In this document: positions 1-64,000 of the stretch, one piece after another | Numbering within the stretch: position 1 is the stretch's first letter | How the letters are laid out: each line of letters begins with the position of its first letter | Virus record (IMG/VR): IMGVR_UViG_3300002098_000029 | Coordinates: 1-64,000 of that record | Reading direction: 5' to 3' (one strand) | Length of the DNA stretch: 64,000 bases | Source of the DNA: an uncultured virus (IMG/VR IMGVR_UViG_3300002098_000029) | Lineage: Duplodnaviria; Heunggongvirae; Uroviricota; Caudoviricetes | The notes under the pieces: generated by a model | What the model saw: the letters and a program-made list of their open reading frames with translations, nothing else | Told to the model about the DNA's origin: nothing | The model's database searches: none | Position numbers and translations under genes: made by a program

Positions 1-585
1 AAACTCTATAAAGCATTGAATGTTCCAGTCTCCAGGTTGAATCCAGAGAGTTCTGGATTCTCATTAGGTCGTACCAATGAAATCACCCGTGATGAATTAA
101 AGTTTGCTAAGTTTGTGGCTCGGATGCGCAATAAGTTTTCTGACCTATTTGACCAAGCAATGCGAGTTCAGTGCGTACTCAAAGGTATTTGTACCAATGA
201 GGAATGGGACGAATTTAAAGAACATATATATTACGACTTCATTAAAGATAATAACTTTACCGAGTTAAAAGAAGCTGAGTTAATGAAAGAACGGTTATCT
301 TTGTTGGCCAATGTGGATCCTTACACAGGTCGTTATTTCTCACAAACATGGATTCAACGAAATGTATTGAGATTAACTGATGATGAAATTGCAGAAATGC
401 AAGAAGAAATGGATGAAGAAAAGTCACAAGGACTTGGTTTACCAGTTGGTGTAATGAATGATGTGGCACAGCAACAAATGATGTCCAATGTTCCACAACA
501 ACCACAAAATCCAGCGGATGCCGAGGATGAAGAACAAAATGAATCATTTGAATCAACCGTCACAAAACTGAAGCGTTTATTATAA
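1..585 (+). CDS. gp20: Portal vertex protein, 3' part (truncated by window start)
   Basis: Frame open from base 1; LNVPVSRL...EITRDELKFAKFV and DNNFTELKEAE motifs of T4-like portals; upstream of gp21-23. Confidence 0.95.
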   Translation, partial: KLYKALNVPVSRLNPESSGFSLGRTNEITRDELKFAKFVARMRNKFSDLFDQAMRVQCVLKGICTNEEWDEFKEHIYYDFIKDNNFTELKEAELMKERLSLLANVDPYTGRYFSQTWIQRNVLRLTDDEIAEMQEEMDEEKSQGLGLPVGVMNDVAQQQMMSNVPQQPQNPADAEDEEQNESFESTVTKLKRLL

Positions 586-588
586 ATA
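581..588 (+). promoter_or_regulatory. T4-type late promoter
   Basis: TATAAATA just upstream of the 607 ORF; gp55 is encoded in the window. Confidence 0.75.
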
Positions 589-606
589 TTATATTAGGAG
601 AAAAAC

Positions 607-816
607 ATGTCTGATTACTCAACAAAAAATATCATTGATTATGCAATGGACGATGATGGTGTAAAGTTTAGAGAAGCTTTGTATGCTTCTATTCATGATA
701 AAGTAGCCAATCATATTGAAGCGGCCAAACAATCGGTTGCACACAATTTAATTGCTCCATTAGAAATTGCACAAGAAACACAAGAAACACAGGAATCACC
801 AGTTGAAAACACTTAA
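607..816 (+). CDS. Small acidic prohead core protein (gp67-like by position)
   Basis: AGGAG SD; directly follows portal as gp67 does. Confidence 0.55.
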   Translation: MSDYSTKNIIDYAMDDDGVKFREALYASIHDKVANHIEAAKQSVAHNLIAPLEIAQETQETQESPVENT

Positions 817-1345
817 TGATTTCTTAAAAGGTAAAGAAATTATTTTACCAGAAGAGGTAGAAGAAGTGGTTGAGCCTGATGTTTTAATGGTTACTGAAAA
901 GGCTGATAATAAAGGTAAAGAAGTAAAACATTTATCATTAGATCCGCCAAATGTTTTAATTATGCGTAGAAAGTCGGTTCGTCAGTTTCCTGGCGGCCAA
1001 AGAGTGGCCATGTATTATGTGGATAAAATAGATAAATATGTAACCGTACCCTATACAGCAATGCAATGGTCCGCTTCCACACCAGAAGAAGTTGAGTATT
1101 CCGGTGAAGTTATTGGTGAAGGCGTAATAACACAATTAAGAAATATTGTAAAAGATAATTTATATGACCGTGTTCAGTTTGAAGATGGTAAAAGAATGTT
1201 GGTAACGGTTGATTTAGCCGAAACAATATTAAGAGTGTATAGTGTATTAAACGAAAGTAACAAAGAACAACTGGCCGAAATGGCGAATAAGAATAAAGAA
1301 CATTTTGGTAGAGTTATTGACTTTGCCTTGAAAAATTTAAAATAG
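803..1345 (+). CDS. Hypothetical head-module protein
   Basis: Probable TTG start at 803 (MKTLNDFLK, after AGGA) overlapping the upstream stop; ORF track start at 767 is less likely. Confidence 0.7.
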   Translation: MKTLNDFLKGKEIILPEEVEEVVEPDVLMVTEKADNKGKEVKHLSLDPPNVLIMRRKSVRQFPGGQRVAMYYVDKIDKYVTVPYTAMQWSASTPEEVEYSGEVIGEGVITQLRNIVKDNLYDRVQFEDGKRMLVTVDLAETILRVYSVLNESNKEQLAEMANKNKEHFGRVIDFALKNLK

Positions 1346-1353
1346 GATAAAAA

Positions 1354-1974
1354 ATGGCCGGAAATAAATTCACATACCAAGTTCTAAGAGATACCACGAC
1401 TGATTCGGTTATTAAGATAACTGGTGTTTTTGATGGTTCTGGACAAGAAACTAATAATTCCCGTATTACGGCCAATGCTTTAAATAATGCTTTGGCGACT
1501 AACGGGTTCCTTCTTGCTAATGCCACTTCAGCTTACGCAAATACTTCTTTGCCATATTATGACTTACAATTAACGGGTTTAAAATACTATGTTAATTTAC
1601 CAACATCAGCTGCTACAGGCGGTGCGTTGGGTACGGTAGAAATATTTTGGAATGGTTATGGTAAAACTGCGGCCACTCAATATGCCAACTCAGCAACTAT
1701 CTTCCATTTGAATGGATCCGGTGAGTTTGGAATGGGCGAACAATTACCCTCTATTTTAAATAACACTAATAATTTGTATAACAATACCTCAATTACTACA
1801 GCAAATACTTCATCTGGAGATATTGGAATTTATACTTTAGGTGCTAGCGCAAACAGTTCATATACCTTAATTATTTCGTTGCGTAAAAACAACACATTCT
1901 ATCAACGTGGTCAACTTACTGATCCTGCTGCATTTAACTACGGACAATATGCTATTTCTGGTGTTAATCAGTAA
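1354..1974 (+). CDS. Hypothetical virion structural protein (Asn/Thr/Gly rich)
   Basis: AGGA SD, beta-rich composition, position in head module. Confidence 0.65.
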   Translation: MAGNKFTYQVLRDTTTDSVIKITGVFDGSGQETNNSRITANALNNALATNGFLLANATSAYANTSLPYYDLQLTGLKYYVNLPTSAATGGALGTVEIFWNGYGKTAATQYANSATIFHLNGSGEFGMGEQLPSILNNTNNLYNNTSITTANTSSGDIGIYTLGASANSSYTLIISLRKNNTFYQRGQLTDPAAFNYGQYAISGVNQ

Positions 1975-2417
1975 TGAAAGAATTAGTTTCAAAACTTCTA
2001 TCTGATAAAATTGAAGAAGCTCGAAACATATTAGATTTAAAGATTAAAGATTTGATTGAAGAAAAAATCAATCAATTTAAAATACAAATATCAACAGAGA
2101 TGTTTGGTGATACTGGTGTTGAAATGTACTTTGAAGAAACCAATAGTACCGTACAAAGATCCAATGTACAGAAAATGGGAAGAACCAAAATAATTAAGTT
2201 TAGGGTTCGTAAAGGTAAGATTCAACGCCGTAGAAAGTTTTCAACTGTAAAAGGTTATACGGTCAGAGGTGGTAAAATGACAAGAATGATGCCAGCGGAA
2301 CGTAGGCATCGTCATATTGCTTCCATTAAATCGAAATTTAAAAGAAAAGCTAAGTTAGTTATAACGCTTAGAAAAAGAAGAATTTCACTTAGAAAAAGAA
2401 AGTCGGTAGGATTATGA
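1974..2417 (+). CDS. Basic prohead core protein (gp68-like)
   Basis: Very Arg/Lys-rich C-half; immediately before gp21. Confidence 0.55.
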   Translation: MKELVSKLLSDKIEEARNILDLKIKDLIEEKINQFKIQISTEMFGDTGVEMYFEETNSTVQRSNVQKMGRTKIIKFRVRKGKIQRRRKFSTVKGYTVRGGKMTRMMPAERRHRHIASIKSKFKRKAKLVITLRKRRISLRKRKSVGL

Positions 2418-3058
2418 AATTAATCAAAGAAATTAATGAATCCGTAAGCTATATTACTGAAGGTGCTGATGGTAAAAAGGAACTCTATATTGAAGGTCCT
2501 TTTCTTGTTTCCGAAAAGAAAAACAAGAATGGCCGCTTATACGAATTCAATACGATGAAAAAAGAAGTTTATCGTTATACAGAAGAATATATAAACAAAC
2601 ACCGTGCATTTGGTGAACTGGGTCATCCAGAAACACCTTCCATTAACTTAGACCGTGTATCACATATGATTACGAGCCTTAAAGAAGATGGAACACAATG
2701 GATCGGTAAAGCAAAAATTCTTGATACACCAATGGGCCAAATTGCTCGTAAATTAATTGAGGGTGGTGCTCAATTAGGTGTGTCATCAAGAGGTATGGGT
2801 TCGTTGAAAAATGTTAACGGTGTTAATGTTGTTCAGAACGATTTTTATCTAGCCACAGCGGCTGATATTGTAGCAGACCCTTCCGCACCTGGTGCCTTTG
2901 TACAAGGTATCATGGAAGGCAAAGAATGGATGTTAGTCAATGGTATTTGGACTGAACAAGATCACTCTCAGGCGATTCAACAGATTCGTCAGGCAACACG
3001 CAAAGAGATTGAACAGGTAAGTCTAAATATATTTGAAAACTTCATGAAAAAACTTTAA
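2414..3058 (+). CDS. gp21: Prohead core protease
   Basis: GELGHP, GVSSRGMGS and DIVADPSAP motifs. Confidence 0.96.
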   Translation: MKLIKEINESVSYITEGADGKKELYIEGPFLVSEKKNKNGRLYEFNTMKKEVYRYTEEYINKHRAFGELGHPETPSINLDRVSHMITSLKEDGTQWIGKAKILDTPMGQIARKLIEGGAQLGVSSRGMGSLKNVNGVNVVQNDFYLATAADIVADPSAPGAFVQGIMEGKEWMLVNGIWTEQDHSQAIQQIRQATRKEIEQVSLNIFENFMKKL

Positions 3059-3060
3059 TA

Positions 3061-3068
3061 TATAAATA
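3061..3068 (+). promoter_or_regulatory. T4-type late promoter
   Basis: TATAAATA upstream of gp22. Confidence 0.8.
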
Positions 3069-3096
3069 TATCCAATAAATCAAGGAGATTTTCAAA

Positions 3097-4290
3097 ATGG
3101 GAAAATTTAATCTGTCCGAAGCCGCTAAACAAGTATTAGTTGGTGAAGGTTCTAAAGAAACATTTGATGCAAACATTGCATCCAAAAAAGGTGCTCGTGG
3201 TTCAGACAAGCATCCTGATGGTGAAGTTGGTGTTGATAAACTTACTGGTAAAACCGCATATGGTACAACCGATGTAGGTGAAATTGGCCAATCACCAGAG
3301 CAAAAAGATGATGCATTACCTAATTATTTAAAAGGTACTCCATCTGCTACTCCTGCAGGTGCTACTCCTCCTGTAGGCGCTCAGCCTGACGGTGTTGGTG
3401 CTACTACATTACAAGGACAACCTGGTACAACCGCTGGTCGTGCTGATTTAACTCACACAGCTCAAGCTCCTGCTACCGATTACTCTGCTATTCGTGATCG
3501 TATTGCTGGCAAGCTTGCTCCACAAATGATGCAANCCAACCCAGGTGCTACATTCCAATCCTACGGTGAAGATATTGAAGCCTTGATGCAAGGTGAAAAT
3601 CTTTCTGAAGAATTCAAAACTAAAGCTTCTACAATCTATGAAGCTGCTGTAATGTCCCGTGTTGATCAAATTGTAGAAGAAGTTGAAGCTCAATTGACAG
3701 AACAGTTTGAAATAGCTGTTGAAGAAATCAAAGAAGATTTGGCTGCTAAAGTTGACGATTACCTCAACTACATGGTAGAAGAATGGATGAAAGAAAACGA
3801 AATTGCAATTGAGTCTGGTCTCCGTGCAGAAGTAGTTGAAGAATTCATGTCCAAATTGCGTGACTTGTTTGTTGAATCCTACATCGACATTCCTGTTGAA
3901 AAGGTAGATGTTGTTGAAGAATTGATGACTAAAGTTCAAGAACTCGAATCCACTTTGAACGAACAAATTAACAAGTCCGTTGAACTTACAAAAGAATTAA
4001 ACGAACAAAAGAAAATTGAGGCTATCTACACAGCGTGTGAAGGCCTATCGCAGACACAAGTAGAAAAATTGAAATCGCTCGCAGAGAACGTAGAATTTAA
4101 TACTGATGAAGATTTTGCTGGCAAACTATCGACTTTGAAAGAATCTTATTTCAAAGCTGATGTTAAAGCAGCAGATAAACTTGCTTTAGATGAAGAAGTT
4201 GATATTGAAGAAGAAAAGAAAGTATTCAAATCTTCCGATCCTTCAATGGACCTCTATGCTAAAACCATTTCACAAACATTGGTTAAGTAA
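3097..4290 (+). CDS. gp22: Prohead scaffold protein
   Basis: LSEEFKTKASTIYEAAV, VDDYLNYMVEEWMKEN; acidic coiled coil between gp21 and gp23; one N at 3535. Confidence 0.93.
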   Translation: MGKFNLSEAAKQVLVGEGSKETFDANIASKKGARGSDKHPDGEVGVDKLTGKTAYGTTDVGEIGQSPEQKDDALPNYLKGTPSATPAGATPPVGAQPDGVGATTLQGQPGTTAGRADLTHTAQAPATDYSAIRDRIAGKLAPQMMQXNPGATFQSYGEDIEALMQGENLSEEFKTKASTIYEAAVMSRVDQIVEEVEAQLTEQFEIAVEEIKEDLAAKVDDYLNYMVEEWMKENEIAIESGLRAEVVEEFMSKLRDLFVESYIDIPVEKVDVVEELMTKVQELESTLNEQINKSVELTKELNEQKKIEAIYTACEGLSQTQVEKLKSLAENVEFNTDEDFAGKLSTLKESYFKADVKAADKLALDEEVDIEEEKKVFKSSDPSMDLYAKTISQTLVK

Positions 4291-4321
4291 TTAACCTAGT
4301 AATTTTAAAAAAGGATACAAA

Positions 4322-5662
4322 ATGTATTTGACAGAAGAACTACAAAAAAAATGGGCACCAGTTCTGGAACATCCAGAATTAGAAGCCATTAAAGACCCAT
4401 ACAAGCGTGCTGTTACAGCTCTTGTTTTGGAAAATCAACACCAAGCAATGGCAAAAGATCGTCAAGCTTTGATGGAGACCAGCGATACAGGTCCTACAAA
4501 CGTTACTGGTGGTGTTTCTAACTTTGACCCAATCTTGATTTCTTTGGTTCGCCGTTCGTTGCCTAACTTGATCGCCTATGATGTTGCTGGTGTTCAACCA
4601 ATGACAGGTCCTACAGGATTGATCTTTGCAATGCGTGCTCGTTACGCTAACCAAGCAGGTACAGAAGCTTTCTACAACGAAGCAAACACAATGTTCTCTG
4701 GACAAAGTTCTGCTAATGCTGGTTTCAACAACTACGGTTTTGTAGGTACACCTACAACTGATACTTCAAATAACGCTATTGCTAACGAAGCTGCTAATCA
4801 GTTCACAACTGGTATTGGCATCCAAACAGGTTCAGCTGAATTCTTGGGCGCTGACGGTGCTAATGCATTCCAACAAATGGCCTTCTCAATTGAGAAAGTT
4901 ACTGTTACTGCACAATCCCGTGCTCTGAAAGCTGAATATTCATTAGAATTAGCACAAGACTTGAAAGCAATCCATGGTCTTGACGCTGAAACAGAATTGT
5001 CTAACATTCTGTCTACTGAAATTCTTGCTGAAATTAACCGTGAAGTTATCCGTACTATCTACACTACTGCTGTTCTTGGTGCTCAGTATGGTACAACTAC
5101 TGCTGGTTATTTCGACTTAGATACAGACTCAAACGGTCGTTGGTCAGTTGAACGCTTTAAAGGTTTGATTTTCCAAATTGAACGTGATGCTAACGTAATT
5201 GCTAAGCAAACTCGTAGAGGCAAAGGTAATGTTCTTATCGTTTCTTCTGACGTAGCTTCAGCAATGGCTATGGCTGGTGTTCTTACTTACACACCTGCTC
5301 TCCAAGCTGACTTACAAGTAGATGATACAGGTAACACATTTGCTGGTATGCTCCACGGTCGTATCAAGGTTTACATTGACCCGTACTTTGGTGGATATAC
5401 ATCTAACCAAGAGTTGGTAACTGTAGGCTACAAAGGTTCTTCACCTTACGATGCTGGTATTTTCTATTGCCCATACGTTCCATTACAAATGGTTCGTGCT
5501 GTAGACCAGTTTACATTCCAACCTAAGATTGGTTTCAAAACTCGTTACGGTATGGTTGCTAACCCATTTGCTCAAGGCGCTGCTGTTGCCTCACCAAATG
5601 GTTCATTACAACCACGCACTAACGTATACTATCGCATTTTCGGGGTAAAAAACCTCATGTGA
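4322..5662 (+). CDS. gp23: Major capsid protein
   Basis: GVQPMTGPTGLIFAMR, LKAEYSLELAQDLKAIHGLDAE, FQPKIGFKTRYG. Confidence 0.98.
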   Translation: MYLTEELQKKWAPVLEHPELEAIKDPYKRAVTALVLENQHQAMAKDRQALMETSDTGPTNVTGGVSNFDPILISLVRRSLPNLIAYDVAGVQPMTGPTGLIFAMRARYANQAGTEAFYNEANTMFSGQSSANAGFNNYGFVGTPTTDTSNNAIANEAANQFTTGIGIQTGSAEFLGADGANAFQQMAFSIEKVTVTAQSRALKAEYSLELAQDLKAIHGLDAETELSNILSTEILAEINREVIRTIYTTAVLGAQYGTTTAGYFDLDTDSNGRWSVERFKGLIFQIERDANVIAKQTRRGKGNVLIVSSDVASAMAMAGVLTYTPALQADLQVDDTGNTFAGMLHGRIKVYIDPYFGGYTSNQELVTVGYKGSSPYDAGIFYCPYVPLQMVRAVDQFTFQPKIGFKTRYGMVANPFAQGAAVASPNGSLQPRTNVYYRIFGVKNLM

Positions 5663-5720
5663 TAACTCATTGATTTTATTGAGTTTTTTTATTAAATCAA
5701 CAATAAGATTGATAATTAAG

Positions 5721-5748
5721 AAGGGAACCGAAAGGTTCCCTTTTTTTT
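5721..5748 (+). terminator. Intrinsic terminator after gp23
   Basis: AAGGGAACC-GAAA-GGTTCCCTT followed by T run. Confidence 0.9.
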
Positions 5749-5751
5749 ATA

Positions 5752-5798
5752 TATAAATACATATAATTCTTGACTTATTTTGGCAATTATGTTATAAT
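5752..5798 (+). promoter_or_regulatory. Late promoter (5752-5759) plus sigma70-like promoter for the endonuclease gene
   Basis: TATAAATA; TTGACT(5770)-17 nt-TATAAT(5793). Confidence 0.7.
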
Positions 5799-5805
5799 AT
5801 TCTTT

Positions 5806-6384
5806 ATGAAACCCACATACCTTTATATCAAAAAACATACCATAACTGGTTTAAAATACTTTGGTAAAACAACCAAAGAAGATCCAATTGCATACCTTGG
5901 TTCGGGTATTCATTGGAAACGACACATCAAGAAACACGGAGAGTTTATTGAAACAATCTGGTATCAATTATTTACTGATGAGAAATTGCTTACCGATTAT
6001 GCCACAAAATTCTCAAAAGAAAATAATATAACAGAATCTAAAGAGTGGGCTAATCTTAAAGATGAAAATGGATTAGATGGTGGTATGGAAAAAGGTTGGT
6101 GGTCGGAAGAACACTTAGAAAATAATAGACAAAAGGCTAAAGAACGATGGGCTAATGGAGTTTATGATGTTGAAAAACTTAGGCTTAGTCGCATTGGGTT
6201 TAAACAACCACAATCACAAAAAGACACATTGTCTAGAAAATTATCCAAAACATGGGAAATAACCAATCCATCCGGTGAAAAAATAATTATTAAAAATCTT
6301 AGAAAATTTGCAATAGAAAATGGATTAGACCAAGGAAACCTATCACGGGGTTCTTATAAAGGTTGGAAAGCTGTTAAAATTTAA
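5806..6384 (+). CDS. Free-standing GIY-YIG-type homing endonuclease
   Basis: PTYLYIK...LKYFGKT...YLGSG nuclease domain, C-terminal NLRKFAIENGLDQGNLS HTH-like module; ATG at 5806. Confidence 0.85.
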   Translation: MKPTYLYIKKHTITGLKYFGKTTKEDPIAYLGSGIHWKRHIKKHGEFIETIWYQLFTDEKLLTDYATKFSKENNITESKEWANLKDENGLDGGMEKGWWSEEHLENNRQKAKERWANGVYDVEKLRLSRIGFKQPQSQKDTLSRKLSKTWEITNPSGEKIIIKNLRKFAIENGLDQGNLSRGSYKGWKAVKI

Positions 6385-6399
6385 CACCTAAATACTCAT

Positions 6400-6933
6400 A
6401 TGACTGCACTCTCACGCCTACCACAAAATACCAATTACCTACAACCCTCAAAGTTTTTATTGACTTTTGATCGTTTAGGTGATGTTCAATACTTCTGCCA
6501 AACAGTTAACATTCCTGGTGTTAACCTAGGACAGGCACCATTTAACACACCTTTGTTGGATGTGTTTGTACCTGACCGAAAGATGATTTACAACCCATTC
6601 TCAATTCATTTTACGATTGATGAGTCATTGAACGGCTGGCAGCAATTACACGCTTGGTTCCGTTCCATCGCATCTCCAACAAGTTTTGATGAGAGGAATA
6701 GGTTAACAGCACTACAGAACGCAAACAAAACCTCTAAATCCTTAGAATCGTATTCGGATGCCACTTTGACTATTCTTTCAGCATTGAATAATCCAATACT
6801 CCGAGTAAAGTTTTATAATGTATTTCCCATCACCTTATCGGATGTTATATTCGATACCACTCAATCGGCCGATGATATTGTAACCGCAGATGCCGTGTTC
6901 ACCTTTGATTATTTTGACTTTGAACCTGCTTGA
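6400..6933 (+). CDS. gp3: Tail tube terminator / sheath stabiliser
   Basis: NYLQPSKF, YFCQTVNIPG, SDATLTILS, FPITLS; gp23-gp3-uvsY-uvsW synteny of aquatic T4-likes. Confidence 0.88.
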   Translation: MTALSRLPQNTNYLQPSKFLLTFDRLGDVQYFCQTVNIPGVNLGQAPFNTPLLDVFVPDRKMIYNPFSIHFTIDESLNGWQQLHAWFRSIASPTSFDERNRLTALQNANKTSKSLESYSDATLTILSALNNPILRVKFYNVFPITLSDVIFDTTQSADDIVTADAVFTFDYFDFEPA

Positions 6934-6958
6934 CATTTAAAGTAGTTTGTGTTATACT
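6930..6958 (+). promoter_or_regulatory. sigma70-like early promoter for uvsY-uvsW
   Basis: TTGACA-17 nt-TATACT with TG extension. Confidence 0.8.
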
Positions 6959-6978
6959 AAAGATATTTTGAATTAATT

Positions 6979-7044
6979 ATGGAATGATATGGAATGATAT
7001 GGAATGATATGGAATGATATGGAATGATATGGAATGATATGGAA
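6979..7044 (+). repeat. Perfect tandem repeat (ATGGAATGAT)x6 + ATGGAA
   Basis: Six exact 10-nt units ending at the uvsY start codon. Confidence 0.95.
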
Positions 7045-7473
7045 AATCTAGAGCAAATATTAAAAACTTGGGAATCGGATGCAGATATTGACCAGACCGA
7101 ACCTGGCAAAGAATTGTTAAAGATTCCTAAACTTCACAGTAAATACCTTGGTATACTCATTAAACACAAGATTGCTTCTAAGAAAGCCCATTTTGATTAT
7201 CTCCGTATGCGGAAGATTCGTTTGGATTATTATGGCGGAAGAATGGGACAGGAAGAATTGGAAGAATACGGATGGGAACCTTTTCAGTTTGTTCTTAAAA
7301 CAGACATCAATGCCTATCTCGAAGCCGATGCCAACCTGATTAAGTTGTTGGAGAAGAAAGTATATCATGAAGAAACTGTTGGTGTTTTGGAATCTATTAT
7401 GAATGAACTGAAACAACGGACTTGGCAACTCCGTGAATTTATTTCTTGGGAGAGATTTATTGGTGGACAATGA
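7039..7473 (+). CDS. uvsY: Recombination mediator
   Basis: IPKLHSKYL, YYGG, PFQFVLKTDINAYLEAD, RTWQLREFISWERFIGG. Confidence 0.9.
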   Translation: MENLEQILKTWESDADIDQTEPGKELLKIPKLHSKYLGILIKHKIASKKAHFDYLRMRKIRLDYYGGRMGQEELEEYGWEPFQFVLKTDINAYLEADANLIKLLEKKVYHEETVGVLESIMNELKQRTWQLREFISWERFIGGQ

Positions 7474-8203
7474 TATAGTAATCACTAAAAAGAATGAGGT
7501 ATATGCCAAACTTACTTGTGAACGGCATGTATTACAGGAACTATCAGAGCATTTTACATTCTTTGTTCCTGGTTACCAATTCGTTCCTGCTTTCCGAAAC
7601 AAAATTTGGGACGGCAAAATAAGATTATTACATTTACAAAGTTCAACAATATACCTAGGATTATTAGATTACATCGAACAGTTTGCCGAATCAAGAGGTT
7701 ATACTGTAGGTAACGAATTAAACATTGAGGATGAGTATTCATTATATCATGCCAAAAAGTTTATTAAAGAATTAAATATTCATGCTCGTGGAGAACCCAT
7801 AGAAGTAAGAGAACATCAAATCAATGCATACATTCATGCTATGCAAAAACGCCGAGCGTTACTAGTATCACCCACCGCCTCTGGTAAATCACTCATCATC
7901 TATCTAATTCATCGTCAGTTGTTGGAATACCAAGGTCTTAAAGGATTAATTGTTGTTCCCACTACTTCACTTTGTATGCAAATGAAATCGGATTTTGAAG
8001 AGTATTCATCACATAATGTGTATAATGTGGAAGATAATGTTAGTATTATAATGCAAGGATATACAAAATATCCAACAAAAAAAATAATAAAAATAACATT
8101 ATTGGATGGAACAATTAAAAAATATAAAGAACATGATGTGGTAAAAACTCAAAGAGGAAACATTTTAGCTAAAGATATTATTTCAAATGATGATATATTA
8201 TAA
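7463..8203 (+). CDS. uvsW: UvsW helicase fragment 1 (motifs I, Ia) with intein-like C-terminal tail
   Basis: GTG start overlapping uvsY; WDGKIRL, SPTASGKS, VPTTSL; stops before motif II. Confidence 0.88.
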   Translation: MDNDIVITKKNEVYAKLTCERHVLQELSEHFTFFVPGYQFVPAFRNKIWDGKIRLLHLQSSTIYLGLLDYIEQFAESRGYTVGNELNIEDEYSLYHAKKFIKELNIHARGEPIEVREHQINAYIHAMQKRRALLVSPTASGKSLIIYLIHRQLLEYQGLKGLIVVPTTSLCMQMKSDFEEYSSHNVYNVEDNVSIIMQGYTKYPTKKIIKITLLDGTIKKYKEHDVVKTQRGNILAKDIISNDDIL

Positions 8204-8206
8204 ATA
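8199..8206 (+). promoter_or_regulatory. Late promoter for the endonuclease; contains the fragment-1 stop codon
   Basis: TATAAATA, TAA at 8201-8203. Confidence 0.75.
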
Positions 8207-8239
8207 ATAGTTCCTACTACATCTTTAGTTAAATATTAT

Positions 8240-9001
8240 ATGGACACATTTAATCCAACCTATCTATACATAAAACAACACATTATAACCGGACTAAAAT
8301 ATTTTGGAAAAACAACAAAATCTGATCCATATAATTATTTGGGTTCTGGTAAAATATGGATTAGACATATTAAAAAGCACGGAAAACAACATGTAAAAAC
8401 TATATGGGTCAGTGAATTATTTTATAATAAAAATGATCTTATAAATTTTGCTTTAGATTTTTCCAAAAAAAATAATATTGTTGATTCGTCCGAATGGGCC
8501 AACCTGAAGGAAGAAAATGGATTGGATGGTGGAATATTACCAAAACAGTCATTAAATAATATTTCTAAATTATTAACAGGAAGAACCAAAGAAACCCACG
8601 ATTATATTAAAGAATCTTCTTTAAAAAAATCAAAAACAATGAAAGACCCCAACGGAAAATATCAAACTGAAGGCCGAAAAAAAATTAATCAATGGTTGAA
8701 TTCATTAACCGAGTATGATAGAAAAGAAAAATTAGGACATACTGTAACTCAAAAGCAAAAAGAAAAATTAAGTCGGGACAGAACCGGCAAAACTAAAGAA
8801 AATTGTGAACGGGTCAAAAAAATGTCCGAAACTAAAAAAGAGTATTATTCATCTTTAACTGAAGAAGAAAAAAAAGAAAAATTAGGACACTCAAAAGGTT
8901 CTCATTGGTACCACAATGATGAATTGAGATTGTGTAAAACATTCAAACCAAATAATGTGGCGGCCGGTTGGATTAGAGGCAAAAAAAAGTATGAAAATTG
9001 A
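8240..9001 (+). CDS. GIY-YIG-type homing endonuclease inside uvsW
   Basis: PTYLYIK...LKYFGKT...YLGSG; basic C-terminal repeats (GRTKE/GKTKE), HWYHN...GWIRG end. Confidence 0.87.
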   Translation: MDTFNPTYLYIKQHIITGLKYFGKTTKSDPYNYLGSGKIWIRHIKKHGKQHVKTIWVSELFYNKNDLINFALDFSKKNNIVDSSEWANLKEENGLDGGILPKQSLNNISKLLTGRTKETHDYIKESSLKKSKTMKDPNGKYQTEGRKKINQWLNSLTEYDRKEKLGHTVTQKQKEKLSRDRTGKTKENCERVKKMSETKKEYYSSLTEEEKKEKLGHSKGSHWYHNDELRLCKTFKPNNVAAGWIRGKKKYEN

Positions 9002-9803
9002 AAAAATTGAAATCTTAGAAGAAAGTCCTAGTATAATTATATCCACTTGGCAGTCATTATATAAAATGCCAAAAGAATATTTTGAACAGTTTGACTATGT
9101 GATTGGTGATGAAGCTCATTTATTCAAAGCACAATCACTTACCACAATTCTCACCTCTTGTATCAATGCCAAATACCGTATTGGTCTTACTGGCACGCTC
9201 GATGGCACCAAAACACACAAACTCGTATTAGAAGGTTTATTTGGTCCAGTTAAAAAGGTAATTACTACAAGAGAGTTAATCGACAAAGATCAGGTATCAA
9301 ACTTTGAAATTAAATGTTTGGTGTTAAAGCATTCGGATGAAATCTGTTTGAGAATGAAAGACAGCACCTATCCAGAAGAAATTCAATACCTGATTGCAAA
9401 TGAGGCAAGAAATAAATTCATTAAGAATCTTGCAGTTAGCTTAGGAAAAAACACTTTGGTACTATATCAAATGGTTGACAAACATGGCAAAATACTGTAT
9501 GATATGATTAAGAACACCGAGAAAATTGGTGAAAGAAAAGTGTTCTTTGTCCACGGAGGAACGGACACCGTAGATAGAGAAGAAATTAGAAGAATTATGG
9601 AATTTTGTAAAGAAGATACTATATTTTTAGATTTCGATGATTATGAAATAATACTCGATCCAAATGAACCTATAGATTTGGTTAATAAATTACAAAAAAA
9701 AGCTAGAGATATTACAGAAAATGATGATATTGATACCAGTATTCTTATAAATAATATACAGACATCAATATTAAAAGGTTATGTATGGAAAAAGAAAAGT
9801 TAA
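8991..9803 (+). CDS. uvsW: UvsW helicase fragment 2 (motifs Ib-IV) with intein-like head and tail
   Basis: ATG 8991 overlapping endonuclease stop; ISTWQS, GDEAH, GLTGT, FFVHGGT. Confidence 0.88.
   Translation: MKIEKIEILEESPSIIISTWQSLYKMPKEYFEQFDYVIGDEAHLFKAQSLTTILTSCINAKYRIGLTGTLDGTKTHKLVLEGLFGPVKKVITTRELIDKDQVSNFEIKCLVLKHSDEICLRMKDSTYPEEIQYLIANEARNKFIKNLAVSLGKNTLVLYQMVDKHGKILYDMIKNTEKIGERKVFFVHGGTDTVDREEIRRIMEFCKEDTIFLDFDDYEIILDPNEPIDLVNKLQKKARDITENDDIDTSILINNIQTSILKGYVWKKKS
9746..9753 (+). promoter_or_regulatory. Late promoter for HNH endonuclease
   Basis: TATAAATA 31 nt upstream of ATG 9785. Confidence 0.7.
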
Positions 9804-10663
9804 TGCAAATATTCCAGCTAAAATTAGGTAAGCCGGATAATGAAGAAAAATTACTGGAATATATCGTTTTTTGTTTAAATAAACATAACGATTACGAAGA
9901 TTACCACGAAAAACATCATATATTACCTAGAGCTGTTTTTCCTGAACACATAAAAGATGATTGGAACATATCATGTCTATCTTACGAGAATCATGTTTTA
10001 GGTCATTTTTTGTTGGCAGAAGCCTATTTAAATAGAAAATTATCTAGGACATTAAATTTTTTAAAAAATAAAACAGAAGATGAAGTTATAAAATTAAAAA
10101 AAATATTATCAGAAACCACCAAAAAATGGTGGAAAGAATTGACAGAAGAAGAATATGATGCTAGATGTTTAATGTATAGTGTAAGAATGAAAAAAATGAT
10201 GCAGAGCGGTTCAGAATTTCATAAAAAAGTGTGTGATGGTATAAATGAATATTATAAAAACAATCCACACAGAAAAGAAGAGCTAAAAAATTTCTTTAAA
10301 GATTTATGGAAAAATAAAACAAAAGAAGAATATGATGAATGGTGTTTAAATATGAAATGGGATGAAGAAAGAAGAACACAACACAAAAAATATATGGAAG
10401 AAAGATATCAAGATCCAAATTTTAAAGAATCATTTGATAAAAAAATGAAAGAAGTAAATAGTGATTTTAATAAAAGAAAAGATGCTAGTGTTAAATTAAA
10501 AGAAAAATGGAAAGATCCAGATTTCATTAATAAGATGAATAAAAGGAAACCGAGAAGTTCGGATGGTTCAAAATTGAAAGAAAAATGGAAAGATCCTGTT
10601 TGGAGAGCATATATGTTAAATCAAAGAAAAATCAAAGGAAAATTGAAAAATGAAACCAAATAA
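9785..10663 (+). CDS. HNH homing endonuclease inside uvsW
   Basis: EKHHILP...NISCLSYENHVLGHFLL; C-terminal repeats KLKEKWKDP x2. Confidence 0.85.
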   Translation: MEKEKLMQIFQLKLGKPDNEEKLLEYIVFCLNKHNDYEDYHEKHHILPRAVFPEHIKDDWNISCLSYENHVLGHFLLAEAYLNRKLSRTLNFLKNKTEDEVIKLKKILSETTKKWWKELTEEEYDARCLMYSVRMKKMMQSGSEFHKKVCDGINEYYKNNPHRKEELKNFFKDLWKNKTKEEYDEWCLNMKWDEERRTQHKKYMEERYQDPNFKESFDKKMKEVNSDFNKRKDASVKLKEKWKDPDFINKMNKRKPRSSDGSKLKEKWKDPVWRAYMLNQRKIKGKLKNETK

Positions 10664-10983
10664 AGTTAGTAAAGGGGGGAATGGAGCTATTATTGTTGCT
10701 TCGTTCGGTACATTTCTCCACCGGAATTAATATTAGAAACTTGCATAATATTATATTTGCTATGCCTACAAAATCAAGCATTCGAACTTTGCAAAGTATT
10801 GGTAGGGGGTTACGACAATCTGAAGGTAAAGAAATAGCCACTTTGTATGATATTGCCGATGATATGCGGTATAAGAAACATATCAACTTTACCTTGCGGC
10901 ATTTTGTGGAAAGAACCCGTATATATAATGAAGAGCAGTTTCCATTCAAGATGTATAAAATAGGACTAAAAAATGAATCTTAA
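10650..10983 (+). CDS. uvsW: UvsW helicase fragment 3 (motifs V-VI), with a 1-nt frameshift near 10713-10715
   Basis: ATG 10650 reads MKPNKVSKGGNGAIIVASFGTF; after one extra T the next frame reads STGINIRNLHN...QSIGRGLR. Confidence 0.82.
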
Positions 10984-11356
10984 TATTAAAATAGTCAGAT
11001 TACAGAATGGTGAAGATATTATGGGTAATGTTACTTCCCTTGATGTTGGTAAATTTAATGTTTCTGAACCTATGTCGGTTGGATTAGAATACCGTAATAA
11101 AGAAGCAGGACTAATAATGAATCATTGGTTGCCAGTACAACTTCTTAAAAAGAATGAAATCACCATAGAACAAAAAGATATTCTTGGAGTTTTGGAACCT
11201 AGTGAAGAATTCTGTGAATATTATTTAAATACTGTGGAAAAGATTAAAGAATTGCTTATTGCCAAGAACCTTGTGAATGATCTCGAAGAAGGTGAGATTG
11301 ATGAAATAATGGAAGCTTATGAAGATTTTAAAACTCATGGAGATACATTACATTAG
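10973..11356 (+). CDS. Conserved T4-like hypothetical (Sm-like fold likely)
   Basis: IKIVRLQNGEDIMG start; usual position between uvsW and gp55. Confidence 0.7.
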   Translation: MNLNIKIVRLQNGEDIMGNVTSLDVGKFNVSEPMSVGLEYRNKEAGLIMNHWLPVQLLKKNEITIEQKDILGVLEPSEEFCEYYLNTVEKIKELLIAKNLVNDLEEGEIDEIMEAYEDFKTHGDTLH

Positions 11357-11459
11357 GATTGGTTATATCGTTTCAAACCGGGACATAGAGAATAATATAC
11401 TCTTGTCAAGCGAAAGTCAAGCATTACTGTGGTAAATATAATAATATGAAAGAAATAAA

Positions 11460-12026
11460 ATGACAATACCAGTACCAGCAGCACCCGTACCTAAGAAAAA
11501 ACCCAAACAGTATGTAAATAATGCCGACTTTCTTAAAGCACTAATGGATTATAAAGAAGGTTGTAAACTTGCCACAAAGAATAAAACAGAACCTCCTCCT
11601 ATTCCTAATTATATTGGAGAATGTTTTATGAAGATAGCAGAAGGCCTATCACACAAACCTAACTTCATTAACTATACTTACCGTGATGAAATGATGTCTG
11701 ATGGTATTGAGAACTGCTTGATGTACTTCAATAATTTCAATCCAGAAAAATCCAAGAACCCATTTGCCTACTTTACCCAAATCATTTATTATGCCTTTTT
11801 ACGGAGAATCCAAAAGGAAAAGAAACAAACCTATGTAAAATACAAAGCTACCGAACAGATGGGTATTTTAGATGAGTTTGAAATGTTAGAGTTGGAAGAT
11901 GGTACCTCAATGCAATTTCAATTATATGATAATATTGCCGAGTTTATTGAGACCTATGAAACGGCAAAAGAGAATAAAAAAGCGGTAAAGAAGCCAAAAG
12001 GGATTGAAAAGTTCTTAGGAGAGTGA
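11460..12026 (+). CDS. gp55: Late-transcription sigma factor
   Basis: YVNNADFL, YIGECFMKIAEGLS, NPFAYFTQI. Confidence 0.96.
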   Translation: MTIPVPAAPVPKKKPKQYVNNADFLKALMDYKEGCKLATKNKTEPPPIPNYIGECFMKIAEGLSHKPNFINYTYRDEMMSDGIENCLMYFNNFNPEKSKNPFAYFTQIIYYAFLRRIQKEKKQTYVKYKATEQMGILDEFEMLELEDGTSMQFQLYDNIAEFIETYETAKENKKAVKKPKGIEKFLGE

Positions 12027-12030
12027 TATA

Positions 12031-12186
12031 ATGTATAAAGTTAAATATTATATTCAAAGTACTGCAATACGATTTAAATCTTTTGAAACCTTAACTGAAG
12101 CGACTGTATTTGCCAACAAACAACCTATTGAGTCAATAATTGAGATAATAATTTATAATGACAATAGTAAAAAGATGGCACAATGA
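12031..12186 (+). CDS. Small hypothetical protein (51 aa, not in ORF track)
   Basis: Read manually: MYKVKYYIQSTAIRFKSFETLTEATVFANKQPIESIIEII...; fills the gp55-gp47 gap. Confidence 0.55.
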   Translation: MYKVKYYIQSTAIRFKSFETLTEATVFANKQPIESIIEIIIYNDNSKKMAQ

Positions 12187-12213
12187 AAATTGTAAATTGA
12201 AATAAGGTATATT

Positions 12214-13296
12214 ATGAAAGTTTGTATTTTAGGTGACACACATTTTGGAATGAGAAATGACTCTATTTCTTTTTTGGATTATGGTGAAAAGTTTTATAAA
12301 GAAACTTTTTTTTCTTATTTGATTAAAAATAACATTAAAACCATCATTCAGGTTGGTGATTTTTTTGACCGTAGAAAGTATATTAATTTTTATACATTAA
12401 AAAGAACAAAAGAAATGTTCTTAAATAAATTGGTTGAGTATAATATTAATATGATCGTTTTAGCAGGAAACCATGATACTTACCATAAAAATACCAATCA
12501 AGTAAATTCACTCGACCTATTATTACGAGAATATGATAATATTACAGTTATTGATACCCCTCAAACTATACACTTAAACTATGATGATGTTGTTTCTGAT
12601 GTTTGTATTATTCCTTGGATTTGCGCAGACAACTACCAAAATTGTTTGTCCGAAATTAAAAATACTTCATCGGACATTTGTATAGGACACTTTGAGATTG
12701 CTGGATTTGCCATGCACCGAGGTATGCCAAACTATGAGGGATTAGACCGAAATATATTCAATAAGTTTGATACTGTATTTTCTGGTCATTACCACCACCG
12801 TTCACGTCAAGATAATATTGTTTATGTTGGAACACCAATGGAAATGACTTGGCAAGATTATAATGATCCTCGAGGTTTCCATATTTTCGACTTGGTTAAT
12901 AGAACCCTAAAATTTATTGAGAACCCAAATGTAATGTTCCATCGTATTACATATGATGACAAAGAAGAATCTATTACCGAAATTAATAACAAAGAATTGG
13001 CCAAGTTTGCCGGAACTTATGTTAAAGTTGTGGTATTAAACAAAACTAATCCCTATCTGTTTGATAAGTTTATGACAAAGTTATATGAAGTAAATCCAAT
13101 CGATGTTACCATTGCCGAGGACTTCACAGATTTTGATGTTGATTCTGATGAAGATTTGGTCAACCAAGCCGAGGACACCTTAACCATTATCAACAAATTT
13201 GTAGATGGTATTAAAGAAGAACACATTGATAATAATAAACTTAAAACAGTTTTGCGAGAACTTTATGTGGAAGCATTAAATTCTACAGATACCTAA
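12214..13296 (+). CDS. gp47: Recombination nuclease, Mre11/SbcD-like
   Basis: [23 protein letters not shown]. Confidence 0.95.
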
Positions 13297-13867
13297 AGAA
13301 GTTTTGAACGCTCATTTCTTTTTTATCGATAATTCGACACACCATAGTTTTCGGTTTACCTTTAAGTTTTTGAGAACGTTTCAATTTGGACTCAATACTA
13401 TGCTTTCTACCTAATTGACCATTTCTCATATTAATTAATGTTTGTTCATCTGGTTTAGGTCGGTTTAATTGCCACAATCTATTTTTTTCATTTGATTCAA
13501 AAGATTGTTTTTTGCCGTACATTGGATTACCTGAACCGATTCTTTGTTTAGACCATAGTTTTCTGGTCTCATCTTTAATTATAGGAGAATTATTACCATC
13601 ACCGCCATCCGTTTTATTGAGTAAGATTCCAGTACCTAAATCTTTTCTGCCATACCATCTAATCATTCTTCTTTCTAAAGCTAATGCACCAATGTTGGTT
13701 AAATTTTTTTCAAGAAAAACAATTTTAGATTTATCTTTTGGTACGGATATCCTACTGTGTTTTTTATATGCTCGGTTATCTTTACCTTTGCCAATATAAT
13801 AAGGTAAGTTTGTTTTTTTATTGATGTAGGCATAAACATAATAAATGCCGGAATATATACTTGACAT
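13283..13867 (-). CDS. GIY-YIG homing endonuclease with NUMOD3-like motifs
   Basis: YYVYAY...[30 protein letters not shown]. Confidence 0.88.
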
Positions 13868-13890
13868 GAGCTGTGTCCTTGTGTTATANT
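13861..13890 (+). promoter_or_regulatory. sigma70-like promoter facing gp46, overlapping the endonuclease start codon
   Basis: TTGACA-18 nt-TATANT with TG extension. Confidence 0.55.
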
Positions 13891-13938
13891 AGATGACATA
13901 GAGTNGGTGGATGCTAGTAACATCGTGACCTACACCTT

Positions 13939-13946
13939 TATTTATA
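13939..13946 (-). promoter_or_regulatory. Late promoter for minus-strand endonuclease
   Basis: TATTTATA on + = TATAAATA on -. Confidence 0.7.
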
Positions 13947-13975
13947 CTGATTGAAGCTTTTAATATAGAAATTTA

Positions 13976-15691
13976 ATGATTATTTTCAAAACTATCCGAT
14001 GGAAAAACATATTATCTACGGGTAACAGTTTTACTGAAATCCGATTAAACAAATCTCCCAATACACTTATTGTTGGCAATAATGGCGCCGGCAAATCTAC
14101 TTTATTGGATGCTATTTGTTTTGGGTTGTTTGGTAAGCCGTTTAGAAAAATAAACAAACCTAATCTTTTAAACAGTATCAATAACCAAAACGGCATCGTG
14201 GAGATTGAGTTTCTTATTGGTAAAAAACAATATAAGGTGATTCGTGGTATTAAACCTAATATCTTTGAAGTGTATTGTGATGACAAATTGGCTGACCAAG
14301 ATGCTAAAGCAAAAGATTATCAGGAACATCTTGAAAAGTTTATTCTCAAATTAAATTTTAAATCCTTTACTCAAGTGGTCATTTTGGGATCTGCATCATT
14401 TGTTCCATTTATGCAACTATCTCCTGCGGATAGGAGAGCCATCATTGAGGATTTATTAGATATTCAAATTTTCTCCTCCATGAATGGTGTGGTCAAAGAA
14501 AAGATGGCCGCCATTAAAGATGGTGTTACCAAAACAAAATACGAAATGGAATTAACTTCTGAAAGAATTAATTTCCAAAAACAAAGTATTGAGGACCACA
14601 AAAATCGTAATGATGTGGAAATTGAAAAGAAAAAGAAAGAAATTACCACAAGTATAGACCAAACATTTACATTACAAAGAGATATTGAGTTAATTCAAAA
14701 ACACATTAATGTTCTTCAGAAAAAAATTGAAGATAAAATTTCTGTAGAAAAGAAAAGTAAGAAGTTGTTACAGTTAGAATCCAAAATTGAAACTAACATT
14801 AAGAAAAATGAAAAAGACATTGCTTTCTATGAAGAACACGACAACTGCCCAACCTGTAAACAACCAATCGATGGAGAGTTCAAACAAGACCAAGTCACAG
14901 AAAGAAAATCCAAAGTCAACACTCAACGGGAAGGCCTTACGGAAATTGCAACACAGATTGCTCAAGCAAACCAAAGAATAGAAGAAATACAGAATATCAA
15001 TAAACACATCAACGGACACAATAACGAAATTGTTAAACACAATTCAACCATTTCTGCCGTTAACAAATACATTAGTAAACTTCAAAATGAGATTGAAGAA
15101 TTAGCCAATCGTAAAGATAATCTTGAAGATGAAAATGCCAAACTAAAAGAATTAAAAGACCAGTTAACGGAGTTATTAACAAAACAAGAAGAACTATCAA
15201 CAGAAAAACAATATTTGGAGTTTGCTGGTTCTTTATTGAAAGATACTGGTATTAAAACTAAGATTATCCGTCAATACTTACCTATTATGAATAAGTTAAT
15301 CAATAAGTATTTGACTGCCATGGACTTCTTTGTGAATTTTAATATCAATGAGAACTTTGAAGAAACGATTAAATCAAGGCACCGTGATGAATTTGGTTAT
15401 GCTAATTTCTCAGAAGGTGAGAAGATGCGTATTGATTTGGCACTTTTAATGACTTGGCGTCAGGTTGCTAAGTTAAAGAACTCAACAAACACCAATTTGT
15501 TGATTTTGGATGAAGTATTTGATTCATCATTGGATGGTGTTGGTACTGAGGAATTTTTGAAACTGATTCATGAAATGGGATCTGACACAAATATCTTTGT
15601 TATCTCACATAAAGGTGACCAGTTATTTGATAAATTCAGGAGCATAATTAAATTTGAGAAGTATAACAATTTTAGTAGGATAGCAAAATGA
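13976..15691 (+). CDS. gp46: Recombination ATPase, Rad50/SbcC-like
   Basis: GNNGAGKS, CPTC hook, FSEGEK, LILDEVFD. Confidence 0.96.
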   Translation: MIIFKTIRWKNILSTGNSFTEIRLNKSPNTLIVGNNGAGKSTLLDAICFGLFGKPFRKINKPNLLNSINNQNGIVEIEFLIGKKQYKVIRGIKPNIFEVYCDDKLADQDAKAKDYQEHLEKFILKLNFKSFTQVVILGSASFVPFMQLSPADRRAIIEDLLDIQIFSSMNGVVKEKMAAIKDGVTKTKYEMELTSERINFQKQSIEDHKNRNDVEIEKKKKEITTSIDQTFTLQRDIELIQKHINVLQKKIEDKISVEKKSKKLLQLESKIETNIKKNEKDIAFYEEHDNCPTCKQPIDGEFKQDQVTERKSKVNTQREGLTEIATQIAQANQRIEEIQNINKHINGHNNEIVKHNSTISAVNKYISKLQNEIEELANRKDNLEDENAKLKELKDQLTELLTKQEELSTEKQYLEFAGSLLKDTGIKTKIIRQYLPIMNKLINKYLTAMDFFVNFNINENFEETIKSRHRDEFGYANFSEGEKMRIDLALLMTWRQVAKLKNSTNTNLLILDEVFDSSLDGVGTEEFLKLIHEMGSDTNIFVISHKGDQLFDKFRSIIKFEKYNNFSRIAK

Positions 15692-16263
15692 GTGATTTGA
15701 TTACATTTAATACAGAAGATGCCTTACAACCAAAAGGAATAGTTCCACAACAAGTACCCATTTTTAATTTGGTATCAGAAGAACATTCAATCCTAAGAGA
15801 AGTAATGCCTGAATTTGATTTTGATAAACCACCGGTAAATCCAAACCAGTTTGCTTCTTCCTTGGTAGAGACCTGTAAGATGCATCACGGATATGGACTA
15901 TCTGCAAATCAATGTGGATTCAAATATCGTGTGTTCGTAATGGGTGCTGAAGATAGCTATGTGGCATTCTTTAATCCTAGTATTGTACTAAAATCGAAAG
16001 CAGAAGTGCATATGGTAGAAGGTTGCCTTTCATTTCCATTTTTAGGATTAAGAATTACACGACCAGAAGAAATTTCGGTAACATACCAAGATTTTAACGG
16101 AGAGTGGAAACAAACCACACTTATTGGTATATCTGCTCGAGCATTTCAACATGAGCTTGATCATTTGAATGGAATAGTGTATACTAGTCGTTGTAAGCCA
16201 GTAGCATTACAATCTGGCATAAAGAAACGCAACAAAATTATGAAGAATTTGAGAATACGTTAA
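15688..16263 (+). CDS. def: Peptide deformylase
   Basis: GLSANQ, EGCLS, QHELDH. Confidence 0.94.
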   Translation: MSDLITFNTEDALQPKGIVPQQVPIFNLVSEEHSILREVMPEFDFDKPPVNPNQFASSLVETCKMHHGYGLSANQCGFKYRVFVMGAEDSYVAFFNPSIVLKSKAEVHMVEGCLSFPFLGLRITRPEEISVTYQDFNGEWKQTTLIGISARAFQHELDHLNGIVYTSRCKPVALQSGIKKRNKIMKNLRIR

Positions 16264-17528
16264 TGGCAACACCTCCAGAATTTGTAGAAAAACAATGGTT
16301 GGAATGGAAAGAATCCAATCCTACAGAGAAGTTCAAACACATCGATAAAGAAGAACTTACCGAAATTGTTATCAAAGATTTAACTTATGCTTCACAAATG
16401 GATGTCCGTGAATATACTTTATACCAAAAATGGTGTGAAGTAAAAGAACGATATCCTGTGGAAGAAGTTTCGACTTTGTTTGGTCCTGAAATTCAAATGG
16501 TTTCTCCAGAACAAAAGAAATTGGTTGATAAGGTCAAGGCAAACTTTTGGATGCCAACTGAACCTGATGATTACCTAAAATTAAAACCAGTAATGAAGTT
16601 ACACAATGGTGAGTTAGCCGAAACATGGAATGCCATTCGTACATTTACTTCTACAATGAAGAATAACAGTAACATTGGTCGTAATTTATTCTATACAGTA
16701 GAAGATGAAGTTACCGGTAAATATCTTGGAGTTATCTGTATCTCCTCAGACTTCTTAGACTTGACTCCAAGAGATAAGGCGATTGGATGGGCTAGAGATG
16801 TTAAGACACAACAAGGAATGATTAATCACACCGCAATCGGTTCTACAATCGTTCCATTACAACCACTTGGTTGGAACTACACAGGTGGAAAGTTGTTAGC
16901 CTTATTATGTTTATCTGATACAGTTCAAAAAGATTGGAAAGAAAGATATGGTGATGTTCTTGTTGGTGTAACCACAACTTCTCTTTATGGTAAAACTAAA
17001 GTTGGTGGACTATCACAATATGATGGACTAGAACATTGGAATGCCATGGGTTTCTCCTCAGGTTCTGTGGCATTTGAACCATCGAGAGCAACTAAGTCAA
17101 TGTTGTTCGATTGGATTAAAGAAACTGAACCTCGTAAATATTTTGAATGGTGGGCAGCTAAGAATCAACAAGGACTTCCACTTAAGCGAGATCACAAGAA
17201 TCGTTCATTGAATTTTGCTTATCCAAAACTTGGTATACCAAAACAATTGATTCGTACCGAACACCAACGAGGTATTTACTTTGCACCACTTTATAATAAC
17301 ACCAACGAATATCTCCGTAAAGAAATTACGGATGCAGATTTGGTAAAATCATTCGATACTTCGGAAGAAGCATTATCCGAAATATGGAAAACAAAATATG
17401 CAAAAGGCCGTATTCGGCAATTACAAAAGAAGAATACCGTTTCCTACGAAACTCTTTTCTATGACGATTTGATTTATTTGTCATGGAAAGATACCAAAGC
17501 GAAATATTTACCACAAGTTGGGAGATAA
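16263..17528 (+). CDS. DUF4338/DruA-like protein
   Basis: GSTIVPLQPLGWNYTGGKLLALLC, TTTSLYG, SQYDG. Confidence 0.65.
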   Translation: MATPPEFVEKQWLEWKESNPTEKFKHIDKEELTEIVIKDLTYASQMDVREYTLYQKWCEVKERYPVEEVSTLFGPEIQMVSPEQKKLVDKVKANFWMPTEPDDYLKLKPVMKLHNGELAETWNAIRTFTSTMKNNSNIGRNLFYTVEDEVTGKYLGVICISSDFLDLTPRDKAIGWARDVKTQQGMINHTAIGSTIVPLQPLGWNYTGGKLLALLCLSDTVQKDWKERYGDVLVGVTTTSLYGKTKVGGLSQYDGLEHWNAMGFSSGSVAFEPSRATKSMLFDWIKETEPRKYFEWWAAKNQQGLPLKRDHKNRSLNFAYPKLGIPKQLIRTEHQRGIYFAPLYNNTNEYLRKEITDADLVKSFDTSEEALSEIWKTKYAKGRIRQLQKKNTVSYETLFYDDLIYLSWKDTKAKYLPQVGR

Positions 17529-17532
17529 ACGC

Positions 17533-17562
17533 TTGACAAAGCACATATATAAATGATATACT
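17533..17562 (+). promoter_or_regulatory. sigma70-like early promoter
   Basis: TTGACA-18 nt-TATACT with TG extension. Confidence 0.7.
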
Positions 17563-17614
17563 ATGTGAACTTGCTTAAGGCAAGGATTTATTTAACTTAC
17601 TATGGAGTATTACA

Positions 17615-17878
17615 ATGAAATTATCCGCTAAAGAAAAGATGTTGGCCGCTTTGAAACAAACCTCTGGTTACAACACTTTCACAACCAAACAAGCACAACG
17701 CCGTTTCGGCATTACCAATGTTTCTGCTCGTATTGACGAACTGCGCCAAGAAGGCAACGTTATCTATACGAACACCAAAATTGTTGATGGTCAGAAAGTT
17801 TCTTTCTACCGTTTAGGCACACCAAGCAAAGGCTTGGTTAAAGCTGCTTTAAAATCTGGTTATTCCTTTACTGCTTAA
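17615..17878 (+). CDS. Small winged-helix DNA-binding protein
   Basis: NVSARIDELRQEG...YRLGTP; GGAG SD; own promoter and terminator. Confidence 0.7.
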   Translation: MKLSAKEKMLAALKQTSGYNTFTTKQAQRRFGITNVSARIDELRQEGNVIYTNTKIVDGQKVSFYRLGTPSKGLVKAALKSGYSFTA

Positions 17879-17892
17879 TCAGTAGTTGAAGT

Positions 17893-17925
17893 GGGGTTTC
17901 ACCGAAAGGTGATTCCCCTTTTTTT
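17893..17925 (+). terminator. Intrinsic terminator
   Basis: GGGG..TCACC-GAAA-GGTGA..CCCC + T run. Confidence 0.85.
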
Positions 17926-17942
17926 ATATCCTTGGAGCTCAA

Positions 17943-18761
17943 ATGGAAATATCAATTAAAAAAGAAGATTTACAAACTAAAAGTCTGTTTGTAGCAACAC
18001 CAATGTACGGTGGTATGAACCACGGATTATACATGAAAGCCTGCCTTGATTTACAGGGTATGTGTATGCAGTATGGCGTACAAATCAAATTCTCATTCTT
18101 GTTTAATGAGTCCCTAATTACCCGTGCTCGTAACTATTTGGTTGACGAGTTTATTCACCGTTCCGAATGTACACATATGTTGTTCATTGATTCGGATGTT
18201 CATTTTAATCCTCAAGATGTTATTGCCTTGTTAGCACTTGATAAAGATGTTATTGGTGGTCCTTATCCTAAGAAAGCCATCAAATGGAAATCAGTCAAGA
18301 GAGCTATTGAAAAGAATCCTGATTTGGATCCACAATTGCTTGAAAAAGTTACTGGTGATTATGTTTTTAATCCAGTTAAAGGTACAGCACAATTTTCTGT
18401 AACAGAACCTTTAGATGTGTTGGAAATTGGTACTGGTTACATGATGATTAAGCGTGATGTGTTTAAAAAGATGGAAGAAGCATACCCTTCTATCCGTTAC
18501 AAACCTGACCATGTTGGCCAAGCTAATTTTGATGGTTCACGATACATTCATGCTTTCTTTGATACCGTTATTGATACAAAAGATTCCATTACAGGTGGTG
18601 GTTCAGATCGTTACCTTTCAGAAGATTATATGTTTTGCCAAATGTGGCGTAAACTTGGTGGATCAATTTTCCTCTGTCCTTGGATGAAAACTTCCCATAT
18701 TGGCACATATCACTTCCAAGGAGATATGCCTGCTGTTGCTAATTATGTTGGAGAAATGTAA
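17943..18761 (+). CDS. GT-A fold glycosyltransferase-like protein
   Basis: VATPMYGG, ESLITRARN, FIDSD, LSEDYMFC. Confidence 0.75.
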   Translation: MEISIKKEDLQTKSLFVATPMYGGMNHGLYMKACLDLQGMCMQYGVQIKFSFLFNESLITRARNYLVDEFIHRSECTHMLFIDSDVHFNPQDVIALLALDKDVIGGPYPKKAIKWKSVKRAIEKNPDLDPQLLEKVTGDYVFNPVKGTAQFSVTEPLDVLEIGTGYMMIKRDVFKKMEEAYPSIRYKPDHVGQANFDGSRYIHAFFDTVIDTKDSITGGGSDRYLSEDYMFCQMWRKLGGSIFLCPWMKTSHIGTYHFQGDMPAVANYVGEM

Positions 18762-19186
18762 TGGCCTGGCAAGACATTAAAGGAAATTGTGGTACGGATG
18801 ATAATACTATATTAGTTGCAGAAGCCCCTTATCATCCTGGTTATGAAGATGCTTCACCACAGGAATTTATTAAAGAAAAAGGTCGTAAATTTGATGGTGG
18901 CAAACTAGAATATGGTTTGTTACCACCACTAGCACTAGAAGAAACTGTAAAGGTATTAACTTTCGGTGCTCAGAAGTATGCCAGAGATAATTGGCAAATT
19001 GTACCAGATGCAAAACGTAGGTATTTTGATGCCGTTCAGAGGCATATGTGGGCATGGAAACAAGGTGAACAAATGGATCCTGAATCCGGTATTCATCACT
19101 TAGCACACGCAATGTGTGGCTTGATGTTTCTTTTGGAAAGAGATTTGTTTAATGATGAGGAATGGGAAAATTACATCAAGAAATAA
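18761..19186 (+). CDS. dATP/dGTP diphosphohydrolase-like (DUF5664) protein
   Basis: KFDGGK, GAQKYARDNW, DPESGIHHLAHA. Confidence 0.8.
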   Translation: MAWQDIKGNCGTDDNTILVAEAPYHPGYEDASPQEFIKEKGRKFDGGKLEYGLLPPLALEETVKVLTFGAQKYARDNWQIVPDAKRRYFDAVQRHMWAWKQGEQMDPESGIHHLAHAMCGLMFLLERDLFNDEEWENYIKK

Positions 19187-19874
19187 CTTTCACACGACCC
19201 CTATACCATCCTTTTGGTTCGGTGTTTTCGGATATAAATTTGTTTTCTAATCCATTTGTATACCATTTTAAATTTTTTTCTCTTACTGCGCTGCGACCAT
19301 ACATTGGATTATTATGACCCGAAACATCACAATGATTTTCGGATAAAGATTTTTTGTGTTCTTCTGATTTTGGTTTGCCTTTTGAAGATAATGCCATTTT
19401 TAATTTGGTTTCTTCAGATTTTTTAATGCCTTTTCGTTTTATAGACATTTTTAATTTAGTTTGTTTGGATGCTTTTATTCCAGTTTTTAATTTTCTTAAT
19501 TTATCTTTAGCGGTTTGTTTGAACATAGGATTATCAATTTTATTTCTTTCAGATTGTAATTTTGAATGTTGTTCTTTTAATATGGAATAAGTTTTTGAAG
19601 TTAATTTAAATGATCTTTTGCCTTTTGGATTCATTTTCATAGACCAAAAAGCAAAAGTCATTTCTTTATTTTGATATGCTTTCCATAACATCCAATGTGC
19701 AATAAAATGTTCTCTAGCGGAAAGTTTAATCATATTTGAAAGTTCTTTAGAACCGCCCATGGATTTAGGTACAATGTGGTGATTTTCAGTATATCCAATA
19801 TAAGTCCTCAATTTACAAGAATTGATGAATTTTAAATAACGATTTAGGTATAATTGGTTTTTAATTGTAATCAT
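19176..19874 (-). CDS. HNH homing endonuclease with NUMOD3 repeats
   Basis: ENHHIVPKSMGG...LSAREHFIAH; KSEETKLKM repeats. Confidence 0.9.
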   Translation of the reverse strand: MITIKNQLYLNRYLKFINSCKLRTYIGYTENHHIVPKSMGGSKELSNMIKLSAREHFIAHWMLWKAYQNKEMTFAFWSMKMNPKGKRSFKLTSKTYSILKEQHSKLQSERNKIDNPMFKQTAKDKLRKLKTGIKASKQTKLKMSIKRKGIKKSEETKLKMALSSKGKPKSEEHKKSLSENHCDVSGHNNPMYGRSAVREKNLKWYTNGLENKFISENTEPKGWYRGRVKVIS

Positions 19875-19879
19875 GTATG

Positions 19880-19887
19880 TATTTATA
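19880..19887 (-). promoter_or_regulatory. Late promoter 5 nt before the endonuclease ATG
   Basis: TATTTATA on + strand. Confidence 0.7.
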
Positions 19888-19934
19888 TGAACACCGATTT
19901 ACAAATATTAAGTGTGGTATAAATGTTAAAACTA

Positions 19935-19963
19935 TTGACATTTATATTTTTTTATGTTAAAGT
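19935..19963 (+). promoter_or_regulatory. sigma70-like promoter for gp45 operon
   Basis: TTGACA-17 nt-TAAAGT with TG extension. Confidence 0.6.
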
Positions 19964-19996
19964 AGTATATGTATTCTTTAAATAATGGAGATGTAA

Positions 19997-20671
19997 ATGA
20001 AGCTGTCAAATGAAACACTAACGGTATTGAAGAATTTTTCAAGTATCAATCAAGGCATTCAATTCAAAAAAGGTAGCAAACTTACCACAGTATCTTCTGG
20101 TAAAACTGTATTGGCTCAAGCAAATCTTAAAGATGTATTTCCACAAGATTTCTGCATCTATGATTTGAACCAATTTCTATCAGTAAATTCTTTATTCAAA
20201 GATTCTGCTGAACTTGAATTCAATAGTTCTGATGTTATTTTCAAAAGTGGTAAACGCAAAACAAATTATCGCATGACGGCTAAAGAGATGATTGTTGTTC
20301 CACCAGAAAAAGAACTTACTTTACCTTCAATTGATTGTGAATTTAAATTAACACAAGAAGATTATGAGTGGATCATGAAAACGGCTTCAGTATTATCTTC
20401 ACCGCATATTGCTGTGGAATCAGATGGAGAAACCGTCAACATTGTTACCTTTGATGCTGGTGATAACTCACAAAGTACTAATTCAATTGAAGTTGGAGAA
20501 GGTAACGGTAAAAAATATAAGATTGTATTCAAAACAGAGAATATTAAACTTATCCCCGGAAGTTATGATGTTAAGATTTCTTTCAAAGGCATCGGACACT
20601 TCCAAAACACCAAAGATGACATCCAATATTGGATCGCATTCGAAGCTAAAGAAACCAAAATCGGAGAATAA
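19997..20671 (+). CDS. gp45: Sliding clamp
   Basis: MKLSNETLTVLKNFSSIN, IYDLNQFL, YWIAFE. Confidence 0.95.
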   Translation: MKLSNETLTVLKNFSSINQGIQFKKGSKLTTVSSGKTVLAQANLKDVFPQDFCIYDLNQFLSVNSLFKDSAELEFNSSDVIFKSGKRKTNYRMTAKEMIVVPPEKELTLPSIDCEFKLTQEDYEWIMKTASVLSSPHIAVESDGETVNIVTFDAGDNSQSTNSIEVGEGNGKKYKIVFKTENIKLIPGSYDVKISFKGIGHFQNTKDDIQYWIAFEAKETKIGE

Positions 20672-20672
20672 T

Positions 20673-20888
20673 ATGTTAGTAACTTTTACAGATGCAAAAT
20701 CAAACAATTCAATCGCAGTTAATCCTGAGCATGTAGTTGCTGTGTTTACAGTACCTGCAACACCAGATGAAACTGGTACCATTAGTGCTGATGCTGGTAA
20801 AACAGTTATCGGTGTTTTGAATGGTAACATTTTAGTTAATGAAGATTATTTGGATGTTGTTGGTCAGTTCCAAGGCCGGTTGAAATAA
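20673..20888 (+). CDS. Small hypothetical protein
   Basis: MLVTFTDAKSNNSIAVNPEHVVAV; GGAG SD; ORF-track start 20409 is an artefactual extension. Confidence 0.7.
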   Translation: MLVTFTDAKSNNSIAVNPEHVVAVFTVPATPDETGTISADAGKTVIGVLNGNILVNEDYLDVVGQFQGRLK

Positions 20889-21163
20889 TGACTACAATTC
20901 AAACTTTGTTTGGAACTTTTGATGATAAACAACTTAAAGAATTGTTAGGTGCCATTACTGAAATTAATGAACACCAATACCATATTAAAGTTAAACAGAA
21001 TCAAATTAAAGAGATTGTTGATGTTACATTTGATAATTTAAAGATTCCTAAAAAATTGATTAAACGCATGGCAAAAGTTTACATGAATCAATCTCTACAA
21101 GAAGAAGTAGCTGAGTTTAAAGAATTTGAAGCATTATTTGAAGGCATTACAGAAGTTAAGTGA
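20888..21163 (+). CDS. T4 DsbA-like dsDNA-binding protein
   Basis: IKEIVD...IPKKLIKRMAKVYMNQ...FEALFE pattern. Confidence 0.65.
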   Translation: MTTIQTLFGTFDDKQLKELLGAITEINEHQYHIKVKQNQIKEIVDVTFDNLKIPKKLIKRMAKVYMNQSLQEEVAEFKEFEALFEGITEVK

Positions 21164-21166
21164 TGT

Positions 21167-21190
21167 ACACGGACTAAGGTCCGTGTTTTT
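21167..21190 (+). terminator. Intrinsic terminator before gp44
   Basis: ACACGGAC-TAAG-GTCCGTGT + T run. Confidence 0.8.
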
Positions 21191-21213
21191 ATTTTATATT
21201 ATGGGAGTTTTAA

Positions 21214-22149
21214 ATGGAACATTTGCTCTGGGTGGAAAAATACAGGCCAGCCAAAGTGGAAGATTGTATTCTACCAGATTCAATCAAAACCACATTCTTG
21301 GATTATGTCGCTAGAAAAGAAATACCGAATTTATTATTATCAGGTAGTGCCGGTGTTGGTAAAACTACAATCGCAAAGGCTCTCTGTGAAGAAGTTGGTT
21401 GTGATTATATTGTTATCAATGGCTCTGACGAATCTGGTATTGATGTTCTCCGTACTAAAATTAAAAACTATGCTTCTTCGGTTTCTCTTGCTGGTGGGAG
21501 AAAAGTTGTTATCATTGACGAAGCAGACTATCTAAATCCCAATTCAACACAACCTGCGTTGCGTGGTGCAATCGAGGAGTTCTCCTCAAACTGCTCATTC
21601 ATCTTCACCTGTAACTTTAAGAATCGTATTATTGATCCGATTCATTCTCGTTGTTCCGTTATTGACTTTAAAATCAATGGTAACAAAGCAAAAATGGCTG
21701 CATCTTTCATGAAGCGGGTGGAGTGGATTCTTGATCAAGAAAAAGTGACCTATGATAAAGATGTAGTTGCAGCCGTTATCATGAAACACTTTCCGGACAA
21801 TCGTAGGGTTCTTAATGAATTGCAACGATATTCCGTATCTGGTTCTATTGATAAAGGTATTCTTTCTAATATTGCTGATGTGGAACTTGGTTCTTTGATT
21901 ACAGCATTAAAAAGTAAAGATTTTGCATCTACTCGTAAGTGGGTAACTGCCAACTCAGACCAAGATTCTTCCGTACTATTCAGAAAACTCTATGACGGAT
22001 TATACGATAAATTACAAGCAAATTCTGTACCACAATTGGTTTTAATCTTGGCCAAATATCAATACCAAACTGCTTTTGTTGCTGACGCTGAGCTGAATAT
22101 TACTGCTTGTTTAGTGGAAATAATGGTCGACTGTTCCTTTAAGGAGTAA
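21214..22149 (+). CDS. gp44: Clamp loader ATPase subunit
   Basis: LWVEKYRP, GSAGVGKT, IIDEAD, SRC. Confidence 0.96.
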   Translation: MEHLLWVEKYRPAKVEDCILPDSIKTTFLDYVARKEIPNLLLSGSAGVGKTTIAKALCEEVGCDYIVINGSDESGIDVLRTKIKNYASSVSLAGGRKVVIIDEADYLNPNSTQPALRGAIEEFSSNCSFIFTCNFKNRIIDPIHSRCSVIDFKINGNKAKMAASFMKRVEWILDQEKVTYDKDVVAAVIMKHFPDNRRVLNELQRYSVSGSIDKGILSNIADVELGSLITALKSKDFASTRKWVTANSDQDSSVLFRKLYDGLYDKLQANSVPQLVLILAKYQYQTAFVADAELNITACLVEIMVDCSFKE

Positions 22150-22151
22150 TT

Positions 22152-22541
22152 ATGCCTGATATTTTTAAAGAAATTATTCCGGCCATACTTCAAACTAAAA
22201 AAAATCCATTCCAAGTTGAACATGATTATAAGGTTTATGCACCATTTATAGTAAATCGTGGCCTTTCGTTACACTTCGATTGCGTTTTATACGCTAATGA
22301 GATGAATCTGCGCCCTTTTATTGATAAGGATCAACAGTTCCAATTTCTTCTAAATACCATTAGGTCGATGAAACGGAAATTCCAACCGTGGCAGAAATCA
22401 GAGACCGAAAAGGATTTAGAATGTGTTAAGCAATATTTTGGATACTCCAATGAGAAGGCCAAAGAAGCTTTACGAATTCTTAATGATGAGCAACTCGCTG
22501 AGATAAAAATAAAAACAGCAAAAGGCGGAGTAACCAAGTAA
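22152..22541 (+). CDS. gp62: Clamp loader small subunit
   Basis: PFIVNRGLS, ANEMN, YFGYSNEKA. Confidence 0.93.
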   Translation: MPDIFKEIIPAILQTKKNPFQVEHDYKVYAPFIVNRGLSLHFDCVLYANEMNLRPFIDKDQQFQFLLNTIRSMKRKFQPWQKSETEKDLECVKQYFGYSNEKAKEALRILNDEQLAEIKIKTAKGGVTK

Positions 22542-22948
22542 TGATTTCGATTATTGATTTAGTTGAAGTTACATTGAGTGAGAGAGATGATTTCCTAAAA
22601 GTTCGTGAAACATTAACTCGCATCGGTGTAGCTTCCAAAAAAGACAGAATACTCTACCAATCTTGCCATATTCTACATAAGCAAGGTAAATATTATGTGG
22701 TGCACTTCAAGGAATTATTCGCCTTGGATGGTAAACCAACGGATATATCAGAGAATGATTTATCTCGTAGGAACGCTATTGCTAAACTGCTGAGTGATTG
22801 GGGTTTAGTAAAGATTGTTAATACCAGACAGATTGAAGAACCACCTCCTATCTTTTTGTCACAGATTAAAATTCTGTCACACAAAGAAAAAGATGAATGG
22901 GAATTGACACCCAAGTATAATATTGGTAAAAAACCAGGATCGTATTAA
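22541..22948 (+). CDS. regA: Translational repressor
   Basis: DFLKVRETLTRIG, LYQSCHILHKQG, HFKELF. Confidence 0.96.
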   Translation: MISIIDLVEVTLSERDDFLKVRETLTRIGVASKKDRILYQSCHILHKQGKYYVVHFKELFALDGKPTDISENDLSRRNAIAKLLSDWGLVKIVNTRQIEEPPPIFLSQIKILSHKEKDEWELTPKYNIGKKPGSY

Positions 22949-22954
22949 ATCTGT

Positions 22955-22962
22955 TATAAATA
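22955..22962 (+). promoter_or_regulatory. Late promoter upstream of Hsp20 leader
   Basis: TATAAATA. Confidence 0.65.
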
Positions 22963-22968
22963 TTTTTT

Positions 22969-23072
22969 GACTTCCCTTAGGACCGCTAAGTACGAAGTGT
23001 TTTAAAGCGGGCATGACACTACGATGCCGCTGGATACCGTAACCAGTTTAACCGATACGCCTTAGGGGTATC
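22969..23072 (+). ncRNA. Unidentified structured leader RNA
   Basis: Stems ACTTC/GAAGT, CTTAG/CTAAG, GGCAT/ATGCC, CTGG/CCAG, GATAC/GTATC; GC-rich in AT-rich context. Confidence 0.55.
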
Positions 23073-23085
23073 AATTTTTTATCAA

Positions 23086-23105
23086 TCTCGCTTCATATAA
23101 GGAGA
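23086..23105 (+). promoter_or_regulatory. ROSE-like RNA thermometer hairpin
   Basis: TCTC-G-CTT pairs with AAGGAGA SD with a bulged G (UCGCU motif), upstream of a small heat-shock gene. Confidence 0.7.
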
Positions 23106-23110
23106 ACATT

Positions 23111-23533
23111 ATGTTCACAACACTCAATGCATTATCCAAACAGTTTGATCCATTTTCTATTGGTTTTGAGGGTGTCTTAGATGACATTCAAGAAATGGCA
23201 GCCAAACAAATTCAGAAGTATCCTCCATATAATATTAAACAAGTAAATGCTAAGAAATGGGTCATTGAAATGGCCGTTGCTGGTTTTGCTAAATCTGATA
23301 TTGAACTCACACTAGATGGTAATAAACTTACTGTTAAAGGTGCCGCTAAGGAAGATGAAACTGAAGGCGATTATGTATTCAAAGGTATTGCTAACCGTGA
23401 CTTTAAACATGAATTCAAGATTGCTGACCAAGTTGAAATTGGTAATGCAGAATTGGTAAATGGTATGTTGAAAGTTTGGTTGGAATCTTTGGTTAAAACT
23501 CAAGACAATATCAAGAAAATTGCCATTAAGTAA
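23111..23533 (+). CDS. Small heat shock protein (Hsp20/IbpA-like)
   Basis: YPPYNI, EMAVAGF, KGIANRDF, AELVNGML. Confidence 0.93.
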   Translation: MFTTLNALSKQFDPFSIGFEGVLDDIQEMAAKQIQKYPPYNIKQVNAKKWVIEMAVAGFAKSDIELTLDGNKLTVKGAAKEDETEGDYVFKGIANRDFKHEFKIADQVEIGNAELVNGMLKVWLESLVKTQDNIKKIAIK

Positions 23534-23599
23534 TTGATTTAATTGAAGTTTCAATGTAAAATTGCATTTTTGCGTTTTGCTGTGAAACTGGTAATAATG

Positions 23600-23638
23600 T
23601 AGGGGGTTGGTTGACAATCCCCTATTTTCGTGTATAAT
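23600..23638 (+). promoter_or_regulatory. Terminator hairpin overlapping a sigma70-like promoter
   Basis: TAGGGG...CCCCTA-TTTT hairpin contains TTGACA(23611), 16 nt from TATAAT(23633). Confidence 0.6.
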
Positions 23639-23647
23639 GGTATTATT

Positions 23648-23848
23648 ATGATGAAAAATGTGAAAAAACCTCAAATCCGTAAAGTGCGCAATCGTTTGCA
23701 CCATGACGAAATCTATTATACCTATTCTAATTGGGAAACCAAAGATATTGACGGTATTCAATTTATTCCTGTGGTGAAACAACCACAAGAAATGAAACTG
23801 CAGCAAATTCATTATATGAAAAAAGATAACATGGAGTTTATCAAGTGA
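23648..23848 (+). CDS. Hypothetical protein
   Basis: ORF downstream of promoter, coupled to next gene. Confidence 0.65.
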   Translation: MMKNVKKPQIRKVRNRLHHDEIYYTYSNWETKDIDGIQFIPVVKQPQEMKLQQIHYMKKDNMEFIK

Positions 23849-24045
23849 ACAAAATTGAACAAATGAATTTATATCAAAGGCACCAATTTGATCCTAGTAG
23901 TAAAGATGATATGAAGGTCGTTAGAAAGTTCTTACACAACATGAAGTGGGAAAATAATTGTCCTTTTTATTTGGAGTGGCCATATTTGGACATTCCGACT
24001 ATGCTAAAAGATAGAATTACAAAATATACATTGAAAGGTTTATGA
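23845..24045 (+). CDS. Hypothetical protein
   Basis: GGAG SD, GTG start; CPFYLEWPYLDIP. Confidence 0.7.
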   Translation: MNKIEQMNLYQRHQFDPSSKDDMKVVRKFLHNMKWENNCPFYLEWPYLDIPTMLKDRITKYTLKGL

Positions 24046-24215
24046 TGGATTGGTTAATGTATTCTGGTTGCAATATTACTTTGAAATTAAATCCATTTCA
24101 CTGGAGAATTTCTTGTAAATATAATAAAACAAATGAAGTATGGGAACAAGATGCTTTGGTGATTGAATTGTTGCCCATCACAATTCGTCTTTGGTTTGAT
24201 AATGGTGAATGGTAA
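24042..24215 (+). CDS. Hypothetical protein (57 aa, not in ORF track)
   Basis: MMDWLMYSGCNITLKLNPFHWR...WFDNGEW; ATGA and TAATG coupling at both ends. Confidence 0.65.
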   Translation: MMDWLMYSGCNITLKLNPFHWRISCKYNKTNEVWEQDALVIELLPITIRLWFDNGEW

Positions 24216-24814
24216 TGATACCCCGTAAATTAAATAATTTTATCGACAAAGATAACCTCAAACTACATTTCATTAAAGACCTTGTAGGTAATGATAGACG
24301 GCTTCGCTTTGGTGGTTCTCTTAGTGATGAAGCTATTGAAACCTATTTGAAATCTTCTTTTGTGGATTTTGGTATTAACAATATGTGGTTTATTGTTGAT
24401 ATTGAATCACCAGAAACTTTTGGTCGTAAAGTTGTGGCTACTTGTCATGTAAATTATGATTACAAAACAAATACAGCAGAACTAGGATTAACGGTTAGTC
24501 CCGATTACCGTAACCAGAAAATCGGGCAAGAATTATATAATCGTGGTGTAACATGGGCTCGTATGAAAGGTGCTGAAACCATCTTCATGCATTGTCTATC
24601 TGAAAACAAAACGATGCAACATATTGCTCGCAAAGCCGGTATGACTGTTATTACACTTGACCCAACCGAAAAACAATCTTCAATCAAAGTTGATAAAAAT
24701 CAGGTTGTTGCTGGATTTGAAGATTCAGTTTATGAACAAATGGCAGTTTATGATATGTTGGTACGAAATCAGAAATGGTTCTTTACTAGTTTTATGAAAA
24801 TGTTTAAGAAATGA
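24215..24814 (+). CDS. GNAT-family acetyltransferase
   Basis: RRLRFG, AELGLTVSPDYRNQKIG, N..MQHIARKAG. Confidence 0.85.
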   Translation: MIPRKLNNFIDKDNLKLHFIKDLVGNDRRLRFGGSLSDEAIETYLKSSFVDFGINNMWFIVDIESPETFGRKVVATCHVNYDYKTNTAELGLTVSPDYRNQKIGQELYNRGVTWARMKGAETIFMHCLSENKTMQHIARKAGMTVITLDPTEKQSSIKVDKNQVVAGFEDSVYEQMAVYDMLVRNQKWFFTSFMKMFKK

Positions 24815-25245
24815 AACAAAAGTTTATTGACGCTTACATGGATGTAGCAAAGAGATTTGCACAATTATCATCCGCTAAAAGATTACAGGTGGGTGCGATT
24901 GTAGTAAAGGATGATAGAATTGTTTCGATTGGTTACAACGGAATGCCGTCTGGTTGGGATAATGGTTGTGAGAACATATTAGAAGATGGCACAACCAAAA
25001 CCAAACCTGAGGTGATTCATGCGGAAGCTAATTGTATTGCGAAATTAGCTAAGAGTTCTGAGTCTGGTGATGGATCCACAATGTTTTTAACTCACGCACC
25101 TTGTATCGATTGCGCCAAACAGATTTACACGGCTGGCATAAATAAAGTATATTATAATCAAAACTATAGAGATACTTTAGGCATTGATTTCCTTAAAAAG
25201 TGTAACGTAAAGGTAGAACAATGCAAGGCTGGGGAAAACACCTAA
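24811..25245 (+). CDS. cd: dCMP deaminase
   Basis: HAEAN and PCIDC zinc motifs, GYNG. Confidence 0.92.
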   Translation: MKQKFIDAYMDVAKRFAQLSSAKRLQVGAIVVKDDRIVSIGYNGMPSGWDNGCENILEDGTTKTKPEVIHAEANCIAKLAKSSESGDGSTMFLTHAPCIDCAKQIYTAGINKVYYNQNYRDTLGIDFLKKCNVKVEQCKAGENT

Positions 25246-25580
25246 TCATCGATGCTCGTGGATGCAACATTCAAAGAGCAAACGATCCAGAATATATTAA
25301 GCATTTTACCAAGGAACTGGTAAGATTGATAGAAATGAAGGCGTATGGTGAACCACAAGTGGTACATTTTGCGGATGGTACAGATAAAGCTGGTTGGACT
25401 GTGTTACAATTAATTGAAACATCAAATATAACAGGACACTTCTTGGACCACAATGGAGACCTCTACCTTGATGTATTCAGCTGTAAAACGTTCTCGGAAC
25501 ATACCGTTTTGAGTGCTTTAAAACTGTTCTTTTCACCTGATGAAATTAAACATCAAGTGATCTGGCGGGATGCTAATTAG
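25221..25580 (+). CDS. S-adenosylmethionine decarboxylase-like proenzyme
   Basis: WGKHLIID, LIETSNITGH, LDVFSCK. Confidence 0.8.
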   Translation: MQGWGKHLIIDARGCNIQRANDPEYIKHFTKELVRLIEMKAYGEPQVVHFADGTDKAGWTVLQLIETSNITGHFLDHNGDLYLDVFSCKTFSEHTVLSALKLFFSPDEIKHQVIWRDAN

Positions 25581-25650
25581 ATAAATAAAGGTTGTGAGTA
25601 TTAACGGAGATATGCAATTATTGGGTCAACTTATTAAGGAGAGACCTAAA

Positions 25651-26154
25651 ATGCAGTTAAGTATAGTCGGTTGTCCCGATAAACAGCGTTTCCGTCCCTA
25701 TGTTAGAAGGGCTGCTCTTTTTTACGCCAACGAACTCATGAAACCTAAGATGTTAGAAAACATCTATCTTAGAATCAAATTCAACAGTAAAATAAATGTT
25801 TACGGATATGCTGAAATTTTAGAATATAATGAAAGTCGTAAAGCAAGAGAATTTGAAATAGAATTAAACCCAAACATTGGAGCAGCAGAAATTCTGAAAT
25901 GTTTGGCACATGAAATGACACATATTAAACAATATGCCTATAATGAAACCAACGAAACATTAACTCGTTGGAAAGGTAGAAAAGTTGATTCCGATAATAT
26001 GGATTATTGGATTCAACCTTGGGAAATAGAAGCCTTTGGTACTGAAGTAGGATTATTTGCAAAGTTTGCCATCAAAGAAAAACTTTGGGATGTATTTTAC
26101 GGAATACAAAATCCCGATGGACCAATAGAAATAGAAGAATTGGGTTGGAAATAA
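25651..26154 (+). CDS. Zincin-like metallopeptidase
   Basis: AHEMTH (HExxH), QPWEIEA; AAGGAG SD before ATG 25651. Confidence 0.75.
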   Translation: MQLSIVGCPDKQRFRPYVRRAALFYANELMKPKMLENIYLRIKFNSKINVYGYAEILEYNESRKAREFEIELNPNIGAAEILKCLAHEMTHIKQYAYNETNETLTRWKGRKVDSDNMDYWIQPWEIEAFGTEVGLFAKFAIKEKLWDVFYGIQNPDGPIEIEELGWK

Positions 26155-26163
26155 ATTCAATAG

Positions 26164-26215
26164 TGTTGTTTCCACACAACACCATGGTTGACAAACAAAT
26201 TTAAACCTGTATAAT
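26164..26215 (+). promoter_or_regulatory. Palindrome TGTTGT-N6-ACAACA followed by sigma70-like promoter P1 of tRNA region
   Basis: Palindrome 26164-26181; TTGACA(26188)-16 nt-TATAAT(26210). Confidence 0.7.
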
Positions 26216-26266
26216 GGTCGTCTGAATCGAGTTAAAGAAATATTTTTTAAGTATACAGTATATTGC

Positions 26267-26295
26267 TTGACAAATGAGCATATATACTGTATAAT
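26267..26295 (+). promoter_or_regulatory. Consensus sigma70 promoter P2 of tRNA region
   Basis: TTGACA-17 nt-TATAAT. Confidence 0.85.
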
Positions 26296-26332
26296 TGTTG
26301 AATTAAATAAATTAAGTAAAGAAAGAAATAAA

Positions 26333-26434
26333 ATGTTGTTTGTAACGAAACCTTTATCCATGCAGTCAGAGTATCGCACACCGAGTAATTGGTCAGCGAT
26401 TGGCTTTGACCATGTTTTCGGGGTTCGTGTATAG
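26333..26434 (+). CDS. Putative attenuator leader peptide (33 aa)
   Basis: MLFVTKPLSMQSEYRTPSNWSAIGFDHVFGVRV*; same GAAAGAAATAAAATG start context as gp55; 3' end overlaps antiterminator arm. Confidence 0.65.
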   Translation: MLFVTKPLSMQSEYRTPSNWSAIGFDHVFGVRV

Positions 26435-26495
26435 AACAAATGTAATTCTCTTTCACACACGAACCCGATTCTAAACAAATCGGGTTTTTTGTTTT
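26421..26495 (+). terminator. Mutually exclusive antiterminator/terminator (attenuator)
   Basis: GGGTTCGTGT(26421)/ACACGAACCC(26457) versus AACCCGATT(26462)/AATCGGGTT(26478)+TTTTGTTTT. Confidence 0.8.
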
Positions 26496-26545
26496 CCGCA
26501 GTTTGTTTTAATGTTACTAGACAGTAAACAATTTCGTTAGTAACA

Positions 26546-26568
26546 GTTCTTTAAAAATTTAAGTAGTA
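26546..26568 (+). promoter_or_regulatory. boxA-like antitermination element
   Basis: GTTCTTTAAAAATTTAAGTAGTA, near-duplicated at 27064. Confidence 0.65.
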
Positions 26569-26573
26569 TCTAT

Positions 26574-26647
26574 TGAGATATAGTGTAATGGCAGCACAGG
26601 TGACTTTGACTCACCTAGTATAAGTTCGAGTCTTATTATCTCTACCA
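26574..26647 (+). tRNA. tRNA-Gln(TTG)
   Basis: Cloverleaf, GGTGA-CTTTGAC-TCACC, TTCGA loop, CCA. Confidence 0.9.
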
Positions 26648-26648
26648 T

Positions 26649-26737
26649 GGAGGGTTATCCAGGCTGGGCCTGGCTCTGTCTTGAAAACAGGTGGACTGCG
26701 TGAGCGGTTAGAGTTCGATTCTGCTATCCCTCCTCCA
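26649..26737 (+). tRNA. tRNA-Ser(TGA)
   Basis: GGAGGG acceptor, long variable arm, CTTGAAA loop, CCA. Confidence 0.85.
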
Positions 26738-26813
26738 TATTGAAGCACATTGAAGCACAGTTCGACTGTTACCGCAATGCTACCGTTAGCGGCCGGTGAG
26801 TGTGCTTCAATAT
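26738..26813 (+). ncRNA. Long-stem spacer RNA 1
   Basis: ATATTGAAGCACA/TGTGCTTCAATAT closing stem with internal hairpins. Confidence 0.6.
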
Positions 26814-26900
26814 GGAAGATGTGTTGCAAGGTGCGACCGAAGTTTGCTAAACTTCCGTTCAGAAATGGGCTGATAGGTTCGATTCCTATATCTTCCTCCA
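26814..26900 (+). tRNA. tRNA-Ser(GCT)
   Basis: GAAGT-TTGCTAA-ACTTC, variable arm, CCA. Confidence 0.9.
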
Positions 26901-26901
26901 T

Positions 26902-26978
26902 GTGGGTGTGCAACTGAAAGGCGAGGTAGAGGATTGCAAATCCTTATTATGCAGGTTCGAATCCTGTCACCCACTCCA
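26902..26978 (+). tRNA. tRNA-Cys(GCA)
   Basis: GAGGA-TTGCAAA-TCCTT, U73, CCA. Confidence 0.9.
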
Positions 26979-26983
26979 AGATA

Positions 26984-27085
26984 TGTTGTACCAAAACAAC
27001 AGTATAAAAATAGTGCTTGTGTTATTCTGTGGTTGATGTATAATAATTGTTCTGTTGTAAATTGTTCTTTAAAAATTAAGTAGTA
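26984..27085 (+). promoter_or_regulatory. Second TGTTGT-N6-ACAACA palindrome, internal promoter-like sequence and boxA-like element
   Basis: Palindrome 26984-27001; TATAAT at 27039 with weak -35; TGTTCTTTAAAAATTAAGTAGTA at 27063. Confidence 0.6.
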
Positions 27086-27090
27086 ACAAT

Positions 27091-27165
27091 ACTGCTATCG
27101 ACTAACGGTTAGGTCAAGAGGTTTTCATCCTCTAAATCGGGGTTCGATTCCCCGTAGCAGTACCA
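27091..27165 (+). tRNA. tRNA-Glu(TTC)
   Basis: AGAGG-TTTTCAT-CCTCT, CCA. Confidence 0.9.
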
Positions 27166-27293
27166 ATATTGAAGTGTTTTGCTCATACTGATTAAAGAAA
27201 TTAGCTTGACTAGTTTTGGAGAATCAAGAAAACACGCCAGAGATTTTAGCAATTCGTCTGGCAGGAAGAGAAGCTACAAAGCACTTCAATATT
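27166..27293 (+). ncRNA. Long-stem spacer RNA 2
   Basis: AATATTGAAGTGTTTT/AAAGCACTTCAATATT closing stem; inner CTTGA/TCAAG and GCCAGA/TCTGGC. Confidence 0.6.
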
Positions 27294-27368
27294 GGTCTCG
27301 TCATATAATGGTTATTATGCTGGACTGTCTATCCGGATATGGGAGTTCGATCCTCCCTGGGACCGCCA
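27294..27368 (+). tRNA. tRNA-Asp(GTC)
   Basis: CTGGA-CTGTCTA-TCCGG, G73, CCA. Confidence 0.9.
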
Positions 27369-27383
27369 ATTAAGTTTTACTGT

Positions 27384-27461
27384 TGTACTCGAGCAAGCAA
27401 GGCGTATGCGCTCCGCTGTTAACGGAGAATGAGTTAGGTTCGATTCCTAAGAGTACAGCCA
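27384..27461 (+). tRNA. tRNA-Asn(GTT)
   Basis: CTCCG-CTGTTAA-CGGAG, G73, CCA. Confidence 0.9.
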
Positions 27462-27470
27462 AGTTTCAAT

Positions 27471-27554
27471 GCGTGAGATGTTCCAATGGTGGGACAGGAG
27501 ACTGTAAATCTCTGGCCTTACGGCAGGTAGGTTCGATCCCTACCTCACGCACCA
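27471..27554 (+). tRNA. tRNA-Tyr(GTA)
   Basis: GGAGA-CTGTAAA-TCTCT, variable arm, CCA. Confidence 0.9.
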
Positions 27555-27629
27555 AAGAATTGCGGAGAAAGTAACTACTTTAGGTATTCGAGCATAGGAG
27601 AGAGTTACAATGCGCCGCAACCTAACAAT

Positions 27630-27708
27630 CTGTGTGTAATGTCAGTCTGGTCAGACGGCTCGGTTTGGAACTGAGAGGACGGTGGTTCGAATCCATCCAC
27701 ACAGACCA
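27630..27708 (+). tRNA. tRNA-Pro(TGG)
   Basis: CTCGG-TTTGGAA-CTGAG, C1:G72, CCA. Confidence 0.9.
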
Positions 27709-27748
27709 ATAACAAAGTAAATTTTGTAGTAATAACAAAGTAAATTTT
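27708..27748 (+). repeat. 18-nt direct repeat AATAACAAAGTAAATTTT x2
   Basis: 27708-27725 and 27731-27748. Confidence 0.8.
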
Positions 27749-27763
27749 TAAAGGAGTAGTAAA

Positions 27764-27964
27764 ATGAAACCAAGAAATCCATTCGCCATATTGGTGAAGA
27801 AAAGGATGGCGGGCTCGCACCGCAAGAGCAATAAAGCTCTACGTAAGAAAGAAAAACAATCCAGGTGTGATGAAAATGGCAATCATATTCGGCTTTTACC
27901 CGAACTTTCAGAGTTCAAATCTCTGCGCCTGGACCAGTTTATATTAAAGCAAACTACCACTTAA
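27764..27964 (+). CDS. Small basic protein reading through tRNA-Lys
   Basis: AAGGAG SD; MKPRNPFAILVKKRMAGSHRKSNKALRKKEK. Confidence 0.55.
   Translation: MKPRNPFAILVKKRMAGSHRKSNKALRKKEKQSRCDENGNHIRLLPELSEFKSLRLDQFILKQTTT
27861..27936 (+). tRNA. tRNA-Lys(TTT)
   Basis: TTCGG-CTTTTAC-CCGAA, TTCAA loop, CCA. Confidence 0.85.
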
Positions 27965-28050
27965 TACATATATGTGGAGTCGTTCCGGAAAACCTTCCAC
28001 GGGTTACTTAGAAGGTTCGAAACTTCTAGGGTTAGTTTGCTTTAATATAA
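27939..28050 (+). ncRNA. Long-stem spacer RNA 3
   Basis: Perfect 18-bp closing stem TTATATTAAAGCAAACTA/TAGTTTGCTTTAATATAA. Confidence 0.6.
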
Positions 28051-28053
28051 TTT

Positions 28054-28128
28054 GGGCTGTTAGTGCTAATGGGAACACATCTGGTTTGCAACCAGAAATT
28101 GAGAGTTCGATCCTCTCACGGTCCACCA
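28054..28128 (+). tRNA. tRNA-Ala(TGC)
   Basis: G3:U70, TCTGG-TTTGCAA-CCAGA, CCA. Confidence 0.92.
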
Positions 28129-28135
28129 AGTTTAA

Positions 28136-28209
28136 TGCGGGTTGTAATAGATACCGCTCGGTCTCATAAGCCGATGTCGAAGATGGAGCATTACCATCGC
28201 CCGCAACCA
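28136..28209 (+). tRNA. Atypical tRNA-Met(CAT), initiator-like acceptor, reduced D arm
   Basis: TGCGGGT/GCCCGCA-A-CCA, TCGGT-CTCATAA-GCCGA, T loop AGCATTA. Confidence 0.7.
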
Positions 28210-28216
28210 AGTTTTT

Positions 28217-28292
28217 GCCCTTGAAACCTTTAATGGATGAGGTCCTGTTTTGTAAGCAGGAGAAGCAGGTTCGATTCCTGACTGGGGCACCA
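28217..28292 (+). tRNA. tRNA-Thr(TGT)
   Basis: CCTGT-TTTGTAA-GCAGG, CCA. Confidence 0.87.
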
Positions 28293-28295
28293 AGT

Positions 28296-28471
28296 TTTGT
28301 AAGTGTAGATGTTGAGAAATGATTTATAGGCATATAAATTTAAAGGGATAATTCGAGGCGCAAATTAAGGGCGTCATCTAGTATCAACTATTACTGCGTA
28401 CCTCTGTACCGGGCGCCCTAGTATTAACGGTTAAAATGACAGCGAATAAGTGAGGCGCTGTGGCTTACAAA
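28296..28471 (+). ncRNA. Unidentified ~175-nt spacer RNA 4
   Basis: TTTGTAAGT/GCTTACAAA closing stem, internal stems, no ORF. Confidence 0.5.
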
Positions 28472-28479
28472 TTTAATAT

Positions 28480-28554
28480 AGTAACGTAGCATTGAGGTAA
28501 TGCGCCACCTTCATACGGTGTCCCAAGTGAGTTCGATTCCCACCGTTACTACCA
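28480..28554 (+). tRNA. tRNA-Met(CAT), elongator-like
   Basis: CACC-TTCATAC-GGTG, CCA. Confidence 0.87.
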
Positions 28555-28561
28555 GTTTTAT

Positions 28562-28636
28562 GGGTCATTAGTAAAATGAATATTACGGAAGTCTACGGAA
28601 CTTCAGGTGGGAGTTTGATTCTCTCATGACCCTCCA
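28562..28636 (+). tRNA. tRNA-Arg(ACG)
   Basis: GAAGT-CTACGGA-ACTTC, CCA. Confidence 0.87.
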
Positions 28637-28642
28637 AGTTTT

Positions 28643-28717
28643 GCTCGATTAGCTGAGATGGATTAGCAACGTCTTGATAAGGCGTAGACGGTGGATCGTT
28701 ACCACCATCGAGTACCA
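28643..28717 (+). tRNA. tRNA-Ile(GAT)
   Basis: ACGTC-TTGATAA-GGCGT; T loop ATCGTTA; CCA. Confidence 0.85.
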
Positions 28718-28724
28718 GATCAGG

Positions 28725-28819
28725 CCCACAGGAGTCCTCGTGACTGTCAAACTTTCAACCTGTTAAAATAAAAGAAAGTGGGAGTTGCTAGACCTCCTTC
28801 AGTAGAAGCAAACTAGCAC
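28725..28819 (+). ncRNA. Unidentified spacer RNA 5 with two possible pseudoknots
   Basis: ACAGG/CCTGT crossing CTTTC/GAAAG; GGAG/CTCC crossing TGCTAG/CTAGCA. Confidence 0.5.
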
Positions 28820-28822
28820 TAT

Positions 28823-28896
28823 CCCTCGCAAGTGTTCCGGTAGCACAACGGTTTCCAAATCCGTTGGACGGGGTTCGATTCCCTGGCGGGGGGCCA
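28823..28896 (+). tRNA. tRNA-Trp(CCA)
   Basis: ACGG..TTCCAAA..CCGT, G73, CCA. Confidence 0.87.
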
Positions 28897-28916
28897 AATT
28901 GTAAAAAGGAGTTGTC

Positions 28917-29393
28917 ATGAAAAAGATAGATTTAGTAGAAGTTAAAAGATTCATTGAAGCACAATCTGAAGATACTAAAATTTATCTTGGTGCTGACTCT
29001 GAAAGATTTGAAATTAAAGGTGTATGGTACGCAGATTATACTCTTGCTGTTGTTGTTCACATTGATGGTTGCCATGGTTGCAAAATCTTTGGTGAAGTAT
29101 CAAGAGAAAGAGATTATGACCAAAAGAAAAATAAACCTTCAATTCGTTTAATGAATGAAGTTTATAAAGTTGCTGATTTATTTCAGGCATTATCTGACGT
29201 ATTGGAAGACCGTTATGTTGAAGTACATTTAGATATTAACCCAAATGAATTGTATGGTTCATCTTGTGTGGTTCAACAAGCAATTGGTTATATCAAAGGT
29301 ACCTGTAATGTTACACCTATGGTTAAACCAAAAGCGTTTGCTGCTTCATATGCGGCAGATAGATTAAAGTTTGTGTTAGCAGAAGCAGCATAA
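28917..29393 (+). CDS. RNase H-like protein (YkuK/DUF458-like)
   Basis: IYLGADS, RLMNEV, EVHLDIN, KPKAFAASYAADR. Confidence 0.8.
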   Translation: MKKIDLVEVKRFIEAQSEDTKIYLGADSERFEIKGVWYADYTLAVVVHIDGCHGCKIFGEVSRERDYDQKKNKPSIRLMNEVYKVADLFQALSDVLEDRYVEVHLDINPNELYGSSCVVQQAIGYIKGTCNVTPMVKPKAFAASYAADRLKFVLAEAA

Positions 29394-29400
29394 AGTATTT

Positions 29401-29473
29401 GCGGGTATGCACGAGGTGTGTCGCCAGCCTTCCAAGCTGTGTAGTAGGAGTTCGAATCTCCTTACCCGCTCCA
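29401..29473 (+). tRNA. tRNA-Gly(TCC)
   Basis: GCGGGTA/TACCCGC-T-CCA, CTTCCAA loop. Confidence 0.88.
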
Positions 29474-29479
29474 AACAAT

Positions 29480-29553
29480 GGTGTTGTTAATGTAATGGTT
29501 GCATACTTGTCTGTGAAACAAGGCGAGAGGGTTCGATTCCCCACTTCACCCCA
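29480..29553 (+). tRNA. tRNA-His(GTG)
   Basis: G-1, C73, CTTGT-CTGTGAA-ACAAG; two T:T mismatches in acceptor stem. Confidence 0.8.
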
Positions 29554-29564
29554 AGAAAGAGATT

Positions 29565-29795
29565 ATGTTTAAAGTTTATATAACAGGTAAAGATAATTTA
29601 CCTTACTCATTTGATTTTGAAGATATGAGTGAAGCACTACAAGCAACACAAGATTTTCGTAACAAAGGTTATGATTTTGTAACAATGTGTTCGGAAAATC
29701 CAAATTGCACTAGTTTACCAGGAGTTGATTCTGTTAAATCAGGACTTTTGTCAAATGGTGCAGAGTATGGATATGTTAAACGTAGATACAAGTAA
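29565..29795 (+). CDS. Hypothetical protein
   Basis: 76-aa ORF filling a tRNA spacer; FVTMCSENPN. Confidence 0.7.
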   Translation: MFKVYITGKDNLPYSFDFEDMSEALQATQDFRNKGYDFVTMCSENPNCTSLPGVDSVKSGLLSNGAEYGYVKRRYK

Positions 29796-29798
29796 TAT

Positions 29799-29872
29799 GC
29801 CTCGGTAGTTTAATGGTAGAATAGCGGTGTTACATACCGTTGATGAGAGTTCGATTCTCTAACGAGGTACCA
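29799..29872 (+). tRNA. tRNA-Val(TAC)
   Basis: GCGGT-GTTACAT-ACCGT, CCA. Confidence 0.88.
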
Positions 29873-29874
29873 AT

Positions 29875-29950
29875 GCAACTTTAGCTGATGTGGTCATAGC
29901 GGTGGTTTGAAGAACCATTGAACCAAGTTCGATCCTTGGAGGTTGCACCA
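29875..29950 (+). tRNA. tRNA-Phe(GAA)
   Basis: GTGGT-TTGAAGA-ACCAT, CCA. Confidence 0.9.
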
Positions 29951-29968
29951 AAATTTAGAAAGTTTATT

Positions 29969-31168
29969 ATGATATTAGATATTAAAAATGTAAAAATGTG
30001 GACTGGTGATATGGATATTGAGCAAGCAGCCCAAGATCAAATTCGTAACATCGCTGCTTTGCCAATTTTAGCTGGACACATGGCAATTATGCCAGATGTA
30101 CATATGGGTAAAGGTGCTACTGTTGGTTCAGTTATTCCAACTCGTAATGCAATCATACCAGCCGCAGTAGGTGTTGATATTGGTTGTGGTATGTGTGCTG
30201 TTATGACTAACTTAACTGCATCCGACTTACCAGATTCCTTAACATCATTGCGTAATAGTATTGAACGTGGAGTACCAGTAGGTTTTAATGAACATAGTCG
30301 TAGTTCAATTAAAGTAAAAGGTGCAGCTGCCGATAAATTACGCCAAGCTGAAATGAAAATGTTTCAACGATGGGATAAATTAGTATTAAAGAAAAAATTA
30401 GGTCGTGCTGATCCATATAAAATTGCAAATCAAATTGGAACTTTAGGAGGTGGAAATCACTTCATTGAAATCTGTTTAGATTCGGAAGACCGAGTATGGG
30501 TTATGTTACATTCTGGTTCCCGTGGTATTGGCAATCAAATTGGTACTGTTGCCATCGAAATGGCCAAAGAAATTGCTATTCGTGAACAACGTAAGTTAGT
30601 AGATTCTGATTTGGCTTGGCTAGATGAAGGCACTGCTGAATTTAATGCTTATATTGAAGCAATGCATTGGGCTCAGGATTACGCTATGCTTAATCGTGAT
30701 ACCATGATGCAAATTGTATTGGAAAATTTACGACACAAATTTCCAAAGATGAAAACTCTCGGAGAAATTGTAAACTGTCACCACAATTTTACTAACTTAG
30801 AAAACCATTTTGGTGAAGATATGTGGGTTACTCGTAAAGGTGCAGTTTCGGCTCGTGAAGGACAAATGGGAATTATTCCAGGTTCAATGGGTGCAAAATC
30901 TTTTATCGTAATGGGTAAAGGTAATCATGACGCCTATTGTTCTTGTTCACACGGAGCAGGTCGTAAAATGAGTCGTAATGCTGCAAAGAAATATTTTACA
31001 GTAGAAGATTTATCATTACAAACTATAGGTGTTGAATGTCGTAAAGACGATGGTGTTCTGGATGAAATTCCAGGTGCATATAAAGATATTGACCAAGTTA
31101 TGGATGCCCAAAAAGAATTGGTTGATATTGTTCACACTTTAAAACAAGTAATGTGTATTAAAGGTTAG
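29969..31168 (+). CDS. rtcB: RtcB RNA ligase
   Basis: MPDVHMG, VGVDIGCGM, GTLGGGNHFIE, HSGSRG, SHGAGR, DEIPGAYK; ATG 29969. Confidence 0.95.
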   Translation: MILDIKNVKMWTGDMDIEQAAQDQIRNIAALPILAGHMAIMPDVHMGKGATVGSVIPTRNAIIPAAVGVDIGCGMCAVMTNLTASDLPDSLTSLRNSIERGVPVGFNEHSRSSIKVKGAAADKLRQAEMKMFQRWDKLVLKKKLGRADPYKIANQIGTLGGGNHFIEICLDSEDRVWVMLHSGSRGIGNQIGTVAIEMAKEIAIREQRKLVDSDLAWLDEGTAEFNAYIEAMHWAQDYAMLNRDTMMQIVLENLRHKFPKMKTLGEIVNCHHNFTNLENHFGEDMWVTRKGAVSAREGQMGIIPGSMGAKSFIVMGKGNHDAYCSCSHGAGRKMSRNAAKKYFTVEDLSLQTIGVECRKDDGVLDEIPGAYKDIDQVMDAQKELVDIVHTLKQVMCIKG

Positions 31169-31175
31169 TGGGATA

Positions 31176-31249
31176 GCTCTTATAGTATAATGGCATTACA
31201 CATCCTTGGTAAGGATGAAACACAAGTTCAATTCTTGTTAAGAGCACCA
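31176..31249 (+). tRNA. tRNA-Thr(GGT)
   Basis: CATCC-TTGGTAA-GGATG, CCA. Confidence 0.9.
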
Positions 31250-31253
31250 AAAT

Positions 31254-31331
31254 GGGAGATTGAAGGGAATTGGTATACCTCATTCGCTTAGAACGAATGG
31301 TTTCTCGGTTCGAGTCCGAGGTCTCCCACCA
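31254..31331 (+). tRNA. tRNA-Leu(TAG), short variable loop
   Basis: ATTCG-CTTAGAA-CGAAT, CCA. Confidence 0.87.
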
Positions 31332-31347
31332 AGCTTGACAATAGTAT

Positions 31348-31422
31348 CTGGCGTTAGTATAATGGACAATACAGTAGGCTTCTACCCTTCTGATGGGAGT
31401 TCGATTCTCTCACGCCAGACCA
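31348..31422 (+). tRNA. tRNA-Arg(TCT)
   Basis: GTAGG-CTTCTAC-CCTTC, CCA. Confidence 0.87.
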
Positions 31423-31427
31423 GATTA

Positions 31428-31503
31428 GGTCCTTAAGCTAATGCGGTGATAGCAAACGGCTCATAACCGTTAGGGCAGAGTTCGATTCTCTGGAGGACCA
31501 CCA
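31428..31503 (+). tRNA. tRNA(CAT), probably Ile2 type
   Basis: GGTCCTT/GAGGACC acceptor, AACGG-CTCATAA-CCGTT. Confidence 0.85.
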
Positions 31504-31521
31504 AGTATACCAGAATATGTA

Positions 31522-31550
31522 TTGACATTTAACATACATAAGTATATAAT
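31522..31550 (+). promoter_or_regulatory. Consensus sigma70 promoter
   Basis: TTGACA-17 nt-TATAAT. Confidence 0.85.
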
Positions 31551-31626
31551 AGTATTTACTGTTGGGAAACAGCAAAACTTCCGGCGCTAGTAAAGTGGTG
31601 TCCCTGTAACCGGTAAGCAGGACAAT

Positions 31627-31696
31627 GCGGTGTGTAGATAGAACAGTTTAGGATACCCTCTTAAAAAACTTTGTGCAAACCAAAGGCACCGCTCCA
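31627..31696 (+). ncRNA. tRNA-like RNA A (Gly-type acceptor, reduced D arm)
   Basis: GCGGTGT/GCACCGC-T-CCA; CTTTG-TGCAAAC-CAAAG T arm; AGGATACCCTCTT central hairpin. Confidence 0.7.
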
Positions 31697-31721
31697 AATT
31701 TATTGATTAGAGGACTATATT

Positions 31722-31937
31722 ATGGCAACAAAAGGTACGAATCAAAGAACTCGTAAGGCAAATCCAATGTTAACCAAAACTGGCAAGACCCGTTTAGGTC
31801 CTTTGAACATCAAACAATTATCAAAACTGTTAGATGGTGCCCGTAAGAAACATATTCCTAAGATTAAGAAAGCTATTGCAAAACGTTTACAGACCCAAAA
31901 ATTTGGTAAGGACGCAGAGCCAGTAGCTTCAGAATGA
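31722..31937 (+). CDS. Small basic hypothetical protein
   Basis: GAGGA SD; NPMLTKTGKTRLGPLN. Confidence 0.7.
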   Translation: MATKGTNQRTRKANPMLTKTGKTRLGPLNIKQLSKLLDGARKKHIPKIKKAIAKRLQTQKFGKDAEPVASE

Positions 31938-32074
31938 AAAAGAAAAAAGACGAAGTTGTAGAAGAAATAAAATCTAATACATCGCCTTCTTGGGGTAGAA
32001 TGTTGACCAAAAAAGAATTACTTGATATGCTTGATAGAATTTATGCCAAGCAAAAAGAGAAAAAAGAAAAGTAA
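31934..32074 (+). CDS. Small hypothetical protein (46 aa, not in ORF track)
   Basis: ATGA coupling; MKKKKDEVVEE...WGRMLTKKELLDMLDRIY. Confidence 0.55.
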   Translation: MKKKKDEVVEEIKSNTSPSWGRMLTKKELLDMLDRIYAKQKEKKEK

Positions 32075-32078
32075 CAAT

Positions 32079-32145
32079 GCGGAGTGTAATAGTACGATTC
32101 AGGATACCCTCTTGAATTATCTGAGCATAGCAGAACTCCGCTCCA
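32079..32145 (+). ncRNA. tRNA-like RNA B (Gly-type acceptor, reduced D arm)
   Basis: GCGGAGT/ACTCCGC-T-CCA; GATTCAGGA-TACCC-TCTTGAATT; TCTG-AGCATAG-CAGA. Confidence 0.7.
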
Positions 32146-32149
32146 GTAT

Positions 32150-32367
32150 TCATTATTGAGAATGTGAACGAAAGAGTAAGCAATCCTAACTGTTAAGGAA
32201 GATCACAATCCTGTAAGACCCACTCTAGCTTAGAGAACACTGCATGCTAAGGCAGTTTGGCGAACACAGGAGAATTGGTAGCAAGGTTCATGAATTAAGT
32301 AGTGAATGACCTTAAACGTCTAACTACTACACGGTTCTTAAACACAAAACAGTATTCTCAATAATGA
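32150..32367 (+). ncRNA. Unidentified ~218-nt spacer RNA 6
   Basis: TCATTATTGAGAAT/ATTCTCAATAATGA 14-bp closing stem, several internal hairpins. Confidence 0.6.
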
Positions 32368-32381
32368 CTATATAATTCTAT

Positions 32382-32456
32382 AGCGGGGTCGCATAAAGGT
32401 ATTGCACCGGACTCATAATCCGGGTTTTGTTGGTTCGAGTCCAGCCCCCGCAACCA
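32382..32456 (+). tRNA. tRNA-fMet(CAT)-like
   Basis: A1:A72 mismatch, GCGGGG/CCCCGC, CCGGA-CTCATAA-TCCGG. Confidence 0.87.
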
Positions 32457-32469
32457 ATAAGGAGATATT

Positions 32470-32613
32470 ATGAGTGAAATTAAATCAAACACTAAAAAAG
32501 TTCCCAATATTCCTATGATTAAGAATACAGGACCAAAATCTGCTACAAAACCCAAAGGTCCGATTGCGGCTAAAACTGCTAAACCATTGCGCAAAGCGGG
32601 GAGAGGTAGATGA
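32470..32613 (+). CDS. Small basic hypothetical protein (47 aa, not in ORF track)
   Basis: AAGGAG SD; MSEIKSNTKKVPNIP...LRKAGRGR. Confidence 0.65.
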   Translation: MSEIKSNTKKVPNIPMIKNTGPKSATKPKGPIAAKTAKPLRKAGRGR

Positions 32614-32804
32614 CGCAACCAAAAGAAAAAGGTGGAGTTCCACCAATTGAAATTTACACTATTATTGGTAAAGGTGTTGAAGAAATTGATCCTACCAAAA
32701 AACAAGATGATGAAAATGAAGATGCCGAATTCAAGAGAATTGAAGATGAACAATTCCGGCAAAAAGAATTAGAAAAGGTAAGAAATCTTACTCGTTGGCC
32801 GTAA
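32610..32804 (+). CDS. Hypothetical protein
   Basis: ATGA coupling, GGAG upstream. Confidence 0.6.
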   Translation: MTQPKEKGGVPPIEIYTIIGKGVEEIDPTKKQDDENEDAEFKRIEDEQFRQKELEKVRNLTRWP

Positions 32805-32816
32805 CAATTTATTAAT

Positions 32817-32890
32817 GCGGGATTAGTTTAATGGCAAAACTGTAGGTTTCCAACCTTCCGTTATTGGTTCGATTCCAATATCCCGCTCCA
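32817..32890 (+). tRNA. tRNA-Gly(TCC), second copy
   Basis: GCGGGAT/ATCCCGC-T-CCA, TTTCCAA loop. Confidence 0.9.
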
Positions 32891-32907
32891 AATTTTAGGA
32901 GAAAAAC

Positions 32908-33219
32908 ATGAAAATATTAGCATTTAAATTAATTACCGGAGAAGATGTACTCGGTGAGATTGAATCGGAATCTGAAACGGAATTTGTACTTGAAAATCCT
33001 GTTGGTATCACCGTGGTCCGTGGTAAAGATGGACAACCTAGTATCGGATTCTCTCCTTTTCCATTACATGGTGAACAAAAATCTGGTGCAACCATTGCCA
33101 TCGCTAAGAAGAATGTAGTATACTCCTATGTTCCTGCTGAAGATTTTATTAGCAACTATAGTACAATCTTTGGTTCTGGACTAATCGTACCTCCACAAAA
33201 ACAATTAATTACAGGTTAA
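32908..33219 (+). CDS. Conserved T4-like hypothetical (Sm-like fold likely)
   Basis: KLITGEDVLG...FGSGLIVP; usual gene upstream of gp43. Confidence 0.75.
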   Translation: MKILAFKLITGEDVLGEIESESETEFVLENPVGITVVRGKDGQPSIGFSPFPLHGEQKSGATIAIAKKNVVYSYVPAEDFISNYSTIFGSGLIVPPQKQLITG

Positions 33220-33220
33220 C

Positions 33221-35752
33221 TTGAGCTTCTATACTAATGTACAATGTTTCGGTAACAACATCCTTTATCGTGGCATCATTGACGGGAAAAGAGTAAAACA
33301 GAGAATCGAATATTCTCCTTCTCTTTACCTACCTTCCAAAAGAATTACCAACTTCACCTCACTCGAAGGTGATTATCTCGACCAAAAAATCTTTGGTGAT
33401 ATTCGTAGTGCAAGAGATTTTATAAAACAATTTGATGGGGTTTCCAATGCTTCAAGAATTTTTGGCCAGACTCGTTTTGAGTATGCGTATATTGCGGATC
33501 AGCATAGAAATATGGTTGATTACGATTTTGATAAAGTTCTTATCGGAGTAATTGATATTGAGGTGGGTTCTGAAAATGGATTTCCCGATCCGTATCAAGC
33601 TACTGAACCTATTACAGCAATCTGTATCAAATATCTCAATGGTCCAACTTATGTGTTTGGTTGTGGCATCTATGAAACCCAAGGCAAAGAAATTTATGTA
33701 AAATGTAAAGATGAATATTCTTTATGTAAACAATTCATGGCTTTGTGGACTAAGAAATGTCCTGATATTCTAACTGGTTGGAATACCAAGTTCTTTGATG
33801 AACCATATATCATCAATCGTTTCCGTAAAATTCTTGGTGAAGATGAAACCAAGAAATTATCTCCATGGAATTATATTGGAGAAAGAAAGACCGTCATCAA
33901 TGGTCGACCCATGATTGCCTATAATATCATGGGTGTTGAATCACTAGATTACATTGAACTATACAAATGGTATGCTCCTGGTGGAAAGTCACAAGAGTCC
34001 TATCGTTTAGATGCCATTGCTCAAGTTGAATTGGGTGAAGGTAAAATCTCATTTGATGAATATGATAGTTTGCATGCTTTATATCGTTTGAATTTTCAAA
34101 AGTTTATTGAATACAACATTCGAGATGTGGAAATTATTATCAAGTTGGAAGAAAAGTTAAAGTTGCTCGAATTGGGAGTAACCTTGGCATACGATACCAA
34201 AACAAACTTTGAGGATATCTTTGCTCAAACTCGTATGTGGGATTCAATGACTTATGCTTACCTTTTTGAGAAAAACATTATTGTTCCACCAAGAATCGTC
34301 AAAGAAAAAGATGGAATGTTTGAAGGTGCCTATGTTAAAGAAGTTCAGGTTGGTATGCACCACTATGTTGCTAGCTTTGACCTAAATTCACTTTACCCCC
34401 ACCTTATGATGCAGTATAACATTTCCCCCGAAACTTTGATTGAACCAGAAAACTATACTGATGAAATGCGTGCGATTCTTTCTCAAGGTGTTGATGTAAA
34501 CAGTATGTTGAGTAAATCTGTTGATATTTCCAAACTACAAGGTGCAACTTTAACTCCTAACGGACAATTCTTCCGTACCGACATCATGGGTTTCTTACCT
34601 AAGATGATGGAAGAAATGTATACAGATAGGACTAAATTTAAGCGGTTGATGTTAACTGCAAAACAGGAATATGAACATGAAACAGACAACTCGAAAAAGT
34701 ATGAAATCGAAAAGAGAATTGCTAAGTATAACAATATACAATTGGCTAAAAAGGTTTCCCTTAACTCTGCTTATGGTGCTCTTGGCTCTCAGTATTTTAG
34801 GTTTTATGACTTACGCATGGCACTTGGCGTTACTACTGCTGGCCAACTTTCCATAAGGTGGATCGAGCATAAAATAAATGCTTGGATGAATAAACTTCTA
34901 GAAACGAATAAGGATTATGTAATTGCTTCCGATACAGATTCAATCTATCTCCGTATGGGTGAGTTGGTTGATAAGTTCATCAAAGATAAATCAGATAAAC
35001 AAAAAGTTATTTCTCTTATGGATAAAATTTGTAAAGAGAAACTAGAACCTTTCATAGATACCTCTTATGCAGAATTGGCTGAGTATGTTCACGCATATGA
35101 CCAAAAGATGGAGATGAAACGAGAAGGTCTTTCTGATAAAGGTATTTGGACTGCTAAGAAGCGTTATATTCTTAATGTATATAACAATGAGGGTGTTCAA
35201 TATAACGAACCTCAAATGAAGGTGATGGGATTGGAAATGATTAAATCTTCCACTCCTGCAGCAATCCGTGAGAAAATGAGAGAAGCAATCACGATTATGA
35301 TGAATGGTACAGAGGAAGATATTCATCAGTTTATTCAACAAGCTAAAAAAGACTTTATGGGTTTACCTGCTGAAGAAATCTCCTCACCTCGAGGTTGTAA
35401 CGGATTAGCTAAATATAGTGATGGACTTTCTTTATATAAATTGGGAACACCAATCCATGTAAAGGGAGCTATTCTATATAATTATCATCTTAAACAAAAG
35501 AATCTTACTAAGAAGTATCCATTAATACAAGAAGGCGAAAAGTTAAAATATACTTATTTGAAAATGCCTAATCCTTTTAAGGATACTGTTATCTCTTTCC
35601 CTGGTCGTTTACCGAAAGAGTTTGGATTACAAGAATACATTGATTATGACTTACAGTTTAGCAAAGCATTTTTAGAACCTATTAAAGTTATTCTTGATTG
35701 TATGGAATGGAGTACCGAAAAGGTAAGTTCACTAGAGGACTTTTTCTCATGA
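33221..35752 (+). CDS. gp43: Family B DNA polymerase
   Basis: DIE exonuclease motif, SFDLNSLYP, KVSLNSAYG, ASDTDS; TTG start. Confidence 0.98.
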   Translation: MSFYTNVQCFGNNILYRGIIDGKRVKQRIEYSPSLYLPSKRITNFTSLEGDYLDQKIFGDIRSARDFIKQFDGVSNASRIFGQTRFEYAYIADQHRNMVDYDFDKVLIGVIDIEVGSENGFPDPYQATEPITAICIKYLNGPTYVFGCGIYETQGKEIYVKCKDEYSLCKQFMALWTKKCPDILTGWNTKFFDEPYIINRFRKILGEDETKKLSPWNYIGERKTVINGRPMIAYNIMGVESLDYIELYKWYAPGGKSQESYRLDAIAQVELGEGKISFDEYDSLHALYRLNFQKFIEYNIRDVEIIIKLEEKLKLLELGVTLAYDTKTNFEDIFAQTRMWDSMTYAYLFEKNIIVPPRIVKEKDGMFEGAYVKEVQVGMHHYVASFDLNSLYPHLMMQYNISPETLIEPENYTDEMRAILSQGVDVNSMLSKSVDISKLQGATLTPNGQFFRTDIMGFLPKMMEEMYTDRTKFKRLMLTAKQEYEHETDNSKKYEIEKRIAKYNNIQLAKKVSLNSAYGALGSQYFRFYDLRMALGVTTAGQLSIRWIEHKINAWMNKLLETNKDYVIASDTDSIYLRMGELVDKFIKDKSDKQKVISLMDKICKEKLEPFIDTSYAELAEYVHAYDQKMEMKREGLSDKGIWTAKKRYILNVYNNEGVQYNEPQMKVMGLEMIKSSTPAAIREKMREAITIMMNGTEEDIHQFIQQAKKDFMGLPAEEISSPRGCNGLAKYSDGLSLYKLGTPIHVKGAILYNYHLKQKNLTKKYPLIQEGEKLKYTYLKMPNPFKDTVISFPGRLPKEFGLQEYIDYDLQFSKAFLEPIKVILDCMEWSTEKVSSLEDFFS

Positions 35753-36672
35753 TATACTTAACATTTTTATGTGCAATTGCTTTATCGGCCATTGCCGGTT
35801 ATTATTCAATTATTGGATTGGCTGCCATTTTCGTGGGTGCATTTTGGCCTGTCGTATTAATGGGTTCTGTATTAGAAGTTAGTAAGTTGGTTACTGCTTC
35901 ATGGTTATATCGTAACTGGAAGATAGCACCCTTTCTGTTACGAACTTACCTGACCTTTGCCGTATTAATCATCATGCTCATTACTTCAATGGGCATTTTT
36001 GGTTTTCTTGCCAAAGCACACATCGATTCTACCTTAAACTCCAATGCTAACAATGTCGAATTAAAAACACTCACGATACAAGAGAAGATTACCAGAGATA
36101 GATTAGATTATCTAATTGCTCGTGCCAAAGATCCATCCACAGCAAGCGATAAATTGGATCGTCAAATTCAAACTACACAAAAAGAATTAACCGATATATC
36201 CAAAAGAAAGTTGCCGTTATTAAAGGAAGATGTTAAATTAACTGCCGATGTTGGACCAATCAAATATGTTGCGGAGTTGATTTATGGTAATGCCGATGAT
36301 GGTATAGATAAGGCAGTAAAACTGGTAATCATGATAATAATGGTTGTATTTGACCCGCTAGCTGTGTTATTATTGATAGCAGCAAACATCTCTTTAAAAC
36401 AAAGGGAAGAAGTGAATGAACCAGAAGCTCCATCATTCTTTGAAAAAGCAAGAACCATTGCTAAAAAGTTGGATGAAGATAGAATTGAAATTGAAAAAGA
36501 AAACATTACTTCTGTTGAAGAAGAACCTGAGTTTGTAAAGAAAACAATTCATACAGGTATAGGTAGATATGAAGAACACATGGTTCCTGTTAAAAAACTA
36601 GAACCCAAGTATGATTATAACGATGAATTAGCATTTCGTGAAAAAAATAACATAAAAGATCCATTAAGTTGA
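35749..36672 (+). CDS. Membrane protein with coiled coil
   Basis: N-terminal hydrophobic helices, TSMGIFGFL, VGPIKYVAE, VFDPLAV. Confidence 0.75.
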   Translation: MIYLTFLCAIALSAIAGYYSIIGLAAIFVGAFWPVVLMGSVLEVSKLVTASWLYRNWKIAPFLLRTYLTFAVLIIMLITSMGIFGFLAKAHIDSTLNSNANNVELKTLTIQEKITRDRLDYLIARAKDPSTASDKLDRQIQTTQKELTDISKRKLPLLKEDVKLTADVGPIKYVAELIYGNADDGIDKAVKLVIMIIMVVFDPLAVLLLIAANISLKQREEVNEPEAPSFFEKARTIAKKLDEDRIEIEKENITSVEEEPEFVKKTIHTGIGRYEEHMVPVKKLEPKYDYNDELAFREKNNIKDPLS

Positions 36673-36740
36673 TAATTTTGGATAAATATACATGAAGGGG
36701 TCGTTCCCCTTCTAAAAACAATCAACACAAAGGAAAATAT

Positions 36741-37145
36741 ATGAACAGTAAAGATAACGAAAAAGAAGTTACCATCTCAAATTGGACCACATTTGGTTCA
36801 TCATCGGTAAATATAGAAGTTTTTGAGAATGTAATTGATCATGAAATATACTATACATCCGCACTAGGTTTCTTTCTAGATGATGGAAAACCCGATTCCC
36901 CCGAAAAACATATAACCGTTTTCACCGAAATTGGTGACGAATGTTTACATTGTTGTATCAAAAATACAGCTTATTCCATAAGAAATTTATTTGATTTTAT
37001 ATCTGATACTGTTTTTGTGTTTGGTGAAGATGGTGAAATATTTGAAGAAATATCATTGAATGAAATAACAAAAGATGATGATTTTGAGGACAATTTTGAT
37101 ACAATCCATACAAACGGATCATACAATAACGAAACGGTGCATTGA
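36741..37145 (+). CDS. Acidic hypothetical protein
   Basis: AAGGA SD; GATAAATA and GAAGGGG/CCCCTTC hairpin upstream. Confidence 0.65.
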   Translation: MNSKDNEKEVTISNWTTFGSSSVNIEVFENVIDHEIYYTSALGFFLDDGKPDSPEKHITVFTEIGDECLHCCIKNTAYSIRNLFDFISDTVFVFGEDGEIFEEISLNEITKDDDFEDNFDTIHTNGSYNNETVH

Positions 37146-37147
37146 TC

Positions 37148-37813
37148 ATGGATTTATGGAAAATTCACGATAATATAATAAACCGTGCAAAAACCAGAAC
37201 ATATGATTCCTTAAAACACCAAAATCACCATATAATACCCAAACATGAAAATGAAAATTCAGAGGATATAGTACCATTAACATTCAAAGAACATTATATA
37301 ATACATCTGATAAGATATAAACTTGGTTTTGGTTTAGGTAATTATAAAGCATATTTATTATTGAGAAATTGGAAAAATACAGAAAAATACTCCGAATTTC
37401 TAAAAGAAATTAGCCAATTAGGAGCTACTTCTTACCATACAAAATATAAAGAACGAGATCCAGAAAAATATTACGAATCACAAAAAAATGCTGGTATAAG
37501 GGGTGGACAAACCTCATATATTAAACAATTAGGATTTTTCTCATTATCAGAAGAACAAAAATCTGCTGGTAGAAAAAAAGGAAATGAAACAGTTGTTAAT
37601 AATAAACTAGGTATGTTTTCTGATGAATATCGTGAAAAACATAGAAAAACTTTATTTAAAAAAATTAGTGTTGGTGGAATAATTTATAATTCTATGAAAG
37701 AAGTATCGGAGAAATATTCAATTTGTGCTTCTTCCGTTACTTACAGAGCGAATAGTAGTAGTTTAACTTGGATTAATTGGTTTTATGTTGAAAAGGAAAA
37801 TTGTAATGAATAA
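37148..37813 (+). CDS. HNH homing endonuclease
   Basis: NHHIIPKH...LTFKEHYIIH; C-terminal IYNSMKEVS HTH-like module. Confidence 0.82.
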   Translation: MDLWKIHDNIINRAKTRTYDSLKHQNHHIIPKHENENSEDIVPLTFKEHYIIHLIRYKLGFGLGNYKAYLLLRNWKNTEKYSEFLKEISQLGATSYHTKYKERDPEKYYESQKNAGIRGGQTSYIKQLGFFSLSEEQKSAGRKKGNETVVNNKLGMFSDEYREKHRKTLFKKISVGGIIYNSMKEVSEKYSICASSVTYRANSSSLTWINWFYVEKENCNE

Positions 37814-38888
37814 ATTATTAGAAAAAATGAAGAAGTCGGGTTCAATCAAGAACTCCAGTATACTCAGTCAATCCATGTTCTTCAATAAAAAGGATATGGT
37901 TCCCACCGATGTTCCCATTATAAATGTTGCATTATCAGGAAGCCTGAATGGAGGATTGACCTCAGGATTAACCTTCATCGCAGGCGAATCAAAACACTTT
38001 AAGTCACTACTAGGTTTGATTATGGTAAGTGCTTACATGAAGAAATATCCAGATTCCGTATGTTTGTTCTACGATTCTGAATTTGGTATCACACCAGAAT
38101 ATATTAAAGCCAATAACATTGATACTTCTAGGGTAATCCATCTTCCGATTGAACACTTGGAACAATTAAAATTTGATATTGCTAAACGTTTAAATGAAAT
38201 TGAACGAGGTGATAAGGTAATCATTTTCATTGATTCGGTCGGCAATTTGGCTTCTAAGAAAGAAGCAGAAGATGCTCTGGATGAAAAAGCTGTTGCTGAT
38301 ATGACGAGAGCCCGTACCATGAAAAGTTTGTGGAGAATTGTTACACCACATCTAACTACTAAAGATATTCCTTGTATTGCAATTAATCATACCTATAAAA
38401 CTATGGAGATGTTCTCCAAATCAGTTATGTCGGGTGGTACCGGTGGTATGTATTCCGCTAACCAAGTATTCATTATTGGTAAATCACAAGAGAAAGATGG
38501 TCAAGAACTTATCGGATATAACTTCACCATCAACATTGAAAAATCTAGATTCGTCAGAGAAAAATCGAAGTTACCATTTACAGTAACCTTTGAGAAAGGT
38601 CTATCCAAATGGAGTGGATTGCTTGATATCGCATTAGAATCTGGTCATGTGATCAAACCATCAAATGGTTGGTATTCTAGGGTGGATGAAGATGGTGTGG
38701 TAGAAGATAAAAAATACCGACTAAAAGAAACCGATTCTTCCGACTTCTGGTCATCCATATTGAATCAAAAAACATTCCACGAATTCATTCAAAAGAACTA
38801 CCAAATCTCCAATGGAGAAATGTTACGGTCGGATATTGATGAGGTCTTTGATGATGTTGTAACTATGAATGGAGTAGAAGATGATTGA
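37806..38888 (+). CDS. uvsX: RecA-like recombinase
   Basis: AGESKHFKS, FYDSEFG, IDSVGNLASKKE, VMSGG, EKSRFVREK. Confidence 0.96.
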   Translation: MNKLLEKMKKSGSIKNSSILSQSMFFNKKDMVPTDVPIINVALSGSLNGGLTSGLTFIAGESKHFKSLLGLIMVSAYMKKYPDSVCLFYDSEFGITPEYIKANNIDTSRVIHLPIEHLEQLKFDIAKRLNEIERGDKVIIFIDSVGNLASKKEAEDALDEKAVADMTRARTMKSLWRIVTPHLTTKDIPCIAINHTYKTMEMFSKSVMSGGTGGMYSANQVFIIGKSQEKDGQELIGYNFTINIEKSRFVREKSKLPFTVTFEKGLSKWSGLLDIALESGHVIKPSNGWYSRVDEDGVVEDKKYRLKETDSSDFWSSILNQKTFHEFIQKNYQISNGEMLRSDIDEVFDDVVTMNGVEDD

Positions 38889-39201
38889 AGGCGTAGATTA
38901 TTGTTTCATCTATCCTAAGGAAGATGCACAAGGTGTTAATATTAAACTCTTGGACGGACCGTATAAAGATACCACATTTAAGTTTGGTAAGGTAAAGTTT
39001 GAAGAAAAAGAAGGTCAAATGTATTTACTTTTTGGTTATGATGTTCTTGAAGCTTCAGTTGATAAACCAAAGAAGATGGAAAAAGATAATGATTTTAAGA
39101 ATTACATTGGTGATTTACTTGTCGAACTTATGTCGGCTAACATTGAGCAGGAATTAATTGATGAAACTGGAACTATCGATTCTCAAGAATCTAGTCTATA
39201 A
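38881..39201 (+). CDS. Hypothetical protein (gp40 position)
   Basis: Between uvsX and gp41; FKNYIGDLLVEL. Confidence 0.65.
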   Translation: MIEGVDYCFIYPKEDAQGVNIKLLDGPYKDTTFKFGKVKFEEKEGQMYLLFGYDVLEASVDKPKKMEKDNDFKNYIGDLLVELMSANIEQELIDETGTIDSQESSL

Positions 39202-40546
39202 CGAGGACTATTTAAGAAAAGTATTACCATTTATTAAACCTGAATATTTCTCGGACAGAACCGAGAGGACACTATTTAATGAGATTACTTCCTTCACGGA
39301 AACTTACAATTCTACGGCAACGATTGAAGCGTTGTCTATTGCCGTCAAGGAAAAGAACAATCTTTCGGATGATGAAGTTCAGAAATGCGAAGATTATATC
39401 AAGGAAATTGAAAGTAATCGTCAAACAGAAACCGAGGTACAATGGCTTATTGATAAGACCGAGCAGTTTTGCCAAGAAAAGGCGATATACAATGCTGTAT
39501 TGGGGTCTATTTCAATTCTCGATGGTAAAGACAAAAACAACGATAAGGGTGCGATACCCAAGATATTATCGGACGCTTTGGCCGTCAGTTTCGATACAAC
39601 CGTAGGCCATGATTACTTAGAGAACTCAGATGATCGATATGAATTTTACCACAGAAAAGAAGAAAGAATTCCCTTTGATCTCGATTGTTTTAACAAAATT
39701 ACAAAAGGTGGACTTCCTGCTAAGACTCTCAATATTGCTCTTGCTGGTACTGGTGTTGGTAAATCTTTGTTTATGTGCCATGTTGCTGCAGGTGCTATGG
39801 TACAAGGTAAAAATGTATTGTATATTACTCTTGAAATGGCGGAAGAAAAGATTGCCGAAAGAATAGATGCAAACTTGTTGAATGTTTCCCTCGATGATTT
39901 GATGGACTTACCAAAAGATATGTATGATAAAAAGGTTGCTCGGGTCAAAGAGAAAACCACAGGTAAACTCATCATCAAAGAATATCCAACAGCATCAGCT
40001 TCCACCACTCACTTTAGGACTTTACTAAATGAACTTAATCTCAAAAGGTCTTTCGTACCTGATATTATTTTTATTGATTATCTCAATATCTGTTGCTCTT
40101 CTCGTATCAAGGCTGGTGCGAATATTAACTCTTACACTTACGTTAAGTCCATCGCAGAGGAACTTAGGGGTCTTGCGGTTGAACATAATGTTCCTATTGT
40201 ATCTGCAACTCAAACTACCAGAAGCGGATTCACATCGAGTGATCCAGGCTTGGAGGATACGAGTGAGTCATTCGGGTTGCCTGCAACCGCCGATTTAATG
40301 TTTGCTTTGATTTCTTCTGAAGAATTGGAAGAAATGGGTCAGATGATGGTTAAACAATTGAAGAATCGATATAATGATCCGTCTTATTACAAACGATTTA
40401 CTATTGGTGTTGATAGAGCAAAGATGAAATTGTTTGATGTGGAACAATCCGCACAACAAGGTATTGCTGATGCTGGCCACCAAGGAATTGGGGCTCATAA
40501 TAAAATTAAACATGATAAGAAGAACTTTGAAGGCTTTAAAGTATAA
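39161..40546 (+). CDS. gp41: Replicative helicase
   Basis: LAGTGVGKS, ITLEM, IDYLNI, SATQTTR, SESFGLPATAD. Confidence 0.97.
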   Translation: MKLELSILKNLVYNEDYLRKVLPFIKPEYFSDRTERTLFNEITSFTETYNSTATIEALSIAVKEKNNLSDDEVQKCEDYIKEIESNRQTETEVQWLIDKTEQFCQEKAIYNAVLGSISILDGKDKNNDKGAIPKILSDALAVSFDTTVGHDYLENSDDRYEFYHRKEERIPFDLDCFNKITKGGLPAKTLNIALAGTGVGKSLFMCHVAAGAMVQGKNVLYITLEMAEEKIAERIDANLLNVSLDDLMDLPKDMYDKKVARVKEKTTGKLIIKEYPTASASTTHFRTLLNELNLKRSFVPDIIFIDYLNICCSSRIKAGANINSYTYVKSIAEELRGLAVEHNVPIVSATQTTRSGFTSSDPGLEDTSESFGLPATADLMFALISSEELEEMGQMMVKQLKNRYNDPSYYKRFTIGVDRAKMKLFDVEQSAQQGIADAGHQGIGAHNKIKHDKKNFEGFKV

Positions 40547-41655
40547 TGGAATTAACTAGAGACCAAGCATTATATGTATCAAAGGTATTCAATGATTATT
40601 TTAGTAACATTGGAAGTACCGAAGAATACATGCGTGATGAGAAGTTGAAAAATCTTGAGAATATGCCTTCTTCTTTGTTTCCACCGGAAGATGATTTGTT
40701 CTCCGATTTTTCTATGCACCCAAAGGATATGGACATTGAGGTATTGGAGATTCCAGGTTCTCAATTTGAAACATTACTTGCCATTACCAGTTCACATATT
40801 AATAAAGCACCCGTTGGTAAGAATGTTCAATTGGCAGTTAGAGAAAAGAACTCAGGAAAGATTCTAGGATTCATTCGGTTAGGTTCACCAGTCATCTATA
40901 TGAAACCCCGAAATGAACTCTTGGGGCAAGTTTGGATCCAACAGGAAGATACAGCCAAACGCTTTAATACTGCTACGATGATGGGATTCGTTATTGTACC
41001 AGCACAACCATTTGGATTTAATTACCTTGGCGGTAAACTTCTATCTGCTATTTGTACCAGTCATACAGTCAGAGAAATCTGCAATAAAAAATATGATATG
41101 AACTTGTGTTTATTTGAAACCACCAGTTTGTATGGTACAACCAAATCAGTATCACAATACGATGGTATGAAACCTTATATTCGTTTCCGTGGATTAACCG
41201 AATCTGATATGGTACCCATGATGCACGGACAAAGATACCATGACTTGAAGAATTATGTGGAGAATATTACTGGAGATTTATTAGCAGGTGATACATCAAG
41301 TACCAGTAGAAAACTAAGAACCTTTACCAAGATTATTGCTCTCACCAAAGCGGCCTTAAAAGGAACAACCGAAGGTGATGAGTTTAATGTAACGATTGAG
41401 AACGCTAAAAAGTTGACCGAGAAGAAAAGGTATTATACATCCGATTTTGGGTATAATAACACCGTGGATTATATGAATTGTAAAACGGACACATTGGTAC
41501 CTGGTCCCAATTACGAGAAACATGAATTGAGTAACATCATTGAGTGGTGGCGGAGTAAAGCTATAAATAGATACGAAACTCTCAAATCTGAGGGTAGATT
41601 GAGGACAGAACTTGAAATCTGGACTTCAGGTAAAGAAATTCAAATCATACGATAA
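40546..41655 (+). CDS. Second DUF4338/DruA-like protein
   Basis: GFVIVPAQPFGFNYLGGKLLSAIC, ETTSLYG, SQYDG. Confidence 0.65.
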   Translation: MELTRDQALYVSKVFNDYFSNIGSTEEYMRDEKLKNLENMPSSLFPPEDDLFSDFSMHPKDMDIEVLEIPGSQFETLLAITSSHINKAPVGKNVQLAVREKNSGKILGFIRLGSPVIYMKPRNELLGQVWIQQEDTAKRFNTATMMGFVIVPAQPFGFNYLGGKLLSAICTSHTVREICNKKYDMNLCLFETTSLYGTTKSVSQYDGMKPYIRFRGLTESDMVPMMHGQRYHDLKNYVENITGDLLAGDTSSTSRKLRTFTKIIALTKAALKGTTEGDEFNVTIENAKKLTEKKRYYTSDFGYNNTVDYMNCKTDTLVPGPNYEKHELSNIIEWWRSKAINRYETLKSEGRLRTELEIWTSGKEIQIIR

Positions 41656-42944
41656 TGGCAGATAATACTACCCTAGCAGAAGCTTCACAAGCTCTTTTTT
41701 GTTCTTTGGCTGATTACACTCTTTTAAAAAGAGGTAAAATGGATGAAATATTCAATTTAGATAATGCACCAACATATCCAGCTTTCAAAAAGTTTTGGGA
41801 AAATAACGTTACTTTTTCCGATTCAATTAAAGATATTTACAATAAACATACAGATACACCGCAAGTTACTTTATCTATTTTGGAAAAGTTTTTGGAGAAT
41901 AATGTCGATTGGTATGAATCTTCTGTTTTGATTGCAAAAAAACTTATAAAAGATATTGATAAGGTTTTGGGAAAAACCACAGGAATTAAAAAACCAAAAG
42001 CAACAGAAATTTGGTTTGTTCGAGGTGATGATAGTGTAATGAAAAATATTCAAATTTTATTCGACAAAGCTAATGCAACAGCTAAAGCTATTAATAAAGT
42101 TGATGATATAGGAGCCAAAGGAATTGTATTTGGTGATATTAATAAATGGAGTCCGGCAGACATTTATTTTGCTTCCAATAAAGCAAGAGATAAAATTCAA
42201 AAAGTTGTAGATATTAATTCCAATAAAACTGGATTTATTTTTTCTAGTTTAAATATTCTTATGAGTGATTTAATTGAACAAGGTCAATTGTTACCCCTAT
42301 CACTCAAAAAACAAACAAGAGAAGTTGTATTATTGCCTGTAAATTTCAGCCGGCAAGAAGAATTAAAAACAATTTCAAAATATGAATATAATGGAACAAG
42401 TGCTTGGAAACCTTATAAAATAAATCAACCTCAGACTAGGGATATGAAAATTTATTTTAATCCAAGCAGTCCAAAAGATTATATTAAAGTGAAACATGAC
42501 GTATCTGGTGGTGCTTTTAAGTGTGACGTTGTTTATTCTGGTGCTGAATCTAGAGCAGGTTCTTTAGCTTCCATTGAAATCTTTTCAGCATTGGTTGGAG
42601 TAATTGATTCTAAATTTGCTTCTGAAATAAAAAGAACTTTTGATGATGGTAATAAAAAATATAGAAAAGAATTGTCTAATTGGTTAACCAAATATGCTGG
42701 AGGAAAAAAACCAGAACTTGAAAAAGATAAAAAAACAGGTAAGAATAAAAAAAATCAACTTAGAGAAGCATTTGAACAGGAACGTGCAGTATTAAGTGCT
42801 TTAAATGTTATTAATAAAATTATGCCCAAAATTATATCATGGTTGAATCAAGATAAAGATAGATCCAATAATTTTGTTCGTATAATATATGAATATTCAA
42901 CCTCCAGAACAAAAGATTCTGGTAAATTCGTTATAGCAAAATAG
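41655..42944 (+). CDS. Hypothetical, possible PD-(D/E)xK nuclease fold
   Basis: NKWSPADIY...PLSLKK; TATAAATA at 41562. Confidence 0.5.
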   Translation: MADNTTLAEASQALFCSLADYTLLKRGKMDEIFNLDNAPTYPAFKKFWENNVTFSDSIKDIYNKHTDTPQVTLSILEKFLENNVDWYESSVLIAKKLIKDIDKVLGKTTGIKKPKATEIWFVRGDDSVMKNIQILFDKANATAKAINKVDDIGAKGIVFGDINKWSPADIYFASNKARDKIQKVVDINSNKTGFIFSSLNILMSDLIEQGQLLPLSLKKQTREVVLLPVNFSRQEELKTISKYEYNGTSAWKPYKINQPQTRDMKIYFNPSSPKDYIKVKHDVSGGAFKCDVVYSGAESRAGSLASIEIFSALVGVIDSKFASEIKRTFDDGNKKYRKELSNWLTKYAGGKKPELEKDKKTGKNKKNQLREAFEQERAVLSALNVINKIMPKIISWLNQDKDRSNNFVRIIYEYSTSRTKDSGKFVIAK

Positions 42945-42952
42945 GATAAATT

Positions 42953-43231
42953 ATGGCACTCGTTGATTTCGATAAACTCGCAAAGCAGTATGAAAATACC
43001 GATGATTTTGGTTTCTCTGCTGTTTCCGAAGAAGAATATAATTCTGTAGTCAATAAAACTGCTGCAACGGCAGAAGATTATAAAGCACGATTACAGGAAT
43101 TGGAAAAAATGATTATTCCTTTTCTCACCAAGTTACATTCGACTGGAGATAAAGAATATATATATTGGCCTAATCGTAAACCGATAATTGAAGCACAAAT
43201 AGAAAAGATATTAAAACTGACTAAAGATTGA
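42953..43231 (+). CDS. Hypothetical protein
   Basis: AGGA SD; DFGFSAV...YIYWPNR. Confidence 0.75.
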   Translation: MALVDFDKLAKQYENTDDFGFSAVSEEEYNSVVNKTAATAEDYKARLQELEKMIIPFLTKLHSTGDKEYIYWPNRKPIIEAQIEKILKLTKD

Positions 43232-43233
43232 TT

Positions 43234-43959
43234 ATGAAACCATTAGTGACTGTGATTACACCCACAACGGGTGCGTCTTACCTCAAGCAAGCTCTTGAGT
43301 CCGTTAAATCCCAAACATATGAAAATGTACAACACCTTGTCGTGGTTGATGGTAATCATCCAAAGGCTCATGTGATGTTGCAGGACTATCCTGAAGTGGA
43401 TGTTATTGAGTTACCTTACCCAACAGGAACAGACCGATACAATGGCCACCGCATCTATGGTGCATCGACCTATTTGGCCAAAGGTGAATATATATGTTTC
43501 CTAGATGAAGATAACTGGTTAGAACCAGACCATGTGGAATCTATGATGAAAGTTATTGAAGCCGGTAATCAATGGGCATTTTCATTACGCAAGATTACCG
43601 ATAAAGATGGCAACTATGTGTGTAATGATGATTGTGAATCCTTGGGTAAATGGCCATCATGTTTAAATGATTATTTTGTGGATGTGGGTTGTTATTTCTT
43701 CCCCAAAGAACTTGCCTTACAATTAACTCCTATCTGGCACCGTAAAGCAAGAGAACCAGGAGTACCAGAAGTTGATAGAATGTTAATTCATGTTCTCCGT
43801 CAAAATAACTTGACATGTGATAGTAATGGCCTGTATACTCTTAATTATCGGACTGGAAATACCGAAAGGTCAGTCCAAAAAGAATTCTTCCTTCAAGGAA
43901 ATGAAATGATGAAACAAAAATATAATGGAAATTTACCATGGCAAAAAAAGACCTCATAA
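43234..43959 (+). CDS. Glycosyltransferase family 2
   Basis: VTVITPT, SVKSQTY, VVVDG, FLDEDN. Confidence 0.87.
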   Translation: MKPLVTVITPTTGASYLKQALESVKSQTYENVQHLVVVDGNHPKAHVMLQDYPEVDVIELPYPTGTDRYNGHRIYGASTYLAKGEYICFLDEDNWLEPDHVESMMKVIEAGNQWAFSLRKITDKDGNYVCNDDCESLGKWPSCLNDYFVDVGCYFFPKELALQLTPIWHRKAREPGVPEVDRMLIHVLRQNNLTCDSNGLYTLNYRTGNTERSVQKEFFLQGNEMMKQKYNGNLPWQKKTS

Positions 43960-44831
43960 TTGGTGCATTTAGTAACTACGATTACGATGCAGTAAAACCT
44001 TGGATTGAATCAATCAACCAAACCGACTTTGATGGTGATAAAGTTCTTATTACTATCAATACCTCAGAAGAAACCAATCAAAAGATTCGTGATGCTGGTT
44101 TCACCGTAATTCCAAAACCATCCGATGGTAAAATGATGTTCCACATGGAGCGGTTTCTACACATCTACGATTATCTAAAATCTGATAAGACCAAATATCG
44201 TTATATTGTTACCACCGATGTTCGTGATGTAATCTTTCAGAGTAATCCACAGAGTTGGCTTGAGGAAAAACTTACAGGCAAAACTCAACTAATTACTTCA
44301 TCGGAAGCTATTCATATTAAAAATGAAGCATGGAACCGAGATAACATTAGAAAATGTTTTGGAGATAACTTCTATGATGATGTTAAAGACCATAGAGTAT
44401 TATGTGTAGGTATTCTTGCTGGTACAGGTGAAGCTATTTGTGATTTGTGTGCTATGTTATTCCAATTATCATCAAACCGATCTGATTGGGTTGCTGACCA
44501 AGCCGCATACAATGTCTTAATGAGAATGTATCCATATAATAATATTACCTATCGAGCTAACTTATCTGATGCGTGGGCTCTCAATGCTCATGTGACCAAT
44601 CGTGAAGCTCAGTATGCTGAGTTTGGTCCTCACCTATTGGAAGATAGACCATTCTTTGAAGATGGTTTAGTTAAAGATGCCAAGACCAAGGAACCTTTTG
44701 TTATTGTTCACCAATATGATCGAGTTCGTGCTTGGAAGAATTTTTATGAAGAAAAGTATGGTGTGAAGATTAAATCCCAATACACACCAGACATTGATGA
44801 TTCTGTGATTACTTTTAGGACTGACCTATAA
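43938..44831 (+). CDS. GT-A-like glycosyltransferase
   Basis: TTDVRDVIFQ, ADQAAYN, VHQYDR. Confidence 0.7.
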   Translation: MAKKDLIIGAFSNYDYDAVKPWIESINQTDFDGDKVLITINTSEETNQKIRDAGFTVIPKPSDGKMMFHMERFLHIYDYLKSDKTKYRYIVTTDVRDVIFQSNPQSWLEEKLTGKTQLITSSEAIHIKNEAWNRDNIRKCFGDNFYDDVKDHRVLCVGILAGTGEAICDLCAMLFQLSSNRSDWVADQAAYNVLMRMYPYNNITYRANLSDAWALNAHVTNREAQYAEFGPHLLEDRPFFEDGLVKDAKTKEPFVIVHQYDRVRAWKNFYEEKYGVKIKSQYTPDIDDSVITFRTDL

Positions 44832-45520
44832 TGCTGAATATTGTTTACAGATTTTGCGACCTTGAAACTGATGGTAATATTCGAGATATTCGACCAAGAT
44901 GGTATTCAAAACTAAACTGTTTGAAGTCCTTTTTGAAATCGGTTGAAGTTTCAAGGGAACATATCGATAACTTGGTCTTTGTTTATGACGGAGATGGTGG
45001 TGCACAACTTAATTTGATACCAAAAGAATTTGAAGTCATCCAGATTCCCGATAGAAGTAATATTGGAAGTTTAAGAAAGCAACTTGATGTTGCTACTCAA
45101 TTGGGTGGAAATATCTACTATGTTGAAGATGATTACTTACATTTACCAGATTCAATTAAGAAAATCGATTTGGCTCTACCTAGGTTGAAGTTAATAAATG
45201 GTTATGACCATTTGGATCGTTATACTAGAACCGATGATATTGATTACGAGAAAAAGATTGTATTTGATTATCCTAGTAATACTCATTGGAGAACTGCTGA
45301 AGCTACTTGTTGCACCTATGCAGTTGAAGCAGAATTATTTAAAAAACTAGATCCTGTGATTAGACATTTTGGACTACTGGATAGAGATTTGTTTAGATAC
45401 TTACATAGTCAAGGAGTACCGTTATATACTTCAATTCCTGGTCTAACTACTCAAGTCGATATCAATTTATCTCCCGGTATCGATTGGGAAGGATTCAATA
45501 AACAAATGGATTCACTATAA
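44831..45520 (+). CDS. Glycosyltransferase-like protein
   Basis: YYVEDDYLH, YDHLDRY. Confidence 0.65.
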   Translation: MLNIVYRFCDLETDGNIRDIRPRWYSKLNCLKSFLKSVEVSREHIDNLVFVYDGDGGAQLNLIPKEFEVIQIPDRSNIGSLRKQLDVATQLGGNIYYVEDDYLHLPDSIKKIDLALPRLKLINGYDHLDRYTRTDDIDYEKKIVFDYPSNTHWRTAEATCCTYAVEAELFKKLDPVIRHFGLLDRDLFRYLHSQGVPLYTSIPGLTTQVDINLSPGIDWEGFNKQMDSL

Positions 45521-46185
45521 TGTATAATGGAATTTTTATAATCCCTTCCGCATTAATTGCTAAACCGAGTGTATCACCTAAATGTTCAAATGAAGAACGG
45601 TATGAACAAAGCCTTGATACACTTAAATCTATTGACAAGTACTGTCCAAATAGTTTAAAATTGGTTGTTGATGTGTCGTATACATTACCAGAACAATTCA
45701 AAATAGATGAAATGGTTAAATTAGGTGCCGTTTATATCAATGGTTCTGAAAATGAAACTGTTAGACAATATTCTGAGTCTGGTAATAAAAGTTTAGGTGA
45801 AACTTGTGCTACAATTATTGCATTAAATTACATAGAACAAAATTCTATAACAGCCAAAAGAATTTATAAGATGTGTGGTAGATATTGTCTAACCGAAGAT
45901 TTTAAATATGATGTTGAGGACCAAAAAGATTCTTATGTGTTCTTACCTCCAAGATTTGAACCAGGTTTAGGTAATATACTTGAAACTAGATTGTGGCATT
46001 TAGACTTTAGTTTATTGGAAAATTTTAAAGAAAAGATTAATAAAATATTACAAGATTTACTTAATGGTGCTAATTGCATAGAATTATCATTTTATAATAA
46101 CTTACAGAACGAGAAACTGACTTATGTTAGTCCAATAGGTTCAGAAGGCAAAATGGGGTTCTTTGGTAACTATCTTAAAGAATAA
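45520..46185 (+). CDS. Hypothetical protein of sugar-modification island
   Basis: ERYEQSLDTLKSI, KSLGE, YKMCGRY. Confidence 0.65.
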   Translation: MYNGIFIIPSALIAKPSVSPKCSNEERYEQSLDTLKSIDKYCPNSLKLVVDVSYTLPEQFKIDEMVKLGAVYINGSENETVRQYSESGNKSLGETCATIIALNYIEQNSITAKRIYKMCGRYCLTEDFKYDVEDQKDSYVFLPPRFEPGLGNILETRLWHLDFSLLENFKEKINKILQDLLNGANCIELSFYNNLQNEKLTYVSPIGSEGKMGFFGNYLKE

Positions 46186-46186
46186 A

Positions 46187-46969
46187 ATGAGAACATTGAT
46201 AATTGGTAAGAATAGTTTTATTGGTAAATCATTTTATCATTCCACCAAGTCCGTGGATATAATCTCACATTCGGATATTGACAAAACAGATTTTTTACAG
46301 TATAATGTTGTATTAAATTGCGCTATTACACCAGAATTCAAAACTGAAGGTTATAGAGAAAAGAATGACCTTGATTTTCAAGTTGGTGAAATAGCTGAAC
46401 GGAATGACTGCCATTATATTATGTTAAGTACCAGAAAAGTTTATGGTACAACAACCGAATTGAGAGTATTAAAAGAAAGTTCTGAATTAAGTCCTTTCGA
46501 TTTTTATAGTGAAAACAAAGCAAAATCTGAAAAGAAAATATTGGAGTTGGGTGGTTCTGTTACAATATTGAGACCGTCTAATGTGTACGGTTTTGAATAT
46601 GGAAGAAACTCATTTATGGGTTTCTGTATGACCCAATTGAAGCATAATAATAAAATTGTTTATACAACAAATCCTCAAGCCAAAAAAGATTTCATTTCAA
46701 TTAAATCGTTATGTAAAGTATTGAATATTGTTTCTAAGACGAATCCACAAGGAATATATAATGTAGGTTCTAATTATGGATTAGAGATTGGTGAAGTGGC
46801 AAGAAGTTTGATTGAAGGTTATGGCCAAGGTGAATTTATTTCTACTTACGAAGATGATGAAAAACAAGACCAGTTTATTTTAGATAATACTAAATTATGC
46901 AAACACTTTGATATTGAACTTCCCATATTTCAAAAAAAATATATTAAAAAACTTGGTGAAAAATTATGA
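46187..46969 (+). CDS. NAD-dependent epimerase/dehydratase
   Basis: IIGKNSFIG, STRKVYG, YSENK, RPSNVYG. Confidence 0.85.
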   Translation: MRTLIIGKNSFIGKSFYHSTKSVDIISHSDIDKTDFLQYNVVLNCAITPEFKTEGYREKNDLDFQVGEIAERNDCHYIMLSTRKVYGTTTELRVLKESSELSPFDFYSENKAKSEKKILELGGSVTILRPSNVYGFEYGRNSFMGFCMTQLKHNNKIVYTTNPQAKKDFISIKSLCKVLNIVSKTNPQGIYNVGSNYGLEIGEVARSLIEGYGQGEFISTYEDDEKQDQFILDNTKLCKHFDIELPIFQKKYIKKLGEKL

Positions 46970-47787
46970 ACGATATTAGCATTGTAACATTCTTCTTTGA
47001 TATGGGTCGTGGTGAATGGACTCCAGACAAAGGATTCCCACATTACCTACACCGTACCGTGGATACTTATTTGGAACGATTCAGTTATATGGCTCAATTG
47101 GATAATGAAATGATTATCTACACACATCCAGATTTTGTTGAACGGATTGGCGCCATGAGAAAAGGTAAGGAAGATAAAACCAAGATTATTCCTTTTGATT
47201 ACCTAGCACAATTTCACGATGAAAAACAAAAGATTTATGATATTCAGCAAAGTCCTGAATTTCAAGCCAAGATTAATCCATCACAAAGAGTTAATCCGGA
47301 ATATTGGAATCCAAATTATGTACACCTGATGTATATGAAGTCCTTTTTCGTTAAAATGGCATTGGATGCTAACTTAATTACAAATGATTATATTGCCAAC
47401 ATTGACTTTGGTTATTGTAGAACACCCGATAAGATTCCACCAAGCAAGAAGTGGACATATAATTTTGGAGAAGATAAGTTCCAATTGTTTGGTTATCGTG
47501 AATATCCAAAAGAACAACCTATTGAACAAGTAATCTTTAATAATTTGGTTTACATCTTAGGTGCTAAACAGGTTGGACATAGAAACCTTTGGCTTGAAGT
47601 TAATCGTTTGGTTAAAGAGAGTATGTCTGAATTACAAGCAAAGAACTTGATTGATGATGACCAGACCTTGTGGTTAATGGCCATGTTGAAGAAACCTGAA
47701 ATGTTTAATATGAACATTATTCCAGACCATCAACTTGGGCTTGATTCGTTTGTTTTGTTTAACAATTATAATGATACAGTAAAATGA
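46966..47787 (+). CDS. HtrL/YibB-like glycosyltransferase
   Basis: IVTFFFDMGR, NPEYW, IDFGY, DDDQTL. Confidence 0.75.
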   Translation: MNDISIVTFFFDMGRGEWTPDKGFPHYLHRTVDTYLERFSYMAQLDNEMIIYTHPDFVERIGAMRKGKEDKTKIIPFDYLAQFHDEKQKIYDIQQSPEFQAKINPSQRVNPEYWNPNYVHLMYMKSFFVKMALDANLITNDYIANIDFGYCRTPDKIPPSKKWTYNFGEDKFQLFGYREYPKEQPIEQVIFNNLVYILGAKQVGHRNLWLEVNRLVKESMSELQAKNLIDDDQTLWLMAMLKKPEMFNMNIIPDHQLGLDSFVLFNNYNDTVK

Positions 47788-48524
47788 AAATAATTCTTAG
47801 TGGAACCATTTGCTTAGGTGACTTTTTAAATGCGATGCCAGTATTATCTGGTGTTAGTAAGAAGTATGGTAAGTATGAATTTTATATTAGAAAAGAACTG
47901 AGGCAGTTTAAAGGCATCAAAGAATTTTTAATGTATCAAGACCTATTTACATCCGTATTCTTTGAAGATGAAGTGTTTCTATATGGTGATATTATCCAAT
48001 TGAGTTCTTGGCCAATGCGGGAGGATAAAAACAATCCCAATCGACCTATTGAAACTTGCCGTTATGAGAATTGGTTAAAAGACCATTACAAAATGGAATT
48101 TGAAGTTGATGATGATTTTGTTGTCAAAACTCCAACATATGATATTGAAGTTAAGGATGAATATTATGTTGGTGACCGATGGGCAGCTGAAGGTACGGAT
48201 GGTCGGAGAGAAACCCACATACTCAGTCATTTGAAATATAACTTCATTGATTATAATAGAACGATGTTGGAAAATGCTTACATCATCAAGAACCTAAAGA
48301 AACCATTTATTACTAATTTTACTGGTGTTGGTATTTTAGCAGACCTATGTAATGTTCCACTATATTGTGTTTGGAAAGCAGAAGATTGGAAACCTGAGTT
48401 CCGTGTTGGTGATGATGTTAGTTGGGATGGTGGAAAGAACATCAATAAGGTATTTGAGAAACATTTTTACCTTGACCGCAAAGCAAAATTGGTACATGCA
48501 AACAATTTGAAGGAGTTATTATGA
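47784..48524 (+). CDS. GT9-like (heptosyltransferase-like) protein
   Basis: LGDFLNAMPVL N-terminus, FITNFTG...LAD. Confidence 0.55.
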   Translation: MKIILSGTICLGDFLNAMPVLSGVSKKYGKYEFYIRKELRQFKGIKEFLMYQDLFTSVFFEDEVFLYGDIIQLSSWPMREDKNNPNRPIETCRYENWLKDHYKMEFEVDDDFVVKTPTYDIEVKDEYYVGDRWAAEGTDGRRETHILSHLKYNFIDYNRTMLENAYIIKNLKKPFITNFTGVGILADLCNVPLYCVWKAEDWKPEFRVGDDVSWDGGKNINKVFEKHFYLDRKAKLVHANNLKELL

Positions 48525-49225
48525 ATGATTTTTTAGTAACCGATTTAATCTACGGCAAATTAATTATGAACAAAAACCAGGAGCAACATGACCGAGTGAT
48601 TGCTACTGGTGTTCCACATATTGAGAGTGAATTACAAAATATATTTAAAGTTGTAGATAATCTTCCTGAAGATTCCATCATTATTGATGGTGGTACTAAT
48701 GTTGGACTATTTTTTATTCCCGTAGCACAGAGAGTAAAACACAAGAATATTAAAGTAATCGGTTTTGAACCACAAAGAATGTTATTCTCCGCTTTATCCG
48801 GATCAATTGTGTTAAACGGATTAGATAATTGTTGGTTACACAACCTTGCTATCGGTGATACAACCGATAAAGTTACACTACCTGAAGTCAATTATACTGC
48901 TTTTGCTGACTATGGTTTAGTTTCGGTGACGGCTGGAAAAGACTTTGAAGAAAACAAATACATGAACAATCGTGTGGTTGACTGCATCACCATCGACTCT
49001 ATGAACCTACCCCGTTTAGATTTTATTAAACTAGATATCGAAGGGTTTGAAATTCAAGCACTCAAAGGTGCTACTGAATCGATTAGAAAATATAAACCAG
49101 CTATGTGGGTGGAATATCCTTTAACTGGCCAAGATAAAATTAAAGAATGTTTGGATGAAATATTACCAGGTTATTCGGTACAAGTTATGGATCCTCAAAA
49201 CGTATTGTGTGTATATCATGTCTGA
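48521..49225 (+). CDS. FkbM-family methyltransferase
   Basis: IDGGTNVG, GFEPQ, FIKLDIEGFE. Confidence 0.9.
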   Translation: MNDFLVTDLIYGKLIMNKNQEQHDRVIATGVPHIESELQNIFKVVDNLPEDSIIIDGGTNVGLFFIPVAQRVKHKNIKVIGFEPQRMLFSALSGSIVLNGLDNCWLHNLAIGDTTDKVTLPEVNYTAFADYGLVSVTAGKDFEENKYMNNRVVDCITIDSMNLPRLDFIKLDIEGFEIQALKGATESIRKYKPAMWVEYPLTGQDKIKECLDEILPGYSVQVMDPQNVLCVYHV

Positions 49226-49943
49226 AGCAACTTTAGGATTTTACCATCAAACTTCTAATAGATTAGAGGCAGCTGATTTTGCAATTAAAAGTATTCGACA
49301 ATTTTATCCGGATAGTTATTATATTTTAAGTTGTGATTCTGGACCAGATTATTATGATATTTGCAAAAACAATAATGTTGACCTGATACACTCACAAGTA
49401 AAACTTGGTTATCCAGTAGGTGATTTTGGTTATAGAAAAGATAAAATGTTGGAATTGATGAAACGGATGTATATTGCGTTCATTAAAACCGACACCACAC
49501 ATATGCTATATGTTGAAGATGATGTTCTGGTCAAAAATAAACTTACATTGGATCCAAATTGGGAAGTGGCAGCATATTATCCAAATTGTCCTTTTGCACC
49601 AGCTTTCACACAACACATAGAAGAATTTTCTGGTGTGAAACCTAATGTTTCGGGATATGGAACTTGTGGTGGCACCATTTTCAAAGTTAGCACCTATGTT
49701 GATAACTATTTTAAGTTAGTAGATTGGGTCAATACTTATTTTGATGAAATTCAGTATACTATGTATCAACAAATAGGTTGGATGGATTGTTTCTTCACCT
49801 ATTCATATCTATTGTGTGGAGCTAAATATTCTGTTAATCCATACCTTTACATGGTTTGGGGTCCTAATGACCAGCATGTGTATCATTTAAATGATGCGAG
49901 TGTAGAACCTCAAATGTTACACGGTTATAAAGAGAAATACTAG
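49218..49943 (+). CDS. Glycosyltransferase-like protein
   Basis: SIRQFYPD, LYVEDDV. Confidence 0.65.
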   Translation: MSEATLGFYHQTSNRLEAADFAIKSIRQFYPDSYYILSCDSGPDYYDICKNNNVDLIHSQVKLGYPVGDFGYRKDKMLELMKRMYIAFIKTDTTHMLYVEDDVLVKNKLTLDPNWEVAAYYPNCPFAPAFTQHIEEFSGVKPNVSGYGTCGGTIFKVSTYVDNYFKLVDWVNTYFDEIQYTMYQQIGWMDCFFTYSYLLCGAKYSVNPYLYMVWGPNDQHVYHLNDASVEPQMLHGYKEKY

Positions 49944-49950
49944 GAAAATT

Positions 49951-50649
49951 ATGGCGATAAGTATTACATGTATTGATGCACTAAATTATGAACCAACAAT
50001 TTATGCTCTGAATAGAACTATTGAAACCTTAAAAGATAAGGTAGAAATAACAAAAGTTTATTGGTTTTCGGATATTCCATTTCCAGGAAACTGTATAGTT
50101 CCTGTTGTTTGGGTGAAGATACCTAAATTCACCGATTTTCAAAAACAATACTCTTTCATTACATTAAAATTGTGTCCACATATTTGTACCGAAGATTATA
50201 ATTTGATTATTCACTCGGATGGCTATGCCGTTAATCCTGATGCTTGGACGGATGAGTTTTTAGAATATGATTATCTTGGTGCTGTATGGGACGATGGAAT
50301 AGTAGGTAACGGAGGATTTACTTTGCGTTCCCGTAAGTTATATGATGCGATTATTTCAAATGATATTTCACATCTAACCGAATCATATGAAAATTATGAA
50401 GGAAGAAACATATACACATTACAGAACGGCATACCTAAAGTACCAGAAGATGCTATTATTTGTATATTATGGAAAGATGCACTAGAGAAACAAAACGGTA
50501 TCAAATTTGCTCCACATGAACTTGCAAACCGATGGTCGGTTGAGAATCATTCGAGTATCGCTCCTTGGACGGGCCAACCCAATCTTTGGTTGGGTAAGAG
50601 TTTAGGATTTCACGGAAAAATGGGTATAAGGAATTTTTATAATGTTTAA
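49951..50649 (+). CDS. DUF5672-like (GT-A-like) protein
   Basis: IHSDG, FLEYDYLGA, VGNGGFTLRS, PEDAII, GFHG. Confidence 0.75.
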   Translation: MAISITCIDALNYEPTIYALNRTIETLKDKVEITKVYWFSDIPFPGNCIVPVVWVKIPKFTDFQKQYSFITLKLCPHICTEDYNLIIHSDGYAVNPDAWTDEFLEYDYLGAVWDDGIVGNGGFTLRSRKLYDAIISNDISHLTESYENYEGRNIYTLQNGIPKVPEDAIICILWKDALEKQNGIKFAPHELANRWSVENHSSIAPWTGQPNLWLGKSLGFHGKMGIRNFYNV

Positions 50650-50667
50650 TTTATTAAAGGTAATGAA

Positions 50668-51954
50668 ATGATTATTCATCAAATGATAGAATCACTATCA
50701 CAAAAAGTACAACCACAATATGTAAAAAATTACGACAATTATGTTGATGGTGAGTTTGTTCAGTATTCTGGTCAGTATTGGGACGATAAAGAAATTTATG
50801 CTGCTATCGATACACTACTCAACGGCAAATGGATTGTTTCTGGAGAAAAGGTAGCTCAATTTCAGAATAAGTTTAGTAAACGATTCAATGTAAAATATTC
50901 ACACATGGTTAATTCTGGTAGTTCTGCCAATCTGGTATTGATTACTGCTATGAAGAAAAAATTCAATTGGCAAATCGATGATGAGATTATTGTATCTCCT
51001 GTTGGGTTTCCAACAACGATTGCACCTATCGTACAGAATGGTATGAAACCGGTCTTTATTGATATTGAATTAGACACTCTAAATTTTGATGTTAATAAAA
51101 TTGAAAGCAAGATCACACCAAAAACAAAAGCAATCTTTGTATCTCCTGTTCTAGGTAATCCTCCAGATATGGACCGACTCGTTGAAATCTGTAAAAAACA
51201 CAATCTAGTTCTATTAGGTGATAATTGTGATTCGTTAGGAACAAATTGGAAAGATAGCCTGATTACCGATTTGTATTATGCTTGGACAACATCATTCTAC
51301 CCAGCACACCACATTTCAACAGGTGAAGGGGGTATGGTGTGTTCTAATGATGAAGAATTTATCAAAGAAGCCCGAAGCATTTCTTGGTGGGGCCGTGATT
51401 GTTATTGTGTCGGTTCTAACAATCTTTTGGAATGTGGTACTTGTGGTAAACGATTTGATAATTGGTTGAATGACTATGATGGTGTTATTGACCACAAATA
51501 TGTGTTTACTAATATTGGTTATAATTTAAAACCTTTAGATTTACAAGGTGCTATTGGTATCGAACAATTATTGAAATTTGATATGTTAGAAGGCAAGCGT
51601 AGAGAGTATAAAGAAATAGTCCAAAAGTATGTTGAGGATAATATTCAAGGTGCTCGTGTTATCAATTCTTCAACCAATTCAGATCCTTCTTGGTTCGGTG
51701 TTCCTATCTTCTGTGAATCACAAGATATGAAAGAATTGTTAGTTTCCCATTTTGAAGCAAACAAGATTCAAACAAGAAACTATTTCGCTGGAAATATTCT
51801 ATTACATCCTGGTTATAAACATTTAGATGATTTTAAACAATATCCAAATGCTAACTTAGCATTAAGTAATGTGTTCTTTGTTGGTTGTTCTCCTTTATGG
51901 AACGAAAAAATATTATCCTATATTGAAAAGGTTTGTAAAAAATGGAACGATTAA
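50668..51954 (+). CDS. DegT-family, RfbH/DdhC-like NDP-4-keto-6-deoxysugar 3-dehydrase
   Basis: NSGSSAN, SFYPAHH (His in place of catalytic Lys), GRDCYC...CGTC. Confidence 0.85.
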   Translation: MIIHQMIESLSQKVQPQYVKNYDNYVDGEFVQYSGQYWDDKEIYAAIDTLLNGKWIVSGEKVAQFQNKFSKRFNVKYSHMVNSGSSANLVLITAMKKKFNWQIDDEIIVSPVGFPTTIAPIVQNGMKPVFIDIELDTLNFDVNKIESKITPKTKAIFVSPVLGNPPDMDRLVEICKKHNLVLLGDNCDSLGTNWKDSLITDLYYAWTTSFYPAHHISTGEGGMVCSNDEEFIKEARSISWWGRDCYCVGSNNLLECGTCGKRFDNWLNDYDGVIDHKYVFTNIGYNLKPLDLQGAIGIEQLLKFDMLEGKRREYKEIVQKYVEDNIQGARVINSSTNSDPSWFGVPIFCESQDMKELLVSHFEANKIQTRNYFAGNILLHPGYKHLDDFKQYPNANLALSNVFFVGCSPLWNEKILSYIEKVCKKWND

Positions 51955-52775
51955 TTAATGTTTTAGGTAAAGGTTTCGTTGGCGGTCGATATGCTGAATT
52001 AACCCCTAAGGTCATTGTTAATGAAAGAAATGATTATGAAGTAAAGTCAAATGAGGTTCTTTACTTCATCTCAACCATTGATAATTATAATGTTCATACT
52101 AATCCATATCTTGATATAGAAACCAACTTAACGACACTCATCAAGACATTGGAATCGTGTAAAGGTAAAGATGTAACATTTAACTTTATCAGTTCATGGT
52201 TCGTTTATGGTGATGTTCCTTTACCAGCAAAAGAAACTGCTCATTGTGATCCAAAAGGATTCTATTCGATTACCAAAAGAGCAGCTGAACAGTTATTAAT
52301 TTCATACTGTGAAACTTTTGGTATGAATTATAGAATTCTTCGATTACCTAATGTTTTAGGTGAAACAGATACTAAAGTATCCAAGAAGAAAAACGCATTA
52401 CAGTATATGTTACGACAAGTTCAGAATAATGAAACTTTAAGTTTATATGATGGTGGATATGCAGTTAGGGATTATCTGTATGTGGATGATGTTGTTAGTG
52501 CCATTAATTTGATTCTACAAAAAGGTAATCTGAATGAAATCTACAACATTGGTTCCGGTGAAAGTGTTTCCGTTCGAACCTGTATCGATTATGCAATTGA
52601 AAAATCGGGTTCGACATCAAAAATTGAAGTAATTGAACCAGCAAAGTTTCACAAAGTAGTACAGACGGTTAACATGGAAATCGATAATACCAAAATTAAA
52701 GAACTAGGATTCTTGCCAAAATATACAATATATGATATAATTGATAGGTTACTAGAGAAAAATCCAATAATTTAG
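51942..52775 (+). CDS. NAD-dependent epimerase/dehydratase
   Basis: GKGFVG, SSWFVYG, YSITK, RDYLYVDD. Confidence 0.88.
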   Translation: MERLINVLGKGFVGGRYAELTPKVIVNERNDYEVKSNEVLYFISTIDNYNVHTNPYLDIETNLTTLIKTLESCKGKDVTFNFISSWFVYGDVPLPAKETAHCDPKGFYSITKRAAEQLLISYCETFGMNYRILRLPNVLGETDTKVSKKKNALQYMLRQVQNNETLSLYDGGYAVRDYLYVDDVVSAINLILQKGNLNEIYNIGSGESVSVRTCIDYAIEKSGSTSKIEVIEPAKFHKVVQTVNMEIDNTKIKELGFLPKYTIYDIIDRLLEKNPII

Positions 52776-52831
52776 TCACTATGTATCGAACCCAACCTTT
52801 CTATGGTTTATAGTGGTTGGGTTAAAAGTTG

Positions 52832-52839
52832 TATAAATA
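52832..52839 (+). promoter_or_regulatory. Late promoter
   Basis: TATAAATA flanked by two hairpins. Confidence 0.75.
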
Positions 52840-52883
52840 AGCAAACGGCAACCAAAGTGTGTTGCAAATCTAGAAGGATCCTA

Positions 52884-54062
52884 ATGCAGTCGTTTAAAAC
52901 CTTTCTCAAAGAAGAATCCGAAGCCGATGATGGTAAACTCAAGCATATTCACCATGCTGAAGATAGACCATTACTTCATGGATCCAAAGGTTTTGATCAC
53001 ACATATAATGCATTAAATCAAGCTCACGAACACATTAAGTCTGGTGGACATAGTTCCGCTTTAACCATGAAATATGATGGTTCTCCTGCTGTGGTATTTG
53101 GACACCATCCTGAAACAGGTAAATTCTTTGTGGCAAGTAAATCTGCTTTCAATAAGAATCCGAAGATCAATTATACACACAAAGATATATTGAAGAACCA
53201 TGGCCACGCTCCAGGCCTTGTAGAAAAACTCCATGCAGCATTGAATCATCTTAAAAAGGTAGCACCTAAATCTGGTGTATATCAAGGTGATATGATGTAT
53301 TCCGAAGGAGATAAAAAGGACAACAAAAAGGCAGTTTCCTTTACACCAAATACTATCACATATACCGCTAAAGGTAATGAAGCCGATAAGATTCGTAAAT
53401 CAAAAATGGGGGTTATTGTACATCAACAATACCACGGTAATGATATAAAGTCCATGGCGGCTGATCCACATCCGGATTTACATAATTTTGCTCAACATCC
53501 AGATGTCTGGCACAAATCAGCAAACCACGACACCAAACAAATTCATTATTCTGAAAATGATCAAGCTGATTTTGAGAAACACATGACTAGTGCTCAAAAG
53601 ATTCATAATGATAATAAAAATACAATGTATAAATCTACAGAACCTCATCGAGGTGAAGCTGGACATTTATCAACCTATATTAACCATACTGTTAGAACCG
53701 ATGAAGTTCCATCCGCTGAAGGTTTGAAAAAACACATTACAAATCAATACAAAAAAGCTGGATCCAAATTAAAAACTCCAGCTGCTCAATCTCGTAAAAA
53801 TACAGAAGCACAAAGCCACCTACAACACATTGATGCTAATAAACAACACTATGATAACCTTTTAACCATGCATCACCATTTACAACAAGCCAAGAACGTG
53901 TTAGTATCCACACTAGCACAACATGAAGGTGGTTTAGAACACCATATTGATGGTAAGAAAACTGGTCCTGAAGGTTTTGTAGTAAATCATGCTGGTGAAC
54001 CAACGAAATTGGTAGATCGCAAAGAATTTGCTAAAGCTAATTTGTTAAAGGTGAGGAAATGA
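52884..54062 (+). CDS. Conserved T4-like protein with ATP-dependent ligase-like motifs
   Basis: MKYDG, YQGD, EGFVV, TKLVDR; N-terminus MQSFKTFLKEE. Confidence 0.65.
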   Translation: MQSFKTFLKEESEADDGKLKHIHHAEDRPLLHGSKGFDHTYNALNQAHEHIKSGGHSSALTMKYDGSPAVVFGHHPETGKFFVASKSAFNKNPKINYTHKDILKNHGHAPGLVEKLHAALNHLKKVAPKSGVYQGDMMYSEGDKKDNKKAVSFTPNTITYTAKGNEADKIRKSKMGVIVHQQYHGNDIKSMAADPHPDLHNFAQHPDVWHKSANHDTKQIHYSENDQADFEKHMTSAQKIHNDNKNTMYKSTEPHRGEAGHLSTYINHTVRTDEVPSAEGLKKHITNQYKKAGSKLKTPAAQSRKNTEAQSHLQHIDANKQHYDNLLTMHHHLQQAKNVLVSTLAQHEGGLEHHIDGKKTGPEGFVVNHAGEPTKLVDRKEFAKANLLKVRK

Positions 54063-55030
54063 AAAGCTTTCTAGAAATGTTATCTGAAGCAGAAGGCCGT
54101 GGTGCAATGACCGCAAGTGGTCCAGCATCAATTGATCATGAAAAGAAATATGTTACTCCACACATAGGAAGTAAAGAATTTACTCATGTTTTAGATAAGA
54201 ACCATGCTGGTGTTCCTGCTGGATCTAAATTGAGAATCACCAAAGCTGAAAGGTTGGACGGAAAACTACATGTTCACGCTTTTGATGATAATACAAAAGA
54301 AAGTCATGTTATTCCCATTTCAAAGATTCGTAAACCTGGTGAAGCTCCTAAGAATGAAGGACATAACTATGAACTTGCAACATTCGAAAGATTTAAGAAA
54401 GCCGGCATAACTCCTGCTAACGCCACTCATGCAGGATCAACAGCTGGTACTGATGTTCCAATTGAGAATAAGAGAAGAAAAGAAGTACACAAAGGTAATA
54501 TCATTTCAGGTGAAGTTAAAGAAGGTACGACTGCGGCCATGGGTCAATTAACCATTAACCATACTTCAGAAAAAGGTTGGCATATTACCGACAAAGCAAG
54601 AAAAAATAGACCAAAATATGCTTCAGCAATTGAAAAAGCTGGTCTAATAGACCACATGAATAAAACTCAAGATCCTGATAAACATACAATTGAAACCACT
54701 GCTTCGGGTCGTGCAAAGTCAATTACATTTAAACATCCGGATTTGAGTCCTGCGGTGTCCTACCTAAAGGACCATCATGTCGATGTTTTGCATGTTGGTA
54801 GTGGTTATGGAACATATAAAGTAAATAGTAAAGATGTAACAGATCATGGACTGCCACCAATCAAAGGCAAAGGCAAATTTATAATTCGTGAGAAACAAGC
54901 TGGAAACAAAAGTGCAAGAACAATTGCTTTTCATCCAGATGGTGTGAAGGGTCTAGAGAAAAGTCATGTTAATTTAGATAATGACGATCATCTGGAACAT
55001 TTTGCCAAAACATTAGGACACAGAGATTAA
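54059..55030 (+). CDS. Hypothetical protein, possible PD-(D/E)xK fold
   Basis: GHNYE...GTDV...GEVK; N-terminus MKSFLEMLSE. Confidence 0.55.
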   Translation: MKSFLEMLSEAEGRGAMTASGPASIDHEKKYVTPHIGSKEFTHVLDKNHAGVPAGSKLRITKAERLDGKLHVHAFDDNTKESHVIPISKIRKPGEAPKNEGHNYELATFERFKKAGITPANATHAGSTAGTDVPIENKRRKEVHKGNIISGEVKEGTTAAMGQLTINHTSEKGWHITDKARKNRPKYASAIEKAGLIDHMNKTQDPDKHTIETTASGRAKSITFKHPDLSPAVSYLKDHHVDVLHVGSGYGTYKVNSKDVTDHGLPPIKGKGKFIIREKQAGNKSARTIAFHPDGVKGLEKSHVNLDNDDHLEHFAKTLGHRD

Positions 55031-56949
55031 TGAAGTCATTTTTAGAACTATACGAAGAAGAAGAATCCACAAAACCTGTGGTGATGGCCTTTGGTCGTAT
55101 GAATCCTCCTACTACAGGTCACCTTAAATTAATTGATAAGGTGAAATCTACAGCTGAAAAGTTGGGTGCAAAACACACAGTCGTTGTTTCACATTCACAA
55201 GATTCAAAAAAGAATCCTTTGTCTGGCGAACAAAAAGTTAAGCATTTAAAACGGTATTCTCCTGGTACACATTTCGAAACTTCATCAAAAGAATCTCCAA
55301 CCATCCTACATGCTGCAGCTAAATTGCATGCCAAAGGCCATGACGAGCTTCATGTAGTTGCTGGTTCGGACCGTGTTAAGGAAATGCACACATTGTTACA
55401 CAAATATAATGGTGTTGAAGCTGGCCATGGCCTTTATAACTTTAAAAAGATAAAGGTACATTCAGCTGGTCATCGTGATCCTGATGCAGAGGGTGCTGAA
55501 GGTATGTCTGGTACCAAGATGAGAGAACATGCAAAGAATAAAGACTTTAGTTCTTTCCGTCAAGGAGTTCCATCTCATGTTCCAGACCACCATGTTAAAG
55601 AATTGATGCATGATGTTCGCCAAGGTATGGGATTAAATGAATCCGTTGACCGTGGCCAGTTTAGAGCCATCTTTGTGACTGGCGGACCTGGTTCCGGTAA
55701 AGATATCATCATTCGTGAAGCCATTGCTGAATCTCGCATCGTTGAACTCAACCTAGTACAGGCCTGTGAGTATTTGGCGGATAAACAGAAATTATCAGAG
55801 AAATCCAATGATTTCCGCAAAGAAGGTATCAGAACCCGTGGTCCACTCATCATCAATGGTCCTGCTGACGATAATAACCGCATCGGATATATCAAAGAAG
55901 AACTGGAAGAACTCGGTTATGAAACCTTGATGATCTTTGTGAATACCTCAAACGAAGCCAGTCAAGAACGTAATTCTATGTTATCCAGAATGATGACCGA
56001 ATCAATCCGGCAAGATAAGTGGTTGAAGGCACAAGGAAACACTAAATATTTCAATGAATCGTTTACCAACTTTATTGAGTTTGATAATACGGGTAAAATA
56101 GAAACAAAAGAAGAAGATATTACAGAAATATATATCACCACCAAACTTTTCTTAGATTCAAGAGTAATCAATGAAATTGCAGATGATTGGTTTACAAGAA
56201 ACAATAAAGTAAATATTAATGAAAGAATTACCTCACTATTTAAGGAAAACAATGTTAAAACGAATTCTAAGTCTGTTCAGCTCAAAACCACCGGCAGATA
56301 TAACTCCAGCCTCAGCGCCAAAGGTCCAGCCGATATCTCTCCAGATAACACCAGTTCAGTCGTTGGAGGCCAAGACCAAATTAAAGGAAACACCGGTCCA
56401 AGAAAAGACACCAGTAGAGGTCAAGGCATCACCGGTGGCGCAGGAGCAGCAGCGTACCAAGAAAGTGCACCAACGCTCAAAATCAGCGCAATCCCAAAAG
56501 AGCCCAACTTCCAAAAAGATAACGACAAAGAAAAAGTAAAGAAGCGTGGTAATACATCTTTGAGTGCTGGTCGTGTTGCAAGACCAGATGGAGTAGGACA
56601 GAGTTACGATACCCGTGCTGGTGGCCAAGGGGCTGCAGCAGGTGCTGGTCTAGGACAAGCAATGGGTGAGAGTCAAGATTATAGTAATGCACAACCTTCC
56701 AGTTCGGCTATGCCAGGAAGTTCTGCTTTATCACCAAACCCTTTGAGTGGGAATTTTACACCAAAGAGAGCAGATTTTAAGTATTTTAGAGATAAGATTA
56801 AGAAGGAAGCCATCGATTCCCCAGCAGAATCAGGTTCGATGGGAGTTGGAGGTGTACTCGGTGGTGCCACTAATAAGGAACCAATGGGTGACAATAAAGG
56901 TAATTTAATTGGTATTGAAATTAAAAAGAAAAAGAAACCAGTAGGATAA
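55030..56949 (+). CDS. Cytidylyltransferase-like (HxGH superfamily) + P-loop kinase fusion
   Basis: FGRMNPPTTGH, VAGSDR, MSGTKMR; GGPGSGKD. Confidence 0.8.
   Translation: MKSFLELYEEEESTKPVVMAFGRMNPPTTGHLKLIDKVKSTAEKLGAKHTVVVSHSQDSKKNPLSGEQKVKHLKRYSPGTHFETSSKESPTILHAAAKLHAKGHDELHVVAGSDRVKEMHTLLHKYNGVEAGHGLYNFKKIKVHSAGHRDPDAEGAEGMSGTKMREHAKNKDFSSFRQGVPSHVPDHHVKELMHDVRQGMGLNESVDRGQFRAIFVTGGPGSGKDIIIREAIAESRIVELNLVQACEYLADKQKLSEKSNDFRKEGIRTRGPLIINGPADDNNRIGYIKEELEELGYETLMIFVNTSNEASQERNSMLSRMMTESIRQDKWLKAQGNTKYFNESFTNFIEFDNTGKIETKEEDITEIYITTKLFLDSRVINEIADDWFTRNNKVNINERITSLFKENNVKTNSKSVQLKTTGRYNSSLSAKGPADISPDNTSSVVGGQDQIKGNTGPRKDTSRGQGITGGAGAAAYQESAPTLKISAIPKEPNFQKDNDKEKVKKRGNTSLSAGRVARPDGVGQSYDTRAGGQGAAAGAGLGQAMGESQDYSNAQPSSSAMPGSSALSPNPLSGNFTPKRADFKYFRDKIKKEAIDSPAESGSMGVGGVLGGATNKEPMGDNKGNLIGIEIKKKKKPVG
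56252..56539 (+). CDS. Putative overprinted small protein (95 aa, alternate frame)
   Basis: TAAGGA SD, MLKRILSLF start, fully nested in 55030-56949. Confidence 0.4.
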   Translation: MLKRILSLFSSKPPADITPASAPKVQPISLQITPVQSLEAKTKLKETPVQEKTPVEVKASPVAQEQQRTKKVHQRSKSAQSQKSPTSKKITTKKK

Positions 56950-56961
56950 CGGAGAATAAAA

Positions 56962-58149
56962 ATGTTTTCAAATAACCCAGTATCACAATCAATGATTGAT
57001 GCAGTCAATAAAGTTCTTGGTGAGGCTCCACAAGCAGCTGCGCCAGCTCAACCGGTTGAACAACCAAAGAATCCGTTTGCACCACAATTGTTAGATGAAT
57101 CTGATGAAAAAGTAAATCCAGAAGAATCTAAATGTGTAACAGAACCAAAAGCAAAAGAAATTGCTAAAAAGGAAGTAAAAGGTCACGAAAAAAAACTTCA
57201 TCAAAAAGAAGATATGACCTTTGCTAATAAACTCAAATGCTCCATCAAAGAAGGCAAAGCAACTGGTACAGAAGAAATCTTCACCGACAATAATCTTGGT
57301 GAAGAAGAAATGTCCGACAAGCAGAAAGCCAAGCGTGAAAAGATTGTAATGTCCATGAAAGGTGATGAAGCTGGACTGAAACAACGCTATGGTAAGAATT
57401 GGAAGAATGTGATGTATGCTACTGCTACTAAGCAAGCCATGAAGGAAGAAGTTGAACTGGATGAAGCTTCTCCACCAAAGAATACTGATATTGCTGATAA
57501 AGCCTATTTGAAACATAAACCAGGTACTGTTAAAGGTACAATGACTCAACTTGGTCGTTTTCTCCGTGGTAAACCAGAAATCAAAGAAGATGTGGAAGTT
57601 CAAATTGATAAATCTGGAGATAAAATTACAACAGATATGTTAAGTGGTCGTGTTACTGGTGGTAAATTAAATTCTTTCAGAAACTATAAAGTAGATTTGA
57701 AAACTAGTGGGGAAGAACCAGTACCTGTCGAATGTGACAAAGGTACAGATACAAAAGAAAAACAAAAGATTTCTACTAATCCAGGTCCAGTCGATATTAA
57801 ACTCGATGATAATTTAACAACTTCACCACAAAGTCATTTTTCAGACGATAAACAAATTAAGAATGAAGAAGTTAAACCAGAACTAAAGCATATTCGTAAT
57901 AAAGAAGGAAAAATGCGTGATCAAGAAGTAACTGATTTTGCAAATAAACATACTCCTGGTGGATTAGTAAAATCTAATGAAGAACTTGAATTAGAAGAAA
58001 AAGTAATTGCTGGTACTGATGGTTGGGAAAAGAGTCCTAAGAATGTTAAAGATAAATCTGGTGCAGTTCACACACCAATGAGTCGTGCAAAAGATTTGGC
58101 TCGTCAATCATTCAAGAAAATTAAGAGTGATTTGGGTAAAAACAAATAA
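56962..58149 (+). CDS. Hypothetical, probable internal head protein
   Basis: GGAG SD; modular charged segments separated by (L/I/M)xEE. Confidence 0.65.
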   Translation: MFSNNPVSQSMIDAVNKVLGEAPQAAAPAQPVEQPKNPFAPQLLDESDEKVNPEESKCVTEPKAKEIAKKEVKGHEKKLHQKEDMTFANKLKCSIKEGKATGTEEIFTDNNLGEEEMSDKQKAKREKIVMSMKGDEAGLKQRYGKNWKNVMYATATKQAMKEEVELDEASPPKNTDIADKAYLKHKPGTVKGTMTQLGRFLRGKPEIKEDVEVQIDKSGDKITTDMLSGRVTGGKLNSFRNYKVDLKTSGEEPVPVECDKGTDTKEKQKISTNPGPVDIKLDDNLTTSPQSHFSDDKQIKNEEVKPELKHIRNKEGKMRDQEVTDFANKHTPGGLVKSNEELELEEKVIAGTDGWEKSPKNVKDKSGAVHTPMSRAKDLARQSFKKIKSDLGKNK

Positions 58150-58154
58150 AGATC

Positions 58155-59639
58155 ATGAAGAAATTTAAAGACATCGTTAAAAAGAATCCTGAGCCAGCAA
58201 AGCCAGCCAATATTAGTGCTGGCCAGCTGGGTCAGTATTCCGCAACAAATCAGGTTTCTGAGGATGCCTCTTTGAGTACTTACCTTTCTTCTAGGGGTAT
58301 CAATCCTAAGTTTGTTTCTAGGGATACTAAGATTTCTCATGCAAAATCAAATGAATTTAAAACTTGGAAAAAGAATCATATGTTCGAAGAAACTTTAAAT
58401 GAAAGTGCTATGTTGGACAAATATCTTATGTCTAGAGGTATTAATCCCGACCACCTTCCGACAAATCAAAAAGTGGCTTATGCAAAATCTAGTGCATTTA
58501 TCACTTGGAAACAACATCACATGAATGAGGATATTACTAAAGATAAATCTGATGGTGATAGTCGTTCCAAACAAGCACATTCACCTACAGCACAACGCCA
58601 AGGCGAATTAGATAAGGCCGCAAAGTTCCATACAATTAAACCAGTACATACTCAAACTCCTATCAAAAAAGAAGGTTCACAGACCGGACATTTGACACCA
58701 GAATCAGTTCAAGTAAATGAATCACCAAAAGAAGGTGGTCGTAGGAAGTTCTCTGGTATGTTTAGTCCAGCACCAAAAGGAACATTCGCTTACGACCAAG
58801 CTATGAGAAAAAAGAAACATGATGATATTGCAAAGAATCAATCTAAAGATGGTTCTGGTATGACTTCTGCTATTGACCGATTACAAGCACATATGAATAA
58901 AGAAGAAGTTAGTCAAGTTTCCGTAAACAAATTCCACAAAAAATTAGATAAACTTGTACATTCTTCTTTTGGAAAAAGTTCAGATGAAAAGAAGATGAAA
59001 GAGGAAGTTGAACCGATTGATGAAATCTCCAAGAAAGCTTTGGCTGATTACAAACCTAAATCTATGGCTAGCCTTAAAAATGCTCAGGCTAACCGTGATG
59101 CTGCTGAACCAGGTAAAGATATGTCCAAAGGTTTTGCTAATTTACATGCAAAATCTGATGCAATTGCTAAGAAGCGTGTTAAAGGCCTTAAAGGTTATCT
59201 TCAGCGTGTTGGTGGTGTGAAACCAACCAGTGAGGATGTAATGGATCCACAAGCTGCAATTGCTAAAGTTCCTGATACTGATCCAAGTATTACAGAAAAG
59301 AAACGTGGATTGTCCAAGTCCGCTCGGATGATTAAGTCGCTATATAAACATCATGGAATTAAAGAAGATTTGTATGACCATGAAAAAGAAGATAAGTCGG
59401 TCGCAACTTATGGTAAGAAACCTAAGTTCGAAAAATCAGATGAAAAAGATAGTGCTGGTGAAAATAAGCCTAACGCTGCAGCAGTCATGACTGGCGGAAC
59501 AACCCTTACTGGTGAAAAACGAGATGATATCGAAATCGATCCAATGATGAGATTGCGTCCTGGTCAACCTGATCCTTTCAAGAAAGATGATAAGAAGAAG
59601 GATGACAAAAAAGACGGTAAAAAAGAAGAAAAGAAATAA
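58155..59639 (+). CDS. Hypothetical, probable internal head protein with tandem domain
   Basis: YLxSRGINP...AKS..F.TWK..HM repeated twice. Confidence 0.65.
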   Translation: MKKFKDIVKKNPEPAKPANISAGQLGQYSATNQVSEDASLSTYLSSRGINPKFVSRDTKISHAKSNEFKTWKKNHMFEETLNESAMLDKYLMSRGINPDHLPTNQKVAYAKSSAFITWKQHHMNEDITKDKSDGDSRSKQAHSPTAQRQGELDKAAKFHTIKPVHTQTPIKKEGSQTGHLTPESVQVNESPKEGGRRKFSGMFSPAPKGTFAYDQAMRKKKHDDIAKNQSKDGSGMTSAIDRLQAHMNKEEVSQVSVNKFHKKLDKLVHSSFGKSSDEKKMKEEVEPIDEISKKALADYKPKSMASLKNAQANRDAAEPGKDMSKGFANLHAKSDAIAKKRVKGLKGYLQRVGGVKPTSEDVMDPQAAIAKVPDTDPSITEKKRGLSKSARMIKSLYKHHGIKEDLYDHEKEDKSVATYGKKPKFEKSDEKDSAGENKPNAAAVMTGGTTLTGEKRDDIEIDPMMRLRPGQPDPFKKDDKKKDDKKDGKKEEKK

Positions 59640-59680
59640 GATAAATAACAAGATAACCAAGGCTAATTAAGGAGAAAAAA

Positions 59681-60328
59681 ATGCCAACATGGGGAAATAC
59701 GGACGCAGCTAATCAAAAGCCAAAATTTGATTTAGAGCGCACAACAAGAGTAAAATTACAATTCACAGTTCTTACTGGTAATAATGCAGGTAATAACGTT
59801 ATTACAGTCGCATATACAGATGGCGGACAAAATAACGTTGCTAACATTGGTGTTGCTGTAAACCAATATGTGTATTTCATGAACAGCGGATTTGCCAATC
59901 CTGGCGGTACCGCAGGTAATGGATATCCAGGTTTCTTTGCATCCAATACTCAAGTTTCTGCTATTAGCGGTAATACAATTACATTAGGTACTAATTTATT
60001 TAATAACGTTGCTGCAGGTTATGGTGTTGAGTTTGACTCAAAGGTTGTTTGGCCAACAGGTCCAGCATCCACTTATAATCAAGATACAATCTTGGTAACT
60101 CCAAGTCGCCTTGCGAATACTAAAGGTACAACCGGTGGTGCTGGAAGTACAGTTGCTAATACTCAATTGGGTAATGTGGTAACTGGTTGGAACTTGATTC
60201 AACGTAAAATCAATAATGATGGTACTATTCGTTTCTTGAAAGAGTGTTTGGTTGCTCTTGCTAATCCAGTTGCTGCCAATACTAGTTCTGCTAATACTAG
60301 TGCTAACGCCATTTTTGGTGGTCTTTAA
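59681..60328 (+). CDS. Hypothetical structural protein
   Basis: GATAAATA at 59640, AAGGAG SD, MPTWGNTD start, Asn/Gly/Thr rich. Confidence 0.7.
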   Translation: MPTWGNTDAANQKPKFDLERTTRVKLQFTVLTGNNAGNNVITVAYTDGGQNNVANIGVAVNQYVYFMNSGFANPGGTAGNGYPGFFASNTQVSAISGNTITLGTNLFNNVAAGYGVEFDSKVVWPTGPASTYNQDTILVTPSRLANTKGTTGGAGSTVANTQLGNVVTGWNLIQRKINNDGTIRFLKECLVALANPVAANTSSANTSANAIFGGL

Positions 60329-60335
60329 TTAGTTC

Positions 60336-60366
60336 AAGTTGTGGTGCTTCGGTACCACAACTTTTT
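60336..60366 (+). terminator. Intrinsic terminator with cUUCGg loop
   Basis: AAGTTGTGGTGC-TTCG-GTACCACAACTT-TTT. Confidence 0.88.
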
Positions 60367-60389
60367 CATTATGAAAATATAAGAATAAT

Positions 60390-60776
60390 ATGTTTGATGA
60401 ATTGAATGAAGATAATTTTATGATGTATGCAATGAAGTGTTATACTTCACCAAATTGTGTAATGTCTGAATTTGAAGGAGATATTAAGAGAACCAAATAC
60501 CTGAAAAGGTTATTTCGTAGATACAAGGTTAGTAAAACTCTTAAAGAACGATTGATATTGAACCATGTTATTTTATTGAATAATGTTTTTGGTCCAGAAG
60601 TGACCGCAAGAATATTATTTTATAGAATAGATGAACGAGATTACGATATATTAAAAACATTTCTGTTATATTTAAATATATTACCAGAAATGATATATGG
60701 CGTTCATGGGAAAAACATTCACACATCCGACATACCGGTTGATTTGAATATCGCAGAGATATTAAGGAAAATATGA
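60390..60776 (+). CDS. Conserved T4-like hypothetical protein
   Basis: YLKRLFRRY, ERLILNHVILLNNVFG. Confidence 0.8.
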   Translation: MFDELNEDNFMMYAMKCYTSPNCVMSEFEGDIKRTKYLKRLFRRYKVSKTLKERLILNHVILLNNVFGPEVTARILFYRIDERDYDILKTFLLYLNILPEMIYGVHGKNIHTSDIPVDLNIAEILRKI

Positions 60777-60964
60777 AAACTTTCAAAGAATACTTAAACG
60801 AAGATGGCATGGGTGCTGGTGCCGTTGGTGGCGGTTCTGCTGGACCGACCAATGTAACTGGTACACAAAGTTCTACTGATCCAGCAAGTGCTTCTGCTGT
60901 TAATAGAAAAAAGAAACACAGTCCCATTCTAATGGGTATGGCCACTCGTAAGGCGCCTAAGTGA
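60773..60964 (+). CDS. Small protein with capsid-targeting-like N-terminus
   Basis: AAGGA SD; MKTFKEYLNE. Confidence 0.7.
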   Translation: MKTFKEYLNEDGMGAGAVGGGSAGPTNVTGTQSSTDPASASAVNRKKKHSPILMGMATRKAPK

Positions 60965-61212
60965 TAGACATACAAAAAAGAATCAAAGAGAAATTTGGAT
61001 TAGAAGCAGAAGTAGTAGAAGCCTCAAATGTGTTATTTTTAAGAGTACAAGGCTTAGATAACGTATCTCTTGCTGATTGGATTAGAGTGGAGTTCCACAA
61101 CACATTTGTTAGTGTAAAGAATAGAAGAACTTTTGAATTTTCTGATGATGGATGGATTAAGATAGAAAAAAATGATAACAGTAGAACAATTACAGAAGAT
61201 ACTGCCACATAA
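60961..61212 (+). CDS. Hypothetical protein
   Basis: GTGA coupling to upstream gene. Confidence 0.6.
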   Translation: MIDIQKRIKEKFGLEAEVVEASNVLFLRVQGLDNVSLADWIRVEFHNTFVSVKNRRTFEFSDDGWIKIEKNDNSRTITEDTAT

Positions 61213-61777
61213 CACAACATTAAATTCTTTGTGTTCGGTGTTAAATGACTTATTACCAAAATATGATATTAATACGAAGAATAGAATTGCTGGGTTCTTA
61301 GCACAATGTGCAGTTGAGTCGATTGAGTTTACAACATTAAAAGAAAATTTAAATTATGGTCCACAAAGTTTAATGAGAACTTGGCCAAAATTATTTCCTT
61401 ATGTTGGTATTGCAGAACAGTATGCTCACCAACCTGAAAAGATTGCCAATTATGTTTATGCAAATAGATATGGTAATGGTAATGAGTTAAGTGGTGATGG
61501 TTGGTTATATCGTGGCCGTGGTGCCATACAAACCACCTTTCACGACAATTATAAAGTGTTTGCAGTTTCTATTGGATTACCTTTGAATGAAGTGATATCT
61601 TATTGTGAAACCTTAACGGGTGCAGTAGAATCTGCTTGTTTTTATTGGAAGTTGCACAATATTAATCAAGCTTGTGATGCTGATAATATTGAGGATATGA
61701 CACACAGAATTAATTCTGCTGAATTGGGATTAACACAAAGAACTATGTATTATGAAAAGGCTAAGTCAGTATTATGA
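61172..61777 (+). CDS. GH19 chitinase-like endolysin
   Basis: FLAQCAVES, ENLNY, GDGWLYRGRG, RIN. Confidence 0.88.
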   Translation: MITVEQLQKILPHNTTLNSLCSVLNDLLPKYDINTKNRIAGFLAQCAVESIEFTTLKENLNYGPQSLMRTWPKLFPYVGIAEQYAHQPEKIANYVYANRYGNGNELSGDGWLYRGRGAIQTTFHDNYKVFAVSIGLPLNEVISYCETLTGAVESACFYWKLHNINQACDADNIEDMTHRINSAELGLTQRTMYYEKAKSVL

Positions 61778-62379
61778 TGACAATATTACTTTGGTTGTTT
61801 AATTATATACCAACATTCTTTATATACATTACATTTGCATTAGGTGTGGTACTTTATCTTTTTTCTGAGATGGCCACACTTAGAATTGCTCAAGTTATAA
61901 CATCAAGTTATTTAACTCCAGCTTTTATGAGATTAGTTGGTATAATGTTGATGGGTTTAAGTATTTTCTTTTTGGGTATATCTTTTAGTGATACTCAATT
62001 TAAAAAAGAGTTAGATAAAAAGAATCAAGAAATAATTAAAATTAACGAAGATGCAAAAGATATAACAAATCAAGTAGAAATTAAGTATGTTTATAGAGAT
62101 AAGATTATTAAGGAGAAGGGTGATGAAATTATTAAATATGTTAACACTAAAAATGATGTCGATTGCAATTTGCATAACTCTACTATCGAGTTGCTCAATA
62201 GTGCCGCAAAAAACAACCTTCCCGACCCCACCAGAGCAACTAATGAAACCAGCGCCGGAGTTAACTTTAGTGCCGTTGAAGCAATAGTAATAGAAAATTA
62301 TAACAAATATCATTCCGTAAAAAATGAATTAGATTTATTACAGGAATGGGTTTTAGAACAACAAAAAAATAATAAATGA
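61774..62379 (+). CDS. Rz-like inner-membrane spanin
   Basis: N-terminal TM helices, coiled coil, single Cys, ENYNKY...LQEWV end; follows endolysin. Confidence 0.6.
   Translation: MMTILLWLFNYIPTFFIYITFALGVVLYLFSEMATLRIAQVITSSYLTPAFMRLVGIMLMGLSIFFLGISFSDTQFKKELDKKNQEIIKINEDAKDITNQVEIKYVYRDKIIKEKGDEIIKYVNTKNDVDCNLHNSTIELLNSAAKNNLPDPTRATNETSAGVNFSAVEAIVIENYNKYHSVKNELDLLQEWVLEQQKNNK
62123..62287 (+). CDS. Rz1-like outer-membrane lipoprotein spanin (nested, alternate frame)
   Basis: AAGGAG SD; signal peptide ending LLSS-C; Pro-rich mature part FPTPPEQLMKPAPEL. Confidence 0.7.
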   Translation: MKLLNMLTLKMMSIAICITLLSSCSIVPQKTTFPTPPEQLMKPAPELTLVPLKQ

Positions 62380-62645
62380 AAGTTATAGTTAAACAATTAC
62401 TGACGGGCAAAGATAATGAAACCTATGATTTAGGTCGCATATCTTGGGTTCTTTGTGTAATTTCCGTTATTGGATTTTGTATATATAATTTGATACATGG
62501 TATAACATTTACATTAGAAGATTTTGGTCGCTCAATAGCTGCTATCGTTGGAGTTCACGGTGCAGCTATTTGGGCAAAAAAAGATACTGAACCTAGTCCA
62601 CCAGCTGATACCAATCAAACGGCCGTTAACGATATTAATAAATAA
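62376..62645 (+). CDS. Holin-like membrane protein
   Basis: Two hydrophobic helices, charged C-tail, in lysis cassette. Confidence 0.55.
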   Translation: MKVIVKQLLTGKDNETYDLGRISWVLCVISVIGFCIYNLIHGITFTLEDFGRSIAAIVGVHGAAIWAKKDTEPSPPADTNQTAVNDINK

Positions 62646-62654
62646 AAGAACAAT

Positions 62655-63071
62655 ATGTCTGATGATTTAACAAAAATTAAAGTTGATGTGGAAGTATTAA
62701 AAACTCAAATAGTTACAATGACCTCGCTTTGCCAAAAGATGGATACAATCATTGATAAACTAGTAGATCAACAAGAAAAATATACCGTACAAATATATCA
62801 AGACATGGAAAACCGAAGAAAAGAAAAGAATGCGGAGATCAAAGAAATCCATGATCGTATTGATACTGTTATTGATAAGGTGCAGATTACAGAATTACGA
62901 ATTATGGATGAAATCAAAGAACTCCGTAAAGAACTATTAAAAAAGAGTGAAGGTGAGTCCACTAAAGTGGATAATTTGTCACAATGGAAATGGATGATTG
63001 CCGGTGGTATTATTGCTTTGGCATTTATACTTTCTAGAGCCACCGAACTTGTAGGCCACTTGACAAAGTAA
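62655..63071 (+). CDS. Coiled-coil protein with C-terminal membrane anchor
   Basis: LSQWKWMIAGGIIALAFIL C-terminus. Confidence 0.7.
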   Translation: MSDDLTKIKVDVEVLKTQIVTMTSLCQKMDTIIDKLVDQQEKYTVQIYQDMENRRKEKNAEIKEIHDRIDTVIDKVQITELRIMDEIKELRKELLKKSEGESTKVDNLSQWKWMIAGGIIALAFILSRATELVGHLTK

Positions 63072-63096
63072 TGATAATGTAGTATTATCATAGATT

Positions 63097-64000
63097 ATGA
63101 GCGTTTACATTGACCGAAATTTCCTCCTCCAAGTATCACCTAAATTACAGAGGTTCTCCCGTAAAAAGGACGACCTCTATAACTTTAGGTGCCCACTTTG
63201 TGGAGATTCCCAAAAGAATAAAACTAAAGCCCGTGGTTTCGTCTTCCGAAAGAAGAATGACTACTTCTATATGTGCCACAATTGTGGCGTATCTACCACA
63301 TTCTATAATTTCTTAAAACAGGTTGATCCCAATCTATTACAAGAATACCAATTGGAAAGATATAAAAATGGAGAAACCGGTAACAACAATTATCCAAAGC
63401 CAGATTTTGAGGAATTCAAAACGGAGAAACCGACCTTCAAGAAGTCCCTTGAACTTCCGACAATTGACTCATTACCAGAGGCGCATTATGCTAAGAAGTA
63501 TGTTCAGCAGAGAAGGATTCCAGAGACCTTTTACTCGCAACTATACTATGCGGAAGACTTTGCAGCCTTCATACAAACTCTTGGGATTGAAAAAGAGAAC
63601 CTTCATAAAGACGACAAACGGCTCGTCATTCCCTTCTATGACCAAGAGAAAAACCTTGTGGCTATCCAGGGTCGCTCGTTGGGTGAATCGAAACTCAGGT
63701 ATATCACATTAAAACTTCACGATGATAATAAAAAGGTCTTTGGACTGGATCGTGCAAATACCGAGAACATGATTTATGTGACCGAAGGTCCTATTGATTC
63801 CCTGTTCCTGGAGAATGGAGTAGCAACAGCAGACTCCAACCTAGAATCGATTACCGATGTATTGGCCAAGCCACAGGTTGCGTTAGTGTTCGATAACGAG
63901 CCTCGTAACAAAGAAATTGTGGCCAAGATGGAACATGCGATAGATAATCATTTTAACATCGTTATTTGGCCAGAATTCCTTATAGAAAAAGATATCAATG
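63097..64000 (+). CDS. gp61: DNA primase (truncated by window end; absent from ORF track)
   Basis: MSVYIDRNFLLQVS...NFRCPLCGDSQKNKTKARG, CHNCG, RLVIPF, QGRS, TEGPIDSLF; TTGACA(63060)-17 nt-TATTAT upstream. Confidence 0.95.
   Translation, partial: MSVYIDRNFLLQVSPKLQRFSRKKDDLYNFRCPLCGDSQKNKTKARGFVFRKKNDYFYMCHNCGVSTTFYNFLKQVDPNLLQEYQLERYKNGETGNNNYPKPDFEEFKTEKPTFKKSLELPTIDSLPEAHYAKKYVQQRRIPETFYSQLYYAEDFAAFIQTLGIEKENLHKDDKRLVIPFYDQEKNLVAIQGRSLGESKLRYITLKLHDDNKKVFGLDRANTENMIYVTEGPIDSLFLENGVATADSNLESITDVLAKPQVALVFDNEPRNKEIVAKMEHAIDNHFNIVIWPEFLIEKDIN

Follow-up and report, generated by a model that had tools for sequence, protein, structure and literature searches.

Why should the leader of a phage homing endonuclease gene read like part of the gene that this endonuclease splits? 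The question is raised by the 24 nucleotides ACA GAC ATC AAT ATT AAA AGG TTA, encoding TDINIKRL, which precede the ATG (9785) of an HNH endonuclease gene lodged in the uvsW helicase gene of a lake phage ("the window" hereafter designates the whole stretch of 64,000 nucleotides that was analysed). By sequence comparison, we show that these nucleotides are a genuine uvsW-derived copy of motif V coding DNA, placed between a predicted late-promoter box and the HNH ATG. The copy begins 4 nt past TATAAATA, approximately at the expected transcription start, and makes up most of the presumed 5' UTR, the Shine-Dalgarno sequence AAAGG (9774-9778) lying inside it. It shares frame 2 with the HNH ORF, whereas uvsW fragment 2 is read, together with its tail, in frame 3; relative to that fragment the copy is thus out of frame. 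A preliminary description of this locus had reported the same out-of-frame arrangement, and its letters and coordinates for the box, the copy, the ATG and the resident motif V were all found to be correct on re-reading.

The late promoter of the HNH gene was assigned by the T4-type consensus only. Ten TATAAATA boxes occur in the window: four of them stand 31-72 nt 5' of endonuclease genes and a fifth one stands 5 nt before an HNH-like ORF. The box at 9746 is kept in five nuclease-bearing loci (the window, L003, L004, L009 and L010) and altered in two gene-loss lineages (TTTAAATA in L008/L011; T>C at 9752 in run X12). In L008/L011, where the nuclease gene is lost, five changes lie within the 24-nt copy.

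Comparison of alleles shows that the nuclease gene is the core of a mobile cassette of ~1.1 kb (9602-10725) that splits uvsW. The cassette begins with a C-terminal extension; the late promoter with its leader precedes the nuclease gene, after which come an N-terminal extension, a re-supplied host segment and, at the end, one extra base (Table 1). Its left end (9601/9602) was located with empty-site contigs and L121; in an empty-site contig of run X12, 9601 is joined to 10726. Extension 2, which overlaps the HNH ORF out of frame by 19 nt, is conserved in L008-L017, L033-L036 and LIMEstone1; the ends of the tails, where they run over the leaders, show no conservation from one cassette type to another. 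That the tail derives by decay from the uvsW C-terminus was considered and dropped, since this module also stands behind fragment 1 and, in L033-L036, behind another site of uvsW. Among solved structures the tail has no relatives (best Pvc8, E 0.77), and its tblastn matches in phage records have E values of at least 3 only. No group I intron was found by Rfam in positions 7000-11500 (E up to 1), and no intein family by Pfam in the tails at E up to 10, the uvsW fragments having their own stops and starts. The GIY-YIG gene of L012-L015 takes the place of the HNH gene at the same uvsW site. Residues 187-281 of the HNH protein form a repeat-rich C-terminal region common to the L012 GIY-YIG protein (47% identity to its residues 130-228, E 3e-20); judged from such alignments, nuclease domains have demonstrably been swapped between cassettes.

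Table 1. Features of the split uvsW locus and of its two endonuclease cassettes (window positions).
Feature	Positions	Strand	Evidence or remark
uvsW fragment 1, host part (N-terminal domain, helicase motifs I to Ib)	7433-8083	+	Pfam UvsW_N 2.3e-16, DEAD, ResIII
Resident motif Ib, IVVPTTSL	7949-7972	+	Within fragment 1
C-terminal extension 1 (..ITLLDGTIKKYKEHDVVKTQRGNILAKDIISNDDIL, stop)	8084-8203	+	In frame with fragment 1; aligns with other cassette tails
TATAAATA late-promoter-like box, first endonuclease gene	8199-8206	+	33 nt before ATG 8240
Leader copy of uvsW motif Ib (IIVPTTSLV)	8204-8230	+	In frame with ATG 8240
GIY-YIG-like (Seg-like) homing endonuclease gene 1	8240-9001	+	BLASTP to L012 GIY-YIG gene, E 9e-6
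uvsW fragment 2: N-terminal extension MKIEKIEILEESPS (8991-9032), host part with motifs II to IV	8991-9602	+	phrog_9690 DNA helicase, 1.2e-55
C-terminal extension 2 (FCKEDTIFLDFDDYEIILDPNEPIDLVNKLQKKARDITENDDIDTSILINNIQTSILKGYVWKKKS, stop)	9603-9803	+	In frame with fragment 2
TATAAATA late-promoter-like box, HNH gene	9746-9753	+	Consensus; 31 nt before ATG
uvsW motif V DNA copy, 24 nt (TDINIKRL)	9758-9781	+	Sequence reading and comparisons
HNH homing endonuclease gene, 292 aa	9785-10663	+	phrog_12434 HNH endonuclease, 1.2e-17
Fragment 3 start, frame 3: N-terminal extension MKPNKVSKGGNG	10650-10685	+	Overlaps HNH ORF by 14 nt
Re-supplied host segment AIIVASFGTF	10686-10715	+	Synonymous lineage substitutions in frame 3
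TTT C with one extra base (10716); putative +1 frameshift site, last feature of the cassette	10713-10716	+	Allele comparison
uvsW fragment 3 continued, frame 1 (motifs V, VI, C-terminus)	10717-10983	+	Sequence comparison
Resident motif V, STGINIRNLHN	10717-10749	+	In fragment 3

The preliminary description had likened TDINIKRL to the resident motif V of fragment 3 (ACC GGA ATT AAT ATT AGA AAC TTG, TGINIRNL; 10720-10743), a likeness that turned out to be at chance level. The two agree at 16/24 nucleotides and 5/8 residues, and this comparison is not significant because shuffled leaders, other 39-mers and the other uvsW fragments match equally well. The best score of 16/24 is also reached in fragments 1 and 2; both strands of the window hold 285 non-self matches of at least 16/24; and, against fragment 3, 164 of 500 shuffled leaders and 63 of 403 other window 39-mers score as well (26 of 1205 against the 64 nt around motif V).

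The comparison with alleles from other genomes is more telling. TDINIKRL agrees at 7/8 residues with TGINIKRL of the endonuclease-free uvsW alleles L018-L020, and it is the only one to do so among the 127,954 8-mers of the window (six frames). In a scan against 2,168 reference 8-mers, about five independent background loci reached 7/8 over these 127,954 positions; therefore the empirical P is ~1e-3 over the ~24 positions of this leader, and it is lower still if the match is required to lie in the motif adjoining the cassette end. As for nucleotides, the copy is identical to the endonuclease-free S-TIM4 at 20/24 positions and to the empty-site allele co-occurring in the same samples at 17/24 (both manual counts), the range over 80 near endonuclease-free alleles being 11-19/24. 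By residue counts (7/8 versus 5/8), the copy resembles the endonuclease-free, presumably target-type alleles and not the resident motif.

Two further leaders carry copies 31-33 nt 5' of the ATG, in the frame of the nuclease. The first one belongs to gene 8240, which has no Pfam or PHROG match of its own and which we take to encode the GIY/YIG motifs; 94 relatives of this gene were found in viral contigs, and 80 loci were kept. The host part of fragment 1, which aligns to the intact UvsW of S-TIM4, is 468/651 nt identical to L039, versus 113/117 nt for extension 1, which from such comparisons is part of the cassette and not of uvsW. The leader word IIVPTTSLV (8204-8230) is 9/9 identical to motif Ib of other alleles, with nine of nine codons synonymous and differences at third positions only, on which count we rejected the alternative that it is a hairpin-deleted leader of the GIY-YIG family in favour of a uvsW origin. 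Its nucleotide identity is 23/27 to the best allele and 17/27 to the resident motif Ib, and in the 8-mer scan it scored 8/8 twice, with no further 8/8 match outside uvsW and the cassette tails. The second leader is that of the L012-L015 GIY-YIG gene, which consists of TATAAATA, 31 nt and the ATG, and contains TTT TCC ACC GGA ATA AAC ATG (FSTGIN-M), a 7/8 uvsW word. The HNH gene and this one, whose proteins share the C-terminal region described above, both have the TGIN portion of motif V copied in their leaders. The nuclease ATG shares its frame with the copy in all three clear cases and in a doubtful fourth one (L034), an arrangement expected about once in 27 cases by chance; it is predicted by an in-frame capture of the target, not by an operator.

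Where the nucleases probably act was deduced from tract boundaries. First, the near-identity of the window to L003 stops at 10738 and the divergence from L004 climbs past 10725, both within motif V. Second, the uvsW identity between the window and L039 is ~55-70% per 24-nt bin up to ~7938, then at least 95% from the start of motif Ib. Hence, the motif copied in each of the two window cassettes lies at the outer edge of the block co-transferred with the nuclease, the place at which the nuclease should act. Relatives of the GIY-YIG-like genes of the window also occur ~2 kb upstream of uvsW motif Ib (L040, L048, L051 and L052).

Given that this layout recurs and that the copied motif lies at the expected site of action, the data fit an operator of the I-TevI type. 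We propose, with what we judge to be an even chance of being right, that the leader copy is recognition DNA of the nuclease kept as an autorepression operator. The nuclease would recognise motif V DNA of empty uvsW alleles and cut nearby, while the carrier would be protected by the extra base and by silent differences. The leader copy would serve as a second landing site, left uncut, and late in infection the abundant nuclease would bind at about +1 to +24 of its own late promoter, thereby turning the gene off. The likely origin of the copy is the in-frame capture of DNA from a target allele; the copy would also supply the ribosome-binding site. Two observations bear on such an operator: the promoter sequence resembles the presumed target (7/8 codons; 17/24 nt for the local empty allele), and the copy abuts the predicted late promoter (4 nt after TATAAATA).

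The operator mimic suggested in the preliminary description thus survives in part. A real mimic stands at the late-promoter box, and a survey of leaders found the same layout at gene 8240 and in L012-L015; in contrast, neither a copy (best 5/8) nor TATAAATA was detected in the leader of LIMEstone1 (a distant HNH gene at the same uvsW site), and that of T4 mobA likewise lacks a copy (best 5/8). Furthermore, the copy is conserved no better than its surroundings, the tail region 9580-9789 being 25-29/30 identical per bin to L009. Leader 1 is 40/41 identical to L039, versus 89% at the third codon positions of the gene, a difference (P ~0.05) that is not decisive, these cassettes being young. The motif V copies of the HNH gene and of L012 overlap over ~15 nt and differ there at 5-6 positions (manual count), and are therefore weak evidence that the two enzymes have a DNA-binding domain in common. 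Few diverged HNH cassettes were available, since a metagenome scan for extra HNH homologues returned two loci, both copies of contigs already included.

To our knowledge, autorepression through a target look-alike has been proven for a single homing endonuclease, I-TevI. Its operator is 15/20 identical to the homing site, overlaps a late promoter, and is bound but poorly cut (Edgell et al. 2004, as reviewed in PMC2988022). As in the present case, I-TevI (T4 td intron) has this look-alike at its own late promoter (15/20 there; 17-20/24 here). I-TevI is intron-borne, whereas the present enzyme is a free-standing, gene-splitting HNH protein; unlike in I-TevI, the box is here followed directly by the copy, which is read in the frame of the ORF; and binding, weak cleavage and repression have been shown for I-TevI, whereas here they are predictions. 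I-TevIII is an HNH enzyme. A putative operator is described for it in the review text (PMC2988022), and an operator look-alike for an HNH enzyme is thus not new as an idea. If our proposal is true, one layout shared by nucleases of two catalytic families, all of them free-standing and gene-splitting, would point to a general cost-limiting rule for selfish genes of this kind. It would also offer a cheap prediction of targets, useful for phage annotation and for new sequence-specific nucleases.

The main rival, in our view less probable, is that the copy has no regulatory function and is a relic of the insertion of the nuclease ORF in frame behind motif V codons. About 24 nt of flank would have been carried along, would have moved during the shuffling of nuclease modules, and would now act only as a spacer and ribosome-binding site. 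This would account for the in-frame placement in three of three clear cases and for the match to uvsW of the L012 ATG and next codon (FSTGINMK versus FSTGINIK). It also agrees with the swapping of nuclease domains, with the copy showing no extra conservation over its surroundings and with the leader-overlapping tail ends not being conserved between cassette types. However, it requires three independent remnants of 24-27 nt behind the same box, 31-33 nt from the ATG. Moreover, 8204-8230 is no junction scar at its present place, because it copies a motif ~145 nt upstream of the left end of its own cassette. A remnant holding the recognition sequence would, in any case, be bound by the nuclease.

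It is improbable that the 24 nucleotides are the 3' arm of a regulatory hairpin in which their core ATCAATATTA pairs with GATATTGAT (in the tail, coding NDDID) around the late promoter, the likeness to motif V being incidental. An inverted repeat (9713-9742 / 9756-9785) is indeed 70% complementary and holds TATAAATA in its 13-nt spacer; the minimum-energy fold has a 10-bp stem (9725-9734 / 9763-9772); and, for endonuclease genes lying in fractured genes, hairpins in the 5' UTR are reported in 15 of 16 cases, of which 10 include TATAAATA (Dassa et al. 2009, as given in PMC2677866). Yet the fold is not distinctive (-10.8 kcal/mol, z = -0.29; matched by 72 of 200 shuffles), it leaves the Shine-Dalgarno sequence unpaired, its stem spans just 10 of the 24 nt of the copy, and no comparable repeat was seen by eye in the leaders of L012 and gene 8240.

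A chance resemblance in AT-rich DNA holding a promoter and a ribosome-binding site would be in keeping with the chance-level match to the resident copy, with the ~5 unrelated places of the window at 7/8 to some uvsW word, and with the commonness of I, N and K codons at 35% G+C. It is already disfavoured, and in our view very improbable, given the P of ~1e-3 for the leader (lower for the junction-proximal motif) and the two other leaders with uvsW words at 8/8 (9/9) and 7/8. Lastly, we give hardly any credence to a short homology arm, with which the left end of the cut target (..GTFSTGIN..) would anneal upstream of the nuclease gene to prime copying: motif V direct repeats do flank the block from the nuclease gene to the re-supplied host segment, but 24 nt at 17/24 to the local target are a poor pairing substrate, the motif Ib copy of the other cassette is left unexplained, and the product that it predicts, a uvsW-nuclease fusion without a tail, was not seen in 12 cassette alleles or four runs.

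The extra base at 10716, on which the protection of the carrier would depend in the operator proposal, is present in 12/12 aquatic cassette alleles and in contigs of four further runs (no indel), and absent in 80/80 near endonuclease-free alleles. With TTTC read as F, the translation is GTFSTGINIRNL. Upstream of 10716, the substitutions among the window, L004, L008, L009 and L012 are synonymous in frame 3 (GTT/GTG, TCG/TCC, GGT/GGA, ACA/ACG/ACC), and downstream of it no change alters the frame-1 residues, the Ser codon varying as TCC/TCA/AGT. Both frames thus appear to be under purifying selection around one conserved site. We propose that a +1 slip of the ribosome at UUU_C would restore the frame, giving a product that would span ..SFGTFSTGINIR. 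In 11/12 alleles, TTT_C is followed by CTC (4.4 per 1000 codons), the exception being L014, where the extra base falls outside a slippery context. The phage genes show no avoidance of TTT_C (52 in-frame cases, 3 of them TTT_CTC), and the tRNAs encoded by the phage include tRNA-Phe(GAA) and tRNA-Leu(UAG), tRNA-Leu(GAG) being absent. No frameshift stimulator was found around 10716. A frame-1 restart of fragment 3 at ATG 10681 or TTG 10693/10696 was rejected: none of these starts is conserved, ATG 10681 being ACG in L004.

A mobile element of T4 involving mobA, gene 39 and gene 60, with a 50-nt translational bypass, is said to have been described by Bonocora and colleagues in 2011. By comparison with the mobA elements as presented in the main text of a preprint (Manning and Atkins, bioRxiv 10.1101/2022.08.31.505936), the window cassette has a similar overlap of the C-terminal extension with the nuclease ORF (1-20 nt for mobA; 19 nt here), an HNH gene of similar length (~270-290 aa; 292 aa here), a similar overlap of the N-terminal extension with the 3' end of the nuclease gene (8-32 nt; 14 nt here), and a similar overall size (1097-1106 nt; 1124 nt here). 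Both have a re-supplied host segment, a recoding insert as last feature, and variants that carry a GIY-YIG gene or no longer have the nuclease. They differ in their host gene, which is Topo2L, exclusively, for mobA according to the preprint (the main text of which does not mention uvsW), versus uvsW here, and in the recoding insert, a 50-nt hop in gene 60 versus a single base requiring a +1 shift here. The hhalign match between eight tails and the T4 gp39 tail is weak (20 columns, E 0.013, probability 3.4%), and the extensions of the uvsW and MobA elements share, by eye, an MK.xK[IV] start.

We tentatively suggest that uvsW of aquatic T4-like phages may host a family of mobA-like cassettes endowed with both a "savior" base undone by a +1 slip and, whether the nuclease is HNH or GIY-YIG, a target-copy operator of 24-27 nt between late promoter and ATG. 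If true, the "savior" base, just before motif V, would blind the nuclease of its own cassette and, as a counterpart of the gene 60 bypass, would be the smallest one known. Were both elements to hold, one could tell from the leader alone which DNA an uncharacterised free-standing homing endonuclease targets. The cassette carries the mobA/gene 60 design over to a second essential gene, and would offer a 1-nt recoding event far easier to dissect than a 50-nt bypass.

Other gene-splitting or uvsW-associated nucleases are worth comparing. Like the present HNH gene, the free-standing HNH gene mobE of phage Aeh1 splits an essential gene, nrdA, into two expressed pieces with tails, and a late promoter restricts the nuclease to late times (Friedrich et al. 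2007; Gibb and Edgell 2007; as summarised in PMC2677866, PMC2988022 and the preprint of Manning and Atkins). According to the same summaries, mobE is regulated by a hairpin that hides the ribosome-binding site, of a kind unsupported here (z = -0.29), and involves no recoding. I-LimI of the Dickeya phage LIMEstone1, annotated as a putative intron in the genome report (PMC3296691), is a homologous HNH protein (22%, E 1e-12) whose gene occupies the corresponding position in uvsW; the tail there is homologous too, and the downstream uvsW fragment begins with MKPTKINK, in frame, without the extra base. The T4 gene of SegE, a free-standing GIY-YIG enzyme targeting uvsW (table in PMC2988022), adjoins uvsW without splitting it, whereas the window nucleases split it; the portions of that review at hand describe no operator for SegE.

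Finally, contigs of public metagenome runs hold the filled form beside the empty allele in two of the runs examined, and beside a nuclease-deleted form in one. The spread and decay of the cassette are therefore traceable in nature.

The viral metagenome record (76.6 kb in total, the window being its first 64 kb) belongs to a T4-like phage with a G+C content of 35% in the window. It displays the T4-like gene order uvsY, uvsW, gp47-like phosphoesterase and gp46-like ATPase, with uvsW split into three pieces by two endonuclease genes. In the phage collection, the closest DNA matches to the 7400-11000 region were cyanophage uvsW genes, and none of the 155 matching phage records covers 80% of it; the runs with this stretch are mostly labelled as freshwater or lake metagenomes. 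The phage also carries 25 tRNA genes clustered on the + strand (26574-32890), including three tRNA-Met, two tRNA-Gly(tcc), tRNA-Phe(gaa) and tRNA-Leu(tag).

Features of the split uvsW locus and its neighbors (window coordinates)
Feature	Position	Remark
uvsY	7024-7473	
uvsW fragment 1	7433-8203	
GIY-YIG-like endonuclease gene	8240-9001	
uvsW fragment 2	8991-9803	
66-residue tail	9603-9800	in frame with fragment 2
HNH endonuclease gene	9785-10663	phrog_12434, E 1.2e-17
uvsW fragment 3	from ATG 10650	
gp47-like phosphoesterase	12214-13296	
gp46-like ATPase	13976-15691	

The letters and positions of the preliminary description were all recovered ahead of the HNH gene, namely the late-promoter-like box TATAAATA at 9746-9753 and the leader copy TDINIKRL at 9758-9781, which is indeed out of frame with fragment 2 and lies in frame 2, that of the HNH ORF. 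The parallel drawn with the resident motif V of fragment 3 (10720-10743) proved worthless at 16/24 nt: this score is equalled within fragments 1 and 2, the window holds 285 other matches of at least 16/24 to the leader copy, and a third of the shuffled leaders (164/500) matched fragment 3 as well as the real one. The likeness is thus at chance level against the resident copy, but beyond chance against endonuclease-free uvsW alleles. First, uvsW of the compared loci L018-L020 reads TGINIKRL, and the leader copy is the only one of the window's 127,954 8-mers to match it at 7/8 residues. Second, against 2,168 reference uvsW 8-mers the window yields 7/8 matches at about five unrelated sites, so that the ~24 positions of the leader have a chance of ~1e-3 of holding one. 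Third, the leader copy shares 20/24 nt with S-TIM4 uvsW, 11-19/24 with 80 near alleles and 17/24 with the co-occurring empty-site allele, present in two runs. These sequence comparisons confirmed the observation, although the likeness exceeds chance only when the leader is set against endonuclease-free alleles.

The same layout was found in other cassettes. Ahead of the GIY-YIG-like gene at 8240, TATAAATA (8199-8206) is followed by 33 nt and the ATG, and this leader reads IIVPTTSLV; all nine residues agree with motif Ib in other uvsW alleles, the nucleotide differences lying solely at third codon positions (best 23/27 nt, the resident motif reaching just 17/27). In L012-L015, where a GIY-YIG gene sits at the place of the HNH gene, TATAAATA, 31 nt and ATG enclose TTT TCC ACC GGA ATA AAC ATG (FSTGIN-M); this GIY-YIG protein shares with the HNH protein a C-terminal region (47% over 99 residues, E 3e-20) while differing from it in the nuclease domain. 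A fourth case, in L033-L036, where an HNH gene occupies the first uvsW site (KENNKYFK versus KENEKYFK in uvsW), is doubtful since the likeness overlaps the nuclease's own N-terminal helix. Every leader copy is in frame with its nuclease ATG. In the LIMEstone1 and T4 mobA leaders, no target copy was found (best 5/8). Five of the ten TATAAATA boxes of the window precede endonuclease-like genes; one of the ten (19880-19887) lies just 5 nt before the ATG of an HNH-like ORF at 19874 (- strand; MITIKNQLYLNRYLKFINSCKLR.., 232 aa).

Between the window and the L004/L039 contig, the cassettes are 94-97% identical in nucleotides versus 72-75% for the host uvsW genes, and such near-identical cassettes in diverged genes indicate that they moved between phages. 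Gene conversion from a double-strand break always carries along the stretch between the cut and the nuclease gene, so that no better indicators of the nucleases' sites of action are available than the block edges. In the first cassette, near-identity with L039 sets in at ~7938-7940, exactly at KGLIVVPTTSL in motif Ib, which lies 145 nt ahead of the cassette itself. The block around the HNH cassette starts at ~9580-9593 and ends inside motif V, the first L003 difference being at 10738 and the L004 divergence climbing after 10725. Matching breakpoints were seen in contigs from independent runs: an empty-site contig of run X12 joins 9601 to 10726, and in run X5 a loose end at 9601 carries on with the sequence of the empty allele. 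As read from these sequences, the block edges fall on the very motifs that the leaders reproduce. Both carriers of the first nuclease (window and L039) have SLCMQMKS after motif Ib, versus SLVEQ.. or a similar word in 11 other distinct uvsW sequences, which could reflect self-protection or simple co-conversion.

Together, the comparisons show a real copy of DNA of the target type where the presumed late transcript begins; such copies recur in three cassettes of differing sequence and the same geometry, each copied motif corresponding to a co-converted block edge. We propose that the DNA-binding region of the nuclease recognizes the copied sequence; in the empty allele the enzyme would cut nearby, whereas in its own leader, which would offer no proper cleavage context, it would stay bound and block the late promoter. 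This mechanism would be that of I-TevI, whose operator matches the homing site at 15/20 positions and is bound just as well as that site but cut ~100-fold less (PMC2988022). An I-TevI-type operator is plausible, with comparative support, and we hold the chances to be about even. The main rival, to which we lend distinctly less credence, is that the copy is a relic of in-frame insertion behind these codons and has persisted only as a spacer with a ribosome-binding site; this reading agrees with every copy being in frame with its nuclease ATG, but a mere scar fits poorly with copies uniform in length and placement and with the motif Ib copy, which is remote from the junction of its cassette. The operator and relic readings are compatible, as a captured piece of recognition site would be an operator from its first day. 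Chance likeness and a homology-arm role are minor readings. A hairpin role for the HNH leader was not supported by folding or inverted-repeat analysis.

The larger result is a mobA-like uvsW cassette with a conserved, probable one-base recoding site. The empty allele L121, from the same host lineage, places the insertion at ..RRIME|IEND AIIVASFGTF STGINIRNL... The tail added to fragment 2 (core motif AKDI..NDDI) is kept in L008-L017, L033-L036 and LIMEstone1, and recurs at the end of fragment 1; its coding sequence contains the HNH promoter and leader, and its ORF overlaps the nuclease gene by 19 nt. Downstream, a new start MKPNKVSKGGNG overlaps the nuclease 3' end by 14 nt and precedes a re-supplied AIIVASFGTF segment, then one extra base. 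The mobA element found in topoisomerase genes has this anatomy, with similar overlaps: a C-terminal extension is followed by MobA, by an N-terminal extension bearing a homologous region, and by the bypass. It is also alike in size (1097-1106 nt versus 1124 nt for the uvsW cassette) and in the replacement of the nuclease by GIY-YIG genes or its loss (Manning & Atkins, bioRxiv 10.1101/2022.08.31.505936). The mobA element is stated there to be exclusive to Topo2L, the accessible text making no mention of uvsW, and no such uvsW cassette was found in titles or abstracts on uvsW with homing endonuclease or split with endonuclease. A ~45-aa tail module (hydrophobic strand, ..NE.V.LSN..K.AKDITENDDI..NWI) occurs at 9603-9800, 8084-8200, L002 2862-3050 and L034 ~2030-2180. 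It extends the upstream fragment in frame, at two different uvsW sites as well as in distant phages, and all downstream fragments begin with MK.xK[IV]; these tails and starts may serve as tags by which the split protein is assembled. The module pattern resembles the T4 gp39 tail (L038, end of T4 gene 39), a homology suggested by eye but weak in hhalign (E 0.013, probability 3.4%).

Fragment 3 starts in frame 3 (MKPNKVSKGGNGAIIVASFGTF) and goes on in frame 1 (STGINIRNL..), the join being ACA TTT C TCC (10710-10719) with the extra base at 10716. This base occurs in all 12 aquatic cassette alleles examined (window, L003, L004, L008, L009, L011-L017) and, with no indel, in contigs of another four runs, which belong to four studies, versus no frame break in the 80 nearest endonuclease-free alleles, L018-L020, S-TIM4 and the LIMEstone1 fragment. 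Substitutions are synonymous in frame 3 upstream of the join, where the frame-1 ATG 10681 is ACG in L004, and in frame 1 downstream of it, including a serine TCC/TCA/AGT switch; reading TTTC as a single step restores the family sequence GTFSTGINIRNL. The frame break is probably a programmed +1 shift at UUU_C. Most economically, tRNA-Phe on UUU would slip to UUC ahead of CUC, an infrequent codon (4.4 per 1000 in the phage, which has tRNA-Phe(GAA) and tRNA-Leu(UAG) and lacks tRNA-Leu(GAG)). Caution comes from the 52 in-frame occurrences of TTT_C in the phage's long ORFs and from L014, a decaying element in which the extra base sits at a non-slippery site two codons upstream; no frameshift stimulator was found at the 10716 site. 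The gene 60 insert protects against MobA (bioRxiv 10.1101/2022.08.31.505936), and the extra base would by analogy be a "savior indel" (Atkins et al., PMC5009743).

Nuclease-less derivatives also occur. The tail is fused to the nuclease's last codons in L016/L017, and L008/L011 have lost the nuclease while keeping tail and new start. A deleted form in X12, lacking 9790 to 10577 (786 nt lost between short repeats), is ~10x deeper than the nuclease body and has TATAAACA in place of TATAAATA at the promoter box. Three allele states occur in lake and freshwater runs: filled, empty (X12, X5) and nuclease-deleted (X12 only).

Other endonuclease leaders of the window are of different types. That of the GIY-YIG-like gene 13867-13283 (-), at 13865-13946 (-), is conserved in many homologues (L042-L118) as (N)ATAAATA, two-step hairpin, TCTAAC, AAGGAG, ATCAGC and ATG, with compensatory changes at 10 of the 11 predicted pairs (23 sequences); three N of the window fall in it at ~13885-13905, one inside the hairpin 3' arm. 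Hairpins with TATAAATA ahead of such genes were described by Dassa et al. 2009 (PMC2677866). A second GIY-YIG-like class (5700-5810; L040, L047-L055, L064, L068) comprises a terminator hairpin, then TATAAATACATATA(A/G)TT and an AT-rich spacer. Its genes lie ~2 kb upstream of uvsW motif Ib in L040, L048, L051 and L052, as does the window's 5806 gene, recalling T4 segE beside uvsW.

Follow-up and report, generated by a model that had tools for sequence, protein, structure and literature searches.

Leader-peptide attenuators control the enterobacterial trp, his, leu and pheA operons, and multivalent versions control thr and ilvGMEDA. General translation stress is sensed by stalling in other short leader ORFs, such as those of antibiotic-responsive attenuators and the mycobacterial whiB7 leader. 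T-box riboswitches bind uncharged tRNA directly and work without a leader ORF. For bacterial tRNA genes, promoters are regarded as the point of control and, to our knowledge, leader-peptide attenuation has so far been tied to amino-acid and drug-resistance genes. T4-type phages shuffle small ORFs by means of promoter-early/stem-loop cassettes. In full-text searches of the literature outside subscription journals, we found no description of an attenuator of phage or bacterial tRNA genes. Papers on the known systems include PMC3082878 (pheL) and, for leader ORFs that sense stalling, PMC6851288 and PMC10274678.

Here we describe a short element at the head of a phage tRNA array. An earlier note, made from the DNA letters, had read it as an attenuator that senses the tRNA pool, and we too think it probable that the element is a ribosome-mediated (leader-peptide) transcription attenuator heading the array. 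The architecture on which that reading was built is supported by conservation: indels preserve the frame, antiterminator and terminator keep their overlap, the terminator shows covariation, and the antiterminator has one compensatory change; its response to translation is something that we infer. Below we document the anatomy of the element, its conservation, the evidence for a reading frame, the energetics of its alternative structures and a trend in its composition.

The element and its genomic setting

The window (the whole stretch of 64,000 nt that was analysed) comes from a 76.6-kb IMG/VR virus record that is about 45% complete. The phage is T4-like. Judged by the late sigma factor (68% over 64% of the query), a Methylophilales phage is its nearest cultured relative; passages of the paper on that phage (PMC9004378) describe four dispersed tRNAs and no such element. 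The gene upstream of the switch (phrog_10499) has 50 related loci; a tRNA lies downstream within the locus in 38 of them. Jointly, the tRNAs of the window cover all 20 amino acids.

Looking upstream of related tRNA arrays had been proposed as a check on conservation. It is found there: related uncultured phages hold 18 distinct variants in which both ORF and switch are retained, five with ORFs of 32-33 codons (long type, to which the window belongs) and 13 with ORFs of 22-25 codons (short type). When the leader region and one short-type leader were compared by blastn with 50,697 phage records, no match in cultured-phage DNA was obtained. The features of the locus, in the numbering of the window, are as follows.

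11460-12023: late sigma factor gene (phrog_234, E 6e-62)
25594-26154: gene upstream of the switch (phrog_10499, function unknown)
26188-26215, + strand: promoter P1, TTGACA-N16-TATAAT, of sigma-70-type consensus (12 of 12 bases)
26267-26295, + strand: promoter P2, TTGACA-N17-TATAAT, driving the leader and kept in long-type variants
26321-26328, + strand: weak Shine-Dalgarno-like sequence (SD) GAAAGAAA, which pairs with 26449-26454 in the predicted leader fold
26333-26434, + strand: leader ORF, 33 codons plus TAG (MLFVTKPLSMQSEYRTPSNWSAIGFDHVFGVRV)
26345-26353, + strand: region 1 (codons 5-7), predicted from minimum-energy folds to pair with arm A as an anti-antiterminator
26359-26414, + strand: hairpin predicted within the ORF; in the alignments this core is where long-type leaders are most conserved
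26421-26430, + strand: antiterminator arm A, GGGTTCGTGT, the last codons of the ORF; the stop codon begins 2 nt later
26449-26454, + strand: anti-SD segment UCUUUC of the predicted fold
26457-26466, + strand: antiterminator arm B, ACACGAACCC, of which 26461-26466 is common to the terminator
26461-26495, + strand: intrinsic terminator with a 10-pair stem, a 7-nt loop and a T tail (hairpin 26461-26487)
26513-26544, + strand: GTTACTA...TAGTAAC, a conserved hairpin that separates the terminator from the boxA-like motif, read from the sequence
26546-26559, + strand: boxA-like motif GTTCTTTAAAAATT
26574-26978, + strand: first tRNAs, namely Gln (starting at 26574), a Ser(UGA)-like gene, Ser(GCU) and Cys
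26574-32890: tRNA array with 25 tRNAs (ARAGORN)
26649-26733: additional tRNA-like gene
27017-27077, + strand: weaker promoter-like site TTGTGT-N16-TATAAT (27017-27044) and second boxA-like motif (27064-27077), ahead of tRNA-Glu
29969-31165: RtcB (tRNA ligase; PF01139, E 1e-128)

The consensus promoter that the earlier note had placed ahead of the ORF is P2, which matches at 12 of 12 bases; P1, upstream of it, is an additional find.

The leader frame, its relatives and its composition

The long-type leaders were retrieved by DNA patterns in separate scans, which returned 8, 8, 8 and 13 stretches. They comprise the version of the window (with identical copies L002 and L003), the L052 type, L056, L057 (= L029) and the divergent L080, of which L043/L059 is a truncated copy. 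The ORF is open and ends at the same TAG in all five, and L080 carries an in-frame 3-nt deletion. The short form was first noticed in the gene-to-tRNA spacers of relatives and was then sought by two pattern scans. One gave 16 stretches, 12 of them distinct, and the other gave 30, made up of ten leaders (one new) and 20 unrelated ORFs. All 13 short-type leaders end in GVRL-stop, encoded by the same arm A; arm B and the terminator come next, and no more than a few bases separate the T tail from the first tRNA. GVR[LV]-stop is common to all variants, and the L087 peptide additionally has the long-type-like Y.RTPS..W. The first tRNA begins 61-186 nt past the leader stop in each of the 16 arrays examined.

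A start and a stop codon are present in frame in 18 of 18 variants, at lengths of 22, 23, 24, 25, 32 and 33 codons. Gaps in the codon alignment of the short type fall in six columns (at least five in-frame indels), and every gap comprises whole codons. Nucleotide diversity in the same type is about equal at codon positions 1, 2 and 3 (0.275, 0.256 and 0.306, respectively). Equal diversity at the three positions, together with whole-codon indels, means that the frame is kept and the peptide is not. Such a pattern is more in keeping with a regulatory leader than with a functional protein or with a non-coding RNA, and we infer that the leader ORF is translated.

The start regions show further features. 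There are exactly two copies of the 15-mer GAAAGAAATAAAATG, one at 26321 and the other at 11448. The late sigma factor gene begins at 11460, and the start context that had been described as common to the leader and gp55 is indeed shared. In L080 the start has changed from ATG to GTG, and a better SD (AAGGA) has been gained. The -10 element ends 6 nt 5' of the ATG in 10 of the 13 short-type leaders, which suggests that the short-type mRNA is leaderless. The full TTGACA-N17-TATAAT is present in five of the 13 (L090, L095, L098, L100 and L106).

These data bear on a different explanation, in which the leader is a non-coding structured RNA (a small RNA, an element for the processing or stability of the tRNA precursor, or a ligand- or tRNA-binding sensor resembling a riboswitch) and the frame is incidental. 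The folding energy of the window's whole leader (-56.4 kcal/mol) is far below that of shuffles (z = -5.35), the same predicted architecture is found in 5 of 5 long-type variants, and their core is conserved at the nucleotide level beyond the needs of a leader in which any codon would do. Also, the short-type T tail abuts the first tRNA, so that cleavage by RNase P would release a discrete RNA. An incidental frame is nevertheless hard to reconcile with starts and stops that are in frame throughout, with indels of whole codons only, with the start that L080 keeps as GTG behind an improved SD, and with a -10 spacing that suits a leaderless mRNA. No Rfam family was recognised, the sole hit (C0465) being on the opposite strand with a score of 25.2 bits (E 0.39), below the cut-off of 40. 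We consider a non-coding leader improbable.

At the protein level, the long-type core EYRTPSNW.AIG is strongly conserved, and a pattern made from the leader core matched seven metagenome genes for ligases (PF14395/phrog_3815) that contain EYRTPSNW; L078 additionally has F..KP at equal spacing. The ORF might on this account be a relic of a phage COOH-NH2 ligase gene, that is, an internal fragment of a phiEco32-like ligase that is still open. We regard such a descent as very improbable. The identity over eight residues was imposed by the search pattern, and beyond the motif tblastn gives only E 0.2-0.8, which is not significant. The leader has no hit to ligase profiles at E up to 1, no ligase was found in the 50 related loci or in the genome record (where a control likewise found the family nowhere), and the short-type relatives show this segment evolving freely. 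We have therefore treated the likeness as a coincidence.

The 33-codon ORF at 26333-26434 uses 19 different amino acids and 28 distinct codons, as had been stated from the first. Of the 33-residue windows taken from the 55 long ORFs of the window, 0.44% have at least 19 amino acids, as do 1.3% of the open shuffles made from the leader ORF. At least 28 codons are found in 0.40% of gene windows as against 11.9% of shuffles. The amino-acid diversity of the leader is thus unusual, whereas its codon diversity, to which the earlier note had drawn attention, does not by itself go beyond composition. The notion of a pan-amino-acid leader gains from L080, in which 32 codons specify all 20 amino acids, a property shared by 4 of 14528 gene windows of 32 residues. 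Nine positions differ between the leaders of L080 and the window; Gln and His have been lost at their old places and regained elsewhere. The notion does not extend to the short-type relatives, which are not pan-codon.

Composition can be set against the content of the arrays. Four of the five long-type leaders contain 19 amino acids, L080 being the one with 20, and arrays of this type have 25 tRNAs (window), 27 (G010), at least 23 (G012, truncated) and 26 Rfam hits (G011); L145 is an exception, with a 19-amino-acid leader and only 8 tRNAs. Short-type arrays have 5-14 tRNAs, and those that are near-universal in small arrays (Trp, Thr-UGU, Gly-UCC, Asn, Tyr and Met) correspond to residues present in nearly all short leaders. 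In 11 short-type genomes, under strict wobble, the tRNAs of the array read 103 of the 205 inner codons of their own leader, compared with 51 +/- 6 in open shuffles. This is an enrichment of about two-fold, and the figure of 103 was reached by none of 5000 composition-matched open shuffles. Matching is also significant relative to gene windows in 8 of 12 short-type leaders (p < 0.05), with the reservation that the variants are related by descent and such p-values overstate their independence; L138 and the truncated L136 show no enrichment in codon matches.

Single residues follow the same trend, with exceptions. Leader Pro is present in four of four genomes with tRNA-Pro and in one of seven without, and leader Ala in three of three genomes with tRNA-Ala and in one of eight without; L139 has both residues in its leader and lacks the matching tRNAs. 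Eight arrays contain tRNA-Glu, and Glu occurs in two of those eight leaders. K, I, F, C and H are found in leaders without the corresponding tRNAs. In the long type the matched fraction (0.71-0.79) equals expectation (0.74-0.82), because long arrays read most codons anyway. Across the family, these comparisons support a leader composition that tracks array content, among variants that are not independent of one another.

Alternative structures of the leader RNA

The claim of a perfect 10-bp helix between the last ORF codons and a downstream segment proved correct: arm A (26421-26430) pairs with arm B (26457-26466) along its entire length, and six bases of the helix also belong to the terminator's 5' arm. 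Among 5000 dinucleotide shuffles of the upstream leader, three gave a perfect helix of at least 10 bp that overlaps this arm. In the alignment of the 18 variants, the eight core A:B pairs are paired in 144 of 144 cells. The core is identical in 16 of the 18; covariation is thin, amounting to a single compensatory change, from C:G to U:A in L080, plus one G:U, and part of the variant set was retrieved with a pattern that fixes arm A. The sequencing runs listed for the stretch included none of RNA. Contigs of four DNA runs show further variants, among them 26461 G>A, the A:B partner of this base being 26426.

The terminator is 95.7% paired across the variants, with three pairs changed on both sides and a covariation score that was attained in none of 500 shuffles. 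This count, made in shared columns, under-scores L080, in which the stem is one pair longer and shifted. Taken by itself, the L080 terminator is a perfect 11-pair hairpin of different sequence, in which ACCCC is still common to arm B. The overlap of antiterminator and terminator is retained in all 18 variants. Calculated energies lie between -15.3 and -18.2 kcal/mol for the antiterminator and between -12.1 and -15.2 kcal/mol for the terminator in 17 of the 18 (L087 was left out), which makes the antiterminator somewhat the more stable of the two; the values for the window are -16.1 and -12.1 kcal/mol, respectively.

The position of the stop codon is tied to the antiterminator in all 18 variants: in the long type it begins 2 nt past arm A, and in the short type 4 nt past the core, so that a terminating ribosome would be expected to cover the antiterminator arm. 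The extent to which a ribosome at this codon covers the RNA was taken from established footprint sizes.

The long type has two additional predicted pairings. The SD pairs with the anti-SD segment as GAAAGA:UCUUUC in the window and as AGGAAA:UUUCCU in L080, where the SD is AAGGAAA and the anti-SD UUUCCU. Region 1 pairs with arm A; L080 has its own version of this pairing (10 bp with one mismatch), and in the X6/X7 contigs a change of CCT to TTC at 26351-26353 retains the pairing with the GGG in arm A. As long as the 3' arm of the terminator is still missing, the state with region 1 paired to A and the state with A:B are nearly isoenergetic, calculated at -43.7 and -43.1 kcal/mol for the window and at -43.2 and -45.8 kcal/mol for L080. 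In the full-length leader, the terminator state is favoured by 8-10 kcal/mol. The short type is without region 1, and A:B is favoured in it (-24.8 versus -16.2 kcal/mol).

According to these folds, an untranslated long-type leader may terminate instead of reading through, and an untranslated short-type leader would read through. Both region 1 and the anti-SD had been missed by the earlier note, and they render the effect of a start-codon knockout uncertain in the long type.

We envisage the following course of events. Host RNA polymerase would start at P2 (and P1) and transcribe the leader ORF, leaving arm A in the last codons free to pair with arm B. As arm B would also provide the 5' half of the terminator, the A:B helix and the terminator would exclude each other. 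A fast ribosome that has arrived at the TAG would cover A, so that B folds into the terminator and transcription ends at about 26495. A ribosome stalled earlier would open the hairpin within the ORF while A stays free; A:B would then form and the tRNA genes would be transcribed. If the long form is not translated, A would be sequestered by region 1 and the SD by the anti-SD, probably with termination as the outcome. With nearly every amino acid in the leader and tRNAs for all 20 in the array, the switch would monitor the general capacity for decoding and regulate tRNA synthesis by feedback. The direction and the size of this response are putative, as are the stresses that would trigger it.

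Reach of the switch and comparison with known systems

A promoter scan of the window shows no promoter-like site from 26296 to tRNA-Gln, and the interval between terminator and first tRNA is equally free of such sites in the L052 type, L056 and L057. It is in this interval that the GTTACTA...TAGTAAC hairpin is located, which in the L052 type has different arm sequences with pairing retained. The boxA of the earlier note follows as a motif that is certainly present, at 26546 and again at 27064; it is a putative boxA, by its likeness to the boxA of rrn operons.

The switch is not the only entry to the array. A weaker internal promoter had been suspected near 27039, and a promoter-like sequence does lie at 27017-27044, after the fourth tRNA, where it falls below the criteria of our promoter scan with a first hexamer that matches at three of six bases only. 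Solely behind the switch in the window are thus Gln, the Ser(UGA)-like gene, Ser(GCU) and Cys. L080 has a consensus promoter (L080:868-895) between the terminator and tRNA-Gln. With a promoter in L080 and a promoter-like site inside the array of the window, the switch is not the sole route to tRNA expression; it appears to top up tRNA transcription and not to monopolise it. What remains of the proposed gating of the array is an attenuator architecture at its head; the idea of an exclusive gate is contradicted by these two sites.

In L006/L007 the upstream gene ends in a unit of arm B plus terminator, after which comes a tRNA promoter with the A-like GGTTCGTGTATAAT in its spacer. The differing arrangement in the window, L080 and L006/L007 indicates that the module is mobile. 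Mobility is also what one would expect of an ordinary small early gene in a promoter-ORF-terminator cassette, whose leaky terminator lets tRNAs be made by run-through or from other promoters and in which A:B serves mRNA stability or is incidental. Such a cassette would account for the homologous promoter that has the element on one side in the window and on the other in L080, for the separate unit in L006/L007, for the stem-loop that is located ahead of P1, and for the strong conservation of the long-type core. We judge it unlikely, for several reasons. Codon positions 1 and 2 of the short type change as fast as position 3 while the frame is kept, unlike under purifying selection, and antiterminator and terminator overlap in every variant, even in L080 with its different terminator sequence. 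The element always stands directly 5' of the first tRNA, which has five different identities (Gln, Trp, Ala, Ser and His), and the composition of the leader follows the content of the array. The search for a protein was equally negative: neither the leader compared with Pfam and PHROG profiles nor the 55-residue TTG-started frame that contains it, compared with predicted proteins of 30-97 residues, gave a hit or a homologue.

Returning to the attenuator, one may ask for what purpose a phage would employ it. A tentative and rather doubtful proposal is that it acts as a homeostat of phage decoding and as a counter-defence sensor. Any limiting tRNA, whether it became short by mismatch of codon usage, by host shut-off or by cleavage through host anticodon nucleases, would then cause read-through into a complete tRNA set and possibly into RtcB. 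Leader and array would co-evolve across the clade, small arrays being preceded by short leaders made up of their codons and complete arrays by pan-amino-acid leaders.

If the attenuator functions as proposed, a translated leader that gauges decoding capacity and feeds back on tRNA transcription would represent a new regulatory use. Such a use would account for the dosing of tRNA arrays in large phages, and it would connect phage tRNAs and RtcB (29969-31165) to the work on host defences that target tRNA. The element is compact, has sigma-70 consensus promoters and can be tested directly.

Among known arrangements, the cassettes of T4-type phages resemble the element in that an early promoter, a small ORF and a stem-loop are movable, and the arrangement indeed varies between the window, L080 and L007. 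Cassettes of this kind have not been described with an antiterminator that is tied to a stop codon and overlaps a terminator, or with a fixed position before tRNA genes. T-box riboswitches also report the status of tRNA through competition between antiterminator and terminator; a search of the leader strand for T-box or other Rfam families returned no match at E up to 1. The antibiotic-responsive and whiB7 leaders have in common with the element that stalling in a short upstream ORF raises read-through and that this is not tied to a single amino acid. They serve resistance or stress genes and respond mostly to drugs, whereas the output of the element would be the decoding machinery itself, closing a feedback loop.

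Another likeness is to the attenuators of amino-acid operons. Both have a promoter, a short ORF and mutually exclusive antiterminator and terminator hairpins, both would use a ribosome at the stop codon to mask an antiterminator arm, and an enrichment of the leader in codons tied to the regulated product may be common to both, with the exceptions given above. A pairing like that of regions 1 and 2, along with sequestration of the SD, is predicted here in the long type. Unlike those attenuators, the element is phage-borne, and its regulated genes are tRNAs and not biosynthetic enzymes. Its leader has no run of a single codon and contains 19-20 amino acids (long type) or the set of its own array (short type), and the short type is apparently leaderless and has no region 1. 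Most likely, then, a known mechanism has here acquired a new regulated target, and both the anatomy of the element and its comparative pattern support this view well.

Additional elements in the tRNA array

Besides the 25 tRNAs called by ARAGORN between 26574 and 32890, we located further features in the window and in L080, the most divergent relative with a long-type leader (32–33 codons):

26546–26559 and 27064–27077 (L080:918–931), 14-mer GTTCTTTAAAAATT, followed by AAGTAGTA
26649–26733, tRNA-like gene overlooked by ARAGORN; its variable arm is long
26731–26813 and 27166–27293 (L080:1024–1130), long hairpin spacers between tRNAs, starting with ATATTGAAG and finishing with CTTCAATAT
31335–31363, perfect promoter TTGACA-N17-TATAAT, overlapping the start of tRNA-Arg(UCU), with its -10 element in the D-loop region
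31522–31550, second perfect promoter, after tRNA-Met
31637–31706 and 32078–32146, conserved element ATGCGG.GTGTA...AGGATACCCTCTT...C.CCGCTCCA, also in spacers of the related loci L017 and L020

In every transcription unit, the 14-mer and AAGTAGTA are placed 15–30 nt before the tRNA that comes first. We take the 14-mer to be similar to the boxA antitermination motif of rrn operons, a likeness that would suggest loading of Nus factors on the tRNA transcripts. Two copies in the window are within chance expectation (32 of 100 shuffles); the argument for a boxA-like motif draws on its position and its conservation in relatives.

The hairpin spacers recur inside the window's array and are found in one relative too (L080), and they may represent stable processed RNAs. 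The tRNA-like gene scores 45.7 bits with the Rfam tRNA-Sec model (cut-off 47), and its positional counterpart in the L080 array is the second ARAGORN call, tRNA-Ser(UGA).

The conserved element at 31637–31706 and 32078–32146 has a closing helix resembling an acceptor stem, plus CCA. One of its copies (two in the window and more in relatives) lies directly ahead of a small basic ORF (MATKGTNQRTRK...). A search of Rfam at E-values up to 1 gave no match to this element.

Possible origin of the long and short leaders

In loci L006 and L007, arm B of the antiterminator and the terminator end the upstream gene, and the spacer of the next promoter contains GGTTCGTGTATAAT, which is nearly the window's arm A plus stop codon (GGTTCGTGTATAG). 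Furthermore, TATAGAACAAATG, which follows the stop codon in the window, is similar to TATAATAGAACAATG of the short type. This layout and this likeness suggest that promoter modules recombined with stem-loop modules to give the two forms of leader.

Look-alikes of the leader peptide

COOH-NH2 ligases of the phiEco32-like type (PF14395/phrog_3815) are encoded on unrelated GC-rich contigs (L078:92–910, L084:476–1321 and five other metagenome loci), and their conserved motif EYRTPSNWW has eight residues in common with the leader. We considered kinship on this basis and set it aside, the match being probably a coincidence arising from the search pattern.

Several short-type leaders (L089 and L096 were compared) start with MKILHIT or MKNLHIT and are 22–25 codons long. 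TnaC, the tryptophanase leader peptide of E. coli (L146:1436–1510; MNILHICVTSKWFNIDNKIVDHRP), has 24 codons and is identical to the L089 leader at five of the first seven residues, whereas the remainder is dissimilar.

Follow-up and report, generated by a model that had tools for sequence, protein, structure and literature searches.

Does the locus between positions 31,627 and 32,145 of this phage DNA encode two odd tRNAs that read glycine codons, or RNAs that resemble tRNA-Gly and work away from decoding? The window, i.e., the whole stretch analysed here (64,000 nucleotides), covers the first 64 kb of an IMG/VR record of 76.6 kb, for which CheckV gives a completeness of about 45%. Pfam matches in the record include the T4 core genes gp20, gp21, gp22, gp23, UvsY, UvsW, UvsX, gp45, gp44/62, RegA, gp43 and gp41. 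The capsid protein is at most 66% identical to that of any cultured phage, with the best matches in Methylophilales phage Melnitz, Pelagibacter phages and cyanophages, and the public runs that contain the window DNA are freshwater and lake metagenomes. A tRNA cluster at 26.5-32.9 kb holds 25 tRNAs called by ARAGORN, every one with an encoded CCA, together with an RtcB ligase gene. A deaminase gene at 24811-25245 matches the cytidine/dCMP deaminase family in Pfam, and its motifs, judged by eye, appear dCMP-type and not TadA-like. The two RNAs in question belong to a family with two types, A and B, and the following features of the window are needed to describe them.

31627..31696, + strand: copy 1, an atypical 70-nt type A member (from sequence inspection and relatives); acceptor strands 31627-33 and 31686-92, D replacement 31634-44, hairpin stem 31647-53 and 31659-65, pentaloop TACCC 31654-58, T arm 31669-85 with loop TGCAAAC, U73 at 31693, CCA at 31694-96.
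32079..32145, + strand: copy 2, a typical 67-nt type A member (from sequence and the covariation alignment); acceptor strands 32079-85 and 32135-41, mini D hairpin GTA-ATAG-TAC 32086-95, 9-bp stem 32096-104 and 32110-18, pentaloop TACCC 32105-09, T arm 32120-34 with loop AGCATAG, U73 at 32142, CCA at 32143-45.
28136..28209, + strand: the CAT sibling, a mini-D tRNA with a normal anticodon loop, CUCAUAA (anticodon CAU).
32817..32890, + strand: canonical tRNA-Gly(UCC), the nearest normal kin of the mini-RNA family (ARAGORN and Rfam; best non-self match of covariance model R1, 18.7 bits).
29401..29473, + strand: a second tRNA-Gly(UCC) (ARAGORN; Rfam 41.8 bits; normal T loop).

The first-pass annotation had placed two tRNA-like RNAs of 70 and 67 nt here, and both are present. 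Much of its description holds as well: each RNA begins with GCGG and ends with CCGC, U73 and an encoded CCA, as do the tRNA-Gly(UCC) genes at 29401 and 32817; the T loops (TGCAAAC and AGCATAG) lack the TTCG of the TTCGA-type loops in the window's other tRNAs; the 13-nt hairpin top AGGATACCCTCTT is the same in both copies; and the stems of the two copies diverge yet compensate. In both, the D arm is replaced by a segment of 10-11 nt. The likeness noted for the CAT element at 28136 is likewise borne out: it has the GTAATAG(A)TAC motif and an AGCAT T loop in common with the mini-RNAs. Its mini D reads GTA-ATAGA-TAC and its T loop AGCATTA, its acceptor and anticodon stem are similar to those of the initiator-like tRNA-Met at 32382, and a variant of it shows a covarying T stem. 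The D arm of the tRNA-Gly(UCC) at 29401 is itself short, with a 3-bp stem (CAC/GTG) and a GG-containing loop when parsed by eye.

Standard annotation passes over these RNAs. Copies 1 and 2 are missed by ARAGORN in standard mode and by Rfam both at the gathering score and at E<=10 (including RF00005). The mitochondrial mode of ARAGORN makes no call on the two type A copies and calls type B elements and the CAT sibling D-loop tRNAs, the latter as a D-loop tRNA-Met. When a strict scanner requiring an acceptor stem, a T arm and CCA was run over the tRNA cluster, the only un-annotated elements found were copy 1, copy 2 and the CAT sibling. Because just these three emerge, and because hundreds of homologues exist (each of two database scans described below gives at least 120 loci), the two copies are far beyond chance. 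Their sequences are also kept unchanged in relatives: copy 1 in L035, L014, L244, L249, L255, L258 and L259, and copy 2 in L034, L256 and L259.

A search across phages, the check suggested with the first-pass annotation, shows that the family recurs widely in IMG/VR. Using a pattern of acceptor ends plus the D motif (scan 1), we found at least 120 loci with at least 123 matches and at least 81 distinct sequences, nearly all of 66-71 nt; the matches listed fall into type A (89 copies) and type B (34 copies). A second pattern that used only the D loop and T loop and left the ends free (scan 2) also found at least 120 loci. The gp23 capsid protein is encoded by 24 of the 28 large carrier records, and the carriers are uncultured T4-like phages of lakes. 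Against 50,697 cultured-phage records, neither blastn of the window region nor blastn of one type A and one type B sequence gave a match. In about 186,000 prokaryote genomes the pattern had 80 matches, and since none of these is family-like, the RNA is unsupported there by that pattern.

The distribution is patchy at closer range. Covariance model R2 is positive in two of 10 records selected by capsid similarity alone, and two records of that set that are at least 96% complete (capsids 79% and 63% identical) are negative; the family is thus not universal in close relatives. Among relatives selected by RtcB, models R1 and R2 together match three of 49 whole records, one of these matches being an ordinary tRNA-Gly, which places the family in near relatives only. 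An IMG/VR scan with the exact loop, TNAGGATACCCTCTTNA, returned 40 loci, of which four are genuine and all from near-identical relatives. The matches listed from a looser scan, ATAGNACN{3,10}GGATACCC, are chance matches with no R1 match at E<0.09, and a metagenome scan anchored on the loop and the 3' end returned 25 loci, eight of them genuine.

We assessed the fold of type A from a MAFFT alignment built on sequence only. It comprises 57 distinct sequences, namely 56 of 59 type-A-like sequences plus copy 2 of the window; L438, L461 and L442:1050 (copy-1 type), which differ in length, were excluded, as was L397, and L421 and L473, which also have the wrong length, match by chance. In this alignment 95.6% of cells are paired, and 14 of 23 pairs show double changes (159 cells). 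None of 500 shuffles, a control that ignores kinship, was as good, and slid registers, which do not ignore kinship, were 30-59% paired. These results support a fold with an acceptor stem of 6-7 bp, a 3-bp mini D hairpin, a 9-bp stem and a T stem of 4-5 bp. Within the acceptor stem, pairs 1-4 are invariant, pairs 5-6 covary and pair 7-66 is mismatched in 40 of 57 sequences. Compensatory change occurs in eight of the nine long-stem pairs, and the basal pair of that stem is G.U in 57 of 57. The T loop follows W-G-C-A-W-A-G. The D region, which had been called vestigial, is indeed reduced, but it is in fact a 3-bp hairpin with an AUAG loop, and its third pair covaries (A-U in 36 sequences, G-C in 21, no mispairs).

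Type B was aligned from 20 sequences and behaves in the same way, with 94.5% of cells paired, a level that none of 500 shuffles matched. The loop reads UGUCCAA in 19 sequences and UGUCCAG in one, its T loop follows T-G-C-R-A-A-T, and a mismatch at pair 6-67 is kept in 19 of 20. Both types have a D region consisting of a 3-bp stem and an AUAG(A) loop without GG, so that the canonical G18G19 is missing. The two types apportion their length differently, in type A between a 9-bp stem and a D stem of 3 bp, in type B among a stem of 7-8 bp, a D stem of 3 bp and linkers, and arrive at similar totals. Such totals would fit selection for a fixed distance between the loop CC and the terminal CCA, as a synthetase would measure it. 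We also considered anti-Shine-Dalgarno or target pairing by the 3' strand of the hairpin and rejected it: complements of the loop number 16 in the window against 13.5 expected, and the strand varies with compensation. Because of that variation across the family, a heptamer common to the hairpin and T4 rnaD, CCCUCUU, is attributed to chance.

The covariation also bears on the size of the type A loop. The first-pass annotation had read a 7-nt loop with an ACC anticodon. The bases at putative positions 32 and 38, however, form an A-U pair in 41 sequences, a G-C pair in 15 and another combination in one. This Watson-Crick covariation leaves a loop of five nucleotides, a pentaloop, and the ACC anticodon loop is not upheld. 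Among the 119 members in the matches listed from scan 2, the type A loops are TACCC (61), TTCCC (24) and CACCC (19), and more rarely TACCA (5), TCCCA (5), TCCCC (2), TACCT (2) and TGCCC (1).

The same annotation had offered decoding of GGU among its possible functions, i.e., that the RNAs are non-canonical tRNA-Gly with an NCC anticodon (mostly ACC) used on the host ribosome. Codon use lends this some appeal. GGT makes up 61% of glycine codons across 53 ORFs of the window phage and 29 of 38 in its capsid gene, and tRNA-Gly(GCC) is absent both from the available sequence of this phage and from a relative that has the whole cluster (G050). If a 7-nt loop is assumed, U33, C35 and C36 are present; the anticodon loop of the CAT sibling is fully normal; and a tRNA without a D arm is accepted by E. 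coli HisRS, EF-Tu and the ribosome, as stated in PMC11551756. The loop itself argues the other way. Besides the Watson-Crick pairing of 32 with 38, the would-be wobble position 34 is A, U, C or G among positional orthologues, "position 37", canonically a purine, is a pyrimidine in most members and usually C, and position 33 of type B is G, in place of the canonical U33, in 20 of 20 sequences. The failure of ARAGORN to call type A, even in mitochondrial mode, points in the same direction. With a pentaloop in type A or G33 in type B, the RNA would be unable to act as a normal codon reader.

The tRNA complement of related phages weighs against decoding as well. G063 and G069, both complete genomes, combine a single type A gene with tRNA-Gly(GCC) and tRNA-Gly(UCC), and a 73% complete genome (G070) has one type A gene 7 nt upstream of tRNA-Gly(GCC) and a tRNA-Gly(UCC) too. 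At the other extreme, G052 (82% complete) and G072 (69% complete) have only three and two Rfam tRNA matches, respectively, and in the stretches examined the ARAGORN types are Met and Thr, none Gly; in both, a module of promoter, RNA and the small gene ORF71 (see below) is present. From this retention in tRNA-poor phages we conclude that the RNA outlasts the tRNA set, and the two groups of genomes together indicate that it is not a stand-in for a decoder. We therefore consider a decoding tRNA-Gly improbable. With the decoder unsupported, the GGT preference and the missing GCC gene are not explained by the RNA.

What the family does preserve is the set of bases by which glycyl-tRNA synthetase (GlyRS) recognises its tRNA. 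The bacterial GlyRS identity set is given as G1-C72, C2-G71, U73, C35 and C36 (PMC7826273). Although scan 2 left the ends free, 119 of the 120 matches listed begin with GCGG and end with CCGC-T-CCA, and the remaining one is a chance match. Among the matches listed, G1-C72, C2-G71, G3-C70, U73 and the encoded CCA occur in 119 of 119 members. Loop positions 3-4 are CC in all 119 as well, while the adjacent loop bases vary; the CC sits in the pentaloop. The glycine identity assigned to the two RNAs at the outset is in keeping with this invariance, and at the level of sequence we regard that reading as strongly supported. The invariant acceptor end could alternatively reflect inheritance and the constraints of processing enzymes. 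Moreover, GlyRS, EF-Tu or RNase P may recognise the RNA less well on account of the mismatches at pair 7 of type A and pair 6-67 of type B and of a T stem of 4 bp.

Genomic position and similarity both point to tRNA-Gly(UCC) as the ancestor. In L035 and L014, a 70-nt type B element stands in place of copy 2 and is followed, after 7 nt, by a normal tRNA-Gly(UCC). This element combines a UGUCCAA loop with a D stem of 3 bp and the T loop TGCGAAT, and its anticodon arm differs from that of the adjacent tRNA mainly by U33G. The corresponding site in G050, 8 nt upstream of tRNA-Gly(UCC), holds a type A variant, which makes the two types positional homologues. Among the matches listed, tRNA-Gly(UCC) lies within 60 nt downstream of 25 of 89 type A and six of 34 type B copies, and tRNA-Gly(GCC) lies downstream of two of the 89 type A copies. 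Within the window, the next best match of the family model is the tRNA-Gly at 32817. Because of this match and of the 7-8-nt spacing in relatives, we conclude that the family arose from tRNA-Gly(UCC), and with type B as an intermediate, copies 1 and 2 are paralogues, as first proposed, and derive from tRNA-Gly. A tandem duplication of tRNA-Gly(UCC) followed by compaction would have produced the mini-RNAs. The acceptor/T-arm helix and the encoded CCA would have been kept, the D arm exchanged for a hairpin of 3 bp capped by AUAG, the T loop remodelled to W-G-C-A-W-A-G and the anticodon arm turned into a 9-bp stem (7-8 bp in type B) whose capping loop holds the invariant CC.

Such an origin is also what one would expect of decaying duplicates, that is, pseudogenes without function. 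These RNAs are derived from a tRNA, lie beside tRNA-Gly genes, escape tRNA finders and in part carry mismatched acceptor pairs. Decay is nonetheless difficult to reconcile with at least 81 distinct sequences in at least 120 loci that retain 95% pairing despite 159 double changes, with invariant loops, with a promoter of their own on most copies and with their maintenance in phages nearly devoid of tRNAs. We judge it very unlikely.

The surroundings of the RNA invite another explanation, in which it serves the genes next to it. The following features flank the two copies.

31522..31550, + strand: perfect sigma-70-type promoter, TTGACA-17-TATAAT (12/12 consensus), 76 nt upstream of copy 1.
31722..31937, + strand: ORF71, a small basic protein, directly downstream of copy 1.
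31934..32074, + strand: ORF46, a small ORF between copies 1 and 2.
32146..32381, + strand: region X, a non-coding structured RNA reaching from copy 2 to tRNA-Met.

Among the matches listed, 65 of 89 type A copies and 30 of 34 type B copies have a sigma-70-type site with at least 10 of 12 consensus matches in the 130 nt upstream of them; as a scale for these counts, the window's 7.4-kb cluster has six such sites on both strands together. In L262, a variant of the RNA and its own consensus promoter form a unit that stands alone outside any tRNA cluster; an orthologue of the DruA-domain gene in the window (63% identity) lies upstream of it. An ORF71 homologue follows the RNA, across a short conserved spacer, in 45 of the 120 loci listed. 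ORF71 belongs to no Pfam or PHROG family, and its 124 homologue clusters are nearly all unnamed or "hypothetical protein", with two bearing other automatic names. Homologues of ORF46 occur within 600 nt of the RNA, downstream in seven and upstream in 10 of the 120 loci listed, and a homologue of the window ORF at 25594-26154, which has an HExxH motif, is found upstream in 54 of them. Other downstream ORFs resemble GroES, rubrerythrin and HNH endonuclease by eye (by appearance only, without a family library).

This arrangement would suit an RNA that works mainly in processing or as a leader. Shaped like a tRNA, it would draw RNase P and 3' nucleases onto early polycistronic transcripts to cut them and would thereby free or stabilise the mRNAs of ORF71 and other genes, the tRNAs and region X, or it would regulate ORF71 in cis. 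The RNA is promoter-proximal at most loci listed, and the recurrent ORF71 homologue with its short spacer fits a leader. In the window, copies 1 and 2 bracket ORF71 and ORF46, copy 2 abuts region X, and small ORF cassettes elsewhere in the cluster are also flanked by tRNAs. RNase P requires only the acceptor/T helix. It would have no need of the long stem, yet eight of the nine stem pairs compensate, and the loop CC, the basal G.U (57/57) and the D and T loops are invariant. Nor would punctuation need the glycine identity found in every one of the 119 members listed, and the downstream genes are diverse (tRNA-Gly, assorted ORFs and ORF71). A processing element is therefore possible, though in our view rather unlikely.

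The reading we tentatively favour is a tRNA-Gly mimic whose own promoter drives its early transcription and which is cut out in the manner of a tRNA, is probably charged by GlyRS and does not decode. We computed the existence, fold, conservation pattern, promoters and distribution of the family and its independence from the tRNA-Gly gene complement; from these we infer its processing, charging, non-decoding nature and downstream role. Transcription would occur early in infection from the near-consensus sigma-70 promoter, and the RNA would then be released like a tRNA, by RNase P cleavage at G1 and 3' trimming to the encoded CCA. The host GlyRS would recognise it and probably glycylate it. We propose this recognition because the glycine identity set is invariant and the CC lies at a roughly tRNA-like distance from the CCA. 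Given its non-decoding loop, the RNA would act off the decoding pathway as a mimic of tRNA-Gly. It might engage a factor binding tRNA-Gly or Gly-tRNA-Gly, as a decoy or competitor, or might carry glycine for a non-ribosomal reaction; a glycyl donor and a nuclease decoy were also among the functions first suggested.

A more specific version of this proposal is, in our estimation, a long shot: that the RNA is a dedicated, promoter-driven mini tRNA, charged by GlyRS and never decoding, that serves as a decoy or a private glycine donor. As a decoy, it would be a sacrificial RNA that draws off toxins or defence enzymes of the host attacking aminoacyl-tRNAs or tRNA ends, so that the genuine Gly-tRNA-Gly and the initiator tRNA are spared. 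As a donor, it would be a private source of glycine for a phage reaction outside the ribosome. In either role the rarer initiator-Met-type sibling, built on the same mini-D scaffold, would join the glycyl-RNA. Pfam searches of 75 + 45 ORF translations from the 76.6-kb record (about 45% of the genome), together with PHROG searches of ORFs, revealed no Fem-type or other aminoacyl-tRNA transferase, no aminoacyl-tRNA synthetase and no other obvious partner.

The closest known relative is canonical tRNA-Gly(UCC), as found at 32817 and in T4, with which the family shares GCGG../..CCGC, U73, the encoded CCA, CC at the anticodon-equivalent position and often its genomic neighbourhood; canonical tRNA-Gly is the best non-self match of the family model (18.7-30 bits). 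The mini-RNAs depart from it in that a normal D arm and the TTC of the T loop are missing, and a 9-bp stem and pentaloop take the place of the 5-bp stem and 7-nt loop. The tRNA-Gly that Staphylococcus keeps out of translation is similar in another respect. These non-proteogenic tRNAs retain the GlyRS identity set and carry TGC or TGT in place of TTC in the T loop (PMC7826273), a parallel to copy 1 and type B, in which this triplet is TGC; in type A it is AGC or TGC. However, the staphylococcal RNAs are complete cloverleaves with a 7-nt UCC loop that serve FemXAB, whereas the phage RNAs are compacted and are carried by T4-like phages, the hosts of which are probably Gram-negative freshwater bacteria.

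In architecture, the mini-RNAs resemble metazoan mitochondrial tRNAs that lack the D arm and the engineered "mini HisT", in which the D arm is short, the anticodon stem extended and the length tRNA-like. Those molecules decode through a normal 7-nt anticodon loop, whereas type A has a pentaloop. PMC11551756, from 2024, reports that bacterial machinery accepts a D-arm-less fold and describes every known bacterial tRNA as a canonical cloverleaf. T4 rnaC and rnaD (species 1 and 2; 139 and 119 nt) are also small stable RNAs beside tRNA genes, a likeness of location only: they show no sequence or structure match to the family, and their annotated sequences contain no Gly-type acceptor plus CCA. With filters off, the only element of the T4 tRNA region that R1 brings to E 0.019 is the tRNA-Gly, and its best score on rnaC is 6.4 bits. 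The tRNA-like domain of tmRNA, the tRNA-like structures of plant viruses and bacterial YrlA are charged or processed tRNA mimics that do not decode. They embody the same concept, an acceptor/T-arm module joined to a non-decoding remainder, and differ in size, architecture and Gly identity; Rfam gives no match at E<=10 for the phage RNAs.

A full-text literature search returned no description of a phage mini-D tRNA-Gly-like RNA. The main text of a catalogue of 10,006 phage RNA candidates (PMC10690425) contains tRNA-like candidates and makes no mention of this family, which its supplements may list. Subject to such a prior listing, the family is a previously undescribed group of shrunken tRNA-Gly look-alikes, a recurrent RNA gene of environmental T4-like phages that standard tRNA and Rfam annotation overlooks. 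It is a natural and abundant phage RNA that departs from the cloverleaf yet keeps the full identity set of one synthetase, and it thereby offers a natural experiment in how little of a tRNA is required by GlyRS, RNase P, the CCA enzyme and EF-Tu. It also points to a tRNA-linked activity in phage infection, be it that of a decoy, donor or regulator, and its compact scaffold may be of use in orthogonal tRNA engineering. If it is indeed charged and non-decoding, a natural aminoacyl-RNA that is not a cloverleaf and works outside translation would thereby be on record for the first time in a bacterial system beyond Gram-positive cell-wall synthesis.

Two further observations concern RNA libraries and region X. 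In relatives, contigs from RNA libraries, which may represent DNA or long transcripts and whose depth is no basis for ranking genes, span the elements and a type B variant. Short RNA-library contigs cover the conserved ends of region X with word depths of 503, 322 and 293, which is only a hint. Region X itself is closed by a helix of 16 bp and contains internal loops that are conserved and hairpins that covary, and in an alignment of four sequences it comprises 34 pairs, nine of them with compensatory changes.

Directly between copy 2, the second of the shrunken tRNA-Gly look-alikes, and tRNA-Met lies a conserved structured RNA, here termed region X.

32146-32381, region X

Its fold combines a 16-bp closing helix and invariant internal loops with variable hairpins that carry compensatory changes; in a comparison of four sequences, 9 of the 34 pairs are compensatory. 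The sole match in an Rfam search of region X was RT-2, at a noise-level E value of 2.9. In relatives, short contigs from RNA libraries span the conserved ends at high word depth (503, 322, and 293); these contigs may be DNA or long transcripts. Region X may be the counterpart, in the lineage of this phage, of the T4 stable RNAs.

The tRNA cluster contains four perfect TTGACA/TATAAT promoters (12/12 matches), every one on the plus strand, and promoter-like sites of a similar kind are found upstream of mini tRNA-Gly-like elements at two other loci, L034 and L277. Downstream of both 26.2-kb promoters is a 67-nt segment that may be a further small RNA; its counterpart in the related phage record G050 (6490-6556) differs by one change.

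26188-26215, +, promoter (12/12)
26267-26295, +, promoter (12/12)
26346-26412, 67-nt segment with CCA at its 3' end and weak acceptor-like pairing
26461-26487, terminator-like hairpin following the segment
31335-31363, +, promoter (12/12)
31522-31550, +, promoter (12/12)

One tRNA of the cluster has a reduced D arm, and a second appears to have one.

28136-28209, mini-D tRNA whose anticodon loop (CAU) is normal, with the acceptor of the initiator-like tRNA-Met (32382)
29401-29473, tRNA-Gly(UCC), Rfam 41.8 bits, with a normal T loop

In the G050 version of the mini-D CAU tRNA, U1xU72 replaces U1-A72, and a diverged variant in which the T stem covaries was found at L669 and L681; true members made up 5 of the 117 matches in a pattern scan. 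Parsed by eye, the D arm of tRNA-Gly(UCC) has a 3-bp stem and a short GG loop, and from its sequence this tRNA seems to stand structurally between a normal tRNA-Gly and type B, one of the two types of the look-alike family. Other RtcB-carrying phages encode tRNA-shaped genes missed by ARAGORN, with encoded CCA and non-TTC T loops (e.g., TGCAATT, GGCAGAA); altered T loops seem common across phage tRNA clusters.

L108:3685-3759 (-)
L086:1235-1309
L062:4323-4396
L098:1330-1403 (-)
L093:625-698 (-)

Because two of the proteins listed below, RNaseH_like and RtcB, are encoded inside the tRNA cluster, their presence suggests tRNA repair.

16263-17528, first DruA (Druantia) domain protein
28917-29393, RNaseH_like (PF04308) protein, within the cluster
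29918-31168, RtcB RNA ligase, within the cluster
40546-41655, second DruA (Druantia) domain protein

In a relative (L262), the stand-alone type A RNA is immediately preceded by a gene for a 63%-identical orthologue of the first DruA protein, and homologues of this protein precede the mini tRNA-Gly-like RNA at 15 of 120 loci, among the matches listed. P0116, a homologue of the small basic protein ORF71 (61% identity, 68% of the query covered), is recorded at NCBI under a Polynucleobacter genome, which may point to the host or to phage DNA within that assembly.

The UvsW helicase appears, as judged from sequence, to be in two pieces (7433-9803); the interruption could be an intron, an intein, or a homing insertion.

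7433-8203, UvsW N-terminal part (UvsW_N and first half of the DEAD domain)
8240-9001, unassigned ORF of 253 aa separating the two pieces
8955-9803, remainder of the UvsW helicase domain
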